Below, piece by piece: positions 1 through 64,000 of a DNA stretch of 64,000 nucleotides. Each line of letters opens with the position of its first letter. The stretch's first letter is position 1. The notes beneath the pieces were generated by a model. It did not search any database and had not been told where the DNA came from. It saw only the letters and a program-made list of their open reading frames with translations. Position numbers and translations under genes: made by a program. This stretch comes from an uncultured bacterium. Its GTDB lineage: Bacteria > RBG-13-66-14. The stretch is from positions 34,345 through 98,344 of the forward strand of contig CAYTCV010000002.1 in the NCBI GenBank assembly GCA_964436465.1, read 5' to 3'.

Positions 1-1
1 G

Positions 2-637
2 AAGATATCCGCCCTGGCCGCCGATGCCCGGAAGGCCGGAATAGCGGTTTCGGTCGTCCCGGAGAGGGAACTGGTCCAAATCTGCCGCTCGCAGAGGCAT
101 CAGGGCGTGGCGGCCCAGATTGAACGGCTGACGTTCACCGTGGAGGACCTGGTCGAAATCGCCGAGGAACGCGGCGAGAAGCCTTTCCTCGCGGTGACCG
201 ACCATCTCGAGGACCCGCACAACCTGGGCGCGGTGCTGCGGACCGCGGAGTGCGCCGGGTGCCACGGCGCGGTCATCCCCGTCCGCCGCGCCGCACCGGT
301 CACGGGCACCGTCGTGCGGGCCTCGGCCGGGGCGACGGCCCACCTCCCGCTGGCCGTGGTCTCGAACGTGGCCCAGGCCGTCCGGCGCCTGAAGGAGCTG
401 GGCGTCTGGTGCATCGGGCTCTCCGGTGACGCCGGCGAGACCATCTACTCCACCGACCTGAAGGGACCGCTCGCGCTGGTGGTGGGAGCCGAGAGCCGGG
501 GGGTCGGGCACGCCGTGGAGCTGGCCTGCGACTTTTTGGCCCGCATCCCGCTCTTCGGCGAGGTCGAGTCGCTCAACGCCAGCGTGGCCTTCGGGGTGGC
601 CGCCTTCGAGGCGCTGCGTCAGCGCCGTGGGCTTTAA
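2..637 (+). CDS. rlmB: 23S rRNA (guanosine-2'-O)-methyltransferase, TrmH/RlmB family (5'-truncated by window edge)
   Basis: Frame is open from base 2 and includes the HQGV motif upstream of the listed ORF; SPOUT motifs DPHNLGAVLRTA, GAESRG, ESLNASVA. Confidence 0.9.
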   Translation, partial: KISALAADARKAGIAVSVVPERELVQICRSQRHQGVAAQIERLTFTVEDLVEIAEERGEKPFLAVTDHLEDPHNLGAVLRTAECAGCHGAVIPVRRAAPVTGTVVRASAGATAHLPLAVVSNVAQAVRRLKELGVWCIGLSGDAGETIYSTDLKGPLALVVGAESRGVGHAVELACDFLARIPLFGEVESLNASVAFGVAAFEALRQRRGL

Positions 638-656
638 AACCGAAAAAGGAGAAAAC

Positions 657-1859
657 GTGGCCGCGGATGACATTCGCTTCGCCGACCGGCTGACCGGTTT
701 CGGCCGCGAGACCGGTTTCGAAATCAAGCAGAAGGCCATGGCCCTGGAGTCCCGGGGAATCGACGTGGTCCACCTCGAGGTGGGGGAACCCGACTTCCCC
801 ACGCCGCCGAATATCATCGCCGCCGCCAAGGGCGCCCTGGACGCCGGGCAGACCCACTACGCCCCCAGCGCCGGTCTGCCGGCCCTGCGCGAGGCGGTGG
901 CCGAGCACGTCACCCGGATGTACTCCACCCCCGTGCGCGCCGCCGAGGTCGTCATCGCCCCCGGGGCCAAGCCGCTCATCTTCTTCAGTTTCCAGGCGCT
1001 GGTCAATCCCGGGGAACTGGTGCTCATCCCCGACATCAACTTCCCGGCCTACGAGGCCGCGGCGATGCTCGTCGGCGCTAGAATCGAGACTTACCCCCTC
1101 CTTCCCGGGAAAGGGTTCCGGCCCGATATGGATTGGCTCGCCGACAAGGCGGCCTCCGACAAAGTCCGGATGCTCGTCACCAACAGTCCCCACAACCCCA
1201 CCGGCGGCATGTTCACCGGCGAGGACTACGCCGGAATAGTCGAGCTGTCCGAGAAGCACGGATTCTGGGTCCTCTCCGACGAGGTGTACTCCTCCATCGT
1301 CTACGACGAACCCCACGTCTCGGCGCTCGCCTCCCCGGCCCTCAAGCCCCGCCTCATCATGGTGGACGGCTGGAGCAAGACCTTCGCCATGACCGGCTGG
1401 CGCCTGGGATACGGCGTCGTCCCGGAGCCGCTGGCCGGGAAGCTGGCGACCCTGACCACCAACTCCAACTCCTGCACCTGCACCTTCAACCAGTACGGGG
1501 CGTTGGAGGCGATAACCAACCCCGAGAGCTGGGACGCCGTGGAGCGGATGCGGCAGGAATTCGCCGCGCGCCGCGCGTACCTAATCCCCGCCCTGCGCTC
1601 GCTCGGCTGCCTGAAGGTGAGCGAGCCCAAGGGCGCCTTCTACGCCTTCGCCGACCTTTCGAGCCTGGGTATGCCGTCCAAGGAAATCAACGACCGCCTG
1701 CTGGAAGAGGCGCACATCGCCGCCCTCCACGGCACGGCCTTCGGCGCCGCCGGCGAGGGATACATCCGCTTCAGCTTCGCCAACAGCCTGGTGAACCTGC
1801 AGAGCTTCGTGGACCGTCTCACCGCCTGGGTGGCGAAGTACTGCCAGGAGTGCTCTTAG
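657..1859 (+). CDS. PLP-dependent aminotransferase class I/II (aspartate aminotransferase-like)
   Basis: Motifs GEPDF, NSPHNPTG, DEVY, SKTFAMTGWRLG (PLP lysine); GTG at 657 follows an AGGAG RBS. Confidence 0.9.
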   Translation: MAADDIRFADRLTGFGRETGFEIKQKAMALESRGIDVVHLEVGEPDFPTPPNIIAAAKGALDAGQTHYAPSAGLPALREAVAEHVTRMYSTPVRAAEVVIAPGAKPLIFFSFQALVNPGELVLIPDINFPAYEAAAMLVGARIETYPLLPGKGFRPDMDWLADKAASDKVRMLVTNSPHNPTGGMFTGEDYAGIVELSEKHGFWVLSDEVYSSIVYDEPHVSALASPALKPRLIMVDGWSKTFAMTGWRLGYGVVPEPLAGKLATLTTNSNSCTCTFNQYGALEAITNPESWDAVERMRQEFAARRAYLIPALRSLGCLKVSEPKGAFYAFADLSSLGMPSKEINDRLLEEAHIAALHGTAFGAAGEGYIRFSFANSLVNLQSFVDRLTAWVAKYCQECS

Positions 1860-1913
1860 GCCGTCGGGTCCGCCGGACGCACGTGTGTTAAAATCGTCGG
1901 GAACGAACGGGAT

Positions 1914-3773
1914 GTGGTTTTGAAACGACTCCTCTTCATATTAGTGCTCGCGCTACTCCTCCCCGCTGCGGCGCAGGTGCCGGTGGAGGCGCCGCCGCCG
2001 CAGGCGGAGGATGTGCTCCGGGAGGCCGGGTTCAAGCTGCCCCACCCCCGGGGGACCGAGCTGCCCGCTCTCTTGGAGGAGAAAGCCAAGACCTACGCCG
2101 AGGCCCACCCCACCGAAGTCGAGCCCGATACAGAGCAGAAGATTGAGAAGACCACCGAGGAGATGGGCAAGGCGCTGGGACCCATCAGCCAGCTCTTCGC
2201 CTGGCTCTCCGCCCTGCCGGGTTACTGGGAGTCTTTCCTGGTCGGCGCCGTGCTGCTCGTAGGCCTCTTCATCCTCTACGGCCTGGTGATGCTCGGCGTG
2301 AAGGGCATCATGCGCAAGCGGGGGAAGCCCGATTGGCGTCTGGCCCGTCGGTACAACTTCTTCCTCCGCATCCTCATGCTGTCCATAGGCGTTCTGGGCG
2401 CCCTGGTCTGGGTGGACGCGACCAAAGGCTGGTTCTACAGCGTGGTCACGTCCATCGCCAGTCTCTCGGCGGCCTTCCTCGTAATCAACATCTTCAGCTA
2501 CTTCATCCTGGAGCGCAGCCGGAAGAAAAAGCAGGGCAAGCCGATGCCCGCCCTGTTCCAGCAGGTCGTCCGCGGAATCGCATACATAGTCGCGGTCGTG
2601 GCCGTCGTCGGGACCGCGACGAGCCTGGACCTATCCGCGCTCCTGGCCTCGTCGGCGGTGCTCTCCCTGGTTTTGGGCCTGGCGCTCCAGGACACCCTGG
2701 GGAACGTCTTCGCCGGGATGAGCATCCAGGCCAGCAAGCCCTTCGAAATCGGCGATTGGGTGGCATTCAAGGAGTTCGAGGGCCAGGTGGTGCAGATGAA
2801 CTGGCGCGAGGTGCGCATCCGCACCTTCGACGGGGACGACGTCGTCCTGCCGAACAGCGTCGTCGCCTCCACGGACCTGTGCAACTACTCCCACCCCACG
2901 ACGAAGCACGTGGCCGACCTTTTAATCGGCACCAGCTACCAGGACCCGCCCGAGAAGGTCCGACGCGTCGTCCACGAGGTTCTGGATGACGTGGAGGGAA
3001 TCGAGCCGGCCCAGCAGTGCCTCTATCTCATGGATTACAAGGACTTTTCCATCGAGTACCGGGTCCGGTTCTTCATCTTCGATTACTCGCGGCTGCGCAG
3101 CGTGCGGGCCGAGGTGATGAACCGGCTCTGGTACGCCTTCAAGCGGGCGGGAATAACGATTCCCTTCCCCATCCGCGACGTTTACCTCCGCCAGGTGGAC
3201 GACCGGGCTCTGGAGGAGGGCACCCGGCGGGCGCTCAACCGCCGGGTCGAGATGCTCCGCAAAGTGGAACTCTTCGAGCCCCTGGAGCCGGAGGTTTTCG
3301 ATAATCTGGCCCGAGCCTTCAAGACCATGTTGTTCGCCCGGAGGGAGGTCGTCATCGAACAGGGGGAGTTGGGCGACACCTTCTACATGATAGGTAGCGG
3401 CCGGTTCGATGTCTTCGTGAGAAAGCCGAAGGCGAAGAACCGCTTCGGGGTCAAGGTGGCCGAGCTGGGACCGGGCAATTTCTTCGGAGAGATGAGCCTG
3501 TTGACGGGCGAGGCGAGGACCGCCACCGTCGTGGCCACCGAGGAGAGCGAGGTTTACGCCCTGGGGAAGGATGATTTCCGGGAGATTCTGCAGGGGCATC
3601 CCGAAATCAGCGCGCAACTGGCCTCGGCCGCCAGCGAGAGGGTGACCCAGAACCTGGCCCAGCTCTCGAAGTATCTCACCGAGGAGGAGCAGAGAACGAT
3701 GGGGGATAATGATAAAACGGACCGCATCCGCCGGGCGATTCTCGGTCAGATGCGGGAGTTCTTCGGGTTCTAG
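1914..3773 (+). CDS. MscS-family mechanosensitive channel with C-terminal cyclic-nucleotide-binding domain
   Basis: TM helices; LGLALQDTLGNVFAG...PFEIGDWV MscS signature; cNMP motif GPGNFFGEMSLLTGEARTATV. Confidence 0.88.
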   Translation: MVLKRLLFILVLALLLPAAAQVPVEAPPPQAEDVLREAGFKLPHPRGTELPALLEEKAKTYAEAHPTEVEPDTEQKIEKTTEEMGKALGPISQLFAWLSALPGYWESFLVGAVLLVGLFILYGLVMLGVKGIMRKRGKPDWRLARRYNFFLRILMLSIGVLGALVWVDATKGWFYSVVTSIASLSAAFLVINIFSYFILERSRKKKQGKPMPALFQQVVRGIAYIVAVVAVVGTATSLDLSALLASSAVLSLVLGLALQDTLGNVFAGMSIQASKPFEIGDWVAFKEFEGQVVQMNWREVRIRTFDGDDVVLPNSVVASTDLCNYSHPTTKHVADLLIGTSYQDPPEKVRRVVHEVLDDVEGIEPAQQCLYLMDYKDFSIEYRVRFFIFDYSRLRSVRAEVMNRLWYAFKRAGITIPFPIRDVYLRQVDDRALEEGTRRALNRRVEMLRKVELFEPLEPEVFDNLARAFKTMLFARREVVIEQGELGDTFYMIGSGRFDVFVRKPKAKNRFGVKVAELGPGNFFGEMSLLTGEARTATVVATEESEVYALGKDDFREILQGHPEISAQLASAASERVTQNLAQLSKYLTEEEQRTMGDNDKTDRIRRAILGQMREFFGF

Positions 3774-3790
3774 CGCGCGGACGATTCGAC

Positions 3791-3814
3791 GGGGCTCCCG
3801 GAGCCCCTTTTTTT
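3791..3814 (+). terminator. Intrinsic terminator between convergent genes
   Basis: GGGGCTC-CCG-GAGCCCC hairpin followed by a T run. Confidence 0.75.
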
Positions 3815-4793
3815 ATTCACCGCCCAGGAGCTCCAGCTTTCCCTTCAGGCCGTCGGTGGCGGTGTAAGCGAGTCCCTCTTCGGTCTCGTAAATCAGCAGC
3901 CCTTCCAGCTCGTCGTCGCCCTCCAGGAGCGCCATTCCCCTCTCCGGCCCCAGGACGAAGACGGCGGTGGCGTAGGCGTCGGCCAGGATGCAACTCGGCG
4001 CGGTGACGGTGACCGAGACGAGCCCCCGCGCGGGCCGACCCGTTTTCGGGTCGAGGATGTGGAAGTAGCGCACGCCGTCCGCGATGAAGTAGCGCTCGTA
4101 ATCCCCCGAGGTGGCCACCGCCCCGTCCTGCAGCTCCAGGACGGCGAAGAGCTCCCCCGGCTCCCGGGGGTGCTGGACCCCGATGGTCCACGGACCGCCG
4201 CCGGCCCGCTCCCCGAACGCGGCGATGTCCCCGCCGATGTTGACCAGTCCCGCCTCGGCGCCGGCCGCTTTTATAGCGTCGAGGGCCCGGTCCACGGCGT
4301 ACCCCTTGGCCGCGCCGCCCAGGTCCAGGGCGAAGCCTTCCGGTATCTCCGTGTCGTCCCCGGAGAGCCTGATGCGGCGGTAGTCAACGTGTGGAAGAAT
4401 TTTTGCGATTTCCTCGTCGCCGGGCACCCGCCGGTCCTCGCCGTTGAATCCGTAGGCCTCGATGAGGGGCAGGACGGTGGGGTCGAAGGCCCCGCCGGAT
4501 TTTTCGGCCACCTGGAGCGACACCTCCAGAACCTCCGCCAGTCCCGCGGAGACCCGCACCGGTCCACCGCCCGCCGCCAGGTTGAGCCGGTACAGTTCCG
4601 CTCCGGGAGCGTAGCAGTCGGCCCAGTCCTCCACGTCCTCCACCGCCCTCCGGGCCGCCGCGAGGGCGCTCTCCCCGCCCACGGCGGTCAGCTCCACCAC
4701 GGTATCCATGGCGAAGAAGTCGGCCCGCTGCTCGGCGGCGCAGGACAGAATGAGCGGGAGTATGAGGGGCGCGGCCCGGAGCAGGTTTTTCAT
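3813..4793 (-). CDS. apbE: FAD:protein FMN transferase (ApbE/Ftp), lipoprotein
   Basis: Lipobox LILSC; motifs AMDT, FDPTV, DLGGAAKGYAVD, ATSGDYER, HILDP, ADAYATA. Confidence 0.92.
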   Translation of the reverse strand: MKNLLRAAPLILPLILSCAAEQRADFFAMDTVVELTAVGGESALAAARRAVEDVEDWADCYAPGAELYRLNLAAGGGPVRVSAGLAEVLEVSLQVAEKSGGAFDPTVLPLIEAYGFNGEDRRVPGDEEIAKILPHVDYRRIRLSGDDTEIPEGFALDLGGAAKGYAVDRALDAIKAAGAEAGLVNIGGDIAAFGERAGGGPWTIGVQHPREPGELFAVLELQDGAVATSGDYERYFIADGVRYFHILDPKTGRPARGLVSVTVTAPSCILADAYATAVFVLGPERGMALLEGDDELEGLLIYETEEGLAYTATDGLKGKLELLGGE

Positions 4794-5215
4794 AAGGTGT
4801 CGGGGTCTCGGCCGTCGAGGGCGGCGTTTACGAGGGAATCGGCTAGGCGGTTCTTCTCCCGGGGGATGAAGTGGAAGCGGACGTACGTCAGCCCCCGCGC
4901 AAGGGCGAGCGCGTCGGCCTTCAGCCCGGCGAGGCGGGGGTCCTTCGTCCGGTACTCGCCGGTGAGTTGGCGAACGACGAGTTGGGCGTCCAGATAGACG
5001 TCCAGCTCGGCGAGGCCGAGCTGCCGCACGAGCTTCAGACCGGCGATGACCGCCGCGTATTCGGCGACGTTGTTCGTGGCGCGGCCGATTTTTTCCGCCC
5101 GCCGGAGCAGCTCATTCCCGTCCGCGTCGTAGAGTACGAGTCCGTAAGCCGCGGGACCGGGATTTCCCCGCGCCCCCCCGTCGGTGAAGAGACCGGCCCG
5201 TCCGCCTTCCATCAC
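4790..5215 (-). CDS. rnhA: Ribonuclease HI family protein
   Basis: FTDGGARGNPGPA, TNNVAEY, LDAQLVV, NRLADSL; acidic catalytic residues retained. Confidence 0.85.
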   Translation of the reverse strand: MMEGGRAGLFTDGGARGNPGPAAYGLVLYDADGNELLRRAEKIGRATNNVAEYAAVIAGLKLVRQLGLAELDVYLDAQLVVRQLTGEYRTKDPRLAGLKADALALARGLTYVRFHFIPREKNRLADSLVNAALDGRDPDTL

Positions 5216-5688
5216 CCTCCGAAGCGGGCGGTGAAGTCCGCCCGGCGGTTGTTCAAGAATACAACTGGGTCTACGGCTTCAGGGAGGGGAAAATCCCCGA
5301 AGAGCGCGGCCAGGCCGGAGGGCAACTCCCGCTGTAAGGCGTCGTAGTTGACCAGTCCCCGCCAGGAGCCGAGGAGCGTCCCCCCGGCGGTGTCGAAGAG
5401 GAGGAGGTCGACGGTTGCCCGGTCGGCGATGTAGCCGCAGTTGACGACGAGGAGTTTGTCGAATCCGTCCGCGCCGGCCGCCCGGGTCATCCCCGCCAGG
5501 TCGCCCGGCCGGATGCCCGACTCCGCCAACTCCGCCCCGCACCCCGCGGCGTCCAGCGCCCGTCCGAGCCACACCGCCAGGCCGCCGGAGAGCCACTCGC
5601 CGGGGTCGAGGGGGAACACGGCGGTGCCGCCTCCGTACGTTGATACGGCGAGGACGAGCAGGGCGAAGACTATGGTCAATCGCTGCAA
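5212..5688 (-). CDS. Hypothetical exported protein
   Basis: TTG start after GGAGGG; N-terminal signal-like hydrophobic stretch; 4-bp overlap with the RNase HI gene. Confidence 0.6.
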   Translation of the reverse strand: MQRLTIVFALLVLAVSTYGGGTAVFPLDPGEWLSGGLAVWLGRALDAAGCGAELAESGIRPGDLAGMTRAAGADGFDKLLVVNCGYIADRATVDLLLFDTAGGTLLGSWRGLVNYDALQRELPSGLAALFGDFPLPEAVDPVVFLNNRRADFTARFGG

Positions 5689-5801
5689 ATCGTTCGACCC
5701 CTCCGCGCTCCCGGGCGGGCAATTCCGGGGACAGGTAGACACCGGGGCGTTTGAGGGGCTATTATACCAGCCGACGGCGCAGTTCGTGAGCAGGTCTTGA
5801 C

Positions 5802-6929
5802 GTGAACCTCACCACCCCCCGTATGGGGCTTTGCCACATCGGCTACCGGCGCTTCCTGGAGGGCTTCGGCCACCGGGTCTTCATCCCGCCCCCCTCGACC
5901 AAGCACACCCTCTCCCTGGGCACGCGCTACAGCCCGGAGTTCGTCTGCTTCCCCTTCAAAATCATCATGGGGCAGTACTTCCAGGCGCTGGCGCAACATC
6001 CCGAGATTCAGGCCATCTTTACCTCCGGGGGTAGGGGCCCTTGCCGCGCCGGACTGTACGGTGTGTTGCACCGCCAACTCCTGGCCGAGCACGGCCACGA
6101 GCTGGAGCTCTACCTCCTCGAACCGCCCGTGGTCGAGAACATCAAGCGGATGAGTCCGGGGATGACCTGGTCGGAGCGAATCGCCCAGACCGTGTACGCG
6201 TGGCGCCTGCTCCGGGCGGTGGAGGAAATCGAGCGGGCGTCCCATTTCTACCGTCCGCGCGAGCTCCACCCCGGTTCGACGGACCGGGCAATGGACGCGG
6301 CGCTCGCGCGCGTGGCGAAAATACCCACCATCCACGACTACGACGGTCTGGTGGCGGGAATTCGCCGTTTCTTCGCCGGTCGCGTGCCCATAAAGAAGGA
6401 TTTCGAGCCGCTTCGCGTCGGAATAGTGGGGGAGATTTTCGTCGTCCTGGACGCCTTCGCCAACTGCGACATCGAGCGGACCCTGGGCTGCATGGGCGTC
6501 GAGGTCCACCGGAGCCTGTACGTCACCAAGTGGCTGCTGGGCGGAATCTACCGGAAATGGACCAAGCACCGCATCGCCCGTGCGTCCAGGCGGTTCCTCC
6601 AGTACTGGGTCGGCGGTGACGGGCGGGAGAGTGTCGGCGAGAGCGTCATCTATGCGCGGGAAGGCTACGAGGGCGTCATCCAGCTCTCGCCGTTCACCTG
6701 CATCCCGGAAATCGTGGCCAAGAGCATCTTGCCGCGCATCGGCGCGGTGACCGGCATGGCGGTGCTGTCCCTGGACATCGACGAATCCACGGGACGGGCG
6801 GGGCTGCAGACGAGGCTCGAGGCCTTCGTGGACATGCTCTGGCGCAAGAGCGGCCGGGAGTATCCGGAGGGCATCCAGTCCACGCCGCGTGCCGGCGCGC
6901 CGGTTCAGGTCAAGGCGACCGTGGCGTGA
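5802..6929 (+). CDS. 2-hydroxyacyl-CoA dehydratase / CoA-activase-associated family protein
   Basis: Motifs SPEFVCFPFK, TSGGRGPCRAGLY, GIVGEIFV, QLSPFTCIPE, TRLEAFVDML typical of this Fe-S family. Confidence 0.7.
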   Translation: MNLTTPRMGLCHIGYRRFLEGFGHRVFIPPPSTKHTLSLGTRYSPEFVCFPFKIIMGQYFQALAQHPEIQAIFTSGGRGPCRAGLYGVLHRQLLAEHGHELELYLLEPPVVENIKRMSPGMTWSERIAQTVYAWRLLRAVEEIERASHFYRPRELHPGSTDRAMDAALARVAKIPTIHDYDGLVAGIRRFFAGRVPIKKDFEPLRVGIVGEIFVVLDAFANCDIERTLGCMGVEVHRSLYVTKWLLGGIYRKWTKHRIARASRRFLQYWVGGDGRESVGESVIYAREGYEGVIQLSPFTCIPEIVAKSILPRIGAVTGMAVLSLDIDESTGRAGLQTRLEAFVDMLWRKSGREYPEGIQSTPRAGAPVQVKATVA

Positions 6930-7087
6930 AGCTCTACTTACGGCGCCGTGCCCGGAGGGGAGATACGGCTTTGCCTGTCCCTCGTGGGGGCGGAACTCCG
7001 TCCCCGCCCGAAAAGGCCGTTGGTAATTATTCGCGGGCGGCCACAGAGAATTCTTCCTGCGGGCCGCCCTTACGACGTGCGAGAGTT

Positions 7088-7260
7088 AAAAAAAGAAGGG
7101 CCCTTTATCCGGCCCATTTTGTTAATCATAAATAACCTGCAGGATGCAGTCCGCCGCTTTAAAAAAAGGGCCTCTTATATGGCCCATCTCGTTAATTGTA
7201 GATTACTTGAACGATGGATGTTTGCTCTATGAAAAAAGGGCCCCTTTGGGGCCCTTTTTT
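7088..7260 (-). repeat. Three diverged copies of a 70-bp unit, each carrying a terminator-like GGGCC..GGCCC hairpin
   Basis: An A run then GGGCC begins at 7098, 7168 and 7238; copies 1 and 2 share GGCCCAT-N3-GTTAAT at the same 70-bp offset. Confidence 0.7.
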
Positions 7261-7275
7261 GAACGGGTTTTCCCG

Positions 7276-7548
7276 TTAGCGAACCAGGTGCTTGAGCTCT
7301 TTGCCTGCGCGGAAGTTCGGAACCTTGCGGGCCGGGATGTTGATTTTCTGCTGGGTCCGCGGGTTGCGGCCGGTGCGGGACTTCCGCTGGGCGACGAAGA
7401 AGGTGCCGAAACCGACGAGGGTCACACGCTCGCCCTTCTTCATGGCGCCCTTGATGCCGTCGACGACGGCATTGAGGGCCTGGCCAGCCTGGCGCTTGGT
7501 GAGTCCGGTCTGGCTGGCGATGCGGTCGATAAGGTCTTGCTTGGTCAT
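7276..7548 (-). CDS. hup: DNA-binding protein HU
   Basis: MTKQDLI...LVGFGTF...RTGRNPRT...FRAGKELK; 90 aa from ATG 7548. Confidence 0.95.
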   Translation of the reverse strand: MTKQDLIDRIASQTGLTKRQAGQALNAVVDGIKGAMKKGERVTLVGFGTFFVAQRKSRTGRNPRTQQKINIPARKVPNFRAGKELKHLVR

Positions 7549-7695
7549 TTTTCCCCCTTGGGGTGGCGGCGCTTTCGCGCCTGTCTCGTTTTGTGGGAAC
7601 TTCGGCGCCCCGGTCACGTCTAATCGGAATCGGAGCTTACCGCATGTGAAACCTTGTTTAAAGCGCGTTTACGCTTACCCACAACTGACTGGCCT

Positions 7696-7725
7696 ACTAT
7701 AAACAGGCTTTCCAAGGCTTGTCAA
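7696..7725 (-). promoter_or_regulatory. Sigma70-type promoter for hup
   Basis: TTGACA-N18-TATAGT on the minus strand. Confidence 0.65.
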
Positions 7726-7951
7726 GGAAAAAATTACGAAAAAACCGCTCCCTCAGCCCTTTTAGGGGAATAAAGCCACCTCCGCTTCAAGGCTTGCAGT
7801 TGATAAGCCATAGTATATCAAAGCGTTATCGAGCATGAGCTTCAGAAATGCTTGCGTTGACTTTTTTTACGCCAAGCCCTATCATTGCTTGCTGATAAGG
7901 CCTTTTTTCGAGTTCCGGACGCGGTTTCGGCGGCCCGTGAGCCCGGCGGGA

Positions 7952-8380
7952 ATGAAGCACAACAGGTACAGCATCCGGTTGAAATCCGACCTCGAGGCCC
8001 TGGCGGGCATCAAGCGGTTCGTAAGCCGCGTGGCCGCCCTGCACGGCTTGCCGGGAACCGTGCGCGACGACATCACTCTGGCGGTTTATGAGGGCTGCGC
8101 CAACGTCATCGAGCATGCCTACGCGGACTCCCCGAAGCGCGACATCGAGGTGGAGCTGGAAATCCTCCAATCCGAGGCAATCATCTTCATCTACGACTCG
8201 GGCCGCACTTTCCGGCCTCCCGATAAATCGCCCGACGTGTGGGAGCTCATCGACCGGGGGGCCGACGGGGGATTGGGCCTGTGGATGATTCACAATCTGA
8301 TGGACGAGGTCAACTTCTACAACCGGGACGGCCTTAATGTCCTGGAGATGAAGAAGGTGTATAAACCCAAGCCGGTTTAA
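7952..8380 (+). CDS. Anti-sigma factor / Ser-Thr kinase, RsbW/SpoIIAB-like (HATPase_c)
   Basis: N box EGCANVIEHAY, G1 IYDSG, G2 GGLGLWMIHNLMDEV; ATG 7952 preferred over the longer ORF. Confidence 0.85.
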   Translation: MKHNRYSIRLKSDLEALAGIKRFVSRVAALHGLPGTVRDDITLAVYEGCANVIEHAYADSPKRDIEVELEILQSEAIIFIYDSGRTFRPPDKSPDVWELIDRGADGGLGLWMIHNLMDEVNFYNRDGLNVLEMKKVYKPKPV

Positions 8381-8564
8381 AAAGCCCCGACCCGCGGCAG
8401 TCCGGCGGTTTCCATTCCGACGGCGCGTCGCGGACGTACCGCCCTGGCGCGTCTTTGCGGGAGCTGGCACGGTTCGTGATAGTCTTTGAGGAGCATTAGA
8501 GTACCCGAACGCCCGTATTCCGGGGCGGGGATTTGATTTACCGTTAACCTGAGCCCCCACCGCC

Positions 8565-10622
8565 ATGCACGAGCTCACCATAGTCCTCAACCGCGCAACT
8601 CCCGACGGAGTCCGTATCTACGAGATTGCCGGCATGCTCGGCATCGAGGGCTCGACGGATATCCAGAAGCTCTTCGAGACCTGTCTGGGCGAGGGCGTGT
8701 TCAACACGGTTTTTATCCTCGACAAGCTCGAGTTCATCTCGAGCGCGGGCGTGGGCGCCTTCATCTCCGTGGCCAAGGAGGTCCGGGCCTCGGACGGCGA
8801 CATCGTTTTCGCGGACATACCCCCCCGAATTCGCCGCGTGCTGGAATCCCTGGACCTGCTGGATTACTTCAAGATTTACGACTCGGTCGATGAGGCCCTG
8901 AATCATTTTTCCCGCCTGACCCCCACGACGACCGAGGTGCAGAATGCGGCCCGGGTGGCCGAATCCTCCATCGAGGTTCCCCTCCGCTCCCTGGCCACCC
9001 CCAAGGATGTGCTCGAATTCTCGGACATCCTGGTCCGGCTCAGGAGCGCAGACCAGCCCATCGCGCTGGCCCTTTCGGCTGTCGTCGAGGCCTTCGGCAT
9101 CCCGTGGATGGCGCTTTTCAACCAGACGTGCGACGGCTTTTTCGCGCCTCTGGTCGTTGCGGGTCAGGGGACCGGCATCGGCCCGGGCTTCCGCCTGCCG
9201 GTGGACGGGGATTTCGTGGACCGCCTGCGCAGTGCGAAGAGCGATTTTATCCTTTTCCCGCGCTGGCGCCGCCTGTTCCCCCCGTCGGAGGAACTCGAGA
9301 CGCTGCAGCTGGCGGGCACCCAGGGGATTTTCCGCATCCGCTCGGGCGAGGGGCTCCACGCGTTCATCTGCTTCGGCCCCAGTCCCATCATCGAGGGCGA
9401 GGTCGAGGCCCTCTCACTTCTGGGCCGTCAGCTCAACTGGTTCATCCTCTACCACCTCTCCGTCGAGCCTCTGGTGGGTGAGCTGGCGGCCGCCTCGGAA
9501 CGGCTGTCGCAGGCGGACGAGGAGTTGACCCTGGCGGGTAAGAAGCTCACCCGCAAGACCCTTGAGCTCAAGACCCTGTTCCAGGCCGCCCGTGATTTCA
9601 GCGGTCAGTACGCCGTCCACGAGCTGTTGAACACCTTCCTGGTCATCGTCATCGGGCAGCTGGGGGTCAGCCGCACGGTGGTATTCCTGATGGACGGCGA
9701 CCATCTGAACCTCAAGCTGGCCAAGGGCATCACCGACGAGCTGGACCTGACGTACTCCCAGGTTCTCTCCGAGGATGTCCGCCGCGAGCTCCTGGCGGCG
9801 AGGAAGCCGTTGCCGCTGGAAGCCCTGGACGGGGAAGGCGCGGCCGGCCTGAAGCAGAAGCTCACCGAGCTGGGCCTGACGATGGTCTGCGGGCTCGTCT
9901 CTACGCGCGAGTTCCTCGGCGTACTGGCCCTGGGACCCAGGGTCGGACAGACGGATTACGACGCCGAGGAGCTGCGTCTCATCTGGAACCTCTCCAAGCA
10001 GGTGTCCGTCCACCTGGAGAATGCCCGCCTGTTCCAGCGCCTGCACAAGCACGACCGCGACACCGTCGGCCGCCTCATCGCCGCCATAGACGCCCGTGAC
10101 CCCTATACCCGCGGCCACTCCGAACGCGTCAGCCGGTACGTGGCCAAGCTCGCGCAGATGATGGCCCTGCCCCGGCAGGAAATCCACCAAATCGTCTACG
10201 GCGCCATTCTGCACGACGTCGGCATGATAGCTACCCTGGCCGACGCCACCATCCAGGACACGGTTCAGCTGTCCGAGGAGGAGCAGAGACAGGTGGAGGC
10301 GCATCCCGAGGTCGGCGCGGATATCCTCAAGCTCCTCGGTTTCGACGAGGAGTGCGTCAAGACCGTCAGCCAACATCACGAGCGTTGGGACGGGAAGGGC
10401 TACCCCCTGGGGCTCGCGGGCGGGGAGATTTACATCGGCGCGCGCCTGGTGGCCATCGCCGATTCGTACGACACGATGATTTCGGGGCGGCGCTACCAGC
10501 AGCCCAAAACCACGCGGTTCGCCGTGGCCGAGCTCGAGGCCGAGGCCGGGTCGCGCTACGACCCCAAGGTGGTAACCCAATTCGTCCGGTTAATCACCAC
10601 CGTGGGGAGCGACGAGGCCTGA
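8565..10622 (+). CDS. STAS + GAF + HD-GYP domain protein (putative c-di-GMP phosphodiesterase)
   Basis: N-terminal STAS FISSAGVG; GAF-like middle region; YTRGHSERV, LHDVG, HHERWDGKGYP, ADSYDTM. Confidence 0.85.
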   Translation: MHELTIVLNRATPDGVRIYEIAGMLGIEGSTDIQKLFETCLGEGVFNTVFILDKLEFISSAGVGAFISVAKEVRASDGDIVFADIPPRIRRVLESLDLLDYFKIYDSVDEALNHFSRLTPTTTEVQNAARVAESSIEVPLRSLATPKDVLEFSDILVRLRSADQPIALALSAVVEAFGIPWMALFNQTCDGFFAPLVVAGQGTGIGPGFRLPVDGDFVDRLRSAKSDFILFPRWRRLFPPSEELETLQLAGTQGIFRIRSGEGLHAFICFGPSPIIEGEVEALSLLGRQLNWFILYHLSVEPLVGELAAASERLSQADEELTLAGKKLTRKTLELKTLFQAARDFSGQYAVHELLNTFLVIVIGQLGVSRTVVFLMDGDHLNLKLAKGITDELDLTYSQVLSEDVRRELLAARKPLPLEALDGEGAAGLKQKLTELGLTMVCGLVSTREFLGVLALGPRVGQTDYDAEELRLIWNLSKQVSVHLENARLFQRLHKHDRDTVGRLIAAIDARDPYTRGHSERVSRYVAKLAQMMALPRQEIHQIVYGAILHDVGMIATLADATIQDTVQLSEEEQRQVEAHPEVGADILKLLGFDEECVKTVSQHHERWDGKGYPLGLAGGEIYIGARLVAIADSYDTMISGRRYQQPKTTRFAVAELEAEAGSRYDPKVVTQFVRLITTVGSDEA

Positions 10623-10651
10623 CCGGTCTATCCCGCTTCAAGGAGCGTACA

Positions 10652-11101
10652 GTGGCTGAGAAGGGTCGTATGGTACGGATTTTTTCCGGCGAGGTCGAGA
10701 CCGGCAGCGCCGCCGCTTTCGGCCTGGCGATGACCCGACGCGGTACCGGCGGACGGGTGGCGGTGGTGCGGTTTCTCAGACCGGAAACGTCCGGGGAGGC
10801 CGAGTCGGCGGTCAGGCTGGGAATCGATGTATTTCCCTGTGACCTCGGTGTGGACGGACGGAGCTCGGCGGATAAAGCCTGGCGGACGGCGACCGACCTC
10901 TTCGAGGCCGGGAACCACGACCTCGTGGTGCTGGACGGGCTCCTGGACGCGGTGGAGGCCGGTTTCATCGCTCTCGTTGATGTCGAGACGGTGTTCGAGG
11001 TGGGATTTCCCGTGGAGCTGGTCCTCACCGGCCGCCGGGCGCCCATGGAGCTGGTGAAGCGGGCCGATGCCGTAATCGAGATACTGGACATCAAGCATTG
11101 A
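10652..11101 (+). CDS. Divergent CobO/BtuR (cob(I)alamin adenosyltransferase)-like protein
   Basis: GTG after AGGAG; AAFGLAM, VVRFL, DLVVLD, ELVLTGRRAP..L...AD resemble CobO; P-loop degenerate and C-terminus short. Confidence 0.6.
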   Translation: MAEKGRMVRIFSGEVETGSAAAFGLAMTRRGTGGRVAVVRFLRPETSGEAESAVRLGIDVFPCDLGVDGRSSADKAWRTATDLFEAGNHDLVVLDGLLDAVEAGFIALVDVETVFEVGFPVELVLTGRRAPMELVKRADAVIEILDIKH

Positions 11102-11289
11102 TACCGGTGGGTCGTTTCCCGACCGGAGCGGGGGCTCGGTTCGGAATCAAAGGCACGGTATGCGATGGCGGAGGGCGGCCGTAGCCCTCCTCCTTGCAGG
11201 AAGTCATTCCGCCGTGTCAGAATGACTTTGTCGGTCGGCTTGGTTCGTACGAATGCGATGGCGTCGCCGTGGCCTTGAAAAATGGCGGA

Positions 11290-12606
11290 GTGTTGAAAGT
11301 CGTCCTCTTCACCGTCGTGTCGCTTCTGTTAACGGCCGCGCTGGTCCTGGCCTGCCTGCCGAACCGGCTGGGCTTCGGCCCCTGGGCCGGCGAGATTGTC
11401 GAGGAGCATTACGACGTGCGGAACGCGCTTGCCGAGCGCATCGGGGAGCTTTCCGACGAGGAGCTGGTCGGTCAGCTCTTCGTGGTCGGGATTGACGGCC
11501 TCGACCTGAACGGCGCCACGGAGGAGCGGCTCGCCGGTCTCCGGCCCGCCGGGGTCATCCTCTTCGCCCGGAACATCGCCGACGCCGACCGGCTCCGGGG
11601 GCTGACCGGCGCTTTGCAGGCGGAGGCCGCGGAGCTGGGCCTGCCCGGCCTGCTCATTGCCGTGGACCAGGAGGGGGGGAGGGTTCGGCGGCTGAAGGAC
11701 GGTTTTTCCTCCATCCCGGCCATGGGCGGGCTGCCGGATAGGACGGACCCCGGGGGCGCCGAGATTTTAGGGGAGGTAATCGGCCGGGAGCTGGCCGCGG
11801 TGGGCTGCAACTGGAATCTGGCCCCGGTGGTGGACGTGCTGACGAACCCGTCCAACCCGGGAATAGGTGACCGCTCCTTCTCGGGCGACCCGGCCGTGGT
11901 CTGCGAGTACGCCGCCGCGGTGGCTCGGGGGATTCTCGCCGCCGGCGTCGCCGTCTGCGCCAAGCACTTCCCCGGAAAGGGCGAAGCCGCCGTGGACGCC
12001 CACTACGACCTGCCGGTCATCGCCGTGGACCGCGAGCACCTCGAGAATTACGAGTGGCCCCCCTTCCGCGCGCTCCTGACCGACGGCCAGTGGCTCAAGG
12101 CGGCGATGGTCAGCCATGTGGTCATCCCCGTCCTGGACCCCGAGGAGCCCGCCAGCCTCTCTCCGGCGGCCTACGACGCCCTGCGGGGTTATATCGGCTT
12201 CGACGGCGTGGCCGTGACCGACGACCTGGAGATGGGGGCCATCGTCAAGAACTACGGCCTGCCGGAGGCGGCGGTGATGGCGCTGGGCGCCGGGGCCGAC
12301 CTGGTGCTCATCTGCCACACGGCGGCCCAGATGACCGGAGCCCGGGACGCCGTCCTGGCGGCGTTGAAAGAAGGCGGCCTGGAGCGCGATTCGCTCCGCC
12401 GCCACGTTCTGCGTGTATGGCTCTTCAAGCTGGCGCTGGGCCTGTCGCTGCCCGGGCTCGCCGATTACGACCGCGCCTTCGAGGACGTTTGTCTGCGACT
12501 GGGGCTGGACCCCGTCGAGCGTCGGAGTCTATTGGACAATCCGCCCGACGTCTCGGTCTGCGGCTCGGCCGAGCACCGGTCCCTGCTGAACGCCGCTCTG
12601 CGCTAA
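11290..12606 (+). CDS. nagZ: Beta-N-acetylhexosaminidase, glycoside hydrolase family 3
   Basis: AVDQEGGRVRR, NLAPVVDV, KHFPGKG, DAH, TDDLEMGA; N-terminal hydrophobic anchor. Confidence 0.85.
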   Translation: MLKVVLFTVVSLLLTAALVLACLPNRLGFGPWAGEIVEEHYDVRNALAERIGELSDEELVGQLFVVGIDGLDLNGATEERLAGLRPAGVILFARNIADADRLRGLTGALQAEAAELGLPGLLIAVDQEGGRVRRLKDGFSSIPAMGGLPDRTDPGGAEILGEVIGRELAAVGCNWNLAPVVDVLTNPSNPGIGDRSFSGDPAVVCEYAAAVARGILAAGVAVCAKHFPGKGEAAVDAHYDLPVIAVDREHLENYEWPPFRALLTDGQWLKAAMVSHVVIPVLDPEEPASLSPAAYDALRGYIGFDGVAVTDDLEMGAIVKNYGLPEAAVMALGAGADLVLICHTAAQMTGARDAVLAALKEGGLERDSLRRHVLRVWLFKLALGLSLPGLADYDRAFEDVCLRLGLDPVERRSLLDNPPDVSVCGSAEHRSLLNAALR

Positions 12607-14291
12607 CCCGGCTTCCTCTCCCCTTCCCCCCGCATCCGTTCGTCCAGGGCCATCTTCCTCGCGATGACCCGCCCCCAGTCCTGCTCCGCGGCCCACCGCC
12701 GCGCCCCCTCGCCCAGTTTTTTCAAGAGGTCCGGGTCGCGCCACAGGCGGATGATTTTTTCGCAGCAGTCGTCCGGGTCCCACGGGTCGCACAGCAGGCC
12801 CGTCTCCCCGTCATGCACGGCGTCGGGAATCCCCCCGGACCGGCCGCCGACCTGCGGCGTCCCCGCCGCCCCGGCCTCCAGGAAGACGATGCCGAACCCC
12901 TCGAAGGAGCCGGGCGGGTCGTCCCGGCTGGGCATTACGAAAAGGTCGGCCAGATGGTAAAAGGCCGCCAGCTCCTCGTCGGGAATCCGCCCCAACAGGC
13001 GCACCGCGTCCGTCAGGCCCAGCTCGGCGACCATTTCGCGGATGCGCGGCAAGTAGAAGCCGTCGCCGCCCAGGAGGAGCACGGTCTCGGGAAATTCCCC
13101 CAAAACCCTGGGGAGGGCCCGCAGAACGGTGTCAAAGCCCTTGAGCGGAATCACCCGGCCGACGATGAACAGTATTTTCGCGTCGGGGGGGATGCGGTGA
13201 CGCCGGCGGAGCCCGTCGAGGAGGCCCGCGTCCGGCGGGGCGGCGAAATGCCCAAAGTCCACGCCGGGGTGGATGATTTCGATTTTCTCCGGGGGCACGC
13301 CGTGGCCCCGTTCCACAATCTCGGCGCAGAAATGCGCGTTGGCCAGCACCGCCGCCGCCGCGCGGAAACTTTTCGTGAAGAAGGGCGACAGACGCTTATC
13401 TTTGGAAAAGCGCAGGGTTTCGGTGCCGTGGGCGTAGATGAGGTACGGCCAGCCGCCGATTGCCGCCAGAAGCATGGCCACCATCGAGTCGGGGTGGCAG
13501 TACCCGACGTGGATGGTGTCCGGCGCACCCTCGGCGATGAGCCGGCAGGCGGCCTCGAAATCCGCCAGAAATTCGGCGGCCTTCCCCGCGGGGCAGGCGG
13601 CGAGGAATTTCTTCGCGGTCTCGACTGCCTCGCGTGACGGCGACCGTCCCGGGAGGAGGCGGACGGTCTCGGCGGCCCGGCGCGCCAACCGGCGTAACTC
13701 CCGCAGCCGGAAGCGCCTCCCGGTGTAGACGCGTCGGACGGGCACCGGGCAGGCCGCGTCGTAGTTCCGCCAGCCCGCGCGGTAGCCGTCCAGCACGCGC
13801 ACGGGGAGGCCGTGTTTCGCAAATCCCTCGGCGGCGTGGACCATCGAAGTTTGAATCCCCCCCTTGGAGGGCGGGTAAGAGTGGGCTAAAAGGAGTACGC
13901 CTCCCGTTTTCGGCGGCGTTCCGCTCGGGACGGTCTCCCGCAGTCGCCGGGCGAACTCACGCGCCGCCGCGCGGGACGGGATTTTCCGAAAAAAAGGCAG
14001 CGTCCAGAAGAGCCCGGCCCTGGTTAGCCGCTGCACCGGCGAGACGAGCGGAACGAACCAGACCTGCTCCCCCAGGGACAGGGCCGCGAGGAGGAGCCAC
14101 GGCTTCACGTGGCGCGGGTCCTTGCACGCGAGGTAGACGCGCCGGTAGTGCGAAAAATTCGCCGCCGCGCGCACCGCCCGGAAGAGGCCGAAACCGCCCG
14201 CAGCGGGGAGGTCGTCGAGGCGGATGCACTCACTCGCCGCGGGCCACGCGGCGCCCTCGGGGTAGTTGACGTCGATGACGAGGTTGCGCAT
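12603..14291 (-). CDS. GT4 glycosyltransferase with extra N-terminal region
   Basis: YPPSKGGIQ, HGTET, GRVIPLKGFD, EGFGIVFLEAGA, GGIPDAV. Confidence 0.85.
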   Translation of the reverse strand: MRNLVIDVNYPEGAAWPAASECIRLDDLPAAGGFGLFRAVRAAANFSHYRRVYLACKDPRHVKPWLLLAALSLGEQVWFVPLVSPVQRLTRAGLFWTLPFFRKIPSRAAAREFARRLRETVPSGTPPKTGGVLLLAHSYPPSKGGIQTSMVHAAEGFAKHGLPVRVLDGYRAGWRNYDAACPVPVRRVYTGRRFRLRELRRLARRAAETVRLLPGRSPSREAVETAKKFLAACPAGKAAEFLADFEAACRLIAEGAPDTIHVGYCHPDSMVAMLLAAIGGWPYLIYAHGTETLRFSKDKRLSPFFTKSFRAAAAVLANAHFCAEIVERGHGVPPEKIEIIHPGVDFGHFAAPPDAGLLDGLRRRHRIPPDAKILFIVGRVIPLKGFDTVLRALPRVLGEFPETVLLLGGDGFYLPRIREMVAELGLTDAVRLLGRIPDEELAAFYHLADLFVMPSRDDPPGSFEGFGIVFLEAGAAGTPQVGGRSGGIPDAVHDGETGLLCDPWDPDDCCEKIIRLWRDPDLLKKLGEGARRWAAEQDWGRVIARKMALDERMRGEGERKPG

Positions 14292-15238
14292 CAGCGGTAC
14301 TCCAACAGGAGCGTCTGGGCCGCGGCCCAGCCCTCGTCGCCGTTGACCAGCACCAGGTCGTGCAGGTTCTCGTCGGTGGGCGGGTCGAGGTACTCCGGCT
14401 CACCGTTGACGTAGTGAACCAGCGTGCCCGTCGGGCCGCAGAGCCAGAGGGCGTCGTCGCGGTCCGGCTCGACGGCCAGCCCCCACAGGGGAACGCCGGT
14501 GTCGGCGACCATCTCCATCGTCCCGACCTCGTAGCGATAGACGCGGCCGTCGGCGTCCACGGCCCAGCCGGTGTCGGAGTTCGTCAGGGCGCAATCCTCC
14601 AGCCGCCCGCCGGCCGTCTCAGCCACGGTGCAGTCGGCGTCTTCGTAGTCGAAGCGCAGGTAGGCGCCGTTGCCGGTGGATAACCTCTCGCCGACAACGA
14701 GCACCTCTCCCGAGTGATGGTAGTCCACCGCTCGCCAGAGATAATCGCTATCGCTCCAGATAAGTTCCCAATCGGGCGGCCACATCCGCCAGACCTGTCC
14801 CTCCGACCCCACGGTGACGGTTCCATCGCAAACGTGTGCGGCAACGTCGGCCAGGAAGGCGGCGCCGTCCAGCTCGTACTCGTGCCACGGGCCCTGGCGT
14901 ATATCGTAGTCGTAGGTGTAGAGGTGACCGTTTTCATCGTTGTCGGCCCCGCAGACCCAGATGTGGCCGTCATCGTCCACGTCTACCCCGGTGAGCTCCA
15001 CGTCGAAATCCCCGGGCACGGGCGTCCAGTCTTCATCCCACTGGCCGTGGTGGCAGAACCAGGCCTGACCGTGTGAGCCCACGGCGAAACCGGTGCCGGA
15101 ATCGTAATCTATGTCCCGCAGGCCCAGCGCCGGGCCACCGGGCAGCTCGAACTCGCTCCAGAACGGCGCCAGGTCGATGTCGGAACAGGCCGCCGCCAGG
15201 AGAAGCGCGGCGGCCATTAAATAGAGTTTTTTCCGCAT
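14291..15238 (-). CDS. Hypothetical lipoprotein, probably a beta-propeller
   Basis: Lipobox LLLAAAC; repeated L.D/G..W.VG..G units; 1-bp overlap with the next gene. Confidence 0.65.
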   Translation of the reverse strand: MRKKLYLMAAALLLAAACSDIDLAPFWSEFELPGGPALGLRDIDYDSGTGFAVGSHGQAWFCHHGQWDEDWTPVPGDFDVELTGVDVDDDGHIWVCGADNDENGHLYTYDYDIRQGPWHEYELDGAAFLADVAAHVCDGTVTVGSEGQVWRMWPPDWELIWSDSDYLWRAVDYHHSGEVLVVGERLSTGNGAYLRFDYEDADCTVAETAGGRLEDCALTNSDTGWAVDADGRVYRYEVGTMEMVADTGVPLWGLAVEPDRDDALWLCGPTGTLVHYVNGEPEYLDPPTDENLHDLVLVNGDEGWAAAQTLLLEYR

Positions 15239-15242
15239 GGGG

Positions 15243-16187
<945 letters not shown>

Positions 16188-16334
16188 GGCGGGACTCCCG
16201 GGGGGCGGGTGGGGACGATAATTTTTCCGACGATTATTCTACCACAGCCGCCCCGGTCGCCGGGCGTCGACGGCGCCAAAAAAGGGGACGGCCTTGCGCC
16301 ATCCCCGTGATAACCCTAACGCCGCGTTGCCGAT

Positions 16335-18218
16335 TCAGCGGGCGATGACCAGCCGGCGGAAAACCGTCCCGACCTCGCCGGCGAGTTTTACCAAATACAC
16401 GCCCGGGGCCGTGGCCGAGGCGTCCCACACCACGCGGCCCGCCGCCGGCGACACCGCCGTGGAGAACACCTCCCGGCCGGAGAGGTCGTAAACGGCGAGA
16501 TGGGACTCCCCGTCGCCGGGGACGGTGAAGTCGAAGGTTACCCGGTCGGAGGCGGGCGAGGGGTAGGGCGTGCTGAGGGTGAGTCGAGCATTTTCATTCC
16601 CGACGGGTCCCACCTCCACCGGCCCGAGGCGCATCTTCAGACCGGCGATGTCCGTCACTTCGAGAATGTAGGAGCAGACGGCATCCGGGGCTTCCCGGTC
16701 GAGGTAGCGGCCCTCGGCGGAATCCAGCCGGACCACCGTGGTCTCCCCGCGCAGCAGAACGACCGACCGCGCGTCGGACACGCTCCAGCCGGCCAGGACG
16801 CCGTCCCCGGTGCGCGAGGCGCTGAACTCGGCGTCACCGACGCCGGTCCCGCTGACGTCGGCCTGGTAGTCGTAGGTTCCGGGTCCCGCCAAGGTAGGCC
16901 TCGTCGTGGCCAGCACCACCTTATCGTGGATGTACGGGAATTCCGGAGCCTCGAAGGTGGACCGGTTATCCGAATCCAGGTCCAGCCGCACGACCTCGGT
17001 GTCCGCCTCGTCATCGGAGCTGATGCGCAGGACGTCCACGGTGAAGTCGGAGGCGACATGGCCGTCAAACGTCCCGTAGAGCCACTCGGTCATCTCCCCG
17101 CCGCGACCGGGTTCCACGAAGAGCACGTACTCCCCGGCGTAGCGCGAGAGGCTGTTGGAGCCCGAGGCGGGGTACTGGTTGTGGATGGAGGCGGGGGTGA
17201 AGAGCGGCAGGTCCTCGCCGAAATAGCTGTAGCGCCCGTCGAAGAGGTCCTCGTCGGCCAGGTCGAGGAAGTTCGCGGCGACCCAGTCGGGCAGGATTTC
17301 CTCGAAGGTTGTCCCGGCGTCCACGGTGTCCAGGGCGTAGTTCACCCCGGTGATGGAGTTGGCCTGCTCGTGGACCAGTTCCCAGATGAGGTCCGTCGGG
17401 TCGGCGGAGCCCTCGCCGTAGTGCTCGTAGAGGTAGAGCGTCCAGAGGTAGGTCTTGATGTAATCGGCCCAGTCGCCGTTCCAGGCCGTCAGGTCGTTGT
17501 CCGAGTGGCCGTTGAAGCCGCTGATGCTGTCGGGATGCCCGAAGAGGAACATGGCCAGCTCTGAGCAGCCTTCGTTGACCCAGAGGTCCTCGTCGTCGTC
17601 CTGGTACCAGTGGAGCATGTGCTGGAACTCGTGGGCGGCGACGGCAATCATGTACGTCCCGCCGGGGTCGCTGCCCGAGCTGTTCAGGTAGACGATTTCC
17701 CGTTCGTTGGAGCGCCACTCGTACTCGCCGTCGGGGTACTCGTCGTAGAACATGAAGAAGCCGTCGGCGGAGATGTCGAAGTCGTAATAGAACAAGAACA
17801 CGCGCGGGTCCCCGTCGATTTCGTCGGGGCACGGCCCGAAGGTGGTGGTGTCGATGTCGTAGATGCCGTCGTCGGGGCGGGGCCCGTCCGAGGAGTTCTC
17901 CCAGTTCTCGAGAATCTGGTCGACGTCGGCCTGGTTTATCTGGCCCGGCCAGACCGTGTCGTCCACCACGACGTAGCCGTGGTCGCTTTTTCCGCGGATT
18001 GTGCAGTCCACGAGGTCCTGCGTGGGGTAGCCGGCGAGGTTCCACTTCCAGAGCTGGATGTGGTCTCCGATGTTGTACTCGTCGGTTCCGGGCGGCGCGG
18101 GGCCGACCCGGGGCGCCTGGACCTCGGCCCGCTGCATCTCGTAAAACCAGAGCGGGGGCTCGGTGATGGCCAGGGCCGCGGCGGCGAAGACCAGCAGTAA
18201 CGCGACGAAGGTTCTCAT
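16335..18218 (-). CDS. Secreted zinc metallopeptidase (HEXXH; M30/immune-inhibitor-like) with Por-tail/FlgD-like C-terminal domain
   Basis: Signal peptide; AHEFQHM...WVNEGCSE; C-terminal YPSPA..F.V....L.VYDLSGR...W....APGVYLVKL. Confidence 0.72.
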   Translation of the reverse strand: MRTFVALLLVFAAAALAITEPPLWFYEMQRAEVQAPRVGPAPPGTDEYNIGDHIQLWKWNLAGYPTQDLVDCTIRGKSDHGYVVVDDTVWPGQINQADVDQILENWENSSDGPRPDDGIYDIDTTTFGPCPDEIDGDPRVFLFYYDFDISADGFFMFYDEYPDGEYEWRSNEREIVYLNSSGSDPGGTYMIAVAAHEFQHMLHWYQDDDEDLWVNEGCSELAMFLFGHPDSISGFNGHSDNDLTAWNGDWADYIKTYLWTLYLYEHYGEGSADPTDLIWELVHEQANSITGVNYALDTVDAGTTFEEILPDWVAANFLDLADEDLFDGRYSYFGEDLPLFTPASIHNQYPASGSNSLSRYAGEYVLFVEPGRGGEMTEWLYGTFDGHVASDFTVDVLRISSDDEADTEVVRLDLDSDNRSTFEAPEFPYIHDKVVLATTRPTLAGPGTYDYQADVSGTGVGDAEFSASRTGDGVLAGWSVSDARSVVLLRGETTVVRLDSAEGRYLDREAPDAVCSYILEVTDIAGLKMRLGPVEVGPVGNENARLTLSTPYPSPASDRVTFDFTVPGDGESHLAVYDLSGREVFSTAVSPAAGRVVWDASATAPGVYLVKLAGEVGTVFRRLVIAR

Positions 18219-18496
18219 GATTACTCCTCGATTGTCCGCGTTCCGCGGCTTTCTGCCACGGCGCGGCGGTTTTTGTCGGAGTGGGCCCGGAGCCGGGAGC
18301 GGCCGGTGGGCTCACCCCTCTAAATCAGCTCCTTCCGGGTTTTTCACCGGGACGTTTCGCGAGAAGTATAGTCCCCAATATCACGAATTGCTAATGGAGC
18401 CCCGGATTCCGTTCCGCCGGGGCCGGGGGCCGCGCGGGATGCCCGCGCTCCTCGCTCACAACCGGGACATGGGGGAGCTGACGGAACGGGCAGGGA

Positions 18497-18991
18497 TTAC
18501 TCTTCCCCGACGTTGAAGCGGTCGTGGTTGAAGTCGGCGCCCTCGGCGCGCACCAGCCCCGCGTTGTCCACGGCGCACTCGATGTGCCCCAGGTCGTCGG
18601 TGTAGGCGTAGTGGTAGCCGGGGGCCGAGCCGTCCTCGCCGACCTCGGGGCAGGTGAGCATCCGGCGGATGTTCTCCGGGTTGGCCGAGTTGGCCATCAG
18701 CTCCTGGGCGTTGGGGTGGGCGTTGGGGTCGGAGAGCCGCGCCCCGGCCGGGCCGACGCGGGCGCCGGGGTGGGTGGACTTGTACCGCGCGATTTCCACC
18801 TCGAGGTTCGACTGGTTGGTGATGCAGGCGGTGCGGTTGGCGTCGGAGATGTAGTCGACGATGTTCGGCACGGCGATGGCGATGAGAATGGCGATGATGG
18901 CCAGGACTATCATCAGCTCGATGAGGGTCAGGCCGCTTTCGCCGAATATCTTCGCCGGCCGGTGGCGCAGTCGGTGGCCCGGACGCTCCAT
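18497..18991 (-). CDS. Type IV pilin / pseudopilin-like protein
   Basis: Class III signal G|LTLIELMIVLAIIAILIAIAVP with Glu5; Cys residues in the globular domain. Confidence 0.85.
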   Translation of the reverse strand: MERPGHRLRHRPAKIFGESGLTLIELMIVLAIIAILIAIAVPNIVDYISDANRTACITNQSNLEVEIARYKSTHPGARVGPAGARLSDPNAHPNAQELMANSANPENIRRMLTCPEVGEDGSAPGYHYAYTDDLGHIECAVDNAGLVRAEGADFNHDRFNVGEE

Positions 18992-19054
18992 GGGGCTCCT
19001 CGTCGGTAAGAATTTTCCTCAAGTATACCGGCGGGCCGGTTGCCGGTCAAGGCG

Positions 19055-21472
19055 CTACATCAGGGACACCGGGTCCACGTCCGCGGTCAGCCGCACCGTG
19101 CCGACGCCCGTCCGCAGGGCCGTCTCCACCCCCAGAGTGAGCGCCGCCCCGCTCGAGGCCTTGACCAGCATCTGGAACCGCCACTTGCCCGCCAGCCGCT
19201 GCAACGGCGCCGGGGCCGGGCCGAGGAGCTGCACCGTCCGCTCGTCGTAGCCTCCCTCCTTGAAGGCGGCGAGAACGGCGTGCTTCGTCTTCTCCGCCGC
19301 CGTCAGCGCGGCGTCCGGCTTCTCCGCCGAAAAAACCAGCGAGGCCAGACGGACGTATGGGGGCCAGTTGCCGATGCGGCGCTGCTTCAGCTCTTCGGTG
19401 AGGAAGAGGTCATAATCGCCCAGGACCGCGGCCCGCACGGCGTAGTGCTCGGGCGCGTGGGCGGCCAGAATCGCCCTCCCCGGCCACACCCCCCGACCGG
19501 AGCGGCCGATGACCTGGGACAGCAGGTCGAAGGTCCGCTCGGCGGCGCGGAAATCGGGGACGGACAGCCCGGCGTCGGCCCGCAGGACGCCCACCAGCGT
19601 CACTTTCGGGAAGTGCAGCCCCTTGGCCACCATCTGCGTGCCCAGCAGGATGTCGGCCTGGCCGGAGGCGAAGCGGGAGAGCACCTTCTCGTGGCCCGCG
19701 GCCCCGGTCGCGGCGTCCGTGTCCAGCCGGACCACCCGGGCGAAGGGCAGCTGCCGCGCCAGCTCCTGCTCCACCCGCTGGGTCCCCGCGCCGAAGGAGC
19801 CCAGGGCGTCCGGGTCGCCGCAGGAGGGGCACGCCTTCGGCCTTTTCTCCCGATACCCGCAGTGGTGGCAGCGCAGCTCACCGCCCGGCTCGTGGAGCAC
19901 CAATGGTATTCCGCAGCCCGGACAGAGCGGAATGTAGCCGCAGGCCTCGCACCGGACCTGGGTGGCGAAGCCCCGGCGGTTGAGCAGGATTATCGCCTGG
20001 CGGCCCTTACCGATTTCGTGGTTGAGCGCCTCCGCGAGCTCGGTCGGCACGAGCACCTCGCGGGACCGGCCGCGCATGTCCACCAGTTGGACCGTGGGGA
20101 AGCTCGCCCCGTCCACCCGCTCCGTCAGCCGGAGCCGCTCGATTCTCCCCTCCTGGGCCAGCCGCGCCGTCCAGACGCTGGGAGTGGCGCTGCCCAGGAC
20201 CAGTGTCGCCCCCTCGAGCCGGCAGCGCTTGGCCGCGACCTCCCGGGCGTGGTACCGGGGCTGCTCCTGCTGCTTGTAGGCGTCCTCGTGCTCCTCGTCC
20301 ATCACCACCAGGCCGAGGTTCCTCACCGGGGCGAAGACGGCGGAGCGCGGCCCCAGGGCCACCCCGGCCTTCCCCTCATAGAGGCGCAGCCATTCCGAGC
20401 GGCGCTGGGCGAACCCCTGCCGCGAGTGCAGCAGCGCGACCGCGTCCCCGAACCACTGACGGAAGAGGCGCATCAGTTGGGCCGTCAGGGCGATTTCGGG
20501 CACCAGGATGATGACGCCCCGGTCTGTGGCAAGGCACGCCTCCGTCGCCCGGAGATAGACTTCCGTCTTCCCGGAGCCGGTTACCCCGTCGAGGAGGAAG
20601 GCGCCGTAACCGCCCAGCGCGGCGGAGATTTTTTTCAGGGCCCGGTCCTGCTCGGCGGTAAGCCGATGGCGCGGCGGCGGGGCGGGGTCCCCCACGTCCA
20701 GCCGGTCAACGGGGAACAGCTCCACCAGTTTTTTCCGCTCCAGGGCGTGGAGGGTGGAGTAGCCCACCTCGGCCGAGCGGCAGACGTCGGCGGCCCAGAC
20801 GGCGTCGCGGCCCGCGGTGTGGCTGACGAGGTACGCCAGGGCGCGGGCCCCGGCGGGCGACTTCTTCGAAAATTCCCCCAGCTCCGGCGGCTCGGCGGTC
20901 AGCCGGACGGCGAGGCCCTCCTTGGCGGTGACCGGCGGCGCCGCCGGCTCCTCCCAGGTGCGCAGGTGGCCCTCGGCGACCAGTCGGTCCAGCGTTGTCC
21001 CCGCGCCTTTCCCCAGGCCGTGGAGCAGCTTCCGCTTGTTGACCGGGCCGCCTTCGAGTTTTTTAAAAATCTCGGCCACGGTCCCGCCCAGGTCCAGTGG
21101 AGGCCCCGCCGGCCCCGGGCCGTACATCCGGCGCGTGCGGGAGACGACGGGGAGCATGGCGTCCAGCGTGACGCCCGGCGGCTCCGCGTAGTACTCGGCC
21201 AGCCAGCGGCCCAGGGTGAGCCGCTTCGAGTCGAAGAGCGGCCGCTCGTCCAGCACGCTTTTAATCGGCTGAATAGAGGCGGGAACCATTCCCGCGGGCG
21301 GCCGGTCGATTACTTCCAGGACGAAGCCCAGGGCGGTCGCGCCGCGGAGCGGAACGTGGACCCGGGCGCCCGGCTCGACATGCGTCCCCGGCGGCAGGGC
21401 GTAGGTGAGGGTCCGCCGCAGGTCCAGGTTCAGCGCGACCTCGACGTAGAGCTGTCCGTTATCGGTGCCCAT
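19055..21472 (-). CDS. priA: Primosomal protein N' (replication restart helicase)
   Basis: DGVTGSGKTEVY, DEEH, zinc motifs CEAC/CPGC/CHHC/CPSC, GTQMVAKGLHFP; ATG 21472 preferred. Confidence 0.95.
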   Translation of the reverse strand: MGTDNGQLYVEVALNLDLRRTLTYALPPGTHVEPGARVHVPLRGATALGFVLEVIDRPPAGMVPASIQPIKSVLDERPLFDSKRLTLGRWLAEYYAEPPGVTLDAMLPVVSRTRRMYGPGPAGPPLDLGGTVAEIFKKLEGGPVNKRKLLHGLGKGAGTTLDRLVAEGHLRTWEEPAAPPVTAKEGLAVRLTAEPPELGEFSKKSPAGARALAYLVSHTAGRDAVWAADVCRSAEVGYSTLHALERKKLVELFPVDRLDVGDPAPPPRHRLTAEQDRALKKISAALGGYGAFLLDGVTGSGKTEVYLRATEACLATDRGVIILVPEIALTAQLMRLFRQWFGDAVALLHSRQGFAQRRSEWLRLYEGKAGVALGPRSAVFAPVRNLGLVVMDEEHEDAYKQQEQPRYHAREVAAKRCRLEGATLVLGSATPSVWTARLAQEGRIERLRLTERVDGASFPTVQLVDMRGRSREVLVPTELAEALNHEIGKGRQAIILLNRRGFATQVRCEACGYIPLCPGCGIPLVLHEPGGELRCHHCGYREKRPKACPSCGDPDALGSFGAGTQRVEQELARQLPFARVVRLDTDAATGAAGHEKVLSRFASGQADILLGTQMVAKGLHFPKVTLVGVLRADAGLSVPDFRAAERTFDLLSQVIGRSGRGVWPGRAILAAHAPEHYAVRAAVLGDYDLFLTEELKQRRIGNWPPYVRLASLVFSAEKPDAALTAAEKTKHAVLAAFKEGGYDERTVQLLGPAPAPLQRLAGKWRFQMLVKASSGAALTLGVETALRTGVGTVRLTADVDPVSLM

Positions 21473-21567
21473 CGGCGTCCATTCCTGGTCCTTTGCGAGT
21501 TGACCCCTCCCCCTTCGGTCTGGTAGATTATGCAACGACATGCTTGACGGGTCAAAGAGCGCGTAAA

Positions 21568-22662
21568 ATGGCCGGAAAACGCACCGTTATAACCGTGATT
21601 CTGGTGGTCGTCACCGTGGGGGCCGCGGTGCTGGCCGTTCTTTTAAACGTCAAAACGGTGGACGTTTACGGGGACGTGACCGCCACCGTCTTCTTCGGGA
21701 ACCTCTCCGACGCCGAGGCGGAGCGCCTGCTGGGCCTGGCCGGGGATGCCTATCAGGAGGGCGACTTCGAGGAGGCTCTGACCCTCGTCACCTTCGCCTA
21801 TACCTACAACGACGGGGAGACGAAGGACGACCTGCTCCTGCTCTGGAGCACCCTTCTGCTGGACCAGGGGAAGCACGAAGACGCCTGCCGGGTGCTCGAC
21901 GAACTGGTCGCCATGTACCCCGGGGGCGACGTCTTCGATGAGGACGGGCTGGGCGAGATGGTGCTGGACCAGCTCGACCGCAACCTGGTTATGGAGGACG
22001 GCTTCCGGTACGCCACGGCGGTGAAGCTGCGAGGGTACTGCGCCGAGGTCGGTTCCGACTCCCTGCCCGCCGTAGACGCCGTTTTCGACCGCGAGCTGGA
22101 CCGCTCCTACGACGTGGAGTGGACCCTCGAGTTCGAGAAAGAGATGGCCTACCAGGACCCGCGTACGGCCGAGCGCGACGTCGGGGCGGCGGAGATGGAG
22201 GCCGAGCGCCGCGCACCGGGTGAGCTGGCCGCGCTCCTGGACGAGCGAATAGAGCTCGGTCCGCCCCCCCTGGAGGACGCCCCCCTGGTGTCGGAGGTCA
22301 AGCTGGGCGAGTACCTCCAGTTCGCCGAGCGCATCGCCTACGATATTCTGGGCACCGAGCTGACGCAGGTGGAGGAGAAACGCGGCCTGGAGGGCGAGTC
22401 CCTGGCCGGAGAGGAGCCGGAGGCGGAGACCCTGGACGACCCCTTCGCGGACCTGTCCGAAAGCGAGCGCGCGCTCATCGAGGAGGCGCTGGCCGCGGCC
22501 CGCACCCAGGAGGGGCCCAAGTGGAAGGCGACCACGAGAATCCGATGCGCCCTGCCCGGATTCACCCTGCGCGAGGTGCTGGACTATCTGGGGCTGGACC
22601 CGTACACGGGCCGGCCGCCCGTCGTGGGACCGGAGCCCGTGGAGGGGACTGACGGCGCCTGA
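21568..22662 (+). CDS. Membrane-anchored hypothetical protein with TPR-like helices
   Basis: N-terminal TM helix, acidic helical body, host-like codon usage. Confidence 0.6.
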   Translation: MAGKRTVITVILVVVTVGAAVLAVLLNVKTVDVYGDVTATVFFGNLSDAEAERLLGLAGDAYQEGDFEEALTLVTFAYTYNDGETKDDLLLLWSTLLLDQGKHEDACRVLDELVAMYPGGDVFDEDGLGEMVLDQLDRNLVMEDGFRYATAVKLRGYCAEVGSDSLPAVDAVFDRELDRSYDVEWTLEFEKEMAYQDPRTAERDVGAAEMEAERRAPGELAALLDERIELGPPPLEDAPLVSEVKLGEYLQFAERIAYDILGTELTQVEEKRGLEGESLAGEEPEAETLDDPFADLSESERALIEEALAAARTQEGPKWKATTRIRCALPGFTLREVLDYLGLDPYTGRPPVVGPEPVEGTDGA

Positions 22663-22752
22663 CGGCTCTGCTCCGAGCGGCGGGTGTGTTGAATGTCGAT
22701 TTGTCCAAGCCGGCGCCTCCGAATTGAGCCGCGAGCGGGTTTGCGAAACAGA

Positions 22753-22778
22753 CAGGGGGTCGAAATCCCCTGTTTTTT
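22753..22778 (+). terminator. Intrinsic terminator
   Basis: CAGGGG..CCCCTG hairpin plus T6. Confidence 0.65.
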
Positions 22779-22798
22779 AATGGTGCATCACGTTACAT

Positions 22799-22826
22799 AA
22801 AAAAGGGAGGGCTCCCGGGCCCTCCC
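22799..22826 (-). terminator. Intrinsic terminator of the NYN gene
   Basis: GGGAGGGC..GCCCTCCC hairpin plus T6 on the minus strand. Confidence 0.65.
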
Positions 22827-22844
22827 TCTCGTTTTTAAAAAATG

Positions 22845-23354
22845 CTATGTGCCAGGCAGCTTCTCGAACTCCTCGCGCAGGTACTGCAGGTCGTAGTAGC
22901 GGTCCGCCGAGTTGATGAGCTCGATGGCCACCATCCCGCGGGTCGAGACGACGATGACCTCCTTGCCCCGGGTGCGCATCAACTCCAGCGCCCGTTCGAA
23001 GTCGGAGTCGCCGGAGAAGATGATGGCGCGCTGGTAGTTCTCCACCGTGTTGAACATGTCCACGACCATCTCGGTGTCCAGGTTGGCCTTGCGAATTTCC
23101 TCCCCGGAGTCCAGGTCGAAGATGACCTTCACCTTCTTGCGCCGCACGGTGTAGCCCATCATGGTCAGGGCGTTGAGGAAGTTTTCCTCCTTGGCCTCGG
23201 TTGGGTTCTGCACCCCGGTGTAGTAAAAAGCGTTGTACAGGTCCTCGGGGTCGGGAACGAAGTAGTGGAGGATGCGCTTGTAGTCCAGGTGCCAGCCCAG
23301 CTTCTTCTGGGCGTAGAACATGTTGACGCCGTCCACGAAGAGAGCGACTTTCAT
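22845..23354 (-). CDS. NYN domain (LabA/DUF88, PIN-like) protein
   Basis: FVDGVNMFY, KANLDTEMVVD, FSGDSDF, SADRYYDL. Confidence 0.88.
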   Translation of the reverse strand: MKVALFVDGVNMFYAQKKLGWHLDYKRILHYFVPDPEDLYNAFYYTGVQNPTEAKEENFLNALTMMGYTVRRKKVKVIFDLDSGEEIRKANLDTEMVVDMFNTVENYQRAIIFSGDSDFERALELMRTRGKEVIVVSTRGMVAIELINSADRYYDLQYLREEFEKLPGT

Positions 23355-23468
23355 ATTTTCACCCCGGATGTTTTTTTAGTATTCGAACTTGGGAGGCGCT
23401 AGCTTACCAAGGCCCGTCCGTCGTGTCAATTCGCCGGTTCCGTCGGTGGGGGAAAACAGCCGCCGTCT

Positions 23469-23492
23469 AAAAGGGGGACCCGCGGGTCCCCC
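23469..23492 (-). terminator. Intrinsic terminator of the clostripain-like gene
   Basis: Perfect 20-bp palindrome GGGGGACCCGCGGGTCCCCC plus T4 on the minus strand. Confidence 0.65.
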
Positions 23493-23513
23493 TCGTTCGC
23501 GTCGGTGGCTCGC

Positions 23514-26036
23514 CTACCGCGATACGACCAGCCTCTGCGTCGCCGTCGCCCCGCCGCCCGTCAGGCGGACGAGGTACACGCCGTTGGCGACGCCGTCGGT
23601 CGTCCAGGAGACCTCGTGGCGGCCCGCCGTGAATTCACCACTGGCGACGGTCCGGACCAGGCGGCCGGCCAGGTCGAAGACCTCGACCCGCACCGCACCG
23701 TCGGCGGCCAGGGTGAAGGGAATCGTGGTGCAGGCCCCGGCCGGGCAGGGGTAGCACGGTTCCAGGCTCGTGACCCGCGCCCCGGCTACCGTGCCGGTCA
23801 CCTCGACGGGACCGAACAGGCTCCGGGAGCCGTCGGCGCCCAGCGCCTCCAGCTTGTACGAGTAGACGGCACCGGGGGAGATGTCGAGGTCCAGGTAGCG
23901 TCCGCCGGTCATGGGAATCTCGTTCAGCCGGACGTAGCCGTCTTTTTCCTCTCGGAGTACGTTCACCCCGGTGATATCCGCCGGGTTGTCCGGTCTCCAC
24001 GAGAGCAGGATTCCCTCGTCCACGGCCTCGCCGGAGAAGGTCACGGAGCCGATGTCCGAGGTCTGCTCGGCCACGCTGATGTCGTCGAAGTAGAAGCCCT
24101 CTAGGGAAAGATTATTGTCGGAGGAGAAACGGAACCGCACCTCGACGTTGTTGCCCGTGTAGGCGGATAAATCGTAATTCTTCAAGGTCCAGTCCAGGTT
24201 CGCCCCGGTGAAGACGTCCTTTTCGACCCAGGCGCCGCTGTTCACCGCAACGTCGAGGTAAACGAAGTCGTAGTCTTCTTCCAGCTCGTATTTGAGCCAG
24301 AAGCTCAACTCGTCATGGTCGGCGTCCACGAAGATGGGGCAGGTCTTTATCCAGGAGTTCTGGTTTCCGCTGTAGGTGCCGGAGCCTGTGTCGCCGCATT
24401 TCCAGGAGTGGGTGGGCGAGTGCGCATCCTCCGTGGAGACGTGCCACTGGTCACCGGTGCCGCCGTGGGTCCAGAGTTCCCCATCCGACTCCACGTCGTC
24501 CTCGAAGCCCACCCCGACGACGATGCCGAAGGTGCCCTCGGTGGAGTAGTCGCCGTCGGCGGTGACGTCCAGGTTGGCGTAGGTGTTGTAGTGGTCGGGG
24601 CAGAAGCTGCTGATGCTGAATCTGAACGTGTCGGTGGCGGTCCCGCCGGCGGGGATGGAGCCGAAGTCGCCGGATGCGTCCGTGACGGTGAAGTATGTGT
24701 CGCCTATGGAGAGGGTGGCGGCGACGCCCGTCGCGGCGTCTATGCCTTCGTTCTTCAGGGTCACGGTCGCGTCAATCGTCTCGCCGGGGTCGAGCTTACC
24801 GTCGCCGTTACCGCCCACGGAATCGTCGTAGACGACGGAATCGAAGGCAATGGCCACCGGCTGCACGGGGTACGGGTCGGCGTACATCTCGAGAAATTCG
24901 TCCCACAGCGTGTCGGAGAAGTTTACCAGCGTGGTGTAGGTGGCCCAGTTTTGGTGGTCCGAGCCGTTCGTGGGGAAGTAGATGGACATCCCGCCGCCGG
25001 AGTCGGTGGCGCTGTGCATCCCGCCGGCCAGGATGTAGCCCTCGAGGTCGCCCGCGAACTGCGTGGCCTTGGTGCGCAGGTCGCCGGGCAGGGAGCCGTC
25101 GACGGCCAGGGCCTCCACGAACTGGTACAGGTCCCGGTCGTCCGGCGTGTTCCAGTAATCGGCGGAGTTCCGGGCGGTGACGATTCGGTCCTGGTAGGTG
25201 TAGCAGTTGTCGAATAGCGACTGGCAGAGGTCCGCCCAATCCTGGTCCATGTCGGCGGGCCAGCTCTTCACGTTCTGGGCGGCCTGGGTCACGCCGGAGC
25301 CGTAGAAGTCCAGGTAATCGTTGACTATTCGGGCGGCAATCTCCTCCGGGGTGACGCTCGAATCCTCCTCGAAGATGTTGAACGCCTGGTAATCCCACCC
25401 GTCTCCGGGCTCCGAATCCTCGCTGCAGATGCAGATGCCGGCGTCGTCGAGATACTGATAGCCGTTCTCGACCTGCCCGCCCAGGCACACGTCGAAGCCG
25501 ATGACGTCTATGAACTCCCCGACGTTCTCCAGGGCCTCCTCGATTTCCCAGATTTTCAGGTCGCTGCACATCCCGCGGTCTATCCAGTCCCGGGTCCCGT
25601 CCTCCAGAAAGATGCCGCTGCCGTGGTCCCAGGCGTCGAGGAGGAAGTTGTCGGCGGGATAGTTGGTGGTGACCCACTCCACGAAGTTTTCGAAAATCTG
25701 CGGGTCGTCCATGTCGGCCTCGTCGCCGGACCAGATGCCGTGACCCGTGATTTCCGGGGAGACGATGTCCTCGTAGTCACCCCCCGAGTAGCCGCCGGGG
25801 TCGGTCTGGATGTGGAAGAGCCGGGTGTGGTCGTCGGGGTCCCAGCCCACCATGACGATGACGTCCGCCCCGTCGGGGTAGGCGCCGTAGTTGCAGTCTT
25901 CCATCTCGTTGACGTCGTCCCAGCCGTAGGTTTTAAGGCTGTTCTGGTTGTTGAGCCAGACCATGACGGTCCAGGAACCGGCCATCGCCGCCGGGGGGAG
26001 CGCCAGGAGGATAAGGACCAACAGCAACTTCTTCAT
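23514..26036 (-). CDS. Secreted clostripain-family (C11) cysteine peptidase with beta-sandwich modules and Por-tail-like C-terminus
   Basis: Signal peptide from ATG 26036; WTVMVW, DAWDHGSG (His), GFDVCLGGQVE (Cys); C-terminal VEVFDLAGRLVR...NGVYLVRL. Confidence 0.8.
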   Translation of the reverse strand: MKKLLLVLILLALPPAAMAGSWTVMVWLNNQNSLKTYGWDDVNEMEDCNYGAYPDGADVIVMVGWDPDDHTRLFHIQTDPGGYSGGDYEDIVSPEITGHGIWSGDEADMDDPQIFENFVEWVTTNYPADNFLLDAWDHGSGIFLEDGTRDWIDRGMCSDLKIWEIEEALENVGEFIDVIGFDVCLGGQVENGYQYLDDAGICICSEDSEPGDGWDYQAFNIFEEDSSVTPEEIAARIVNDYLDFYGSGVTQAAQNVKSWPADMDQDWADLCQSLFDNCYTYQDRIVTARNSADYWNTPDDRDLYQFVEALAVDGSLPGDLRTKATQFAGDLEGYILAGGMHSATDSGGGMSIYFPTNGSDHQNWATYTTLVNFSDTLWDEFLEMYADPYPVQPVAIAFDSVVYDDSVGGNGDGKLDPGETIDATVTLKNEGIDAATGVAATLSIGDTYFTVTDASGDFGSIPAGGTATDTFRFSISSFCPDHYNTYANLDVTADGDYSTEGTFGIVVGVGFEDDVESDGELWTHGGTGDQWHVSTEDAHSPTHSWKCGDTGSGTYSGNQNSWIKTCPIFVDADHDELSFWLKYELEEDYDFVYLDVAVNSGAWVEKDVFTGANLDWTLKNYDLSAYTGNNVEVRFRFSSDNNLSLEGFYFDDISVAEQTSDIGSVTFSGEAVDEGILLSWRPDNPADITGVNVLREEKDGYVRLNEIPMTGGRYLDLDISPGAVYSYKLEALGADGSRSLFGPVEVTGTVAGARVTSLEPCYPCPAGACTTIPFTLAADGAVRVEVFDLAGRLVRTVASGEFTAGRHEVSWTTDGVANGVYLVRLTGGGATATQRLVVSR

Positions 26037-26107
26037 TGACGGGCTCCTTTGTCTGAAATAAAAAACGTCAAAAGTGTTTAAGCCGTAAAATGTACCTATC
26101 CACACAC

Positions 26108-26136
26108 AATCTAGCGGAAAAAATCCCGACTGTCAA
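26108..26136 (-). promoter_or_regulatory. Sigma70-type promoter for the clostripain-like gene
   Basis: TTGACA-N17-TAGATT on the minus strand. Confidence 0.6.
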
Positions 26137-26195
26137 TTTCCCGGAGGTGTCTCCCCTTCTTGTCGGGAACGGCCGGGGTTGGTAGACTTGGGAAC

Positions 26196-28604
26196 GTGGA
26201 GACCGAACCCGAAAGCGTCGCCCGCCGCATAGCCCGCCCGCTCGCGGCCCTCGAGCGAAGCGGTTACGCCCTGGCCGACCGGATGCCGGAGCTGGGAGCG
26301 CGTCTTATGGGCTGGCTGGACGAGCTGGAATCCGATTCCGACGCTCTGAGACGCTGTCGGGAGCTCGTCCGTGGTTTGGACTCCCTACCCCCCGACCGGC
26401 GAGCGGACCGCCTGCGTAAATTCACCCGGGAGTGGCGTAAATATATCCAGCAAAAGGCGTGCCCGAACCGAGCGTACGGCTTGCCGTCGCAAGCTATGCC
26501 CCAGGCAAAACCGCCCGAGACTCCCCTGCCGGAAGATGGGTGGGGTGTGGACGACCTGGTCCGGCGTCCACTCCTCTACGAGAAGGGCGTCGGTCCCGCC
26601 CGAGCCGAACGCCTGAAGCGGCTCGGTCTCGTCTCCGTGGCCGACCTGCTCGCCTGCGAGCCCCGCGGTTACCGGGACCGGTCGCGCCTGGTCCCGCTGG
26701 ACCGGCTGCGGGCGGGGGAGGAGGTGACCGTGGTCGGCGAGCTCGCCGGCGTGGAGCTCATCCGCGGTTTCCGGGGGCGGAAATCGCGCCTGTGCGCGCT
26801 GTTGAACGGGGAAGGGGGGAGTCTCGTCCTCACCTGGTTCAACGCGGCGTACCTGGCGGAGAAGCTCCGGCCCGGCCGCCGCCTGGTGGCCTTCGGCAAG
26901 GTCAATCCCCGCGACGGCGGCGCCCTGGTCAACCCCGATTTCGAGTTCCTGGACGCGGGCGAGGACCCGCTGGCTTTCGGGCGCATCGTGCCCACCTACG
27001 GCCTGACGGAGGGGCTCGGTCAGCGCTACCTCCGCACGCTCGTCCGCCGCGTTTTGGAGCGATACCTGCCGGGTCTCCGGGACCACACCCCCGAAGAGGC
27101 GTGGGCGCCCCTGGGGCTGCCGGGGCTGGCCGAGGCGTTCGAGCACCTCCACTACCCGTCCGACCTCGACGCCTCCGTGCGGGCCCGGCGGCGCCTGGCC
27201 TTCGACGGCCTGTTTCTTTTACAGCTGGCGGTCCTGCGCGAGCGCCTCCGCCTGGAAGAAACCGAGGGTGGCAGGGTCGAGGCCGCCGGGGAGTTGGTCC
27301 GCCGCGCCCTCGACCGGCTGGGCTTCGAGCTAACCGGGTCGCAGAAGCGCGTCCTGGAGCGCATCCGCCACGACATGGCCCGCTCCAGACCCATGAACCG
27401 TCTACTCCAGGGTGACGTGGGTTCGGGGAAGACGGTCGTGGCCCTGTTGGCGATGCTGCTGGCGGTGGAGGCCGGGTGGCAGGCGGCGCTGATGGCGCCC
27501 ACCGAGGTGCTCGCCCGGCAGCACCACCGCACCTTCCGCCGCGTTCTCGAACCACTCGGCGTGCCCTGCCACCTGGTCACGGGCGGGGTGAAGGACCGCG
27601 CCCGGAGACCGGCGCTCGAGGCCCTGGCCGCCGGCGAGCCCGGAGTCGCCGTCGGCACAACCGCACTCATCCAGGAGGGGGTCGTCTTCCCCCGCCTGGG
27701 CCTGGCCGTGGTGGACGAGCAGCACCGCTTCGGCGTGGCACAGCGCGGCAGGCTCTGCCCGCCCTCGACCAACGTCCTGGTGATGACGGCCACTCCCATC
27801 CCCCGCTCCCTGGCGCTCACCGTGTACGGCGACCTGGACTCCTCGGTCATCGACGAACTCCCGCCCGGCCGCCGCCCGGTGGACACCCGGTGGCTTTCGG
27901 GGAGGCGCGCTCGGGAGGCCTTCGATTTCATCCGGGAGGAGGCCGAGCAAGGGCGACAGGCCTTCGTCGTCTGCCCGCTGGTGGAGGAGTCCCCGGAGAA
28001 GGACCTTGCCGCCGCCACCGCGCGCTACGACGAGCTCCGGGACGGCCCCCTGTCCGGGTTGAGGCTCGGGCTGGTCCACGGTCGCCTGGATTCAGCCCGG
28101 AAGGAAAGGATGATGCGCGCCTTCGCCGCGGGCGGGCTGGACGTCCTGGTCGCCACCACGGTGGTGGAGGTGGGAATCGATGTGCCCAACGCCACGGTGA
28201 TGGTGGTGGAGGAGGCCCAGCAGTTCGGCCTGTCGCAGCTGCACCAGCTCCGGGGCCGGGTGGCCCGGAGCCCGCACGCCGCCCGCTGTTACCTCCTCTC
28301 GGGGCGGGGGCTGACCGACGCGGGCAAGATGCGCCTGCGGGCGATGACCGAGACCGACGACGGTTTCCGCCTGGCCGAACTGGACCTCGAGCTGCGCGGA
28401 CCCGGCGAGCTTCTCGGAACGCGGCAGCACGGCCTGCCCGACGCGGCCCTGGCCACGCTGGTCACCGACCGGAGGCTGCTCGAGGAGGCCCGGGAGGCGG
28501 CCCGGCGCCTGCTCGAGGCCGACCCGGAGTTAGAGAAGTGGCCCCTGCTCCGGCGGCGCCTGGAATCGGTTTACGGCCCCGGCGATTTGGGGGTCGTGGC
28601 TTGA
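26196..28604 (+). CDS. recG: ATP-dependent DNA helicase RecG (start uncertain, 26160 or 26196)
   Basis: GVGPARAERL, QGDVGSGKT, DEQHRFG, MTATPIPRSL, QLHQLRGRV, DLELRGPGE. Confidence 0.95.
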   Translation: METEPESVARRIARPLAALERSGYALADRMPELGARLMGWLDELESDSDALRRCRELVRGLDSLPPDRRADRLRKFTREWRKYIQQKACPNRAYGLPSQAMPQAKPPETPLPEDGWGVDDLVRRPLLYEKGVGPARAERLKRLGLVSVADLLACEPRGYRDRSRLVPLDRLRAGEEVTVVGELAGVELIRGFRGRKSRLCALLNGEGGSLVLTWFNAAYLAEKLRPGRRLVAFGKVNPRDGGALVNPDFEFLDAGEDPLAFGRIVPTYGLTEGLGQRYLRTLVRRVLERYLPGLRDHTPEEAWAPLGLPGLAEAFEHLHYPSDLDASVRARRRLAFDGLFLLQLAVLRERLRLEETEGGRVEAAGELVRRALDRLGFELTGSQKRVLERIRHDMARSRPMNRLLQGDVGSGKTVVALLAMLLAVEAGWQAALMAPTEVLARQHHRTFRRVLEPLGVPCHLVTGGVKDRARRPALEALAAGEPGVAVGTTALIQEGVVFPRLGLAVVDEQHRFGVAQRGRLCPPSTNVLVMTATPIPRSLALTVYGDLDSSVIDELPPGRRPVDTRWLSGRRAREAFDFIREEAEQGRQAFVVCPLVEESPEKDLAAATARYDELRDGPLSGLRLGLVHGRLDSARKERMMRAFAAGGLDVLVATTVVEVGIDVPNATVMVVEEAQQFGLSQLHQLRGRVARSPHAARCYLLSGRGLTDAGKMRLRAMTETDDGFRLAELDLELRGPGELLGTRQHGLPDAALATLVTDRRLLEEAREAARRLLEADPELEKWPLLRRRLESVYGPGDLGVVA

Positions 28605-28650
28605 GCGGGTCCCGGTCGATTCTGCTAGAATGGCGGTAAAAGGGGGGCCG

Positions 28651-29760
28651 GTGAAAAGAGCCTTTTTCATCTTTCTCGCGCTGGCGGCCGCGGCCTTCGG
28701 GGCGCGCGTGACCAACGTCCGGTGCTACGCCCAGGAGGACGTGACATACGTCGTGCTCTACCTGGACTCCGAGTGCACCGTGCAGGTGTCCGATTCGCTG
28801 ACCGCCGGGGAGGCCAGCCTGGGGCTCATCGTGCGCGGGGCGCACCTCGACAGCGGGGGACGGCTGGGCGGTCCCGTGGGGCACGTCACCGGGGGGAATT
28901 TTTACCAATCCGGCGCGGACGTCGTCTTCCTGGTCTATCCCGCGGCCGACGCCGGGGCGTACAAGGCCTACCTGGCCCGCGACCCGCTCCGGGCCGTGCT
29001 GGAAATTTCCGCCAGGACCGAACCGGTCGAGACGCCGGTCTTCGTCGAGAACGTCGAGGTCGAGGGTCCGCCGGACCTCTCGGGGCTGGACATCGGGCCG
29101 GTGCTCCTGGTGGACGACGACGACGGCGTGAACAACGGCAACCCCTACGGGGTGGATGTCCACGAGCGGTACACGCGGGCGCTGGACGCGCTCGGGGTGG
29201 GTTACGACATCCGGGTGGTTACCCACAACGCCAGCGGCCCGACCTACGCCGAGCTGGAGCCCTACCGGCTGGTCATCTACTTCACCGGGCTGGACGCCCT
29301 GAAGGTCTGCCTGAGCGAGAGCGACCGCCGGGCGCTGCGGCGGTATCTGGACGACGGCGGCCGGCTCCTCCTCATCAGCCAGAATTACCTGGGCCAGGTT
29401 TCCCGGAGCGGGGCGGCCTCGCCGGGCTCCCTGGAGGAGGCGTTGGGGGTCAAGGACTGGCGCGCCGACGCCAAGACCATCGTCGCCATCGCCGAGCCGG
29501 AAGAGGAACTGAACGCCGGACTCTCCCTGTCCCTCTTCGGCGACAGGCAAATCGTGGGGAACTGGAGCGACGGCTTCACCGCCTCCGCCGGGGCGCGGGT
29601 CATCTTCACCAACCGCAGCCGCGGCGACGTCTGCGCCGTGGCCGCAGAGAGCGGGAACCACCGCTCGGTCTTCCTCTCCTTCGCCTGGGAGAACATCTCC
29701 TCCGAGACCGAGGCGCTGGCGTTTCTGGGGCGTTGCATCCGCTGGCTCGCAGGTGCGTAG
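28651..29760 (+). CDS. Secreted hypothetical protein (AMIN-like N-terminus, class I GATase-like C-terminal domain)
   Basis: Signal peptide; YLARDPLRAVLEI resembles AMIN; VLLVDDDDG...L..YLDDGGRLLL. Confidence 0.55.
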   Translation: MKRAFFIFLALAAAAFGARVTNVRCYAQEDVTYVVLYLDSECTVQVSDSLTAGEASLGLIVRGAHLDSGGRLGGPVGHVTGGNFYQSGADVVFLVYPAADAGAYKAYLARDPLRAVLEISARTEPVETPVFVENVEVEGPPDLSGLDIGPVLLVDDDDGVNNGNPYGVDVHERYTRALDALGVGYDIRVVTHNASGPTYAELEPYRLVIYFTGLDALKVCLSESDRRALRRYLDDGGRLLLISQNYLGQVSRSGAASPGSLEEALGVKDWRADAKTIVAIAEPEEELNAGLSLSLFGDRQIVGNWSDGFTASAGARVIFTNRSRGDVCAVAAESGNHRSVFLSFAWENISSETEALAFLGRCIRWLAGA

Positions 29761-29823
29761 GCGGATTCATTCCTGTGTGCTGAACAGGCAAGGGGCCCGG
29801 ACCTTGCCCTTCCTTTGAAGCCC

Positions 29824-30858
29824 ATGTCCAGACCGGACCTCATTAAAAATTTTCGGGAGCGAATAGCCGGAGGATTGGTCTCCGCCCCCCTGGCCGGCAC
29901 CAGCAACGTGCCCTGGTACCGTCTCCTCGCCGGGGAGGGCATAAGCGCCTTCTGGACGGAGATGACCACCGCCGACGGGCTCCAGCGCGGCGGCCGCAAG
30001 ACGCGGGCCATGCTGACCCCGGAGCCCGGGCGGCCGGATGACCCGCCCCGCCCCCTCCCCCGCCTGTACCCCGACCTGGGCGTGCCGGTGGTCTGCCAGC
30101 TCTTCGGCCATCACCCCGAGGCCTTCGCCTACTCCGCCCGGTTCGTCGAGCTCTGCGGCTACGACGCCGTCGACCTGAACTTCGGCTGCCCGGCGCAGAA
30201 GGTCGTGCGGTCGGGGAACGGGGTGGCGCTCATGCGCGATGTACCGCTGGCCCTGGAACTCGCGTCGGCGACGCTGGAATCCACGGCTCTGCCGGTCACC
30301 GCCAAGCTGCGCCTGGGTTTCGCCTCCGACCCGAGAATTTTTCTCCGCCTGGCGACGGAGCTGGACGGAATGGGAATCACCGCCCTCACGCTCCACCCCC
30401 GCACGCGGGAGGACGGTTTCTCCGGCCGTTCCGACTGGTCGGCCATCGCCGAACTCGTAGGTTCGGTGCGCTGTCCCGTCATCGGCAACGGCGACGTGAA
30501 AACACCCGAGGACGCGCTTCGTATGCTGGAATCCACGGGATGCCGGGCGGTGATGGCGGGGCGGGCGCTCATAGGCGAGCCCTGGCAGGCGCGGCGCATG
30601 GCGCAGGCGCTGGGAGGGGAGAAGGTTCGGTCCGGGGCGGACTGGCCGGAGCGGGTCGAGTGGACGCGCAGGCACGGTTTTCTGCTCGCCGAATTCTACG
30701 GTGAGAAGTCGGCGATGTTCAAGGTGCGGCGCTTCGCCCTGCACTACCTGCGCGGGGTGGAGGGAGCGGTGGAGCTGCGCCGCCGGATGGCGGTGGTGCC
30801 GAGCCTGGACGAGTTCGAGCGCCTCCTGGACGAGGCCCTGACCCTCCGGGAAGCCTGA
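29824..30858 (+). CDS. dusB: tRNA-dihydrouridine synthase
   Basis: APLAG, QLFG, DLNFGCPAQKV, TAKLRLG, LHPRT, IGNGDV, VMAGR. Confidence 0.88.
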   Translation: MSRPDLIKNFRERIAGGLVSAPLAGTSNVPWYRLLAGEGISAFWTEMTTADGLQRGGRKTRAMLTPEPGRPDDPPRPLPRLYPDLGVPVVCQLFGHHPEAFAYSARFVELCGYDAVDLNFGCPAQKVVRSGNGVALMRDVPLALELASATLESTALPVTAKLRLGFASDPRIFLRLATELDGMGITALTLHPRTREDGFSGRSDWSAIAELVGSVRCPVIGNGDVKTPEDALRMLESTGCRAVMAGRALIGEPWQARRMAQALGGEKVRSGADWPERVEWTRRHGFLLAEFYGEKSAMFKVRRFALHYLRGVEGAVELRRRMAVVPSLDEFERLLDEALTLREA

Positions 30859-30897
30859 GTTTTTTGATTAAAAGAATCTTTTTACGGTTACGTCAAT

Positions 30898-30921
30898 AAA
30901 AAAGGGCGCCCCACGGCGCCC
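30898..30921 (-). terminator. Intrinsic terminator of purB-purC
   Basis: GGGCGCC..GGCGCCC hairpin plus T6 on the minus strand. Confidence 0.6.
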
Positions 30922-30936
30922 CAACCGTATCCGTTC

Positions 30937-31644
30937 TCAGGAGGTTATCCGCTTCAGGAGCTCGGCGTAAAACTCCTCCACCTGCCCCAGGTCCCGCCGG
31001 AAACGGTCCTTGTCCATCCTCTCGTTGGTCTTGGCGTCCCAGAAACGGCAGGAGTCGGGGCTGATTTCGTCCCCCAGGATGATTTCGCCCTCGGAGTCGT
31101 AGCCGAACTCGAGTTTGAAGTCGATGAGCTTGATGCTCCGCTGGGCGAGGAAGGGGGTGAGCACCTCGTTGACCCTGAACGCCGTCTTGGAGATTTTCGC
31201 CAGGTCGTCCTTGGAGCAGATTTCGAGCGCGTGGATGTGCGTCTCGCACAGCAACGGGTCGCCCAGGGAGTCGTCCTTGTAGTAGTACTCGAGGATGGTG
31301 CTGGAGAGGGCGGTGCCCTCGGGGACGCCCATCCTCTTCGAGAGCGAGCCCGCGGTCACGTTGCGCACCACGACCTCCAGGGGTATCATGCGCAGCGTTT
31401 TGACGCGCATGTCGCGGTCCGACGGTCGGTCGATGTAGTGGGTGGCGATGCCGGCCCCTTCCAGGAGCTTGAAGAACACCTCGGTTATGGCGTTGTTGAT
31501 GGGCCCCTTGTCCTTGATGGTGCCCTTCTTTTTGCCGTCGAAGGCGGTGGCCGAGTCCTTGTAGAAAAGGCGCACGACGTTGGGGTCTTCGGTGGCGTAG
31601 GTAATTTTCGCCTTGCCCTCGTACAGAACGCGCTCTTCGGCCAT
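30937..31644 (-). CDS. purC: SAICAR synthetase
   Basis: LYEGKAK, DSATAFDG, PLEVVVRN, DFKLEFG, DEISPDSCRFWD, DKDRFRRDLG. Confidence 0.96.
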   Translation of the reverse strand: MAEERVLYEGKAKITYATEDPNVVRLFYKDSATAFDGKKKGTIKDKGPINNAITEVFFKLLEGAGIATHYIDRPSDRDMRVKTLRMIPLEVVVRNVTAGSLSKRMGVPEGTALSSTILEYYYKDDSLGDPLLCETHIHALEICSKDDLAKISKTAFRVNEVLTPFLAQRSIKLIDFKLEFGYDSEGEIILGDEISPDSCRFWDAKTNERMDKDRFRRDLGQVEEFYAELLKRITS

Positions 31645-31679
31645 GGTGGTCCCCTCCCGGAATCTGATGAGCGGGCCGG

Positions 31680-32975
31680 TCAGTCCCCTATTATACCCAG
31701 ACGGCGGTAAGTCACGTCAAGAAATCTCGGTTTTTGGGCGAAGCAGCGCTCGACGGTCTGTCGGTCGAGGTGCCCGGCGATTACGGGGTCCTCCTCGACG
31801 GCGCTCCTGAAATCGACCTTTCCCTCCCAGGCGGCCAGGGCGTGCTTCTGGACGAGCTCGTAGGCCGCCTTGCGTTCGAGGCCGGCCCGAATCAGCTCGA
31901 CCAGAAGGCCGGAGCTGGCCGTGAGCCCGCCGGTGAGGGCGAGGTTCTCCGCCATGCGCGTCTCGTCCACCACCAGGCCCCGCACGACGAAGAGCATCTT
32001 CCGGAGCATGTACACCGCCAGATGGAAGCCGTCGGGGATGATGACCCGCTCCACGGAGGAGTGGCTGATGTCCCGCTCGTGCCAGAGGGCGACGTTCTCC
32101 AGGGCGGCGTGGGCGTTGGAGCGCAAGAGGCGCGCCATGCCGCAGACGCGCTCGGTGACGATGGGGTTCCGCTTGTGGGGCATGGCCGAGGAGCCCTTCT
32201 GACCCTTGGTGAACGGCTCGAAGGCCTCGGCGACCTCGGTTCTCTGCAGGTGGCGGATTTCGAGGGCCAGGCGCTCCAAATCGGCCCCCAGAATCGCCAG
32301 GGCCGCGAGGTAGGCCGCGTGGCGGTCCCGCTGCAGAATCTGGGTGGAAATCGGCGCCGGCTTGAGGCCCAGCTTGGCGCACGCGCGTTCCTCGATTTCC
32401 GGCGAGAGCGAGGAATAGGTGCCGACCGCCCCGGAGAGCTGGCCGACGCGCAGGCCCTCGGCCGTGGCACAGAGCCGCTCGTGGTCCCGCTTGAACTGGG
32501 CGTAGGACACGGCGAGCTTGAGGCCGAAGGTGGTAGGCTCGGCGTGAACGCCGTGGCTGCGGCCGATGCAGATTGTGTCTTTGTACCTGAGGGCCTGTTC
32601 GCGCAACGTCGCGAGGAGCTGTTCCAGGTCGTCCAGGAGCACGCGGTGCGCGCGGCCGATTTGGAGGGCCAGGGCCGTATCCAGCACGTCGGAGGAAGTC
32701 ATCCCCAGGTGCAGGTGCCGGGCCTCGGGACCTATATTTTCCTCTAAATGCTCCAGGAAGGCGATGACGTCGTGGCGGGTGGTTTCCTCGATTTGCGCGA
32801 TTCGCTCGGGGTCTATGTGGGCCCTATCCCGGCAGGCGCGGACGGCATCCGCCGGGACGAGCCCCAGCTCGGCCATGGCCTCCGCCGCCGCCAGCTCAAC
32901 CTCCAGCCAGGTGTCGAACCGGCCCTCGTCGGAGAAAATCTTCCGGATTTCGGGGACTTCATACCGGGGTATCAT
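31680..32975 (-). CDS. purB: Adenylosuccinate lyase
   Basis: MIPRY, TRHDVIAF, GRSHGVHAEP, GSSAMPHKRNP, ERDISHS. Confidence 0.96.
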   Translation of the reverse strand: MIPRYEVPEIRKIFSDEGRFDTWLEVELAAAEAMAELGLVPADAVRACRDRAHIDPERIAQIEETTRHDVIAFLEHLEENIGPEARHLHLGMTSSDVLDTALALQIGRAHRVLLDDLEQLLATLREQALRYKDTICIGRSHGVHAEPTTFGLKLAVSYAQFKRDHERLCATAEGLRVGQLSGAVGTYSSLSPEIEERACAKLGLKPAPISTQILQRDRHAAYLAALAILGADLERLALEIRHLQRTEVAEAFEPFTKGQKGSSAMPHKRNPIVTERVCGMARLLRSNAHAALENVALWHERDISHSSVERVIIPDGFHLAVYMLRKMLFVVRGLVVDETRMAENLALTGGLTASSGLLVELIRAGLERKAAYELVQKHALAAWEGKVDFRSAVEEDPVIAGHLDRQTVERCFAQKPRFLDVTYRRLGIIGD

Positions 32976-33058
32976 GGCGGGCTTTTGTAAACGACTCACC
33001 CCTATCCTACCACACAAGACGATGGGGGCCAAGGAGAAGTAGGCTCGCTGAAAGATGT

Positions 33059-33093
33059 GAAAAAGGCGGGACGCACGGCCCGCCTTCTTTTTT
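33059..33093. terminator. Bidirectional-type terminator downstream of the HtrA gene
   Basis: AAGGCGGG..CCCGCCTT stem flanked by A and T runs. Confidence 0.6.
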
Positions 33094-33112
33094 CGAATCC
33101 CGGCTTGTAGCG

Positions 33113-34321
<1,209 letters not shown>

Positions 34322-34556
34322 GGATGCACCTCCCCCGCGGGTCTTGGGCGCAAGTCCCGCGGCACGTGTTGAGTACGCGTTTACATTCCAATTATAAATT
34401 ATACGATGCGACGAATCGCTTTGTTCCGCGCCGCGGACTCGGAAGATGGATAAGTTCCCTTTTCTTTACAACTTGCCTTGCCCGCTCATCTGGAGTAATA
34501 TATGTACGGATATAAAAAGTCCCGGGTTACGGTTAAGTAAAAAGGCCGGTGTGACG

Positions 34557-35468
34557 ATGGCGAGTCGGAGTCAAAGGATACTGCTGTGGTCCATCGTGGG
34601 TATCGTCGGTGTCGGCTTTCTCCTGTTGGTCGTTTTCGGAGAGATATTCCAGTGCCAGCGCACCGCACCGCTCCCACACCTCCAGCCGCCCCGTGTCGGC
34701 GACGTGGTTCAGCTCAAGCCGGGCATCTCCGCCATGCTGAAAACCTCCACCGGTGAGAGTCCGCTGCCGCCGGGCAGCCTCCTCGAGGTGACCGGCGTGC
34801 GGGAGGACACGGCGGAGGTCAAGCTGGTTTCGGACGGAACTGCGGGCGAGCTGGCGTGGAACGATGGAACCCATCGGTTCTTCGAGCGGGCGACCGGCGG
34901 GCTGACCGAGCTCTACGCGAAGGAAGACTGGAGCGCCCTGGAGGCGCTCGAACTGGCCGAACCGCTCGGACGCGGCTGGTCCCACGACGCAATCGCCTAC
35001 GCCGCCGCCTCCGGCGACCAGTCCGCGGGAGGCCGCAGCCGGGAATGGGTGGTCGCCTTTTACTCCAACGTCCTGAAGCGGATTCTCTCCGTGGCGCTCA
35101 GCACGGGAGCCCAACCGGCGGTTCAGGAGGGGTCCCCCCCGGATTCGCCCCCCGACGATTTCACGGGCTGGCCCCTGGGTTCGGCGCGGTTGGACCTGGG
35201 CCGTCCCGCCGTGGATTCCCCCGCCGCCGTCGAGGCCGCGACGGTCTTCGACGACCGGGGCGACAAGGAAAAGGAGCGGTGGGAGCTTTCCCGCGTTTTC
35301 CTCGTCCACCAGGGCGACCCGGAGAATTTGGGCGACCCCTGGCTGAACAACGTCACCTACCGGGTTTTCCAACGACTCGTCGTGCGGATGAATCCCGACG
35401 ACGAGGCCGCCTTCACCGAGTTCGTGGTGGACGCCCAGACCGGCGTCGTCCTGGCCCGTTTCCCCTGA
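34557..35468 (+). CDS. Membrane-anchored hypothetical protein
   Basis: N-terminal TM helix after ATG 34557; C-terminal VVDAQTG is PepSY-like. Confidence 0.55.
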   Translation: MASRSQRILLWSIVGIVGVGFLLLVVFGEIFQCQRTAPLPHLQPPRVGDVVQLKPGISAMLKTSTGESPLPPGSLLEVTGVREDTAEVKLVSDGTAGELAWNDGTHRFFERATGGLTELYAKEDWSALEALELAEPLGRGWSHDAIAYAAASGDQSAGGRSREWVVAFYSNVLKRILSVALSTGAQPAVQEGSPPDSPPDDFTGWPLGSARLDLGRPAVDSPAAVEAATVFDDRGDKEKERWELSRVFLVHQGDPENLGDPWLNNVTYRVFQRLVVRMNPDDEAAFTEFVVDAQTGVVLARFP

Positions 35469-35529
35469 GCATTTTTCGGGGCGGTATTCCGGGCGGTGTC
35501 GGATAATCCGGATAACGTGCTCGATTGAT

Positions 35530-35558
35530 AAACCGGGGTCAACGGCCCCGGTTTTTTT
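35530..35558. terminator. Bidirectional terminator
   Basis: AAACCGGGG..CCCCGGTTT plus T run. Confidence 0.65.
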
Positions 35559-35618
35559 AGTATGGTCGGGAGGCTGTTTACATGGAAAAAGCCGTTCGGC
35601 ACGGTTTTTCCAATCCCC

Positions 35619-35692
35619 TGGCTGGGGCGGTAGGATTCGAACCTACGATGACGGCTCCAAAGGCCGTTGACTTACCGCTTGTCGACGCCCCA
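35619..35692 (-). tRNA. tRNA-Gln (anticodon UUG), CCA encoded
   Basis: TGGGGCG acceptor stem, anticodon loop CT-TTG-GA, GGTTCGAATCC T arm, ends GCCA. Confidence 0.95.
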
Positions 35693-35786
35693 GGGCTCCT
35701 GCAGTTCACCGCTTCCCCGACGTAGGTGGGGGGCTGGTGCGTCGGACGACCGCCGTCTTGCTTTTCTATTTGTGTGAACGCGGAGG

Positions 35787-36116
35787 CTATGCTTCGCTCT
35801 CTTCGGGCTCCTCGTGGGCGTCCTCGGCATCTCCGGTTTCGGGGGAGCTGTCGTAGAGGCCCGACCGCATGAGCTCGTCGTATTTCGCCAGAACCGCTTC
35901 CTCGATTTTAGACCGCGTCTCGGCGTTCAGGGGGTGGCAGACGTCGCGGCGCGTCCCGTCGCGGCGCTTCTTGTTCGGCATGGCCACCCAGAGACGGTCG
36001 TTGCCGTCGATGACGCGCAGGTCTTTGACGATGAAACAGTTGTCGAATACGATGGAGGCGTAAGCCTTTAGCTTTTCCTCATCGCGCAGGCTGACCCGTA
36101 CCTCGGTGATTTCCAC
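35787..36116 (-). CDS. spoVG: SpoVG nucleic-acid-binding regulator
   Basis: GTG after GAGGAGG; EITEVRV...KAYASIVFD..F.VKDLRVI.G....VAMP...D..HPL. Confidence 0.92.
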   Translation of the reverse strand: MEITEVRVSLRDEEKLKAYASIVFDNCFIVKDLRVIDGNDRLWVAMPNKKRRDGTRRDVCHPLNAETRSKIEEAVLAKYDELMRSGLYDSSPETGDAEDAHEEPEESEA

Positions 36117-36144
36117 AATTTGCCTCCTCAGGGGTGACAAAGCT

Positions 36145-37026
36145 TCAGGCTATTTCATTTTCGACCATTGAGACACCTTTGTCAATAACTTCCGTCGGAA
36201 TCGAGGCTATTCCACTCGATTCAAGCTCGCGGGTGAGCTGAAAAGCCTCTTTTTCATCCCGGGCGACGCCGAAACAACAGGCCCCGGAGCCCGACAGGCT
36301 GACCGGTTTCAGGCCGCTGGCGCGGAGGACGTCCAGGATACGCCCGATTTCGTGGAAGAAACGGACGATTTTCGCGGCGAAGGCGTTCGGCAGCTCCGAC
36401 GGCACGGTTCCCCCCGAAAGCCAGCCCTCGATTTCCTTCCGGGGAAGTTTGGCGAAATCCTCCTCCGTGAGCTGTTTGTAGGCCCAGGCCGTAGAAACGG
36501 CGGCCTGGGGGAAGGCCAGAACGATGTGGATTTTCTTCTGCGCGAGCCGGGTCAGCCGCTCGCCGCGCCCCTCGGCCAGCGCGATTCCTCCCTCCAGAAA
36601 AAACGGCACGTCGGTCCCCAACCCGGCGGCCAGCCCGTGCAGCCGCTCCCGGTCGAGGGGGTCGCCGTGGAGCCGATTCAGGGCCGCCAGGGTCCCCGCG
36701 GCGTCGCTGGAGCCGCCGCCCAGACCGCTTCCCGGGGGGATGTGCTTGGATATCTCGATGTGCGCGCCCGGCGGGGTTCCGGCGGCCGCGGCGAAGGCCT
36801 CGGCGGCCCGCCACGCCAGGTTGCGCCGGTCGGTCGGGATGCCGGGCTGACCGTGAACCGCGAGCGAGAGCCGGTCCGCCCGCTGAACGGTCAGGTTGTC
36901 TCCCAGACTGATGGCCGCCAGAATCGTTTCCACTTCATGGTAACCGTCGTCGCGCCGGCCGAGGACGGCGAGGCCGAGGTTGACCTTGGCGGGGCATCTG
37001 ACCTGGAAGGACCGCGTATAATACAT
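36145..37026 (-). CDS. ispE: 4-diphosphocytidyl-2-C-methyl-D-erythritol kinase
   Basis: PAKVNLGL, DGYHE, KHIPPGSGLGGGSSDAA, GTDVPFF, LSGSGAC. Confidence 0.95.
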   Translation of the reverse strand: MYYTRSFQVRCPAKVNLGLAVLGRRDDGYHEVETILAAISLGDNLTVQRADRLSLAVHGQPGIPTDRRNLAWRAAEAFAAAAGTPPGAHIEISKHIPPGSGLGGGSSDAAGTLAALNRLHGDPLDRERLHGLAAGLGTDVPFFLEGGIALAEGRGERLTRLAQKKIHIVLAFPQAAVSTAWAYKQLTEEDFAKLPRKEIEGWLSGGTVPSELPNAFAAKIVRFFHEIGRILDVLRASGLKPVSLSGSGACCFGVARDEKEAFQLTRELESSGIASIPTEVIDKGVSMVENEIA

Positions 37027-37034
37027 CTGTTGGG

Positions 37035-37105
37035 ATTTTGCCTGGCATTGCGGGTTTAGTCAAGACGCACATTTTGTTGACGCAGAGGAACTCTGGTGCT
37101 ATATT
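37035..37105. promoter_or_regulatory. Back-to-back divergent sigma70-type promoters
   Basis: Plus strand TTGACG-N17-TATATT (37077-37105, with extended TG); minus strand TTGACT-N17-CAAAAT (37063-37035). Confidence 0.55.
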
Positions 37106-37201
37106 CAGGTTGGCTTGGAGGGATAAACCAGATTTCGTGAGGCGCCCCGACGCTTTGATGGCGAAAACGACCGTCGGTGGCCGAGGGAAAGGGGGCGGGT
37201 T

Positions 37202-37996
37202 ATGAAAAGATTGTTTATAACGTTACTCTTTTTCGGTTTCACCATGGCGGGAGCGAAGGAAGTCCTGCTCGTGGACGACAACAATTGGGACGTGGACGAA
37301 CCCTATCACAACTACGTCAATCTGGACCGGGTGGAAGGCATCCTCGATGCCCTGGGCATTGATTATCACCACGAATGGAACGACCGAATCCGTTTTCCGG
37401 TTCTCACCGCCGACCTCGATTTCCTGAACAACTACCACATCATGATTTGGTACAACGACAACCGGGCCATCGACCAGTCCGAGTACGACGCGGTCAGCGC
37501 CTGGGTCGAGGAGGGCAACTTCCTCATCGTCACCGGGTACGATTCCCTGGGAAACCCCAACGACGTCCTCATGGCCCAACTGGTGGGCTCTTCGACATGC
37601 GGCGACTACCCCTTCTGCGATTCCTTCACCGTCGGCGACGATAACAACTTTATCATGCGCGGGGATTGGGGCGATTATGATGCCGGAACCAGCTACGACA
37701 TCCTCGTCGATGGTTCGGACCACGACTGGGCCCAGCCGGTGCCCGGAACGCGGAAAATCGCCACCGCGTGCACCGGCCACGTCTTAGGACCGGCGAAAAT
37801 CCTCCTCACCGAAAACGTCGGCAACGGCGGCATAATCGTCTACTGGAACGGCAACTGGGATTCCATCGAGTGGTGGCGCTTCACCCAGTCACCCGAGACG
37901 GTCAACATGTTCCGCAACATGATGGATTACCTATTCGCCCTGGCGCCCGTCCAGGAGATGAGTTGGGGCGGGGTAAAGGGAATGTTTACACCGTGA
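37202..37996 (+). CDS. Secreted hypothetical protein, tandem paralog 1
   Basis: Signal peptide; shares long blocks with the next ORF; ends SWGGVKGMFTP. Confidence 0.75.
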   Translation: MKRLFITLLFFGFTMAGAKEVLLVDDNNWDVDEPYHNYVNLDRVEGILDALGIDYHHEWNDRIRFPVLTADLDFLNNYHIMIWYNDNRAIDQSEYDAVSAWVEEGNFLIVTGYDSLGNPNDVLMAQLVGSSTCGDYPFCDSFTVGDDNNFIMRGDWGDYDAGTSYDILVDGSDHDWAQPVPGTRKIATACTGHVLGPAKILLTENVGNGGIIVYWNGNWDSIEWWRFTQSPETVNMFRNMMDYLFALAPVQEMSWGGVKGMFTP

Positions 37997-38086
37997 CACG
38001 GTGGTCTGCAACTTCTCCGGAGTGTCAGGTTTCGGTTAAAATTTGCTTTTTCAACAAAAAGTAACCTCTGAACGGGGGGATGAAAG

Positions 38087-38878
38087 ATGAAACTTACCAC
38101 AATCGTTCTTTGTTTCGCGATGGTCCTCGGGGGCTCGGCCTATAACCTGCTGCTTTTGGACGACTCTTCCGCCGATTACGGCCTGCCCGACTCTTACCGC
38201 AATCTGGACAGCGTGGAGCAGGTGCTCACCAACATGGGCGTCACTTTCGAGCACTGGCACAACAACTGGATAATGAATAAATCGGCGGACTTAAAATTCC
38301 TCATGGATTACGACATCATCCTCTGGTACAACGACAACCGGGCCATCAGCCAGGACGAGTACAAGGTCATGAAGCAGTGGGTCAGCGAGGGTAACTTCCT
38401 CGTGGTGACCGGCGAGGATTCGCTGGGCAGCCCCAACGACCCGCTCATGGCCGACCTGGTCGGCTCGACCGTCTACGGCGACTGCCCCTACTGCGAACAG
38501 CTCGCCGTCACCCAATCGAACAATTGGGTAATGGATGGCGATGCCGGCTATTATGATGGCATCTACGATTTGCTGGACTACACCACCGACCACGACCTGG
38601 CCGAGCCGAATTTACCGCAGACATACGCGGTGGCCGTCACCCTCGTCGATGACCACAACGTCGGGCCCGCGAAAATCCTCGTCACGGAGGTCGTACCGCC
38701 CCGGGGCGGCATCGTGGTCTACTGGAACGGAAACCGGGACGCCGCCGAGTGGTGGCGCCTGTCCCAGACACCCGAAACGGTCAACATGTTCAAGAACATG
38801 ATGTACTACCTCACCGACAACGTAGCGGCTATAGAGACCGTCACTTGGGGCGGCCTGAAGAGCATCTTCTCGCAGTGA
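38087..38878 (+). CDS. Secreted hypothetical protein, tandem paralog 2
   Basis: Signal peptide; WYNDNRAI and EGNFL.VTG.DSLG.PND shared with paralog 1; ends TWGGLKSIFSQ. Confidence 0.75.
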   Translation: MKLTTIVLCFAMVLGGSAYNLLLLDDSSADYGLPDSYRNLDSVEQVLTNMGVTFEHWHNNWIMNKSADLKFLMDYDIILWYNDNRAISQDEYKVMKQWVSEGNFLVVTGEDSLGSPNDPLMADLVGSTVYGDCPYCEQLAVTQSNNWVMDGDAGYYDGIYDLLDYTTDHDLAEPNLPQTYAVAVTLVDDHNVGPAKILVTEVVPPRGGIVVYWNGNRDAAEWWRLSQTPETVNMFKNMMYYLTDNVAAIETVTWGGLKSIFSQ

Positions 38879-38900
38879 CCCGTCGGCTTTGTTAAATCGA

Positions 38901-39035
38901 GGGAGGCCGAGGGGCCTCCCTTTTTGGAGGAGAAGATACCGGGTAGGCGTAAAGAAGCGGGAGGCCGAGGGGCCTCCCTTTTGTAAAAAAACTGGGGAGG
39001 ATAAAAAAACGTGAGAGGCCGCGGCGCCTCCTTTT
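38901..39035 (+). repeat. Three copies of a 24-bp hairpin-T4 unit (terminator-like mini-array)
   Basis: GGGAGGCCGAGGGGCCTCCCTTTT is identical at 38901 and 38959 and degenerate at 39013; gaps of 34 and 30 bp. Confidence 0.8.
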
Positions 39036-39048
39036 CCCATCCACCGGC

Positions 39049-39924
39049 CTAGGCTTGAAATCCGCGGTGGAGCCCCAACCCCCGCGCGAAACTTCTGATG
39101 TCCTCCATCTCGCCGGGCGTGAGTCGCCGGTTCAGGTCCCCGTACTCCCCCGCCCGGTGGCACGGGCGGTACTGGTCCATGATGTTGACGTAACTCTCCG
39201 GGGACAGCTCCGCGATGAACCGCAGGACGCCCCGGGAGTCGGCCAGGCAGGCCGGGAGGACCAGGTGGCGGATTAACAGCCCCTTCCGGGCGACTCCGCG
39301 TTCGTCGGTTTCCAGAATTCCCACCTGCCGGTGCATTTCCCGAAAAATCCCGACGCATTTCTCGAAGTAGTCCGGCGCTTCCGAAAGCTCACCGGCGGGG
39401 GCCTCGGGGCCGTATTTGAAGTCGGGCATGTAGATATCCACCAGGCCGTCCAGCAGCTCGACGACCTCCCGGCTCTCGTACCCCCCGCAGTTCCACACCA
39501 GCGGCACCCGCAGGCCCATTTCTCGGGCGAGCCTCACCGCCTCGGCCAGCGGGGGGGCGATGTGCGTCGGTGTCACGAGATTGACGTTCTCGCAGCCGTT
39601 TCGTTCCAGGGTGAGCATCAGCCGGGCCAGCTCCTCGGCTCCCGCGGGTTTCCCCGCCGCCCGCTGGCTGATGTCGGCGTTCTGGCAGAAGAGGCAATGG
39701 AGGTTACAGCCGCCGAAGAAGATTGTCCCCGAGCCGCCGCGCCCGACCAACTCCGGCTCCTCCCCGAAGTGGGGACCGGCGGAGGTGACCCGCGGCACCG
39801 GCCCCACACCGCAGGACCCCTTTTCCCCAGCCGTCCGGTCCACCCCGCACGCTCTGGGACACAGGGCGCAATCCCGGTAAATCTCTCCGAGGCGTCGCTG
39901 CGATGCGTCGCGGTGTGCGGTCAT
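39049..39924 (-). CDS. Radical SAM protein, PflX-like
   Basis: CALCPRAC.V.R..G..G.C, GCNLHCLFCQN (CxxxCxxC), NLVTPTH, DIYMPDFKY, RHLVLP, MDQYRP. Confidence 0.85.
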   Translation of the reverse strand: MTAHRDASQRRLGEIYRDCALCPRACGVDRTAGEKGSCGVGPVPRVTSAGPHFGEEPELVGRGGSGTIFFGGCNLHCLFCQNADISQRAAGKPAGAEELARLMLTLERNGCENVNLVTPTHIAPPLAEAVRLAREMGLRVPLVWNCGGYESREVVELLDGLVDIYMPDFKYGPEAPAGELSEAPDYFEKCVGIFREMHRQVGILETDERGVARKGLLIRHLVLPACLADSRGVLRFIAELSPESYVNIMDQYRPCHRAGEYGDLNRRLTPGEMEDIRSFARGLGLHRGFQA

Positions 39925-42275
39925 CGGTCCAGGGCGGCCAGGCCGCGGCGGGCGTACTCCAGCAGTACCGACCCGGGGTAGCCGCTCATCAAGCCCGTCA
40001 GGTCGGCGACGGCGCCCTCGGCGTTTTCGAGAAAATCGGCGTCGAGCCAGGCCGCCAGGGCCAGCGCTCGGTCGCCCGTGCCTTCGGTGCCGGTGGTGAT
40101 GACGTCCGCGAGTACGTCGCGGGCTGAGGTGTAATCCCCCTCCCCGGCCAGGAGGTCGGCCAGTTGGACGGCCGCCTCGTCGCCCAGCGGACCGCCGCCG
40201 GCCAGGGCGTCACGGAGGCGGCGTTCCTCTGCGGACGAATCGCCCCGGTAGCCGGCCAGGTAAGCTTCCACCAGGTCGGCGAGCGTCGCCTTCTCACCGG
40301 GGCTCTCGGCGAAGCCCGAGGCCAGGACCAGGCGCAGGAGGTCCGTAGACCGGGGGTCCTCGGCGTTCAGCGCGATGTACCGCCGGACCCGATTTACGAC
40401 CGGACCCGGGTCGAAGGACGGGTCTGCGTTCAGCGTCTCCGCCAGGTGCGCGAGCTGCAGGAGCGTCAGCTGGTAGTGCAGCTCCGGTTCGGCCGGCTCT
40501 TCGAGGTCGTCCGGCGTCCGCCCGGTGAGTCCCCAGGCCCGTTCCGGCTCGTCCAGCCGCAGGGCGGCCTCGATACGCGCGGCGAGCAGCTCCTCCCCGT
40601 CGGGGCCGTACCCGCGGTCCGCCGTAATTTCACCCAGCAGTGCCTCCGCCTCGGCGGGCCGACCGCCGCGCAGGAGGAAGAGGGCCGTCCGCCATTTCAG
40701 CTCACCGTCGGTGGGGTTCAGGGCGAGGATTTCACCGGGCTCGCAGTCTCGAGCGCTCAGGTTATAAACGCAGGCGAGGGACAGACCGGCGGATGCGAGC
40801 GCCCCCCGGGCGGCGTCGGTCAGGCCCTGCAGCCCGGCCAGCCGCAGGGCGGCTTCGAGCGCCATCTCCGGCAGTCCGGCCTGTCCCAGGGCGTTCACCA
40901 GCTCGAGGGGGAGGATTCCGCCGGCGCCGACGAGCCAGGGGGTGATGTCGGCGTTCTCGGTGAAGAAGGCGGTCATGGAGCGGATTTCGTCCTCGACGAC
41001 CCGACGGGCGCGCTCGTCCAGTACCGGCGTCGGCCTCTCTTCGCGCCAGGGGTGGGGCAGCGGTCCGGGACCGTCCTCCTCGGTGACCAGGGCCCAGGGC
41101 GAGAGGGCGAGGACCAGGCGTACTCGGCTGTACACCGGCTCCTCGCGGCCCTCGAGGGTGTCCAGGGCGATGAGCGCCGTCTCCTCCTTCTCCCCGAAAT
41201 TTCCGAAAAAACCGACGGCCCAGGAGCCGGGACCCTCCTGGGAAATGGCCTCGATGCAGGTTTCGGCGGCATCCCGGTAGCGCCCGAGGGCGAAGAGGAG
41301 CCGGACGACGTCCCGACTGTAATCCGCCGAATCGCCGGTGGGCGGATTTTCCAGCAGTCGGAGCGCCTCCTCGTTGAGGCCGTGGTCGGAAAAAATCCGC
41401 GCCACCGTCCGCACGTCGCCCGGCCGCAGGTTGGGCCGGTCCAGCTTCGCCCGCCAGCTTTCCAGCGCCTCGTCCACGCGTCCCAGGGAGAAGAGGCATT
41501 CCCCCCGCTCGACGTACACCCGGTCGTCCCGGGAACCGTCCTGGCCCTCCCACAGCCCGAGGGCCTCGCCGGCGCGGCCCAAAGCGCGCAGCCTTTCGCT
41601 CGCCTCGCAGCGGAACTCCACCCGGTCCGGGTCCAGCTCGACCCGGTGCAGCGCCTCGGTCACCGCCACCTCGGGTCCCCGGGCGGACTCGGTCAGGCGG
41701 AGCCAGGTCTTCCAGGTGCCCAGGTCGAATGCGTAGGGGTCCCCCCCGTAGGAGGCCAGGGCGAGCTCGGCGATTTCCGGTCGGCGGGCCAGGTCGTCGA
41801 GCACGTTCCGGCACCGGGCGGGCTGGGAACCGGCCACCCGGGCGGCGGCCTCGAAGGCGTTTTTTTCCAGGAGCCGCTTCGCCAGTACGCCCGCCACGTC
41901 GTTCCATGCGTTGCGGCGCTCCGCGGCCTCGAACCAAAGCTGGAGGTCGGAGGGGTTTTGGGCGAAATAATCCCCCAGGGCCAGGGCGGCGGAGTCCAAT
42001 CCGCCCGGAGCCCGCTCGGGCAGCTCGAAAAGCCTGCCCAGGGCCTGTCGTCCCTCGCCCAGCTCCCGGCGCCAGAGGAAAATCTGGGTCTCGAACCGGC
42101 CCAGCTTGTCGGGATGAACCTCGCCCGCGTCCGCGGCCCGGGTCAGAATTTCCGCCGCCCCCGCGTAATCCCCGGAGTCGGCGGCGGACTGGGCCTCGGA
42201 CCAGGCATCCGCTGCGGCCGGCTTGACCAGCAGGAGGATGACCCATATAATTTTGTGAAACCGAGGTGACAACAT
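39921..42275 (-). CDS. Large exported TPR-like protein
   Basis: Signal-like N-terminus; Ala/Leu/Glu/Arg-rich helical repeats; 4-bp overlap with the PflX-like gene. Confidence 0.65.
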   Translation of the reverse strand: MLSPRFHKIIWVILLLVKPAAADAWSEAQSAADSGDYAGAAEILTRAADAGEVHPDKLGRFETQIFLWRRELGEGRQALGRLFELPERAPGGLDSAALALGDYFAQNPSDLQLWFEAAERRNAWNDVAGVLAKRLLEKNAFEAAARVAGSQPARCRNVLDDLARRPEIAELALASYGGDPYAFDLGTWKTWLRLTESARGPEVAVTEALHRVELDPDRVEFRCEASERLRALGRAGEALGLWEGQDGSRDDRVYVERGECLFSLGRVDEALESWRAKLDRPNLRPGDVRTVARIFSDHGLNEEALRLLENPPTGDSADYSRDVVRLLFALGRYRDAAETCIEAISQEGPGSWAVGFFGNFGEKEETALIALDTLEGREEPVYSRVRLVLALSPWALVTEEDGPGPLPHPWREERPTPVLDERARRVVEDEIRSMTAFFTENADITPWLVGAGGILPLELVNALGQAGLPEMALEAALRLAGLQGLTDAARGALASAGLSLACVYNLSARDCEPGEILALNPTDGELKWRTALFLLRGGRPAEAEALLGEITADRGYGPDGEELLAARIEAALRLDEPERAWGLTGRTPDDLEEPAEPELHYQLTLLQLAHLAETLNADPSFDPGPVVNRVRRYIALNAEDPRSTDLLRLVLASGFAESPGEKATLADLVEAYLAGYRGDSSAEERRLRDALAGGGPLGDEAAVQLADLLAGEGDYTSARDVLADVITTGTEGTGDRALALAAWLDADFLENAEGAVADLTGLMSGYPGSVLLEYARRGLAALDR

Positions 42276-43068
42276 GTCGTCGAGGGTACGTTTCTTTTAC
42301 GCCCTGGGTTTACTCGCCGCCTACGTCCTCCTGGCCGCGACCCACTGGCTGGGCGGAGCCAACGTGGCCTACGAACTTTTTTACCGGCTGATTACCTTCG
42401 TCGTGGTCGGCATCGCCGCACCGCTGGTCTGGCTCAAGCTCAATCGGATTCCGGCCGAGCCCGGGGCGAGCATCTACCGACAGCTTCTCGTCGCGGGCGC
42501 GGTCGCCGTCGCCGTGTTCTTCCTCTTTCCCGAGCTCACGTTCCCCTCGGGGTGGGCGGATGTCTGGGGCTGGGTTTCCAGCGCGGTGGCCGCGGCGGGG
42601 GTGGCCTACTTCGCCTACCGCTTTCTGCCGGCCTTTCTCGACTCGGGCGGTCTGACGGGGAGAATCGTCTGGGGGGCGCTGGCGGTGCTTGCCGTCGTGC
42701 CCACGACCCGCGGCGTCGTGGCGGCCGGTTTGGCGGGGATGCTGACCTGGGCGGCGGGGAGCTTCTGGCCGGCCGTGGCGCTCCTCACCGCCCTCTTCGC
42801 CGCCTTCGATTGCGGCGTGCCCGTGGAGGGGCTGTCCTCGACCGGACCCTGGTTAATCATCGCCCTGGCCGGTCTGGTCCCCCTCGTCCTCCTGACCCTC
42901 CGCGGCGCGACGGCGTACGAATCGCGCAAACAGGATGAAGCCGACGCGCTCGGTGACGTAAACCGCGAGGTAGATGAGCATCAGGGTCAGGGCGGCGGTG
43001 TAATCCCCCCGCACCAGCCCGGCCAGGAGGAAGCCGCCGACGAACAGGGCCGAGGCCAGGACGAATAG
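42274..43068 (+). CDS. Polytopic membrane protein, possibly degenerate CPBP/Abi-like
   Basis: About 7 hydrophobic segments; GSFWPAVAL resembles the CPBP GSLW motif. Confidence 0.5.
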   Translation: MSSRVRFFYALGLLAAYVLLAATHWLGGANVAYELFYRLITFVVVGIAAPLVWLKLNRIPAEPGASIYRQLLVAGAVAVAVFFLFPELTFPSGWADVWGWVSSAVAAAGVAYFAYRFLPAFLDSGGLTGRIVWGALAVLAVVPTTRGVVAAGLAGMLTWAAGSFWPAVALLTALFAAFDCGVPVEGLSSTGPWLIIALAGLVPLVLLTLRGATAYESRKQDEADALGDVNREVDEHQGQGGGVIPPHQPGQEEAADEQGRGQDE

Positions 43069-43167
43069 CACGTAACTCGAACGCCGACCCCCGAAGTAGA
43101 ACCGGTAATTCGCCAGGGATAACATCGCCACCCCCGCGACCAGCAGCGCCCACTCGTAAAGGCTCAC
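42853..43167 (-). CDS. Small membrane protein (3 TM), last gene of the polysaccharide locus
   Basis: GTGA overlap with the upstream GT stop; three hydrophobic helices. Confidence 0.55.
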   Translation of the reverse strand: MSLYEWALLVAGVAMLSLANYRFYFGGRRSSYVLFVLASALFVGGFLLAGLVRGDYTAALTLMLIYLAVYVTERVGFILFARFVRRRAAEGQEDEGDQTGQGDD

Positions 43168-44225
43168 CGACCCTCCAGCAGTTCCCGGTATACCCTCTCC
43201 AACCGGTTCAGGTATTCATCCAACCTCCAGCGCCGCTCGGCGGTTCGCCGGGCATTCTCCCCCATCCGACGCGCCAGGTCCGGCCGGGTTGCCAGCCGCT
43301 CCATCGCCCGGGCCAGCCTCCGGGGGTCGCGACGGGGGACCAGGAATCCCGTCCGGTCGTGCTCCACGAGCTCGGAAATGCCGCCCACGTCGGTGGCGAC
43401 CACGGGGAGCCCGGCGGCCAGACCTTCCCTCACCGACAGCGGCAGCGACTCGCGCAGGCTGGGGAGAACCAGGGCGTTCACGCGCCCGAGCAGCGCCGGC
43501 ATGTCCCGCTGAAACCCGAGGAACTTGACCCGGCTCGTCACGCCGAGACGCCTGGCCATCCGTTCCAGGGAGCGGCGGGCGGGGCCGTCGCCGGCGAACA
43601 ACACGTCGAACGGAGCGTCACCGCTCATGTATACGGCCCGCAGGAGGTCGTCGTGCCCCTTTCGACCGTCGATGCGGGCCGGCATCAGAAAGGTGAAGCG
43701 GTCTCCGATTTCCTCGGGCTCGATGTCGAAGAAGGCGTCCGGCAGGCCGGTCTGCATGGTCAGGGCCCGGTCGTCGGGAAACCCGCACCGCCGGAAATTC
43801 CGCCGCTCGTAATCGGATACGAACAGCACCCGGTCGGCGGCCCACCGGAGCAACTCCGCCGCCAGGGGGTAGGACCAGCGCCGGTGGAGGTTGTGGATGG
43901 TCACCAGGACGGGCATCCCCCGCCCCAGACCCCTGCGTGCCGCGGCCGCCGGCAGGACCGCCTGGGTGTGGACCAGGTCGCAGCCCCTCTCGGCTACCAG
44001 CGCCGTCAGCTCCCGAGACAGACGCGCGAGGCCCGGGGGCGTGCGGCTGTGCGTCCGCAGCTCCACGACCTCCACGCCGCTGTCCTCGGCCTCGGGGGAG
44101 AGAGCGCCGCCGTGCGAAGCCAGCGTTACGCGGTGCCCGCGACGCACGAGCCCACCCGCCAGCGCGATGGTGTCCCGTTCGGCGCCGCCGGCGATGAGGT
44201 GGGGGGTGATGAGTAAAACACGCAT
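43164..44225 (-). CDS. GT4 glycosyltransferase
   Basis: MRVLLITP..IAGGAE, ARIDGRKGH, ESLPLSVREGLAAG, ATDVGGI; ATG lies 1 bp after the upstream stop. Confidence 0.88.
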   Translation of the reverse strand: MRVLLITPHLIAGGAERDTIALAGGLVRRGHRVTLASHGGALSPEAEDSGVEVVELRTHSRTPPGLARLSRELTALVAERGCDLVHTQAVLPAAAARRGLGRGMPVLVTIHNLHRRWSYPLAAELLRWAADRVLFVSDYERRNFRRCGFPDDRALTMQTGLPDAFFDIEPEEIGDRFTFLMPARIDGRKGHDDLLRAVYMSGDAPFDVLFAGDGPARRSLERMARRLGVTSRVKFLGFQRDMPALLGRVNALVLPSLRESLPLSVREGLAAGLPVVATDVGGISELVEHDRTGFLVPRRDPRRLARAMERLATRPDLARRMGENARRTAERRWRLDEYLNRLERVYRELLEGR

Positions 44226-44226
44226 G

Positions 44227-45324
44227 TTACGCTTGGCCCAGGGCTTCCTCGTACAGGCGGCGGTGCAGCTCCATGTTCCGCTCGAAGGAGAGCTCCCGGG
44301 CGACCCAGGCGCGGGAATTATCGGCCATCCGTCGGGCCTCCCCGGGATTTTCCAGCAGGCGGGAGATGGCCGCGGCGCAGCCGTCCACGTCGCCGATTTC
44401 GAAAACCAGCCCCCGGTCGCCGTCCGTAACGAGCTCCGTGCTCCCCCCGGCTCTCGATACGACGCAGGGAACGCCGGCGGCCTGGGCTTCGATGACCGCG
44501 TTGGGCAGCCCCTCGGAGAGGCTCGAATGGCAGAAAACATCCGCCGAGGCCAGCACGCCCCTCACGTCGTCGGTCAGACCGAGAAGCCGCACCTCTTCTT
44601 CCAGTCCCAGTTTACGGACGAGCGCCTCGACGGCGGGGCGGAGGCGGCCTTCTCCGGCGAAGAGGGTTCGGATTCCGGGGTACGTGCCCTTCAGGCGGGC
44701 GGTCGCCCGCACCAGGGTCTGGGGGTCCTTGGGGTGTCTGATGTTGGCCACCATCACCACCACCGGTCCCGAGCCCAGCCCGAGCTTCCGCCTGGCCTCC
44801 CCGCGCTCGTCATCCGTCACGGGATTCCCGGCTTCTATACCGTTGTAGATGACCCGGAGCCTTGACTCCGGGCCACCCCCCGAGAGAACCATCTCCCCCA
44901 CCGCCCGGGAGTTGACCTCAATCAGCTCCGCCCTCCGCCAGTACCACCGGCAGGCGGTCAGGTGATACCAGCGTTTCCAGGGCTCCAGCCCCCCCTCGAA
45001 GACGACCGCCTTCCTCCCCGTTCTGCGGGCCGCGGCCACGGCGTAGAGATTCCCCGAGAAGAGCTGGCCCGCCACCAGCGGCCAGTCTTCGGTTTCCAGC
45101 TTCCGCGCCAGGGCCCGGAGACGGGCCAACCCCCGGGGGCGGCTCGGCAGGTTCACCACGGGGCAGGGGTGAGCGATGCGGGTAACGGCATCTTCCCAGT
45201 CGTTACCCAGGACCAGGATTTCCACCCTCCATTCAGCGAGGGCCTCGCGACTGGCGACGCCCGCGAGCTGTTTCTCCGCGCCGGCCAGACACCAGGGTCC
45301 GATGACGTGAAGAACCGATGGGCG
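44227..45324 (-). CDS. GT4 glycosyltransferase; 5' end lacks an in-frame start (first in-frame GTG is 45225)
   Basis: VLHVI...AGAEKQL motif lies in frame upstream of 45225; KDPQTL, EGLPNAVIEA. Confidence 0.75.
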   Translation of the reverse strand, partial: RPSVLHVIGPWCLAGAEKQLAGVASREALAEWRVEILVLGNDWEDAVTRIAHPCPVVNLPSRPRGLARLRALARKLETEDWPLVAGQLFSGNLYAVAAARRTGRKAVVFEGGLEPWKRWYHLTACRWYWRRAELIEVNSRAVGEMVLSGGGPESRLRVIYNGIEAGNPVTDDERGEARRKLGLGSGPVVVMVANIRHPKDPQTLVRATARLKGTYPGIRTLFAGEGRLRPAVEALVRKLGLEEEVRLLGLTDDVRGVLASADVFCHSSLSEGLPNAVIEAQAAGVPCVVSRAGGSTELVTDGDRGLVFEIGDVDGCAAAISRLLENPGEARRMADNSRAWVARELSFERNMELHRRLYEEALGQA

Positions 45325-45325
45325 C

Positions 45326-46774
45326 TCACGCCACGCTTCTATCGTGGTCCTTTTCGTCAGCCACCTCCCCCTCCTTCGCCGGACGGGATAGCTTTTCCAT
45401 CGCTATATCGTACGCCACCATGGGCAGCGCGAGGTAGAGATACAGATACTTGGTATACGTACCCAGCATGAAGCTGAATATCATGTAGGACGTGAAGGAG
45501 AGCGTCGTCGCCGTGGACAACAGACGAATACCCTGATGACCGGCCAACCGGGCCAGTTTTACCGCGCGAATACCAGACCGGAAGACGAGGTAAACCAGAA
45601 TCACGAAGGGGATGAATCCGATGAGGCCGAACTCGACGAAGATCTGGAGAATCGTCGAGTGCTCCCCGAGGCGCCCCCGTTTGATGATGTAACCTCCCAG
45701 AAGCTTTTCGGGGGTGGTTCGGTACTGCTGGTATCCCACGCCGAATATGGGATTTTCCAGGAAGAAGCGGATGGAGGTGTCCACCTGTCGTTTTCGAATC
45801 ATGACCGAGCGTTCCATGTCCCCGTTCCCTAAGAGGGAGTTCAGGGTTTCGATTCGCGCCCAGTAATCGAAGGGGATGAACGCGATGATGAGCAAGACGG
45901 TCAGCAGCAGCATTATCAACCGGTTTCTCATTTTTATCGTCGGGATGAAGAAGATAAGCAGGAGGACGAAAGCCAGGGTGATGAAGCCGGCGCGGGAGAA
46001 GGAGATGATAACGGCGATGAACGTGAGGAGGCCCATCACGATAAAAAAGGCACGCAATAATTTATTCTTTTGGTACCCGACGAGATATACAGCGAAGGGG
46101 AGAGCGACCAGTGTGTAGCAGGCGTATTCGTTGGGGTCGTAGAAGTTCGACGAGATTCTGCCGACATTCGGTATCGTGAGATACTGGTACAGCCCCAGCG
46201 CGCTGTCCAGTCCTCGGGCCAGAAGGATGACAACGAGCAGCCACCATAACCGCTTTTCCGTGTCCACGTATACGCGTGCCAGGACGAACAGAAGAAGGAA
46301 TTGAAGGTGCTGCTCGATGAACGCGGACTGGGGATTTCGGTTGAAGATGGTCGAGACGGCGCCGGCTAGAATCAAGATGAGGACCACGAGTCCCCGTTTG
46401 TCGAAGGCCCGTCTTAACCTCCGCCCGTACTCCGGTGTTCTGACAGCCGTTACGGCGAGGGTTACGGCGACGAGGATAACCCCGCCGATTTTGGCCAGGG
46501 TGAAGGTGCTGTTGCCGATGAAACCGTAGGGGAGGAGGTTGACGAGGAATACATAACCGAGGAAAGCGGCGAAGGGATATTTCAGGGAGAGGCCCAGCAG
46601 GATGGCGCCTACCACCGCATAGCCGACGTAGTAGTAGGGCAGGTGCAACACGAAGCAGACGACCAGGTACGCCGCCGCCAGCAGCACGCACGCCGTGAGA
46701 TTGCGGTGCCGATGGGTGTATTCCAGCAATCTCTCGCCGGGCCTTTGAAATATACCTGGTTGCGAAATGCTCAT
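45326..46774 (-). CDS. O-antigen ligase / Wzy polymerase family protein
   Basis: Many TM helices; DPNEYA, SFSRAGF, NPIFGVGY, HSTILQIFVEFGLIG. Confidence 0.85.
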   Translation of the reverse strand: MSISQPGIFQRPGERLLEYTHRHRNLTACVLLAAAYLVVCFVLHLPYYYVGYAVVGAILLGLSLKYPFAAFLGYVFLVNLLPYGFIGNSTFTLAKIGGVILVAVTLAVTAVRTPEYGRRLRRAFDKRGLVVLILILAGAVSTIFNRNPQSAFIEQHLQFLLLFVLARVYVDTEKRLWWLLVVILLARGLDSALGLYQYLTIPNVGRISSNFYDPNEYACYTLVALPFAVYLVGYQKNKLLRAFFIVMGLLTFIAVIISFSRAGFITLAFVLLLIFFIPTIKMRNRLIMLLLTVLLIIAFIPFDYWARIETLNSLLGNGDMERSVMIRKRQVDTSIRFFLENPIFGVGYQQYRTTPEKLLGGYIIKRGRLGEHSTILQIFVEFGLIGFIPFVILVYLVFRSGIRAVKLARLAGHQGIRLLSTATTLSFTSYMIFSFMLGTYTKYLYLYLALPMVAYDIAMEKLSRPAKEGEVADEKDHDRSVA

Positions 46775-47982
46775 CTGGTATTGACCGGTTGGGCGGCTAC
46801 GTAATCGTACAGCTCGAGGAGGTCCCGGGCCAGAAGCGGCCAGTTGTACCGTTCGTCAATCCGTTTCAAACCCGATTCTCCGATTTTCCTCCGCATGTCC
46901 GCATCGTCGAGAAGCATAGCACAGGCGCGGACCAAATCGGCATCGGTTTCAGCCACCAGGGCGTCTCGACCGGGGATGAACTCGATTCCCTCCATGGTCT
47001 TGGGCGTGGCCACGAGGGGCCTGGCGGCGACCCAGGCTTCCGGCACCTTGTTCTTGAATCCCACGCCGTACGACAGCGGGCTGCAGTACACCGACCCCCG
47101 GGCGAGCCACTCCGGCACCGATTCCACCCGACCGGTGATGACGTTGCCGGGATTGCCCGCGGCGGCCCCGGCCATGCGCCGGGTGGGGTGGTTTCCGACG
47201 ATGAAAACCTTGAGTTTAGGCCACTTCCCGCGCAGCGGGGGCGCAATCCTTCCCAGGAGCCTCAGCGCGGCCAGCTCGTTCGGGGGGTAATCGAAGGCGC
47301 CGCTGAATACGAGGCTGGGGAATTCCTCGGTCGGCGGTCCGGGAGCCAGGGTGAGGTGGTCGGCGCCGTTGGATATGACGCCCACGTGCAGGGCGGGGTT
47401 CAGCTTCTTCACGGCCCGGGCTTCCACGGCGGTGCACATCCCCACGGCGTCGTAATAACCGTACATGCGCGGCTCGGCGTATCTGAACCTCAGCAAGTCG
47501 ATGGCGAGGAACGGTTTCCTGTGCCAGGGAGCCAGTTTGAGGTTTTCCATGTAGTTTCGATAAAATGCGTCGTGCGGCATAATCAGCCGCGGCGGCGTTT
47601 TCAGGCCCACGATGGAGAAACCGGGGAAACAGCCCTCCACGTGCAGCAGGTCATATTTATTTTCGCCCAGGGCCCGCTTCACGGCGCCCCGGATGGGCGC
47701 ATTGCGGATGAAGGAGAGGGGGAGGGGGAACGGGTCTACGATAGAGCGTAGTTTATCTCGGAAACTCGGTCGGTATAGATACGGCACTACGTTTATGCTG
47801 CGGGCATGGGGGCGCAGGCCGTCTATATCCTTTTGCACGGGCAGGGCGGGTGGGAAGAGGAGGAGGTCCACCCGGTGGAATTTGGATACTTCGCGCAGGA
47901 GGTGGAAAAGCTTGCTCTCACCCCCGCCTACGGGGGGGTAGGGCATGAGTGTCGAAACGCAGAGTACCCTATATCCCCGCAC
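46771..47982 (-). CDS. GT4 glycosyltransferase (sugar transferase of EPS loci)
   Basis: PYPPVGG, FSGAFDYPPN, GVGFKNKVPEAW. Confidence 0.82.
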   Translation of the reverse strand: MRGYRVLCVSTLMPYPPVGGGESKLFHLLREVSKFHRVDLLLFPPALPVQKDIDGLRPHARSINVVPYLYRPSFRDKLRSIVDPFPLPLSFIRNAPIRGAVKRALGENKYDLLHVEGCFPGFSIVGLKTPPRLIMPHDAFYRNYMENLKLAPWHRKPFLAIDLLRFRYAEPRMYGYYDAVGMCTAVEARAVKKLNPALHVGVISNGADHLTLAPGPPTEEFPSLVFSGAFDYPPNELAALRLLGRIAPPLRGKWPKLKVFIVGNHPTRRMAGAAAGNPGNVITGRVESVPEWLARGSVYCSPLSYGVGFKNKVPEAWVAARPLVATPKTMEGIEFIPGRDALVAETDADLVRACAMLLDDADMRRKIGESGLKRIDERYNWPLLARDLLELYDYVAAQPVNTR

Positions 47983-49804
47983 GGCCTTCCCCGTCCATCA
48001 TTTCCAGGATGAGTCGGACCACCCTTTTCGCCCCGCCGCCGTCCGCCGCACACTCGTGGCGGGCGATGTACTCCTCGCGACCCCGGGCCAGCTCCTGAGC
48101 GACTTCGCCGTCGATTACCCGTTTTATCATCTCCGCCGTCCGCTCCGCGTCCCCGGCCCGGAGAACCGCCCCCGAATCCACGTAGGGTAGTACCGAGGGC
48201 TCTTCGCCGGTCTTGAACACCACCACCGGCCGCCCCAGCATAATCGCCTCCACGCCCACGGTGGAGAAGGCCGTGAGGATGACGTCCGCGGAGGCGAGCA
48301 GGCCGTACAAATCGAGCTTTTTCATCAGGAGCGCGTCCCGGGGTGCCCCGAGCTCGCTCAGAATCAGGCGAAGGTCGTCCAGATTTTCCCGGGGGTGCGG
48401 CTTGATTAAAACCCGAAGCCCCGGGAGCCGTCTGCCGGCGAGGAACGCCCCCCGCAGCATCTCCCGGCGTATATCCTCGGTGAGCGCGACGTCGGGTGGC
48501 TGGGTGATGACGACCAGCAGGCGTTCCGGGGTCTCCGCTTTACCGGGTTCCTTCTCACGGTACCGGACCAGCCCGTCGAAGGAGGGTTGGCCGGTGACGG
48601 TTATCTTCTCGCTGGGAATCCCGTTCCCGGCGTAGATGCCCTCCGAGTACATCCCGCTCACCGCCAGCCTGTCCGCCTCCAGGCGCCCGAAAAGCGGCGA
48701 GTCCCATATCATGTCGTGGGATTCGAGCGCCAGGCTGGGAATCTCCCTCTCGGCGGCCATGCGGAAGGCCAGGTTGACCAGCTCGTTGCGCTCCGTCAGA
48801 CAGACGAGTACCCCCGGCTGCACCGCTTCGATTAGCTCCTCGAGAGCCGCCGCCCGGGGAATCAGCCTCCAGAAGAGCTGCGCAATCACGCTCGCGAGCG
48901 TGCCCCGGGCGAACCCGCCCAGGTCCAGCCCCCTCCACGGCAGTCGGGGCAGGATGCCGGGCAGTTCCGGTCCGATATCGCGATAATCCCGGTAGGTCCC
49001 GAGCCAGTTACCGAGGCGCTTCGGCCTAAGCCATGCGTCGAGGCTGTAACGGCGGACGGCGGGGGGAAGCTCGCGGTGGTCCACCCGGTACGTCGCCGCC
49101 AGCCCGAAACGCACCCCCTCGGGAATCCCGTCCAGAATCGGCCGCCAGGTCGCCCTCTCGGAGGGAAGGGTCGTCAGAATCAGGCAGTCGACGGGGGCGG
49201 AGCTCCCTCTCCCACCACGGAACTTAAGGAGCGACGACGCCAGCCTGAGCCGGCGGGCCAACCCCTCGTTCAGGGGGATACGCCGTTGCCTGCCGACCCT
49301 GAAGATGCGCAGGCGGCGGGTGAAGGAGGTGGGGGCGGCGCCTGGTGCATTGAAGGGGACGTTTCTGCTTCGGCTGACCTCGTCGAGAATCCCGGCCAGG
49401 AGTCCTTCCCCACCCAGAAGGGTCGCCGCGTACGAGCTCTCCGTCAGTGCCGCGTCCAGAATCGCTGCGCCCAGGCACGCCCGGCGCAGGTGGTACCAGT
49501 AGAATATATGCCAGATGACCCGCGTCACATCGTCCCGGCCGAGGGCCTCGAACACGCGGTTGGTGAGCTCCTTGGCTTCGGCGTCGACCTGCCGGATTCC
49601 CTCCCGCCCCAGAAGCGCTTCGGAGGTCGTCACGGCTGCGCCTTTGTCTCGGCAGACCTTCAGCAACGACTCGCCGAGCACACCCGGGAGGAGGTCCGTC
49701 ACCGTCGGTTCGCGGTTCAGTCGTCTCTGACGGTCAATCTCCCGTTCGAGCACCCTCGGGGAGACGAATCCGGCCAGACCTACGAGGGATGGCGCTTTAA
49801 TCAT
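47969..49804 (-). CDS. GT-B polysaccharide biosynthesis protein, candidate nonulosonate (sialyl-type) transferase
   Basis: ITVTGQPSFD, IKPHPRE, STVGVEAIMLGRPV; ATG 49804 overlaps the flippase stop; lies next to the neu genes. Confidence 0.6.
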   Translation of the reverse strand: MIKAPSLVGLAGFVSPRVLEREIDRQRRLNREPTVTDLLPGVLGESLLKVCRDKGAAVTTSEALLGREGIRQVDAEAKELTNRVFEALGRDDVTRVIWHIFYWYHLRRACLGAAILDAALTESSYAATLLGGEGLLAGILDEVSRSRNVPFNAPGAAPTSFTRRLRIFRVGRQRRIPLNEGLARRLRLASSLLKFRGGRGSSAPVDCLILTTLPSERATWRPILDGIPEGVRFGLAATYRVDHRELPPAVRRYSLDAWLRPKRLGNWLGTYRDYRDIGPELPGILPRLPWRGLDLGGFARGTLASVIAQLFWRLIPRAAALEELIEAVQPGVLVCLTERNELVNLAFRMAAEREIPSLALESHDMIWDSPLFGRLEADRLAVSGMYSEGIYAGNGIPSEKITVTGQPSFDGLVRYREKEPGKAETPERLLVVITQPPDVALTEDIRREMLRGAFLAGRRLPGLRVLIKPHPRENLDDLRLILSELGAPRDALLMKKLDLYGLLASADVILTAFSTVGVEAIMLGRPVVVFKTGEEPSVLPYVDSGAVLRAGDAERTAEMIKRVIDGEVAQELARGREEYIARHECAADGGGAKRVVRLILEMMDGEGRAGI

Positions 49805-51341
49805 CGAGCTCACCGCGGGGCTGGAAGAGGCGTTCACGGACCCGGGTCCGGAGCATTTTTAAAAGCCCCAGACGGCGCTCGCCGTAGACGATGAGAGGCA
49901 GCGCGAGGACGAGGAAGGCGCCGGTTCCGGTTGCCAGGCGTAAAAGAGCCGACCAATGCTCGATGTATGTCAGGCCGTATTTCAGCCCTTCGACGAGCGC
50001 GCCGACGTAACCCAGAGGCAGGAGGAGTCGCAGGAGGAAGCCCAGCCGCTCTCCCAGTTTCATCCCCACCTCTTTTGCGGCGAAGTAGTTGACGAGGAGG
50101 GCGTTCGCGATGATGACGCCGGTGCTCGCCAGCACGATGGACCAGCTGGAGCCGTAGCGGAACAGGGCCAGGGTGCAGGCTGCGACGGCCAGGAGCAGGA
50201 TGCCGAGCTGCATCCCAATCCACAGCCCGACACGCCGTCGGTCGATGAGGAGGTTTATGAGGGTGTTCCCGGCGATGGTGATGATGGCGTAGAAGGCCAT
50301 CCGGGGTGCGTAGAGGTCTATGAGAGACAGAGTCGGGGCGTAATTCGGCAGCCACGCCGCCAGAACCGTCCTCGCGCCTATGACCGCCAGTCCGGCCAAC
50401 AGGGCACTCACGTACGCGGTCGCCTCGGTGTAGCTCACCAGACGGCGCCGGAGCTCCCCGATTTCACCGGCGCCGGTGCTCCTCGCCAGTTCCGGGTTGA
50501 GGACGACGCCGAGCTTGCCCGGGACCAGGATGACGAGCATCCCCACGGTGGCCGCCAGGTTCAGGAACCCGCGGTCCACCCCGCCGATGAACCGGGCGAT
50601 GAACAGTTTGTCGATGCTCTCCAGGCCGAAACGCAGGAACACGACGATGGTCAGCGGGAGCCCGATGCGTATCAGCCGGCCGATTTTCGACCAATCGAGG
50701 CGGGGTACCAATCGAAACTGGTGGGGATAACCGGTCAGGCGGCTGTAGATAACGACGAAAACGGCTTCCACGATGACGAGGGCCCCGGCGGCGCCGAGAA
50801 TCCCGAAGAGCTGGGCCCCGAGAAGGGTGAGGCCGACGGACGACAGGATGTAGAAAAATTCCAGAATGGCCAGGAAGCGGAACCGCCCCTCGGCCTGGTA
50901 GTAGTTCGTCAAAACGGCCGTCAGATTCCTTAAGGGAACCAGGGCCGCTCCCGCGCCGAGGATGACGAACCCGAGGAGCGTGCCTTCTTGGATTTGGGTC
51001 CAGCCGAGGAGGAAGGCTACGATGATGGCCACGAGGCCCATCAGGAGCACGAAACCCAGGGAGGAGTTGCGCAGGTCGGCGATTTCCTCCTCCGAAGTCC
51101 CCGCCCCCCGCAGGTACGGAATCTGGCGGTAGATGCCCAGCGTCACGCCGAGATGGGCGTAGGCTCCGTAGCCGATGATGAGGTTGATGACGAGGAGCAG
51201 CCCGTAGTTTGCCGGATTGTCGATGATTTTCGGCAGGAGGAGGGCGCGCAGGATGCTCAGGCCGGCGGTAACCAGACCGGCGGCGGACATCCAGAATGTG
51301 TCGCTCCAGAGGCGGCTCGCCTTGACCTTAACCGTGGGCAA
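49797..51341 (-). CDS. wzx: Wzx oligosaccharide flippase (start uncertain)
   Basis: About 12-14 TM helices; GLPLTI...L....DKLFI..F.G pattern; TTG 51341 follows GAGG. Confidence 0.8.
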   Translation of the reverse strand: MPTVKVKASRLWSDTFWMSAAGLVTAGLSILRALLLPKIIDNPANYGLLLVINLIIGYGAYAHLGVTLGIYRQIPYLRGAGTSEEEIADLRNSSLGFVLLMGLVAIIVAFLLGWTQIQEGTLLGFVILGAGAALVPLRNLTAVLTNYYQAEGRFRFLAILEFFYILSSVGLTLLGAQLFGILGAAGALVIVEAVFVVIYSRLTGYPHQFRLVPRLDWSKIGRLIRIGLPLTIVVFLRFGLESIDKLFIARFIGGVDRGFLNLAATVGMLVILVPGKLGVVLNPELARSTGAGEIGELRRRLVSYTEATAYVSALLAGLAVIGARTVLAAWLPNYAPTLSLIDLYAPRMAFYAIITIAGNTLINLLIDRRRVGLWIGMQLGILLLAVAACTLALFRYGSSWSIVLASTGVIIANALLVNYFAAKEVGMKLGERLGFLLRLLLPLGYVGALVEGLKYGLTYIEHWSALLRLATGTGAFLVLALPLIVYGERRLGLLKMLRTRVRERLFQPRGELDD

Positions 51342-51437
51342 TCCCGGCCTCAATCGTGGGATTCCCCGGGATGCCGGCCCCCGGGGAAAAAACGGCCGAA
51401 AGCGGTCTCCCGGCTTCCGGCTCAAAGATTCTGAGGG

Positions 51438-52982
51438 TTACTCCCATTCTCTGCGTAACTCGGTCAACCGTCGGTTTACCTCTTCCCCGTGCGCTACGAG
51501 GCGTTTCAGCGTCGCGGCTACCCGGCGGACGTCCCCCTCCTCCTGATGGGAGTAGAGCGGGAGGCAGAGTACGCCGTCGGCGAGCTTCTCGGTGACCTTC
51601 AGCGGTCCGTCCGTCCGGGACAGGCCGGCGAAGCGGCGCTGGAGGTGCAGCGGCGGCGAGAAATACTTCTTGGTGCCGATGTTTTCCGCGGCGAGCCCCT
51701 CGGCGAGGTCGTCGCGCGTCATCCCCGCTTTGGCGGAATCCACGACGACGGCCAGGTCCTTGAACGTGGAAACGGCGCCCGGCGGCAACTTCTGGAAACC
51801 CAGGCCGGAGGTGTCTCCCAGTTCGTCGCGGTAGACCTGGACCAGCCGGCGGCGGGCCTGGAGATTCTGCTCCAGGTGCCGGAGGGAGGCTCTCCCCAAC
51901 ACGGCGTTGAACTCGCTCAGCCTGCCGTTCAATCCCCGGGTGGGGTCGGTGGCCGAGTCCAGGATGCCGAGGTTCCGGCGGCGCCGCAGGTCGGCGGCGG
52001 TCGCCTCCTCGCGACAGACGACCAGGCCGCCTTCCCCGGACGTGACCGGCTTGGTGGGCGAGAGGGAAAAGACCTCGATGTCGCCGAAGCGCCCGGCCGG
52101 CGTGCCGTCCTGTTCGGCGCCGAAGGCGTGGGCGGCGTCGAGAATCAGCGGGAGCCCGTGAGCGTCGGCCAATCTGCGCAGCTCGGCCACCGGGGGTGGG
52201 CAGCCGAAGACGTACACGCCGACGATAGCTTTTGTCTTGTCCCCGACGGCCCGTTCCACCGCTCCAGCGTCCACGTTGAAATCTTCGACCCTGGCGTCCA
52301 CGAATACCGGCGTCAGACCGTTCCACGTCGCCGCGAGACCCGTGGCGAAGTAGGTGAAACCGGGCATGACCACCTCGCCCGGTGGTTCGATGCGGGAGAG
52401 GGCCAGGACCAATCCCGTGGTGCAGTTCGAAACGGCGACCACCTTCTCCGGTTCCGTCCCCATCCACGCCGCAGCTTCCCGCTCGAAGGCCTGCACCTGC
52501 GGGCCGTTCGTAATGATGCCGCTCGCGAGTACGCGCTCCAGCTCGCCGGAAATCTCCTCGAACGCGGGCAGGGTGGGTCGCGCCACCGGGATGGGCTCCC
52601 GGAATGCGGGCGCTCCGCCCAGAATGGCCGGTCGGTCCATTCCCGACAGGTCGGCCGGGGTCAAAAACCGAGTGGGTTTCCCGTCCTCCAGGAACGGGAT
52701 GAGCTTGATTCCACGGGCCTCAGCGACCCGGGCGAGCCCGGCGCGGTCGTACCCCGTCGTTGCCGTCAACGGCTCGCGGCAGTACAGCTTCTCAACCGGG
52801 ACATCCTGACCGCCCCCTCCGAGCAGGTGGCGTCGGACGTCGCCGTCGGTGAGCGTGCCCAGCAGCCTGCCGTCGGTATCCACCACCAGCGCCATTCCCA
52901 GCCGTCCGGCGTCGATAACTTCCATCGCCCGGCGCAGCCCGTCGGCGGGGGACAGGAAGAGCTTCTTCAGTGGCGTCACCAT
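51438..52982 (-). CDS. CBS-pair + DegT/DnrJ/EryC1/StrS aminotransferase fusion
   Basis: CBS LVVDTDGRLLGTLTDGDVRR; aminotransferase AVSNCTTGL, DAAHAFG, SLSPTKPVTSGEGG (PLP Lys). Confidence 0.85.
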   Translation of the reverse strand: MVTPLKKLFLSPADGLRRAMEVIDAGRLGMALVVDTDGRLLGTLTDGDVRRHLLGGGGQDVPVEKLYCREPLTATTGYDRAGLARVAEARGIKLIPFLEDGKPTRFLTPADLSGMDRPAILGGAPAFREPIPVARPTLPAFEEISGELERVLASGIITNGPQVQAFEREAAAWMGTEPEKVVAVSNCTTGLVLALSRIEPPGEVVMPGFTYFATGLAATWNGLTPVFVDARVEDFNVDAGAVERAVGDKTKAIVGVYVFGCPPPVAELRRLADAHGLPLILDAAHAFGAEQDGTPAGRFGDIEVFSLSPTKPVTSGEGGLVVCREEATAADLRRRRNLGILDSATDPTRGLNGRLSEFNAVLGRASLRHLEQNLQARRRLVQVYRDELGDTSGLGFQKLPPGAVSTFKDLAVVVDSAKAGMTRDDLAEGLAAENIGTKKYFSPPLHLQRRFAGLSRTDGPLKVTEKLADGVLCLPLYSHQEEGDVRRVAATLKRLVAHGEEVNRRLTELRREWE

Positions 52983-52995
52983 CGCACCTCTCGGG

Positions 52996-54156
52996 TTAAC
53001 CGCGGAGTGTTTTATCCAGGAGGGTATCGTCGGTAGGTGTTTTCAAGATTATCTCTAGCGCCCGGGACGCCGTGCCGCCGTCGCCGTAGGGTGAGGGCCG
53101 CCGGAGGAACCGTTCGCGGATGCCCGCCTCGGCGAGGATTTTCCCGAGTGCCGTCCGCGCTCCTCCGGGCTCCGCGTCGGTGTCGAGAACGTTGGCTCCG
53201 CGCTCGCGGCCCCCCTGCCTCGGCCCGACGTTGACCGCCGGCGTTCCCATGACGGAGCATTCGATGAGGCCCGCCGAGGAGTTGCCGACGAGGGCCCGCG
53301 TCCGGCGCAGGATTTCGGTGAACGATTCCGGCGCCAGGCTGGCGTGGAGCGCGCGGTGCGGTCCACGCCCCACCCACCGTTCCAACTCCTCGACAATCGG
53401 CCGTCCACCGGCGTCGGCGTTGGGGTGGAGGGCGAGGACGGGGAGCGAGGCGGCGTCCAGCGCCTCCAGGCACGCCGCGAGTCCTTTCGCCGTTTTCTCC
53501 GGCTCTCCGGGCAGGGGGTGGTACACCAGGACCAGGAAATCTCCGTCCAGGTCCAGGCCCACGCGCTCAATCAGGGCGCGGAGCTCTTCGGGGCCGAGGG
53601 GCCGGCTTGAGAGGGCGCGGTCGGCCGCCAGGGAGCCCACCTGGTGCACACGCCATGTCTCCTCCCCCCACTTAAGCAGCCTATCCGCCGCGGACCGGGT
53701 GGCGGGAAACAGCAGATGGGCCAGTCGGCTGACGGCGTGCCGGGGTCCGTCGTCCACCAGGGACAGGTCCCCGGCGTGGAACTGGGCCAGAGGGACGCGG
53801 CAGTACCACGCCGCCACGGCGGCGCCCAGCACCTCGACCCGGTCCCCCAGCACCACGAGCCAGTCCGGTCTCTCCCGCCGCCAGAGGTGTGCCAGTTCAC
53901 CGGTCACGCGGGAGGCCAGAGCCGCCATGCCCGCCGGGGTGTCGTCGTCCTCGGCCACCGGGGCCAGGGTCAGCGGCTCGAACCCGTCCCGGCGGATTTT
54001 CTCCACCGTCATCCCGCGGGAGGGGGAGAGGTGCCCGGCCGCCGCGTAGAGGACCAGCTCCGCTTTCGGCTCCTCCGCTACCCGCCGGATGAAGGGGCGG
54101 AGCAGGCCGTAATCGGAGCGGCAACCGGTGAGGATGGCGATTCGCCGGCGCGTCAA
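52996..54156 (-). CDS. neuC: UDP-GlcNAc 2-epimerase (hydrolysing), NeuC/LegG type
   Basis: TGCRSDYGLL, LGDRVE, HAGD, PNADAG, VGNSSAGLIE, YGDG. Confidence 0.88.
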   Translation of the reverse strand: MTRRRIAILTGCRSDYGLLRPFIRRVAEEPKAELVLYAAAGHLSPSRGMTVEKIRRDGFEPLTLAPVAEDDDTPAGMAALASRVTGELAHLWRRERPDWLVVLGDRVEVLGAAVAAWYCRVPLAQFHAGDLSLVDDGPRHAVSRLAHLLFPATRSAADRLLKWGEETWRVHQVGSLAADRALSSRPLGPEELRALIERVGLDLDGDFLVLVYHPLPGEPEKTAKGLAACLEALDAASLPVLALHPNADAGGRPIVEELERWVGRGPHRALHASLAPESFTEILRRTRALVGNSSAGLIECSVMGTPAVNVGPRQGGRERGANVLDTDAEPGGARTALGKILAEAGIRERFLRRPSPYGDGGTASRALEIILKTPTDDTLLDKTLRG

Positions 54157-54157
54157 A

Positions 54158-54982
54158 TCAGGGCTTCTTAATGTAGAGCCCGCCGACGAGCCGCCGCTTG
54201 ACGACGTAGGTGCCGTGTTTGGCGATGTGCGCCTCGGCGGCGTGGAAAATCAGGTCCAGGAGGTCGTCGCGTGTGCGTGCGTCGGTGGCCAGGAGCCCGT
54301 AGAGCTTTCCGGTCGCGTAGAATTCGACCACGTCCTGGGGCCGGGGAAAGCTCAGGTCGTTGGCGAATTCGACCCGCTTGCCGAGGCCGAGCCTTTCGTC
54401 CAGCAGCGGCAGGACCTCGGAGGTCAAGTCCCTTCCCCGGGCGGCCATCTCGGCGGTGGGGTGCTCCCCAACCAGCTCCCAGTGCATCTGCATGAACTCG
54501 GCCTGGTCGTCGTGAGCGGAGCCGGTGACAAGCAGACGGCCGTTGGGGTGGAGCACGCGCACGATTTCCCTCATGGCCAGGTCGAGGTCGGGCAGGATGG
54601 TGAGGGTGAAATTGGCCACGGCCGCGTCGTAGGAACCGTCGGTCCAGGGCCAGGGGGCTTCCCACCGCCAGAGGTCGAAGGAGACGGGCAGGTCGCCCTT
54701 GTCGAGGGCGTCCCAGGCCGCCGCGTAGTCCGGCTCGTTGTCGATTCCCTTGGCGTGGCCGTCCGGCGCCACCGCCCGGGCGAGCGGTATAGTTATCTGC
54801 CCCACTCCGCAGCCGATGTCTATGACCCTCTCCCCCGAGGCCAGCCCCAGGTTGGCGATGGTCCAGACGGCGAGGTCCGCGTTTCCGAAACGCTGGTGGA
54901 TGGAGGCGACGCTCCTGCACCGGATGGCTTCGGTGGGCAGCGAATCGGGCGCGGTATCGTAGATTTCGTACTCCACGCTCAC
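54158..54982 (-). CDS. Class I SAM-dependent methyltransferase
   Basis: VIDIGCGVG motif I, SYDAAVANF, RVLHPNGRL. Confidence 0.82.
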   Translation of the reverse strand: MSVEYEIYDTAPDSLPTEAIRCRSVASIHQRFGNADLAVWTIANLGLASGERVIDIGCGVGQITIPLARAVAPDGHAKGIDNEPDYAAAWDALDKGDLPVSFDLWRWEAPWPWTDGSYDAAVANFTLTILPDLDLAMREIVRVLHPNGRLLVTGSAHDDQAEFMQMHWELVGEHPTAEMAARGRDLTSEVLPLLDERLGLGKRVEFANDLSFPRPQDVVEFYATGKLYGLLATDARTRDDLLDLIFHAAEAHIAKHGTYVVKRRLVGGLYIKKP

Positions 54983-55004
54983 CCCTTTAAAAAGAAGGCT
55001 TCGA

Positions 55005-56045
55005 TTACTCCAGGTCGTCGTCGGTCAGGGGTTGGTCAAATTCCAGGGTGTCTCTCAATCTTCGCCCGTACAGGCGTTCGACCCCGCGGGGGTCCAGGCC
55101 CACCGCCGGCCGTTTGGCGGCTAAATCCCCCGGGACCAGGCGGTGACCCGCCGGGAGCCTGCGCGTCGTCCGGAGGCCCTTCCGCGAGACGGAGCGGGTA
55201 TCCTCCTCGGAGGGGGTGGAGCGCTTCCGGCCATCGCCCAGAATGCGCTCCGTCGCGCGTATTCCGGTGACGAGCTCCCGGAATCCGGCCGGGTCCAGGC
55301 TGGCCGCGTGGTCGGGGCCGATTCCTTCCCGGTTAAGGGTGAAGTGCTTCTCCACGGCGCAGGCGCCCAGAGCCACGGCCAGGCAGGCGGTCTGGAAGCC
55401 GGGGCTGTGGTCGGAGAGGCCCACGGGACGGTCGAAGCGTTCGCGCAGGGCCGTCAGGGCGCGCAGGTTCATCTCCTCCACCGGGGCGGGGTACGCGCTG
55501 GTGCAGTGGAAGAGGAGAGTTTCCGCCCCCTCCAGACGGTCCACGGCCCAGGCGACGTCATCCAGATTCGCCATCCCGGTGGAGACCATGAGCGGGAGGC
55601 CGGTTTCGCGCGCGGCGTCCAGCACGAAGGGGTCGGTGAGCTCGCCGGAGCCGATTTTGAGCACCGGCACGCCCAGTTCCGCGGCGGCGCGCACGTCTCC
55701 CGGGGAGAAGGCCGAGAGGATGAAGTCCAGGCCCAGCCCGTCGCAACGGGATTTCACCCGGGCGAAGTCCCGAATGGAGAGCTTCAGTTTTTCCAGCATG
55801 GCCCGCTGGTCCTTACCACCGGCGCTGCGCTCCTGATAGCGTGCCAGGGGCGCATCGGCGGCGACGAGGTCCGCGGGGGTGAAGAGCTGGAACTTGACCG
55901 CGTCGGCCCCGCATTCCCCGGCGGCGGTGGCGATGTCCAGGGCCTTCTCCGGGTCGCCGTCGTGGTTCACCCCGCCCTCGGCTACGATATACACCGGCTC
56001 GCCGGGTCCCAACGGACGGTCGCCTACCCGGAAGGCGGCTACCAT
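55005..56045 (-). CDS. neuB: N-acetylneuraminate/legionaminate synthase with SAF domain
   Basis: IVAEGGVNHDG, DAVKFQ, KIGSGE, STGMA, HCTSAYPAP, GLSDHS, EKHFTL. Confidence 0.92.
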   Translation of the reverse strand: MVAAFRVGDRPLGPGEPVYIVAEGGVNHDGDPEKALDIATAAGECGADAVKFQLFTPADLVAADAPLARYQERSAGGKDQRAMLEKLKLSIRDFARVKSRCDGLGLDFILSAFSPGDVRAAAELGVPVLKIGSGELTDPFVLDAARETGLPLMVSTGMANLDDVAWAVDRLEGAETLLFHCTSAYPAPVEEMNLRALTALRERFDRPVGLSDHSPGFQTACLAVALGACAVEKHFTLNREGIGPDHAASLDPAGFRELVTGIRATERILGDGRKRSTPSEEDTRSVSRKGLRTTRRLPAGHRLVPGDLAAKRPAVGLDPRGVERLYGRRLRDTLEFDQPLTDDDLE

Positions 56046-56734
56046 CTCGCGGCCCTCTTGGCGTGGATGAGACCGGCCTCGGCCACCGCCATGTCCCAGG
56101 CGTCGTCCACGTCCACCGACTCCCGGGGTTCCATCACGAAGGCGGCGCAGCGGTCGCCGAGGATGCGGTCGTCGGCCAGGAGCGTCGGGGAGGTCACGTA
56201 AATCGCCCCGTTGGGGTAGTAAAATACGGGCAGCTCCTGCCGGCGGCCGGGTCGGTCCCGCTCGACGGGCTCGGCCAGCCCGTCGCTGACGCGGTAGGTC
56301 CAGGCCGGATTCTGGCGCATGGGGGTCAGCGAAACCAGGGAATCGAACCCCCCGCTCATGAGCCGGTCCAGCGCGGCGTCCAGATGGGCCGCGGTCCTCA
56401 GCGGCGAGGTCGGCTGCAGGAGCACCACCCAATCCGGCGCGTACCCCTCGTCGGCATGCAGGCTGGCCAGGGCGTGCTGGAGGACCTCCAGGGAGGTGGC
56501 CTCGTCGCCCGCCAGCTCTGCGGGACGCCGGAAGGGGACTTCGAGACCCAGGCGGCGCCCCAGGCTCGCGATTTCATCATCCTCGGTGGAGAGGACCGCC
56601 CGCAGGGGATGGACGGCCCCCAGGACGCAGTCGGCCGTGTAAGCCAAAAGCGGCCTCCCCCCCAGGGGGGCGATATTCTTCCGCTCCAGGCCCTTGGATG
56701 AGCCCCGGGCGGGGATGACGGCGAGAATCTCCAT
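56039..56734 (-). CDS. neuA: Acylneuraminate cytidylyltransferase
   Basis: IPARGSSKGLERKN, RPAELAGD, LQPTSPLR, NGAIY, SVDVD. Confidence 0.92.
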   Translation of the reverse strand: MEILAVIPARGSSKGLERKNIAPLGGRPLLAYTADCVLGAVHPLRAVLSTEDDEIASLGRRLGLEVPFRRPAELAGDEATSLEVLQHALASLHADEGYAPDWVVLLQPTSPLRTAAHLDAALDRLMSGGFDSLVSLTPMRQNPAWTYRVSDGLAEPVERDRPGRRQELPVFYYPNGAIYVTSPTLLADDRILGDRCAAFVMEPRESVDVDDAWDMAVAEAGLIHAKRAARW

Positions 56735-56788
56735 GCCCCTCTCAACGGCCCCGCGGCACCCGGGGCTGGATTATCCTGGTGATGATAC

Positions 56789-56820
56789 AAAAAGGGCGTC
56801 CCGCCCGCAAGACCGCCCTT
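56789..56820 (-). terminator. Possible terminator between the dehydrogenase and neuA
   Basis: AAGGGCG/GTC..GAC/GCCCTT hairpin plus T run on the minus strand. Confidence 0.5.
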
Positions 56821-56853
56821 CCCGCCGCTTTCTCAGCCTTCGATGTGAAGGGG

Positions 56854-58176
56854 TCAGGCCAGCCACACGTTCCCGGCGTTCGGTATGCCCGCGGTGGCAT
56901 TCCGCGTGTCCACCACCAGGGCCGCGCGCCGGACCACCTCCCGGTAATCGTAGGCGGAATGGTTGGTCACGACGACCACGGCGTCATAGGCCGCGAGCTC
57001 GGAGTAGTTCTTCAGGGGTATGCTCTCCAGGCGCAGCTCGGTCTGGCGCGTGGCGGGCATCCGGGTGATAAACGGGTCGTGGTAGTCCACCTTCGCCCCG
57101 CGCGCGAGGAGGCCCTCCATGACCGGCACGGCCGGGCTTTCGCGCATATCGTCTATGTCGGGCTTGTAGGAGATGCCGAGAATTAAAATTTTCGCGCCCC
57201 GGAGCGGCTTGCCCGCCTGGTTGAGCGCCTCGGCGGTACGCTCCACGACGAAGCGGGGCATCCCCGTGTTAATCTCGCCGGCCAGCTCGATGAAGCGGGT
57301 GCTGAACTCGTACTCGTGGGCCTTCCAGGTGAGGTAGAAGGGGTCGATGGGGATGCAGTGCCCCCCGAGGCCCGGCCCCGGGCGGAAGGGCATGAAGCCG
57401 AAGGGCTTCGTCGAGGCGGCGTCGATGACCTCGTGCAGGTTGACCCCCATGCGCAGCGCCAGCATCTTCAGCTCGTTAACCAGGGCGATGTTCACGGCCC
57501 GGAAGGTGTTCTCGAAGATTTTCGTCATCTCGGACACCTCGAGGCCGGACACCGGGACCGTTTGTTCGAAGACGCGGTCGTAGAAATTTTTGGCCAGGTC
57601 CAGCCCCGCCGGAGTCAGCGCGCCGATGACCTTGGGAATCGTCCGGGTCCGGTAGTCCTTGTTGCCCGGGTCCTCCCGCTCCGGGGAAAAGGCGAGGAAG
57701 AAGTCCGTCCCGCCTTTGAGGCCCGACCCCTCCTCGAGGATGGGCCGGACGACCTCCCGGGTGGTGCCGGGGTAGGTGGTGGATTCGAGAATCACCACCT
57801 GTCCCTTCTTCAGCCGACGGGCCACGTCCCGGGCCGTGATTTCGACGAAGCTCAGGTCCGGCTGCCGGTGGCCGTCCAGCGGCGTGGGTACGCAGATGGC
57901 GATGACGTCCACTTCCGCCAGGCGGTCCAGGTCGCCGGTCGCCTCGAAGATGCCCGAGTCCACGTAAGGCTTGATGCGCCCGGCCGGTATCTGCTGGATG
58001 TAGCTCTCGCCTTGGCGCAGGTGTTCCACCTTCGACGGGTCGATGTCGAAGCCGAGGACGCGGATGCCGGCCTCGGCGAACTCCAGGGCGAGGGGCAGCC
58101 CGACGTAGCCCAGTCCGATGACGCCGAAAACGGCCGGACCCTCTTTCAGTTTTTTGGCCAGTTCGTTGTGGTTCAT
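56854..58176 (-). CDS. Nucleotide-sugar (UDP-GlcNAc) 6-dehydrogenase, WbpA/WecC/TviB family
   Basis: GLGYVGLP, ICVPTP, ESTTYPGTT, SPERED, ENTFRAVNIA, GGHCIPIDP; ATG 58176 after GAGG. Confidence 0.92.
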   Translation of the reverse strand: MNHNELAKKLKEGPAVFGVIGLGYVGLPLALEFAEAGIRVLGFDIDPSKVEHLRQGESYIQQIPAGRIKPYVDSGIFEATGDLDRLAEVDVIAICVPTPLDGHRQPDLSFVEITARDVARRLKKGQVVILESTTYPGTTREVVRPILEEGSGLKGGTDFFLAFSPEREDPGNKDYRTRTIPKVIGALTPAGLDLAKNFYDRVFEQTVPVSGLEVSEMTKIFENTFRAVNIALVNELKMLALRMGVNLHEVIDAASTKPFGFMPFRPGPGLGGHCIPIDPFYLTWKAHEYEFSTRFIELAGEINTGMPRFVVERTAEALNQAGKPLRGAKILILGISYKPDIDDMRESPAVPVMEGLLARGAKVDYHDPFITRMPATRQTELRLESIPLKNYSELAAYDAVVVVTNHSAYDYREVVRRAALVVDTRNATAGIPNAGNVWLA

Positions 58177-58180
58177 ATCC

Positions 58181-58648
58181 TCATCGGGTGTGGTAGAGAA
58201 GTGGTTTGAGCCGTTGTACAAGTTGCAGGGTAAACCGACCGCAGGCGCCGCCCAGGCCGTGGGTGCGTCGGTAAAGCCGGTGGACGAGCCAGGCCAGCCG
58301 GGCCCGCGCGGGCATCGCTCTCACGGCGCGGACGGAGCCGTTCCACCGGCGGGCCGTGACGCGGCCGATGAGTCTCCCGGCGCGCTCCACCGCCAGAACC
58401 GTATCCGCGTTTCCCCACCAGCCGTCGGCGTCCCGGTGGCAGAGACGGTGGACGACCTCGAGGCCGTCGGTATTTATATAGGCCGCGATTTCGCCGACCT
58501 GCGGAGGCGCCTCCCCGAAGGGCTCCAGTAGTATATCGGCCCCGTCGGGGAGCAATTCACCGTGGCATCGGCCACGGCTCTTCACCCAGCGGGGACCGCT
58601 CTCTCGCAGCGCTTCCGCTATGAGCCCGGCTTTCAGGTCTAGGTTAAT
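58181..58648 (-). CDS. S24/S26 (signal-peptidase-like) family protein of the RiPP cassette
   Basis: L.AEALR..G...VKSRGRCH..LL.DG..I......QVGEIAAY......VVHR pattern; frame is open to ATT 58648 after GAGGGTGG. Confidence 0.55.
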   Translation of the reverse strand: MNLDLKAGLIAEALRESGPRWVKSRGRCHGELLPDGADILLEPFGEAPPQVGEIAAYINTDGLEVVHRLCHRDADGWWGNADTVLAVERAGRLIGRVTARRWNGSVRAVRAMPARARLAWLVHRLYRRTHGLGGACGRFTLQLVQRLKPLLYHTR

Positions 58649-58712
58649 CCCACCCTCTTCCGTTCATGGATTCGAGGGGTTTTAATCCGCCTCAAGTAAC
58701 CGTCCGCTCGCC

Positions 58713-58892
58713 CTAGGAATTGTAGGGGATGATAGTGCAGTGGTCTGGAAGCATCTGGTATTCGCACGCCTGCACCGTACCCTTCTTACATACTACCAAG
58801 TCACCTTGAATATCATACACACAACTCACCGACGATTCCTGAAAGATTTTCTCACTCGTCAGGCTGGGCGATGTGTAGCTCTTCTTGTTCAT
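58713..58892 (-). CDS. Putative RiPP precursor peptide, 59 aa
   Basis: MNKKSYTSPSL leader (YxxPxL); Cys24/35/43/52; AAGGA upstream; directly follows the rSAM/SPASM gene. Confidence 0.75.
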   Translation of the reverse strand: MNKKSYTSPSLTSEKIFQESSVSCVYDIQGDLVVCKKGTVQACEYQMLPDHCTIIPYNS

Positions 58893-59976
58893 TTCCGTTT
58901 CCTTTTCGTGTGAGGTGTGCGGCCTGGGCTGATGTGTAATCGCGCGCCATCCGACAGATGCTGGGCGAGGACTTCCAAAGGCTGCCGGTTTCGATGAGGG
59001 CCAGGCCGGGGCAACGCATGCAATCATTGGCAAGCTCACAATCCCGGCAGTCAGGTATCGGGAGTGTGAGCATGCTCATCAGATAGAGGGTAAGCGGAGA
59101 ATGATGCCATATTTTCCTCAAGGTGCTCCGTCGGACGTTTCCCATCGAGGCTCGCATTTGCATGCAGGGAAACACCTCGCCGTCGGGCGTGACGGTCAGG
59201 CTCGAGAAACCGGCGGTGCAGGAAACGGCGTGAAAGACCCTCCGCCATTCCGTATTCTCCGGGGACTCGCCCTCCGGTGGGATATTTTGCGCGCGTTCGT
59301 AGTTATCAAGAATAAAACATTGTTCCTCGGCGTTGAGCGCCCTCTCCAGGGGTCCCGTGCCGCCGTCGTTGGCCAGGGTGATGTTCATGCTCAGGAGCGG
59401 GTGACCTCCCAACGACAGCATGTACCGGTCCAGCTCGTTGACCACGCTGTAATTCGATTTTAACAGACTGCCCTTGAGGTTGACGAATACCCCGGCGGCC
59501 CGGAGTCTTTTTACCGCCGCCACCGTGGCGTCGAAGCTGCCGGGAGTGCGGGTCACGGCTTCGTGCGTCGCGGCGTCGGGTCCGTGGAGGGAGATGTCGA
59601 CGTAGCGGACCCCGCACCGAACCAGGTGGTCCACGTCCTCCCCGGTCAGGGTCGTGGCGTTGGTGAAGAGGCGAACCATCACTTCCCGCCGGTGCAGCTC
59701 CTCCAGGATGTCCCAGAATCCCGGATTCAGTGTCGGTTCACCACCGGTGACGGTCACATAGAACGCCCCCAGGTCGGCGAGCTCGCGGATGGTCCGGAGC
59801 CAATCCTCGACCGGCATCTCCTCCCGGTGGGGGTCATCCGGCGTCAGGTAACAGTGCGTGCACCGGAGGTTGCAGCGGTAGGTCAGCTCGAAGGTGACGA
59901 GATAGGGGATATGACGTTGGAAGGCTTTCCAGCGGAACTTTTTGAAGGCTGTCGGTTCTGTGGCCCCGTCATTCAT
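58852..59976 (-). CDS. Radical SAM/SPASM peptide maturase (PqqE/SkfB-like)
   Basis: CNLRCTHC, TGGEP, SPASM CTAG..TVTPDGEVFPC...CRDC...CMRCPG...C. Confidence 0.9.
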   Translation of the reverse strand: MNDGATEPTAFKKFRWKAFQRHIPYLVTFELTYRCNLRCTHCYLTPDDPHREEMPVEDWLRTIRELADLGAFYVTVTGGEPTLNPGFWDILEELHRREVMVRLFTNATTLTGEDVDHLVRCGVRYVDISLHGPDAATHEAVTRTPGSFDATVAAVKRLRAAGVFVNLKGSLLKSNYSVVNELDRYMLSLGGHPLLSMNITLANDGGTGPLERALNAEEQCFILDNYERAQNIPPEGESPENTEWRRVFHAVSCTAGFSSLTVTPDGEVFPCMQMRASMGNVRRSTLRKIWHHSPLTLYLMSMLTLPIPDCRDCELANDCMRCPGLALIETGSLWKSSPSICRMARDYTSAQAAHLTRKGNGNEQEELHIAQPDE

Positions 59977-60014
59977 TCAGCTTAAAGCCGCCTGTTCGAA
60001 TCGCGCGGTGGAGG

Positions 60015-60299
60015 TCAGCGCTTGTATTCCACCAATCCCTTTTCCCCGAGCGCCTTGAAGAACGTCGTCAAATCGGTCCGGAGCTGATTCGGCTCCACGT
60101 CGTATTCCGCAAGGATGGAGCCTTCGATGTCGTCGAAGCTGCGCTTTCCGTCTATCAGTTTCCAGATGAGGCTCCCCACCTCGTTGAAGTTGTGGAGCGT
60201 ACCGTCGTCGGGGGTGATGGCGAAGATTTCTCCGTCCATCTCCTGAGAGGGGATGTGCCCCGTCTTCACGGGCACCGCGTCGGGGTCGTAGGTTTTCAT
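60015..60299 (-). CDS. PqqD-family RiPP recognition element (RRE)
   Basis: EMDGEIF...LHNFNEVGSLIWKLIDGKRS..DI...I.AEYDV......D...F...L..KGLV. Confidence 0.9.
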   Translation of the reverse strand: MKTYDPDAVPVKTGHIPSQEMDGEIFAITPDDGTLHNFNEVGSLIWKLIDGKRSFDDIEGSILAEYDVEPNQLRTDLTTFFKALGEKGLVEYKR

Positions 60300-61294
60300 C
60301 GGAGGATGTCGAGCCTTTCGCCGAAGTGGCCGAGGATGTAAGTCAGCGAGCGGAACGGCGGGTCCGCGAGGTAGAGCCCCAGCAGCCTGGAGTGCGTCCG
60401 GACCCCGCCCGACATCGGCCTCAGGAATTTCCTCCCGAATCTACCCGGTCGGAGCGGTTCTCCGGGCGGAACGAGCCTCCTCAACGTCGGATAGCATCTC
60501 AGGTAGGCCACCGCGAAACAGACCGTCCGCTCCAATCCCGCCTTGCGCGCATTCGCGTAGAGTTTACCCCAATCGAGGCCGGGACACAACATCCAGATAT
60601 CGTACACCGACAGGAGGTGGTAGTCGAAGAAGTGGTTCCCGCAGAGGTGGACCAGGCAGAAGAGCGCCGCGTCCTCCCTCGACGGCACCCATAGCTTGAC
60701 TCCGTGCAGGTCCAGGGGTATGGGCTCTTCGCCGAACCTGTACCGGGCGTTGTACCTCCCCGGCGCGGTGAGGGCGTAGTGAACTTCCAGGACGGTCCGG
60801 TCCCTGCCCCAGATGAGGTGGTTCCAACGCCGCCAGAGCCTGCGTCCCAGCCGCCCCCGGGTTTCCAGCCTCCAGCCCGTTTTCTCCGCCGCCTCGGCGA
60901 ACCGGGCCATCTTCCCGCGTTCTACGTAAATGTCTATATCCGACGCCGGCCGGGTGGCGGGCGGGTACAGCCGCGCGCGGAAATCCAACCCTTTTAACGC
61001 CAGAGGTCGCAGGTCCTCCGTCTCCGCCAGAAGGTCCAGGAGCGGGGCGGTTTGAACCAGTTCCCGGCAGGTCTCCCGACGCCGCTCTTCCTTCAGCGAG
61101 TCGAGAATCTCTTTTTGCAAGCCCTGTGCCAGGCCCCCGCCGCCCAGACTCCAATCCGCCAGCGGGGCCAGCCGCTCCCGCCTCAGCCGTTCAACTGCGT
61201 CGGGCGTCTCTATAATATGACGAGCCAGAGCATCCGGCTCTCGACTCGTCAGCGCGGTGAAGAGGGTTACTTTTTGCCCCGGAAACGTTTCCAA
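60296..61294 (-). CDS. Nucleotidyltransferase family protein (lasso/RiPP-associated type)
   Basis: LALKGLDF...YP....RPASDIDIYV, LEVHY; ATGA overlap with the RRE gene. Confidence 0.8.
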   Translation of the reverse strand: METFPGQKVTLFTALTSREPDALARHIIETPDAVERLRRERLAPLADWSLGGGGLAQGLQKEILDSLKEERRRETCRELVQTAPLLDLLAETEDLRPLALKGLDFRARLYPPATRPASDIDIYVERGKMARFAEAAEKTGWRLETRGRLGRRLWRRWNHLIWGRDRTVLEVHYALTAPGRYNARYRFGEEPIPLDLHGVKLWVPSREDAALFCLVHLCGNHFFDYHLLSVYDIWMLCPGLDWGKLYANARKAGLERTVCFAVAYLRCYPTLRRLVPPGEPLRPGRFGRKFLRPMSGGVRTHSRLLGLYLADPPFRSLTYILGHFGERLDILR

Positions 61295-63642
61295 ATCGAA
61301 CCTTTGGACCGCTCCGCTTCGTCGTCGCTGTGGTAGTAATAGTAGTGGTAGTACCTGTGCGACCTGTACGTTCGGGTGAGGTCCACTTTATTCAAAACAA
61401 AGCCCAGGATTTGAGCCCGCGCGTTTTTCAGGAGGTTGACCGCTTCCTTGACGGCCTCGGCCTCGCTCACCTCGGACTCGACAACGAGGATGGTTCCGTC
61501 GACCAGGGTTCCCAGGATTGCGGGGTCGGTCACCGCCAGGACGGGGGAGGTGTCCAGAATCACCTTGTCGTAATCCTGGCGGAATCGTTCGATGATTTCC
61601 TTTGTTCGGCGGCTGGACAGCAGCTCCGAGGGATTCGGCGGCGGGTGACCCGAGGGGAGGACGAAGAGGTTCTCGACCCGGGTGGGTCGGATGACTTCCT
61701 CGTCGGTTCTGTCCCCGAGGATGAGCTCGGTGAAACCGGGTGTGTTGGGAATGTTGAAGAAACGGTGCATCTTCGCCTTGCGCAGGTCTGTGTCCACCAG
61801 GAGGGTTTTATGGCCCTGCTGGGCGATGGACACACCAAGGTTCGCCGAGGTCGTGGTCTTCCCCTCACCCTTGCTGGGGCTCGTGATGGACAGAACGCGA
61901 ATCTGCTTGTCGATGCTGAAGTACTGGATATTCGTGCGGATAATGCGGTACGTTTCCGCGATGGGGGAACGCGGATTTTCCAGGACCGTCAGGTGACCCT
62001 CGCCGAGTTCCTCGAACTCCTCGGTCGCTTTCGGTATCGAGCCGATGTGCGTGAGCCCGGTCAGGTTCGCGACCTCATCGGCCGATTTCACCGTCGTGTC
62101 GTTCATCTCGACTATCATGGCCAGGCCGATTCCAATGACGAGGCCGATAATCAGGCCGAGGAGAAGGTCCGATACATGGTTGGGGCTCACCGGCTCCGCG
62201 GGTCGGATGGCCCGGTCGATGATGCGGACATCGCCCGTTTCCATGCTCTCGTTGATGCGGGCCTCCTCGTACCGCTCGAGGAGCAGTGAGTGAATCTTCG
62301 ACGCGACGTCGCTTTTTCGCTGCCGGATGGAGAGCTCCATCTCCTCCCGCGGCATGATGGAGAGCTCCGAGGTCATCTCGGATATGGTTTCCTGCGTTTC
62401 CTCGAGCTTGGATTTGGCGCCTTCGATGGAAATTCCGAGGGCGCCGGAGTCGACGATGTAGGAGAGCCGCCGCTCTATGTTGTTTTCGAGGTCGTACAGC
62501 TCGCCATCGATCTCGGATAGCCGGGGGTTGAGTGGACCGGAGGTTTGTTTCAACTGCTGTTTCTCGACCGTCAGCTCCCCGGCCGTCTGGACGAAATCCT
62601 TCAACAGCTGGTCCGTCTGGAATGTAGGCCATGAGCTGATGGCCATCAGCGTGTCGAGGTCGATTTCGCCCCGATTCAGGTAATTCTCGACGGTTCTCTG
62701 CTGTTCCTCCAGCTCGGCGAGGTCCCGTTCCAGGTTGTTCCTGTTCTCCTCGATTCTGCTCAAGCGGCTAATCAGCTCCCGGGCCTCGTCGTTGAAGGAC
62801 ACGATGCCCAGCTCTTCCTTGTATTCCCTGAGAAGGTCCTCGGTCAGCCGCAGCTTGACTTCGGCCACCTCGATTTGCTCCCCGATGAACTCCCGGGCCT
62901 TTCGGGCGCGCTCCTGCTTCCAGCGAAGATTCTCATCCACATAAACCTCGGCGACGGTGTTCGCCAGCCTGGCCACCATCTTCGGGTCCGTGTGGGAGAC
63001 GCTCACGGTGAATGCGTTTGAGTCTCTGGCCTGTTGCACGCTGATGGACTGGCGGATACGCTCGGCTTCCTGGATGGGGTTCGTCGACTGGATAATGATG
63101 ATTCGCTTGGGGTGGGGCTCGGGGTCGTGGAGGGTGAAGCCGAAAAGCCCGTCCTTCGATGCGAAGGGCTGGTCGTAGAGACCTTCGCCGATGACGTTGT
63201 GCGCGTCGTCCAGCACTGAGAAGCCGGTCTCGCTCTCGATGACTCTGTATCGGCCGACGGGGAAGCCGATTTCGACGAAGGGGTCCTCAAAGTAAACGCC
63301 TTCGGGCATCTGTGCCTGGGGGTGGAAGGCGAGGTTCAACCGCTCGACCACGTCCAGGCAGATGGAGCGACTCGAGATAATCTGAAGCTCGGTCTCCAGG
63401 CGATACGGCTGGAAGGACGTGTAAAAGCCCTGCAGGAGGTCGGTGTTCTGTCCCGAGGCCTCCAGGACCAGGGACGCCGTCGCCACAAAAATCGGGGGAG
63501 TTGTGTAGGATTGGTAGGCGGCAATCGTGAGCGATATCAGCGCGGCGAAGATGATTATCCACTTCCGCTTCCGCAGAACGAGGAGGTATTCCGAAACCTT
63601 GGGTGCGCCGCGCGCGCGGCCTGGATTGGTCGGTTGTTCCAC
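61267..63642 (-). CDS. wzc: Wzc polysaccharide co-polymerase / BY tyrosine kinase
   Basis: Two TM helices, coiled-coil periplasmic region, AETYR.IRTNI, Walker A GEGKTTT, DTDLR, DTSP, C-terminal Tyr cluster YRSHRYYHYYYY. Confidence 0.93.
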   Translation of the reverse strand: MEQPTNPGRARGAPKVSEYLLVLRKRKWIIIFAALISLTIAAYQSYTTPPIFVATASLVLEASGQNTDLLQGFYTSFQPYRLETELQIISSRSICLDVVERLNLAFHPQAQMPEGVYFEDPFVEIGFPVGRYRVIESETGFSVLDDAHNVIGEGLYDQPFASKDGLFGFTLHDPEPHPKRIIIIQSTNPIQEAERIRQSISVQQARDSNAFTVSVSHTDPKMVARLANTVAEVYVDENLRWKQERARKAREFIGEQIEVAEVKLRLTEDLLREYKEELGIVSFNDEARELISRLSRIEENRNNLERDLAELEEQQRTVENYLNRGEIDLDTLMAISSWPTFQTDQLLKDFVQTAGELTVEKQQLKQTSGPLNPRLSEIDGELYDLENNIERRLSYIVDSGALGISIEGAKSKLEETQETISEMTSELSIMPREEMELSIRQRKSDVASKIHSLLLERYEEARINESMETGDVRIIDRAIRPAEPVSPNHVSDLLLGLIIGLVIGIGLAMIVEMNDTTVKSADEVANLTGLTHIGSIPKATEEFEELGEGHLTVLENPRSPIAETYRIIRTNIQYFSIDKQIRVLSITSPSKGEGKTTTSANLGVSIAQQGHKTLLVDTDLRKAKMHRFFNIPNTPGFTELILGDRTDEEVIRPTRVENLFVLPSGHPPPNPSELLSSRRTKEIIERFRQDYDKVILDTSPVLAVTDPAILGTLVDGTILVVESEVSEAEAVKEAVNLLKNARAQILGFVLNKVDLTRTYRSHRYYHYYYYHSDDEAERSKGSIWKRFRGKK

Positions 63643-63643
63643 T

Positions 63644-64000
63644 CTACCAGCTCAGGTTGTAGAGGCGGTTCGCGTCGAATACGGCGCGAAGCGTAGGAGC
63701 GATGTTGTTGAGGAATTCGTTCCAGTCGCCGATGAACGTGCGGGGGACGTAAACTATATCCCCGGCGGCCAGCGGCACGTCGAGAGCCGCCCGGCCCTCC
63801 TCCAGGATGCCTCGCACGTCGACCAGGTAGAGGCGGGTCATGTCCGGCAATACGCGGATGATGGCGACCTCGCTCTCCACGGGATTGCCCCAGAAACCGC
63901 CGGCTTCGGCCAGGGCCTCGACCAGGCTCAACCTCACCCGGTAGTTGTAGCGTCCGGGGTCTTTCACCTCGCCGAGCACGTAAACCCTGCAACTCGAATA
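63644..64000 (-). CDS. wza: Wza/SLBB polysaccharide export protein (5'-truncated by window edge)
   Basis: VYVLGEVKDPGRY, L.EALAEAGG, L..GDIVYVP; frame is open to the window end. Confidence 0.85.
   Translation of the reverse strand, partial: YSSCRVYVLGEVKDPGRYNYRVRLSLVEALAEAGGFWGNPVESEVAIIRVLPDMTRLYLVDVRGILEEGRAALDVPLAAGDIVYVPRTFIGDWNEFLNNIAPTLRAVFDANRLYNLSW

Follow-up and report, generated by a model that had tools for sequence, protein, structure and literature searches.

Several described systems resemble parts of the locus considered here. The SynChlorMet cassette of Haft, represented in NCBIfam by TIGR04248-04251, consists of ScmC, the PqqD homologue ScmD and the radical SAM/SPASM proteins ScmE and ScmF. 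In the tailoring of the lasso peptides paeninodin and pseudomycoidin, an HprK-like kinase (PsmK/PadeK) is combined with the nucleotidyltransferase (NTase) PsmN. This PF14907-type enzyme is required for pseudomycoidin to receive a hexose on its phosphorylated C-terminal Ser, is active only on peptide that is already phosphorylated, and is inactive as D134A/D136A (PMC6993621). Further points of comparison are the sactipeptide and ranthipeptide maturases SkfB, AlbA and CteB, the Sec11/SipW (S26B) and LexA-like S24 peptidases, and the Wzy_C-domain O-oligosaccharyltransferases TfpO and TfpM, which glycosylate a C-terminal Ser or Thr with O-antigen or capsule units (PMC9829042).

The window, i.e. 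the whole stretch of 64,000 nucleotides that was analysed, comes from a Coatesbacteria-like bacterium and carries a five-gene peptide cassette between wzc and a UDP-sugar dehydrogenase gene. Judged by its sequence, this cassette belongs, in derived form, to a large family related to SynChlorMet, and it and its precursor represent a true local variant within a peptide family that is widespread. With somewhat more confidence than doubt, we regard it as a genuine RiPP cassette that is fixed in the wza-wzc...UDP-sugar-dehydrogenase operon of the Coatesbacteria lineage and co-expressed with it, a free or matrix-associated peptide being made upon polymer export.

Comparison with known systems

As in SynChlorMet, a PqqD gene adjoins and precedes a gene for a PqqE-like radical SAM/SPASM protein, and homologues of this enzyme at 30-36% identity are found in ScmC-PqqD-radical SAM cassettes. 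However, the present proteins score far below the SynChlorMet cut-offs: the best NCBIfam match of the radical SAM protein is ScmE with 121 bits (E=4.1e-35, cut-off 400), and the PqqD protein reaches 41 bits against ScmD (cut-off 100). No ORF for ScmC or for a second radical SAM protein (ScmF) lies between wzc and the dehydrogenase gene, either here or in the syntenic loci. Instead, the present cassette has two further genes, one for a PF14907 NTase and one for a Cys-His S26-like peptidase, and its place is within a polysaccharide operon.

With the paeninodin and pseudomycoidin systems, the locus shares the terminal Ser, a PF14907 NTase with a DxD motif, a PqqD-type RRE and a YxxPxL-like leader. 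It differs from them by having no Asn-synthetase-like cyclase C, no B2 transglutaminase-type protease, no kinase and no ABC exporter, and its main modifying enzyme is a radical SAM/SPASM protein. A lasso-peptide reading was rejected, as neither cyclase nor B2 protease appeared in Pfam and NCBIfam scans of the ORFs at 56.8-64 kb or in the gene tables of the syntenic loci. The lasso comparison drawn in the initial annotation is therefore an analogy only; the involvement of a PsmN-type NTase in hexose addition, which it invoked, is borne out (PMC6993621).

The maturase resembles SkfB, AlbA and CteB as a radical SAM/SPASM enzyme with the full set of auxiliary-cluster Cys that is accompanied by a Cys-containing core. 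In those classes, however, the RRE is an N-terminal domain and not a separate PqqD protein, and neither such a leader nor a C-terminal Ser, NTase or S26-like peptidase occurs; thioethers are assumed here by analogy. The peptidase has the fold of the Sec11/SipW and LexA-like enzymes and their order of boxes (GxSMxP-like, HR, GD..D, GRV), but it has a Cys nucleophile, no predicted membrane anchor and a length of only 123-162 aa in the family, and its substrate is likely a cytoplasmic RiPP leader. TfpO and TfpM share their Wzy_C domain with a 482-aa protein encoded at 45326-46774 of the window. They are a conceptual precedent only and differ in that their acceptor is an exported pilin. Literature searches returned nothing on the cassette family or on a link between RiPPs and wzc, nor did they return a description of the precursor type of this family.

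Organisation of the operon

All genes of the unit lie on the minus strand in the order wza, wzc, PF14907 NTase, PqqD, radical SAM/SPASM, precursor, small peptidase and dehydrogenase. The C-terminal part of wza, responsible for outer-membrane polysaccharide export, is found at 63644..64000; its ORF was called at 63644-63979, and the gene runs past the end of the window. This part has SLBB/SLBB_2 domains and weak matches to XrtA-type export proteins. In the syntenic loci, full-length Poly_export+SLBB genes occupy the wza position, and divergent ETF genes lie upstream of them. The wzc gene (61267..63642) encodes chain-length (Pfam Wzz and GNVR) and BY-kinase P-loop (AAA_31) domains, matches TIGR01007 with 202 bits (cut-off 108), and ends in a Tyr cluster, YYHYYYYH, as read directly from the tail sequence. 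Poly_export/SLBB protein and Wzz-GNVR-BY-kinase with Tyr cluster thus form a group 1-like Wza/Wzc pair. At the other end of the unit, a nucleotide-sugar dehydrogenase of 440 aa (56854..58176), similar to UDP-ManNAc/UDP-GlcNAc dehydrogenases, contains 3/3 UDPG_MGDP_dh domains and matches TIGR03026 with 423 bits (cut-off 190). BY-kinases phosphorylate UDP-sugar dehydrogenases, which explains the shared operon of wzc and the dehydrogenase gene.

The genes are closely packed. The NTase gene starts 28 bp inside wzc, its stop codon shares 4 bp (ATGA) with the start of the PqqD gene, 38 bp separate PqqD from the radical SAM gene, the precursor start overlaps the 3' end of the latter by 41 bp, and the dehydrogenase ATG follows 4 bp past the peptidase stop. 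The initial annotation had pointed out the first and the last of these junctions, and the coordinates confirm both. The overlap of wzc and the NTase gene is kept in all related loci and is nucleotide-identical in five diverged ones; even the most divergent locus (L006) retains it, there with a GTG start. The NTase gene and wzc are probably translated in a coupled manner. The physical wiring of the cassette into the wza-wzc...dehydrogenase unit, likewise part of the earlier description, is borne out by at least eight distinct related loci in which the gene order is kept.

Downstream of the unit lie neuA, neuB and neuC-like genes and genes for Wzx, glycosyltransferases and the 482-aa Wzy_C protein. 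The stretch from 16 to 64 kb of the window gave no exporter gene of the ABC, MFS or MatE type, in agreement with the absence of a peptide transporter noted before.

A terminator scan also upheld the claim that the unit has no evident internal terminator: between wza and the dehydrogenase gene, only two weak hairpins were detected, both within the coding sequence of wzc (scan total 16, against 10.6 +/- 3.3 expected). The spacer between precursor and peptidase genes does not fold unusually (z = -0.27). New with respect to the initial annotation is an element on the minus strand at 56786..56820, a hairpin with a T-run (AAGGGCGGTCTTGCGGGCGGGACGCCCTTTTTGTA). It lies in the spacer between the dehydrogenase gene and neuA, 33 nt after the stop codon of the former and about 50 nt ahead of the latter. 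It folds in seven loci, and a block of ~45 nt at the hairpin is near-invariant in otherwise diverged spacers. There is one copy per locus, where none is expected by chance. Rfam gave no match within 56-64 kb, this hairpin included. The element looks like a terminator, but its sequence could also serve as a promoter site (TTGCGG-17 nt-TATCAT).

The precursor peptide

The precursor gene (58713..58892, minus strand) encodes 59 aa, MNKKSYTSPSLTSEKIFQESSVS followed by CVYDIQGDLVVCKKGTVQACEYQMLPDHCTIIPYNS, and ends in ...PYNS. It was recognised by reading the ORF and by its orthologues in eight related loci; Pfam and NCBIfam contain no match. The sequence AAGGA lies 8-12 nt upstream of its ATG. Its leader reads SYTSPSL and is thus of the YxxPxL type, the form in the wider family being KKxYxKPx. 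Leader, four Cys and terminal Ser are kept in all eight orthologues, which confirms the terminal Ser reported earlier, and Ser is the last residue in 68 of 70 precursors of the family. The leader Tyr and the first Cys are a fixed 18 residues apart. In the distant family, an Ala-x-Ala/Ser site stands just ahead of the first core Cys, a position that fits cleavage by an S26-type peptidase. The overall pattern is that usual for RiPPs, with a conserved leader, a variable core, and fixed Cys and Ser.

The modifying enzymes

The NTase (60296..61294, minus strand, TTG start) matches PF14907 with 106 bits (E=2.9e-30, cut-off 31). K101, G102, R115, D119, D121, H172, E207, H216 and D232 are conserved among 38 cassette NTases, and the residues of the metal site, KG at 101-102 and D119-x-D121, are invariant among them. 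AlphaFold, given 14 close relatives, produced a poor model (pLDDT 55), and a PDB sequence search with the NTase profile gave chance-level matches only. The distant NTases were located by a local profile search of the fetched loci, the word-indexed protein search having reached close relatives only.

The PqqD-family leader-binding (RRE) protein of 94 aa (60015..60299, minus strand; PF05402, E=3.4e-15) has its best NCBIfam matches among the lasso, GeoRSP and ScmD PqqD families, all under their cut-offs; the best of them is lasso_PqqD_Bac with 44 bits (cut-off 80). The radical SAM/SPASM peptide maturase of 374 aa (58852..59976, minus strand) combines Radical_SAM and SPASM domains. It has a CX3CX2C motif and a seven-Cys SPASM motif, and among 41 sequences C35, C39, C42, C253, C271, C310, C313, C319 and C322 do not vary, while C341 is nearly invariant. 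MftC and PqqE are among its best family matches, and SkfB is its nearest solved relative by sequence (1.8e-21).

The small peptidase (58181..58663, minus strand) has no match in Pfam or NCBIfam, and its identity had to come from profile and structure comparison. A PDB sequence search with its profile gave chance-level matches only. In contrast, its AF2 model (pLDDT 81), which has no transmembrane anchor, retrieved SEC11, lambda cI, LexA, UmuD and SPase I at the top of a Foldseek search, and each of the top 15 hits was an S24/S26 protein (prob 0.8-1.0, E from 9e-3). Run against 1.84e9 representatives, the profile likewise brings up S24/S26 proteins; of 37 profile hits and family members that were aligned, 31 match Pfam S24. 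In an hhalign comparison with 30 cassette S26B peptidases (prob 86%, E=4.6e-6), Cys aligns with the catalytic Ser and His with His. The Ser nucleophile of the GxSMxP box is absent; Cys takes its place in all Coatesbacteria members covering the column and in four other relatives, and Ser/Cys exchange at this position recurs among other members of the peptidase family. The general base is in place: the HR of this enzyme, which is invariant, falls in the alignment on the likewise invariant His-Arg of cassette S26B peptidases. The enzyme can thus be described as a small S24/S26-fold peptidase in which Cys-His replaces Ser-His. Its listed ORF covers 58181-58585 with a GTG start at 58585. Upstream of this start, positions 58586-58663 continue the frame and are conserved at the protein level, yet they contain no ATG, GTG or TTG, and the annotated start is probably too far downstream.

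Distribution of related cassettes

The family occurs in Acidobacteriota, Chloroflexota, Dormibacterota, Omnitrophota, Coatesbacteria and others. Its cassettes usually comprise an HprK-like kinase homologue (ScmC), PqqD, a radical SAM/SPASM protein and an S26B-type peptidase, and often also a PF14907 NTase. The ScmC relatives match HprK-related kinase A/B, and the cassette peptidases of the relatives exceed the TIGR02228 cut-off. Among the matches listed, 65 of 80 distant loci contain ScmC, 43 an S26B-type peptidase and 31 the NTase; 27 of these 31 also have the kinase-like ScmC, a parallel to the paeninodin and pseudomycoidin systems. Large signal-peptide proteins are encoded beside 45 of the 80. 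In one locus (L034), peptidase and NTase are fused. An apparent fusion of radical SAM protein and NTase in another (L078) turned out to be an ORF-calling artefact, Pfam recognising PF14907 alone.

The order wza-wzc-NTase-PqqD-radical SAM-precursor-peptidase-dehydrogenase-neuA-neuB is shared by L001/2, L003, L004/5, L006/7, L013, L095, L096, L099 and L100; over the related loci with this order, the identity of the radical SAM protein falls from 100% to 40%. Among the matches listed, this embedded version was met solely in the Coatesbacteria lineage, which was surveyed on metagenome contigs; it is characterised by the loss of ScmC, a core with four Cys, and a peptidase with Cys for the nucleophile Ser. 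All embedded loci are syntenic and therefore represent one evolutionary event, and their conserved position could partly be inertia.

The cassette might have been inserted into a well-expressed operon and been kept there because its peptide serves another purpose, for instance as an antimicrobial or a signal, with no functional tie to the polysaccharide. Distant cassettes mostly lie elsewhere in the genome. In one Coatesbacteria genome (L011), an ScmC-type cassette stands apart at an unrelated locus and adjoins a MatE gene, and the two nearest outgroup dehydrogenases (L097 and L171, 74% identity) are preceded by MurD and not by wza, wzc or a cassette. Among the matches listed, no relative was found in which wzc directly abuts the dehydrogenase gene without a cassette. 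We nevertheless consider such hitch-hiking unlikely. The cassette has kept its position and its dual-coding overlap with wzc even where the radical SAM protein has diverged to 40% identity, and the joint changes in kinase content, peptidase nucleophile, core and cleavage site suggest specialisation.

A link between peptide and polysaccharide

The initial annotation had proposed a peptide-glycan conjugate. In such a conjugate, the C-terminal Ser would receive a sugar or sugar-phosphate from the nucleotide sugars of the locus, and the peptide would prime, cap or accompany the polymer. Two routes are conceivable: the NTase could use UDP-ManNAcA or CMP-nonulosonate, or the Wzy_C protein could act like TfpO/TfpM. 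The place of the cassette between wzc and the dehydrogenase gene, its conserved overlaps, the downstream nonulosonate-type and polymer genes, and the absence of a dedicated peptide exporter are in line with this proposal. Moreover, hexose addition to a C-terminal phospho-Ser is documented for PsmN (PMC6993621), and C-terminal Ser/Thr glycosylation for TfpO/TfpM (PMC9829042). Four Terriglobia loci and one Omnitrophota locus among the matches listed also carry the cassette next to wza/wzc. However, wzc is present in only these 5 of 80 distant loci among the matches listed, a share that, by a rough estimate, is not clearly above chance in polysaccharide-rich genomes. The other 75 have no wza/wzc within about 7 kb, the very outcome that the initial annotation had held to speak against its proposal. 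Since terminal Ser (68/70) and NTase (31/80 among the matches listed) are family-wide traits and most cassettes lack these neighbours, neither is evidence for glycan conjugation. TfpO-type enzymes, in addition, act on exported, folded pilins in the periplasm, whereas the precursor has no export signal, and the Wzy_C protein reads equally well as a Wzy polymerase. What stands of the earlier proposal is the operon wiring, the PsmN precedent and the conserved Ser, but not the use of Ser and NTase as an argument for a glycan. A covalent conjugate is thus not favoured, and we hold it to be improbable. The fuller version, in which a sugar, sugar-phosphate or nonulosonate is placed on Ser by the kinase-less NTase or a TfpO-like Wzy_C protein and the polymer is primed, capped or decorated by a peptide cross-linked by the radical SAM enzyme, appears slightly less probable still.

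An intracellular role is similarly improbable. A cytoplasmic peptide might modulate Wzc or the dehydrogenase, or might become a small molecule as in PQQ or mycofactocin. This would agree with the missing exporter, the peptidase model without an anchor, the similarity of the maturase to MftC and PqqE, the concentration of precursor conservation at the extreme C-terminus, and the phosphorylation of UDP-sugar dehydrogenases by BY-kinases. However, a core of 33-43 aa with four conserved Cys suggests a structured peptide and not a small-molecule precursor, and the large signal-peptide proteins beside more than half of the distant cassettes among the matches listed hint at an extracytoplasmic role. 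That the cassette is a decaying remnant without a product, as the missing ScmC, the odd peptidase start and the Ser-to-Cys change might suggest, is very improbable, given that at least eight diverged loci keep the five ORFs intact, the catalytic residues of radical SAM protein, NTase and peptidase are conserved, Ser/Cys exchange recurs in the peptidase family, and the precursor keeps its RiPP pattern with fixed Cys and Ser.

The preferred reading remains a genuine RiPP cassette co-expressed with the polysaccharide operon, and the catalytic motifs of its radical SAM/SPASM enzyme, NTase and peptidase are intact. In the proposed pathway, PqqD would bind the leader motif KK-S-Y-x-x-P-x-L, and the radical SAM/SPASM enzyme would cross-link the core via its Cys, most likely as thioethers, considering that SkfB is the nearest solved relative. 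The NTase would then modify the invariant C-terminal Ser with a nucleotidyl, phospho-sugar or sugar group by analogy with PsmN, working here without the HprK-like kinase that usually accompanies it. Finally, the S26-like Cys-His peptidase would cut off the leader just before the first Cys. For the family as a whole, thioether formation and Ser modification are analogies. The substrate of the NTase may differ from that of PsmN, since ScmC is missing here and PsmN needs a phosphorylated peptide. The absent exporter is an awkward fit with a secreted peptide. The tie between peptide and polysaccharide would, at minimum, consist of obligatory co-expression with the export machinery.

Significance

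These comparisons define a widespread RiPP family whose precursors combine a KKxYxKPx leader and an Ala-x-Ala-type site with a short Cys...Cys core and a C-terminal Ser that is almost invariant. To our knowledge, the kinase/NTase tailoring pair has so far been known only from Firmicute lasso peptides; the family reproduces it on a radical SAM scaffold, and its precursors offer a testable substrate for PF14907 enzymes. Going by gene overlap, the Coatesbacteria cassette appears to be the clearest example found in which a RiPP cassette and wzc are interlocked in translation. Should the peptide affect or join the polymer, this would represent a new mode of capsule or EPS modification, and a Ser-linked sugar would make it a RiPP-polysaccharide hybrid of a kind undescribed so far. 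If the peptide is unrelated to the polymer, the locus would still be a compact five-gene system for heterologous study.

Gene organisation of the polysaccharide locus

The window has a G+C content of about 65%, and the best named relatives of its proteins come from Candidatus Coatesbacteria MAGs. From position 64000 down to 56854, every gene lies on the minus strand. The series begins with a Wza-type exporter, of which the window has the C-terminal part, and continues with Wzc (791 aa; Wzz, GNVR and BY-kinase domains with a Tyr-rich tail), a PF14907 nucleotidyltransferase (NTase, 332 aa), a PqqD protein (94 aa), a radical SAM/SPASM enzyme (rSAM, 374 aa), a precursor ORF (59 aa), a small protein of at least 134 aa, here called the peptidase, and finally a nucleotide-sugar dehydrogenase (440 aa). 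On its 3' side follow neuA, neuB, a methyltransferase, a neuC-like epimerase, a CBS-DegT aminotransferase and Wzx, and further downstream an Epimerase_2-like protein of 622 aa, a GT4, a Wzy_C protein, a GT1 and a TPR protein. This is a surface-polysaccharide locus with a nonulosonic acid in its product. At its far end, the gene of a second radical SAM protein (291 aa, without SPASM; 39049-39924, minus strand) overlaps the stop codon of a 784-aa TPR protein (39921-42275, minus strand). Two proteins encoded at 16335-18218 and 23514-26105 (minus strand), one of them a clostripain-family C11 peptidase, bear Por_Secre_tail domains (type IX secretion C-terminal sorting), so the organism probably has a T9SS.

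Junctions and probable transcript end

As the initial annotation stated, wzc overlaps the NTase gene by 28 bp, and 4 bp lie between the peptidase stop and the dehydrogenase ATG. The end of the NTase gene and the start of the PqqD gene have an ATGA in common, and the rSAM and precursor genes share 41 bp, at the 3' end of the former and the start of the latter. The 39 nt spanning the wzc/NTase overlap are identical across five loci with diverged proteins, and in L006, the most distant of the related loci, the overlap is still 28 bp, with GTG as the start codon. Dual coding and translational coupling would lead one to expect such conservation; the overlap is not accidental. The C-terminal Tyr cluster of Wzc (RYYHYYYYHSDDEAERSKGSIWKRFRGKK; 61267-61330, minus strand) ends inside the NTase reading frame, so the last nine wzc codons are doubly constrained.

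The unit contains no convincing internal terminator, in agreement with the earlier reading, and promoter-like matches within it occur at chance level. A GC-rich hairpin with a T-run (56786-56820, minus strand), located 33 nt past the dehydrogenase stop, between this gene and neuA, is the likely 3' end of the unit. It is part of an almost invariant block of about 45 nt that occurs once in each of seven related loci (elsewhere at 13219 in L001, 13150 in L003, 11848 in L013 and 11355 in L096), in which a TATCAT-like sequence follows the hairpin and T-run. Because the sequence of the block is invariant and shows no covariation, we infer that it may also contain the neuA promoter (TTGCGG-17 nt-TATCAT), or that it may serve as a site for a protein or sigma factor besides being a terminator. 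L006 is without the hairpin element, and its dehydrogenase and neuA genes are 3 bp apart.

Conservation within one lineage

The close relatives of the rSAM enzyme, at 53-100% identity with a further one at 40%, are without exception from metagenomes or Coatesbacteria MAGs. Wherever a contig is long enough, the order is ETF, wza-wzc-NTase-PqqD-rSAM-small ORF-small protein-dehydrogenase-neuA-neuB, the ETF genes upstream of wza being divergently oriented. Extra examples came from a metagenome scan with the dehydrogenase as anchor, in which the cassette is present at all loci with a dehydrogenase identity of at least 82%; two loci at 74% have MurD upstream and no wza, wzc or cassette. Since synteny is kept in all close relatives and absent at the latter two loci, the embedding in the polysaccharide operon is old and stable, yet a single evolutionary event. 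The initial observation holds and is strengthened.

A separate cassette in Coatesbacteria genome CP070633.1 (L011, 9101-9655) adjoins a MatE gene, away from polysaccharide genes. It comprises a weak match to ScmC, the HprK-like kinase homologue of the SynChlorMet cassette, two tandem precursor genes, PqqD and rSAM. The two precursors have four Cys apiece and end in RS and FS.

A wider cassette family

More distant homologues of the rSAM enzyme (30-36% identity) belong to ScmC-PqqD-rSAM cassettes apart from polysaccharide genes. Among the matches listed, 80 distant loci (L014-L093) were taken from a species-representative genome collection, mostly from Acidobacteriota, but also from Chloroflexota, Dormibacterota, Armatimonadota, Omnitrophota and others, and their neighbours within about 7 kb were clustered and subjected to local profile searches. 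Within this radius, a ScmC-like P-loop protein is encoded at 65 of the 80 loci, an S24/S26-type peptidase at 43 and a PF14907 NTase at 31, 27 of which also have ScmC. Wza is found at four and Wzc at only five, which means that homologous cassettes, for which the initial annotation had proposed such a survey, are mostly unlinked to wza/wzc.

The ScmC relatives match NCBIfam HprK-related kinase A/B and, weakly, the PEPCK P-loop, and the peptidases of the distant cassettes exceed the curated cut-off of TIGR02228 (archaeal/Sec11-type signal peptidase I). NTase profiles are reciprocal, one built from an Acidobacterial member finding the Coatesbacteria NTases and vice versa; K101, G102, R115, D119, D121, H172, E207, H216 and D232 are kept in all 38 sequences. 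Fusions of the NTase occur as well, with a SAM-dependent methyltransferase domain at the C-terminus in L019 (11139-13019; best NCBIfam match a protein-lysine N-methyltransferase) and L075 (4845-6578), and with an S24-like peptidase domain at the N-terminus in L034 (2757-4295, Lentisphaerae).

A large signal-peptide protein is encoded within 7 kb of the cassette at 45 of the 80 loci. These neighbours are of three types: a family without a Pfam domain, CBM96 with a PQQ_2 beta-propeller, and Peptidase_C25 (gingipain-like). An ABC-2 transporter pair occurs at only 7 of the 80. Extracytoplasmic proteins may be substrates or partners of the cassette family.

The cassette falls below the curated cut-offs of the SynChlorMet models. 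In pseudomycoidin, a lasso peptide, PsmK phosphorylates the C-terminal Ser, and PsmN, an uncharacterised NTase-family protein inactive as a DxD mutant, is needed for the addition of one or two hexoses to the phosphate (PMC6993621). The lasso analogy drawn initially is apt in how the system works, as the wider family likewise pairs an HprK-like protein with a PF14907 NTase and has a C-terminal Ser. However, its scaffold is rSAM/SPASM, and a lasso system proper was rejected, there being no cyclase and no B2 protease.

Precursor peptide and peptidase

Orthologues of the 59-aa ORF occur in all related loci and have in common a leader (M-x-KK-S/T-Y-x-x-P-x-L/V-x-S-E/D-K/R-I/V-F-x-E), four Cys and a terminal Ser (YNS, YDS, FDS, GES, GSS, RDS or KDS). 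An HMM seeded on them detected a small ORF at 56 of the 80 distant loci, and 68 of 70 unique precursor sequences end in Ser. The leader Tyr and the first Cys are exactly 18 residues apart in 54 of 55; Ala stands at -3 from this Cys in 54 of 55, Ala or Ser at -1 in 48 of 55, and the core is 18 aa long in 41 of 55. Ala-x-Ala is the classical signal-peptidase-I site. Because such a site precedes the first Cys, the S26B-type peptidase fits the role of leader peptidase. In the embedded Coatesbacteria precursors, the site is (A/S)-S-x-(K/R) and the core has 33-43 aa and four Cys.

The peptidase of the window has no Pfam or NCBIfam match, and a word-indexed search finds members of its family in Coatesbacteria alone. 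Among PDB entries, an AlphaFold model from 17 sequences (pLDDT 81) best matches the SEC11 subunit of the human signal peptidase complex, the C-terminal domain of lambda cI, LexA, UmuD and SPase I from E. coli, with probabilities of 0.8-1.0 and modest E-values. Profile-profile comparison with 30 cassette S26B peptidases gave 86% probability (E=4.6e-6). A profile search of 1.84 billion representatives returned 57 proteins, and Pfam Peptidase_S24 matched 31 of 37 aligned sequences (34 profile matches and three family members). In every alignment, the nucleophile Ser of G-x-S-M-x-P is matched by the invariant Cys of R-G-x-C-H/M-G-E, and the S26B His-Arg by the invariant H-R. Cys also occupies the nucleophile column in four unrelated members of the broader family. 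Such a Ser/Cys exchange is what a true nucleophile position typically shows. Cys-type members outside Coatesbacteria are the small S24/S26-like proteins P0156, P0172, P0176 and P0205 (GQCMEP, GFCMEP, GTCMAP), and three relatives, P0157, P0159 and P0163, have C-terminal GNAT domains.

A conserved N-terminal helix (LKAGLIAEALRESGPRW) sits upstream of the listed GTG of the peptidase. The stretch 5' of this GTG (58586-58663, minus strand) is conserved at the protein level (TEEGGINLDLKAGLIAEALRESGPRW; TNEGWIKQNLKAGLIAEALRAGGPRW in the related locus L004) and, as far back as an in-frame stop, contains no ATG, GTG or TTG, so a non-canonical start codon is likely. L004 likewise has none of these codons and an in-frame stop at the equal position; L006 has a normal ATG farther upstream.

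Relation of the peptide to the polysaccharide

The initial proposal of a peptide-glycan conjugate took as its grounds the terminal Ser, the NTase, the place in the operon and the lack of an exporter. The absence of a peptide transporter holds, as no ABC, MFS or MatE exporter is encoded from 16 to 64 kb in the window. The Ser and the NTase carry no weight, because they are ancestral in a family that is usually not beside polysaccharide genes. What is specific to the lineage is that the cassette is interlocked with wzc, has lost ScmC, and has an altered peptidase, an altered cleavage site and a larger core. The cassette also lies beside wza/wzc in four Terriglobia loci and one Omnitrophota locus, some with a Wzy_C protein; this adjacency (5 of 80) is not clearly above a rough, estimated rather than computed, expectation for genomes with many polysaccharide loci.

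A covalent conjugate is unlikely, though not far-fetched. A route exists in principle, since the Wzy_C-domain enzymes TfpO/TfpM transfer O-antigen or capsule units onto the C-terminal Ser/Thr of pilin (PMC9829042), and the window encodes a Wzy_C protein of 482 aa. However, this protein may be a plain polymerase, and no export signal is present in the peptide. The account that we consider most likely is that of a RiPP co-transcribed with polysaccharide export, in which the rSAM enzyme would cross-link the peptide, the NTase would tailor its C-terminal Ser59 and the Cys-His S26-like peptidase would release it. The RiPP cassette is probably translationally coupled to polysaccharide export, and the relation of the peptide to the polymer would be regulatory or ecological rather than covalent.

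Follow-up and report, generated by a model that had tools for sequence, protein, structure and literature searches.

Several described peptide-maturation systems share parts with the locus reported here. Its nearest relatives are catalogued but uncharacterised SCM-like cassettes, which encode an HprK-like P-loop protein, a PqqD protein, a radical SAM enzyme (rSAM) and sometimes an S24-like protein. SCM itself (TIGR04248-TIGR04251: ScmC, ScmD, ScmE and ScmF) is a bioinformatic definition for which we know of no product, nor of a precursor identified by its curators. The paeninodin and pseudomycoidin lasso clusters of Firmicutes carry a stand-alone PqqD-type RRE and a precursor with a terminal Ser, and their leaders contain Y-x-x-P-x-L, the motif that defines lasso leaders. 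In sacti- and ranthipeptide systems (AlbA, SkfB, StsB, PapB and CteB) the RRE is usually fused to a full-SPASM rSAM maturase. Full-SPASM enzymes that act on Cys-rich substrates most often form thioethers, and the Cys residues of hairpin sactipeptides are regularly spaced. Mycofactocin (MftA-F), which is later glycosylated, and PQQ (PqqA-E) depend on a SPASM rSAM, a separate chaperone of the PqqD family, a peptidase and a small peptide whose C-terminus is conserved. Tailoring at the end of the peptide has been described for lasso clusters, in which kinases and nucleotidyltransferases act on the C-terminal Ser of the precursor: HprK homologues phosphorylate this residue, to which a hexose is then added by PsmN, an "uncharacterised nucleotidyltransferase" that cannot do without its DxD motif (PMC8498205; PMC6993621), the phosphorylated residue being required by PsmN (PMC6993621).

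The locus lies in a stretch of 64,000 nucleotides (hereafter the window) from an uncultured Coatesbacteria genome. Five co-oriented, tightly packed genes occupy positions 58181-61294, all on the minus strand, as an earlier note on this DNA had described them. They encode, in order, a PF14907 (NTP_transf_5) nucleotidyltransferase (NTase) of 332 aa (60296..61294; Pfam E 2.9e-30), a stand-alone PqqD-family RRE (peptide chaperone) of 94 aa (60015..60299; PF05402, E 3.4e-15), a radical SAM/SPASM maturase of 374 aa that has no fused RRE (58852..59976; PF04055, E 2.7e-28, and PF13186, E 2.2e-11), a 59-aa precursor peptide (58713..58892) and a 134-aa protein with a predicted peptidase fold (58181..58648 from its probable start). 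The Pfam matches, together with the intact motifs given below, bear out the NTase, RRE and SPASM maturase calls of that note. The NTase stop overlaps pqqD by 4 nt, and the 3' end of the rSAM gene overlaps the 59-aa ORF by 41 nt. Pfam searches of the window's 51 predicted genes yielded no Asn-synthase-like lasso cyclase, transglutaminase-like B2 protein or HprK-like protein, and a purpose-built ScmC/HprK-like HMM gave no match in any ORF of the window; these components had already been listed as missing.

The catalytic motifs of the rSAM are complete. The cluster motif CX3CX2C reads C35-N-L-R-C39-T-H-C42, and the SPASM 7-Cys motif (C253x17C271, C310xxC313x5C319xxC322...C341) consists of residues that are invariant in 13 orthologues. 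The best NCBIfam match of the enzyme was ScmE with 121.3 bits against a cut-off of 400; ScmF (87.4 bits, cut-off 400), MftC (109 bits, cut-off 265), PqqE (97 bits, cut-off 381), GeoRSP TIGR04303 (77 bits, cut-off 400) and the sactipeptide maturases StsB, AlbA and SkfB (86-94 bits, far under cut-off) were also matched. The scores for ScmE, MftC, AhbD, PqqE and the sactipeptide maturases are about level (85-120 bits), and the type of cross-link cannot be read from the sequence. The PqqD protein gave sub-threshold matches as well, its best named relative being the lasso B1-type PqqD (lasso_PqqD_Bac, NF033536; 44.2 of 80 bits), followed by the GeoRSP PqqD (TIGR04302; 42 of 100) and ScmD (41 of 100). 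Among the curated NCBIfam models for SCM, GeoRSP, lasso, mycofactocin and PQQ, none had its threshold passed by the cassette.

The next relatives of the rSAM (28-36% identity) are found in cassettes of an ScmC/HprK-like protein, PqqD and rSAM, some of them with an S24-like peptidase. In several of these SCM-like cassettes the precursor has the same leader as here, K-x-Y-x-K-P-x-h-x-S-E-R-h-F, and likewise ends with Ser. The present cassette resembles SCM in that ScmE is the best named rSAM relative and in its stand-alone PqqD chaperone. It differs from SCM in scoring far below threshold, in having no ScmC/HprK-like gene, a single SPASM enzyme and an NTase at the ScmC position, and in being set in an EPS operon. 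From lasso clusters it is distinguished by the absence of a lasso cyclase, a B2 transglutaminase-type protease, an HprK kinase and an ABC exporter; its predicted core-modifying enzyme is instead an rSAM/SPASM protein, and its candidate leader peptidase has an S24/S26 fold. It shares a full-SPASM rSAM, a Cys-containing precursor and a predicted RRE-dependent leader recognition with the sacti- and ranthipeptide systems, but its RRE is discrete, it has an unrelated precursor family, and those systems contain neither the NTase nor the S24-like Cys protease. Compared with mycofactocin and PQQ, with which the architecture of chaperone, SPASM enzyme, peptide and peptidase is shared, the core is Cys-rich and hypervariable and there are no flavoenzyme or oxidase partners. 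We found no paper describing this cassette. The earlier view of an undescribed set is thus upheld as far as curated models and the literature are concerned, but the set is not isolated: it is a variant of the wider SCM-like group, whose members have an HprK-like protein where this cassette has the NTase. We describe it as an uncharacterised variant of a known peptide-maturation type, with an NTase in the kinase slot and within a polysaccharide-export operon.

The small ORF has a Shine-Dalgarno sequence ahead of its ATG (AAGGAAACGGAA-ATG), and its 59-aa product consists of MNKKSYTSPSLTSEKIFQESS followed by VSCVYDIQGDLVVCKKGTVQACEYQMLPDHCTIIPYNS. The leader contains the motif Y6-x-x-P9-x-L11, and the core has four Cys and a 7-residue tail past the last Cys that ends with a C-terminal Ser. 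Y6, P9, S13, F17, C24, C52 and S59 do not vary across 15 sequences, and a hydrophobic residue stands at position 11, with K-K-S-Y-x-x-P-x-L-x-S-E-x-I-F as the leader consensus. Mean identity was 0.75 for the leader versus 0.44 for the core, a conservation pattern that is typical of RiPPs. The Cys spacing ranges over 9-11 / 5-7 / 8-11 residues; the aromatic residues two positions past Cys1 and Cys3, a C-(Q/K)-K motif and a C-terminal tail of the form x-h-h-P-x-D-S are conserved. Homologues of the precursor form 33 database clusters in three subfamilies, with a C-terminal Ser in 31 of them and Thr in one, and a fourth leader type (L038 and L051) also ends with Ser.

The five-gene order was found again in all independent metagenomic loci of the Coatesbacteria type that were recovered (rSAM identities from 39 to 87%), and in each of those examined the frame, the leader, the four Cys and the terminal Ser of the small ORF are preserved. 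Because both the order and these features are kept across the syntenic loci, the arrangement is far beyond chance. It is most improbable that the small ORF is open by chance alone and that the rSAM and PqqD act on something else, such as a sugar or another protein. This explanation could draw on the lack of any Pfam or NCBIfam match for the 59-aa ORF, on its overlap with the 3' end of the rSAM gene and on its lower GC content (47%). However, the start context and the tail length are conserved in every syntenic locus along with the features just named, the ORF is kept even where it does not overlap the rSAM gene (L003 and L011), pN was lower than pS in every pair compared, and some of the 33 homologous clusters lie beside distant rSAMs. 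The small ORF is a genuine gene, and the short precursor with a YxxPxL-type leader that had been proposed for this position is conserved in all syntenic loci.

The genes do not all diverge at the same pace. In four divergent loci (L003, L005, L008 and L023) PqqD and the rSAM have 53-68% identity to those of the window and the NTase and the peptidase 67-86%, and PqqD, the rSAM and the precursor diverge fast and jointly. This split would fit a PqqD/rSAM/precursor group that reads the variable core and an NTase/peptidase group that reads invariant features.

The ORF downstream of the precursor gene encodes 134 aa when read from a GTG at 58585 (58181-58585), but the true start is probably a conserved ATT at 58648, giving 155 aa; residue numbers used here are counted from the GTG. 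No direct Pfam match was obtained for this ORF even at an E-value of 10. A family profile nevertheless retrieved members of Pfam Peptidase_S24/S26 at 2e-08 to 1e-03, and a profile of 44 sequences matched SEC11C/SEC11A at E-values of 2.6e-07 to 3.2e-07, and also SPase I and LexA. In the SEC11 alignment, SGSMEP, VHRV and GDNN of SEC11 stand against G-x-C-H-G-E, VHRL and GNAD of the cassette protein. An AlphaFold model built from a deep alignment (pLDDT 91.4) gave the lambda cI C-terminal domain, SEC11A and E. coli SPase I as top Foldseek matches with probabilities of 0.97-1.00 and weak E-values (0.015-0.1). The candidate peptidase of the earlier note has thus gained a fold assignment, visible only through profile search, the deep-alignment model and fold search.

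His46, Arg47, Asp61 and Gly74 are invariant in the 44 sequences of the family, and Cys7 occupies the column of the nucleophilic Ser in the G-x-S-M-x-P box. The same Ser-to-Cys swap is seen in six homologues (P0138, P0139, P0142, P0159, P0164 and P0191), and Ser and Cys alternate in several lineages. The protein therefore appears to be a divergent protease fold of the Sec11/SipW type (S24/S26 clan) with a putative Cys7-His46-Asp61 triad, and the invariant His and Asp would imply a geometry of the Ser-His-Asp rather than the Ser-Lys type. It resembles the ER-type signal peptidases (Sec11A/C, archaeal SPase I and SipW; MEROPS S26B) and the S24 autoproteases LexA, UmuD and cI in fold and in the boxes G-x-S-M-x-P, V-H-R-h and G-D-x-x. 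It differs from them in the Cys at the nucleophile position, in ending, according to the model, with two basic amphipathic helices and no transmembrane anchor, and in its presumed substrate, a cytoplasmic RiPP leader. With a Cys where the catalytic Ser should be, the protein could instead be inactive and serve for binding only. S24-like homologues stand beside PqqD and HprK-like genes in four loci (L015, L032, L038 and L051).

The NTase has a Pol-beta-type motif, G102...D119-x-D121, which is invariant in seven orthologues; neither an NCBIfam match nor a sequence relative in the PDB was found. An "uncharacterised nucleotidyltransferase" with DxD is likewise a tailoring enzyme of the pseudomycoidin and paeninodin clusters. 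The link to these accessory enzymes, drawn earlier from other features, is strengthened by the terminal Ser of the precursor and of 31 of the 33 clusters, a feature absent from the earlier note. In sister cassettes the slot of the NTase (the ScmC position) is held by an HprK-like kinase, and the unrelated locus L044 combines a PF14907 NTase, an HprK-like protein and an rSAM-PqqD fusion. We suggest modification of the terminal Ser because of the Ser-ending precursor clusters, the sister cassettes with HprK-like proteins, the lasso kinase and PsmN precedent and locus L044. What would count against this step, by analogy, is that the cassette has no kinase, yet PsmN needs phospho-Ser; here, either the Ser hydroxyl itself would have to be the substrate of the NTase or a kinase encoded elsewhere would be needed.

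Taken as a whole, we think it somewhat more probable than otherwise that the five genes form a RiPP maturation cassette for leader binding by the RRE, cross-linking by the rSAM, leader removal by a Cys protease and decoration of Ser by the NTase. This reading is preferred because of the domain identities and the intact catalytic motifs, and because Y and P of YxxPxL are invariant and the RRE has the lasso B1-type PqqD as its best named relative. From what is known of the PqqD family, the stand-alone RRE would bind the precursor through its conserved N-terminal leader and hand it to the rSAM/SPASM enzyme, whose SAM cluster and two auxiliary clusters would introduce intramolecular cross-links into the four-Cys core, most likely as Cys-derived thioethers. 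The Sec11/SipW-like Cys-His-Asp protein may then cut the leader near a conserved pair of small residues ahead of the first Cys. On the model of paeninodin and pseudomycoidin, the PF14907 NTase would attach a nucleotidyl or sugar-phosphate group to the C-terminal Ser, which is invariant, at its side chain. We thus infer a cross-linked Cys-rich peptide as the product.

The chemistry of the core might be different under the same cassette logic, with the four Cys forming disulfides or serving as metal ligands and the rSAM making a non-thioether link (C-C or C-O). The acceptor would then be a conserved aromatic (C-x-Y/F past Cys1 and Cys3, or W/F in the tail) or the Lys past Cys2. The conserved aromatics and the C-(Q/K)-K motif point in this direction, and the observed Cys spacing differs from the regular one of hairpin sactipeptides. 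However, the Cys are the sole invariant residues of the core besides the terminal Ser, and thioethers prevail among full-SPASM enzymes with Cys-rich substrates, and we regard this chemistry as possible but rather unlikely. A quite doubtful alternative follows the logic of PQQ and mycofactocin: the peptide would be a sacrificial scaffold. Once the rSAM and a protease had acted on it, only a few of its residues, for instance those of the tail x-h-h-P-x-D-S, would survive as part of a small-molecule cofactor or of a substituent on the polysaccharide. Of the named rSAM relatives, MftC and PqqE score near the top, the architecture of stand-alone chaperone and peptidase is the same, the C-terminus is strictly conserved, and the cassette has a metabolic-operon setting and contains no exporter or immunity gene, a lack that also speaks against the preferred reading. 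Nevertheless, the MftC and PqqE scores are far under the family cut-offs, the cassette lacks an oxidase or any other enzyme that would finish a cofactor, and four Cys at conserved spacing in a hypervariable core are the signature of a structured peptide.

It is also conceivable, though unlikely, that the peptide cassette comprises PqqD, rSAM, precursor and peptidase only, and that the NTase works in the polysaccharide pathway, where it could, for example, activate a sugar or phospho substituent or transfer it, and leaves the peptide alone. Its ORF overlaps the 3' end of wzc by 28 nt, and PF14907 also occurs outside RiPP contexts, e.g. adjoining PEP mutase. Moreover, its identity across loci (67-85%) follows that of Wzc (70-91%) and not that of PqqD and rSAM (53-87%); in most loci its slow divergence parallels that of the EPS genes, so that its role might lie in polysaccharide synthesis. 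On the other hand, the NTase overlaps pqqD too, and at L011, the most divergent locus, its identity has dropped to the level of PqqD and the rSAM (39% each), with Wzc at 53% and Ugd at 70%. The company of HprK-like and rSAM-PqqD genes in L044 and the NTases of lasso clusters, PsmN being assumed to belong to PF14907, likewise favour a role in peptide maturation, and a terminal Ser that never varies calls for a modifying enzyme, a kinase being present in exactly that slot in sister cassettes.

Upstream of the cassette lies a gene for a Wzc-type chain-length determinant and tyrosine autokinase (61267..63642, minus strand; NCBIfam and Pfam). Downstream, a UDP-sugar dehydrogenase gene (56854..58176, minus strand; TIGR03026, E 1.3e-126) starts about 5 nt past the peptidase stop and is followed by genes for a CMP-NulO synthetase, NeuB, a methyltransferase, an epimerase, DegT, Wzx, a glycosyltransferase and Wzy. 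The cassette and the surrounding Wza-Wzc...Wzx/Wzy genes for a nonulosonic-acid polysaccharide are almost certainly transcribed together. This embedding in an EPS operon was missing from the earlier note, and a position mid-way in a nonulosonic-acid polysaccharide-export operon is an unusual one for a peptide cassette. In all nine loci with enough flanking sequence the cassette is set in a nonulosonic-acid EPS operon of this kind, with the same two neighbours, wzc and the UDP-sugar dehydrogenase gene, on either side.

The earlier note had described a radical SAM/SPASM RiPP cassette of five genes at 58181-61294, and its coordinates and gene content proved correct when compared with the ORF listing, the sequence and the Pfam matches. 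All five genes lie on the minus strand. They begin with a nucleotidyltransferase (NTase) of 332 aa (60296-61294; PF14907 NTP_transf_5, 2.9e-30), followed by the RRE, a PqqD protein of 94 aa (60015-60299; Pfam PqqD, 3.4e-15) whose gene overlaps that of the NTase by 4 nt, and by a radical SAM/SPASM protein (rSAM) of 374 aa (58852-59976; Radical_SAM 2.7e-28 and SPASM 2.2e-11). The fourth gene (58713-58892) encodes 59 aa from a AAGGAAACGGAA-ATG start and shares its first 41 nt (58852-58892) with the 3' end of the rSAM gene, in a different frame, and the fifth encodes 134 aa as listed (58181-58585). The catalytic motifs are intact: the rSAM contains C35x3C39x2C42 and all seven SPASM cysteines, unchanged in an alignment of 13 orthologues, and the NTase contains the Pol-beta-type motif G102...D119xD121, unchanged in seven orthologues. 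For the NTase, searches found neither a sequence relative in the PDB nor a tblastn match in plasmids.

The cassette belongs to the well-known kind of radical SAM/SPASM plus RRE peptide maturation systems, yet it is outside every curated family. The rSAM scored 121 bits against a cut-off of 400 for ScmE, 109 against 265 for MftC, 97 against 381 for PqqE, 77 against 400 for GeoRSP and 94 against 625 for StsB, and all PqqD models were below cut-off for the RRE of the window. Membership of the lasso, SynChlorMet (SCM), GeoRSP, mycofactocin and PQQ families is ruled out by these curated cut-offs. The nearest rSAM homologues are named Candidatus Coatesbacteria, e.g. RBG_13_66_14, and identity outside the Coatesbacteria clade is 28-36%. 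No description of the cassette was found in the literature on SynChlorMet/ScmC, PF14907/NTP_transf_5, Coatesbacteria radical SAM or HprK plus radical SAM.

Homologous loci were retrieved via the rSAM, via the 134-aa protein and via a metagenome scan, and were annotated with custom HMMs made from the window and its relatives. The order NTase-PqqD-rSAM-small ORF-134-aa ORF was kept in every recovered locus of the Coatesbacteria-type clade (L001/2/19, L003/4/24, L005, L006/20, L007/21, L008, L011, L018, L022, L023 and the window itself, L017). In each of the nine loci whose flanks were long enough, the cassette had a Wzc-type tyrosine autokinase on one side and a UDP-sugar dehydrogenase on the other. 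The operon of the window goes on from the cassette with a CMP-nonulosonate synthetase, NeuB, a methyltransferase, a 2-epimerase and a DegT aminotransferase, and also contains a Wzx-like flippase, glycosyltransferases and a Wzy-like polymerase, with Wza upstream of wzc. The wzc and NTase ORFs overlap by 28 nt, and the peptidase stop is about 5 nt from the dehydrogenase start; as judged by these tight junctions, the cassette is very likely co-transcribed with the exopolysaccharide (EPS) genes. A terminator/attenuator hairpin was sought 3' of the precursor gene, but no site resembled a terminator, and shuffled sequences folded at least as well (z = +0.97). As listed, the NeuB ORF (55005-56432, minus strand; 475 aa from a TTG) has about 390 nt in common with the CMP-nonulosonate synthetase gene (56039-56734); since its orthologues have about 346 aa, the real start should lie downstream of this TTG.

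By its pattern of conservation, the small ORF is a genuine precursor with a leader/core architecture. No syntenic locus lacked it, not even L003 and L011, in which it has little or no overlap with the rSAM gene. Among the 12 members of its subfamily, identity averages 75% over the first 21 residues and 44% over the remainder, the first cysteine is always residue 24, the cysteine spacings are 9-11, 5-7 and 8-11, and the tail past the last cysteine consists of seven residues, x-h-h-P-x-[D/N/E]-S, with the Ser final. In an alignment of 15 sequences, distant members among them, the positions that never vary are Y6, P9, S13, F17, two cysteines and the terminal Ser. Non-synonymous divergence of the gene was lower than synonymous divergence in every pair compared, and its GC content is 47%, as opposed to 58-68% in the neighbouring genes. 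Conservation of the rSAM tail ...GNEQEELH... is confined to the loci bearing the overlap, but that of the precursor leader extends to all loci, indicating that the precursor frame is the constrained one. Direct Pfam and NCBIfam scans with the precursor gave no match. Lasso B1-type RREs read a Y-x-x-P-x-(L/I/V/F) motif, and the Y6-x-x-P9-x-(L/I/V/F) of the precursor fits the best named match of the RRE, lasso_PqqD_Bac, which is sub-threshold.

A profile search of a 5.8-billion-protein collection produced 33 precursor clusters, none functionally named, that fall into three subfamilies: A, the EPS/NTase type; B (MKRRYEKPxIGSERVFSLASQACDVN...), from Coatesbacteria and Zixibacteria; and C (...RKPYQKPAVESERIFETTALACGKC...PVTS). 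The C-terminal residue is Ser in 31 of the 33 clusters and Thr in one, the remaining one being an aberrant long form.

The rSAM homologues of 28-36% identity are located in sister cassettes with a PqqD and a P-loop protein that matches the Pfam ScmC model and, weakly, the HprK-related kinase models. In one of these, the paralogous kinase-type cassette L014 (3460-7074 of the complete Coatesbacteria genome CP070633.1), an HprK-like P-loop gene is followed by two tandem precursors and then by PqqD and rSAM/SPASM; both precursors (64 and 65 aa) are of subfamily B, with a leader of the window type and a C-terminal Ser. A MatE exporter gene adjoins this cassette on the opposite strand. Subfamily C precursors are encoded by L026 and L028. 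Another cassette type, present in L051 (913-7080) and L038 (645-6546), comprises an rSAM fused to a ScmC-like domain, a PqqD, an S24-like peptidase, a second rSAM/SPASM, a 60-aa precursor ORF and a methyltransferase weakly similar to the daptide methyltransferase; this precursor has a different leader (MKKxWxTPELVxLF...) ahead of a Cys-rich core that again ends in Ser. An S24-like gene occurs in L012 and L032 as well as in L038 and L051. A 51-aa ORF with a final Thr in L012 is a weak precursor candidate and was left out of the counts. The Ser-ended precursors of L014, L026/L028 and L038/L051 thus show that the terminal Ser accompanies the HprK-like protein across at least four precursor types.

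As judged by gene content and order, the PF14907 NTase of the window clade stands in the position of the kinase of the sister cassettes. The two enzymes can also co-occur beside an rSAM, as seen from the gene set of L044 (253-4147), an unrelated locus of low GC. Its rSAM/SPASM is fused at the C-terminus to a PqqD, an HprK-like P-loop protein is encoded as well, and the gene of a PF14907 NTase (E 1.5e-29) is in convergent orientation; an ORF of 59 aa upstream in this locus has a final Thr. Pseudomycoidin clusters likewise have NTase and kinase together. PsmN, annotated as an "uncharacterised nucleotidyltransferase" and dependent on its DxD, adds a hexose to the C-terminal phospho-Ser of a lasso peptide (PMC8498205; PMC6993621). 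For the tailoring of the C-terminal Ser, whether by an HprK-like kinase or by a PF14907 NTase, the cassette suggests a portable module common to lasso peptides and RiPPs of the radical SAM kind.

The 134-aa protein had no match in direct Pfam and NCBIfam scans, and a PDB profile search from a shallow alignment of 12 sequences gave noise only. An exhaustive profile search of 1.84 billion representatives yielded 58 relatives; seven of the ten scanned belong to Pfam Peptidase_S24/S26, and two of these seven are fused to a GNAT domain. Alignment of 44 sequences revealed invariant His46, Arg47, Asp61 and Gly74 (counted from the GTG at 58585) and a G-x-S-M-x-P box; in the Ser column of this box, the window clade (G-R-C-H-G-E) has Cys, as do several further lineages (G-x-C-M-x-P). 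The 44-sequence profile matched human SEC11C (2.6e-07) and SEC11A (3.2e-07), with the boxes SGSMEP, VHRV and GDNN aligned, as well as bacterial SPase I and LexA. AlphaFold gave a pLDDT of 53 from the shallow alignment and 91.4 once remote homologues were added. The best structural matches of the model were the lambda cI C-terminal domain, SEC11A and E. coli signal peptidase, with probabilities of about 1 and weak E-values (0.015-0.1). From the profile matches and the predicted structure, we conclude that the protein belongs to the S24/S26 clan, where it is of the Sec11/SipW type, and that two basic helices come after its putative Cys-His-Asp triad; we infer that it has peptidase activity.

The annotated GTG start of this gene is probably wrong, since the protein sequence of about 21 codons immediately 5' of it (58586-58648, minus strand) is conserved throughout the loci (I-N-L-D-L-K-A-G-L-I-A-E-A-L-R-x-x-G-P-R-W). 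This segment contains no ATG, GTG or TTG past the in-frame stop. The equivalent start codon is ATG or TTG in divergent loci, and in the window clade it is a conserved ATT/ATC/ATA five bases past a GAGG-like box (six loci). The gene probably has a non-canonical ATT start and spans 58181-58648, corresponding to 155 aa. A scan of genome contigs with the peptidase profile recovered three true loci; L009 and L010 from the same scan were spurious, representing a sulfite-reductase-like protein with the common word GLEVIHRLC. The remote S24-like relatives P0143, P0146 and P0151 are involved in C-terminal GNAT acetyltransferase fusions, and one S24-GNAT fusion directly adjoins ScmC-like and PqqD genes (L015).

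Compared with its SCM-like relatives, which are themselves uncharacterised, the cassette is new in having the NTase in place of the kinase, an identified precursor family with a terminal-Ser rule, a Sec11-like peptidase with a putative Cys nucleophile and a fixed site within an EPS operon. A group of SCM-like radical SAM cassettes, catalogued only bioinformatically as far as we found, hereby gains a concrete precursor family whose leader is conserved, whose core is rich in Cys and whose C-terminal Ser is invariant. A leader peptidase of Sec11/SipW fold with a Cys nucleophile, putative as it is, would be a new protease type in RiPP biosynthesis.

In the maturation pathway that we propose, the RRE would bind the precursor leader, the rSAM would cross-link the Cys-rich core, most likely through thioethers, the putative Cys-protease would cut off the leader near the conserved [A/S][S/A] pair ahead of Cys24, and the NTase would modify the hydroxyl of Ser59. 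Some other cross-link chemistry in the core is a minor possibility, and one compatible with this pathway; a scaffold role for the peptide like that in PQQ or mycofactocin synthesis seems improbable. With regard to divergence, identities between the window and L003, L005, L008 and L023 were 64-68% for PqqD and 53-57% for the rSAM, as against 67-82% for the NTase, 67-86% for the peptidase, 70-86% for Wzc and 82-92% for the dehydrogenase, and the precursor core changed as well. The faster divergence of PqqD, rSAM and precursor core suggests either diversifying selection on the recognition/modification triad or recombinational exchange inside a conserved operon. The rates also fit the proposed division of labour, in that enzymes reading the core co-diversify with it and readers of invariant features do not. 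The slow divergence of the NTase relative to PqqD and rSAM in these loci is likewise what speaks most strongly for the principal alternative, namely that the NTase serves the polysaccharide pathway. We consider this alternative rather unlikely: the NTase of L011 shows as much divergence as the PqqD and rSAM do there, and PF14907 recurs in RiPP contexts.

A bolder reading is that the product is a working part of the capsule/EPS machinery and not a free antibiotic-like RiPP. The cross-linked peptide would then be nucleotidylated or phospho-glycosylated at its invariant C-terminal Ser by the NTase, and would either regulate the Wzc kinase or act as a primer, cap or anchor of the nonulosonic-acid polysaccharide. 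We give this reading little credence; if true, it would mean that a RiPP cassette firmly installed between wzc and the nucleotide-sugar genes makes a conjugate of ribosomal peptide and glycan. The fixed place of the cassette in a Wzx/Wzy EPS operon of a candidate phylum points to a possible functional link between RiPPs and surface-polysaccharide assembly.

A further radical SAM protein, of 291 aa and non-SPASM (Radical_SAM plus Fer4_12), is encoded just past the EPS operon; its gene and that of a 784-aa TPR protein are translationally coupled (39049-42275, minus strand). Elsewhere on the minus strand, a C-terminal Por_Secre_tail (T9SS sorting) domain is present in each of two proteins (16335-18218 and 23514-26105), one of them a clostripain-family C11 peptidase with a MAM-like domain. 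The sole Rfam/ARAGORN match across the 64-kb window was a tRNA-Gln with a TTG anticodon (35619-35692, minus strand).
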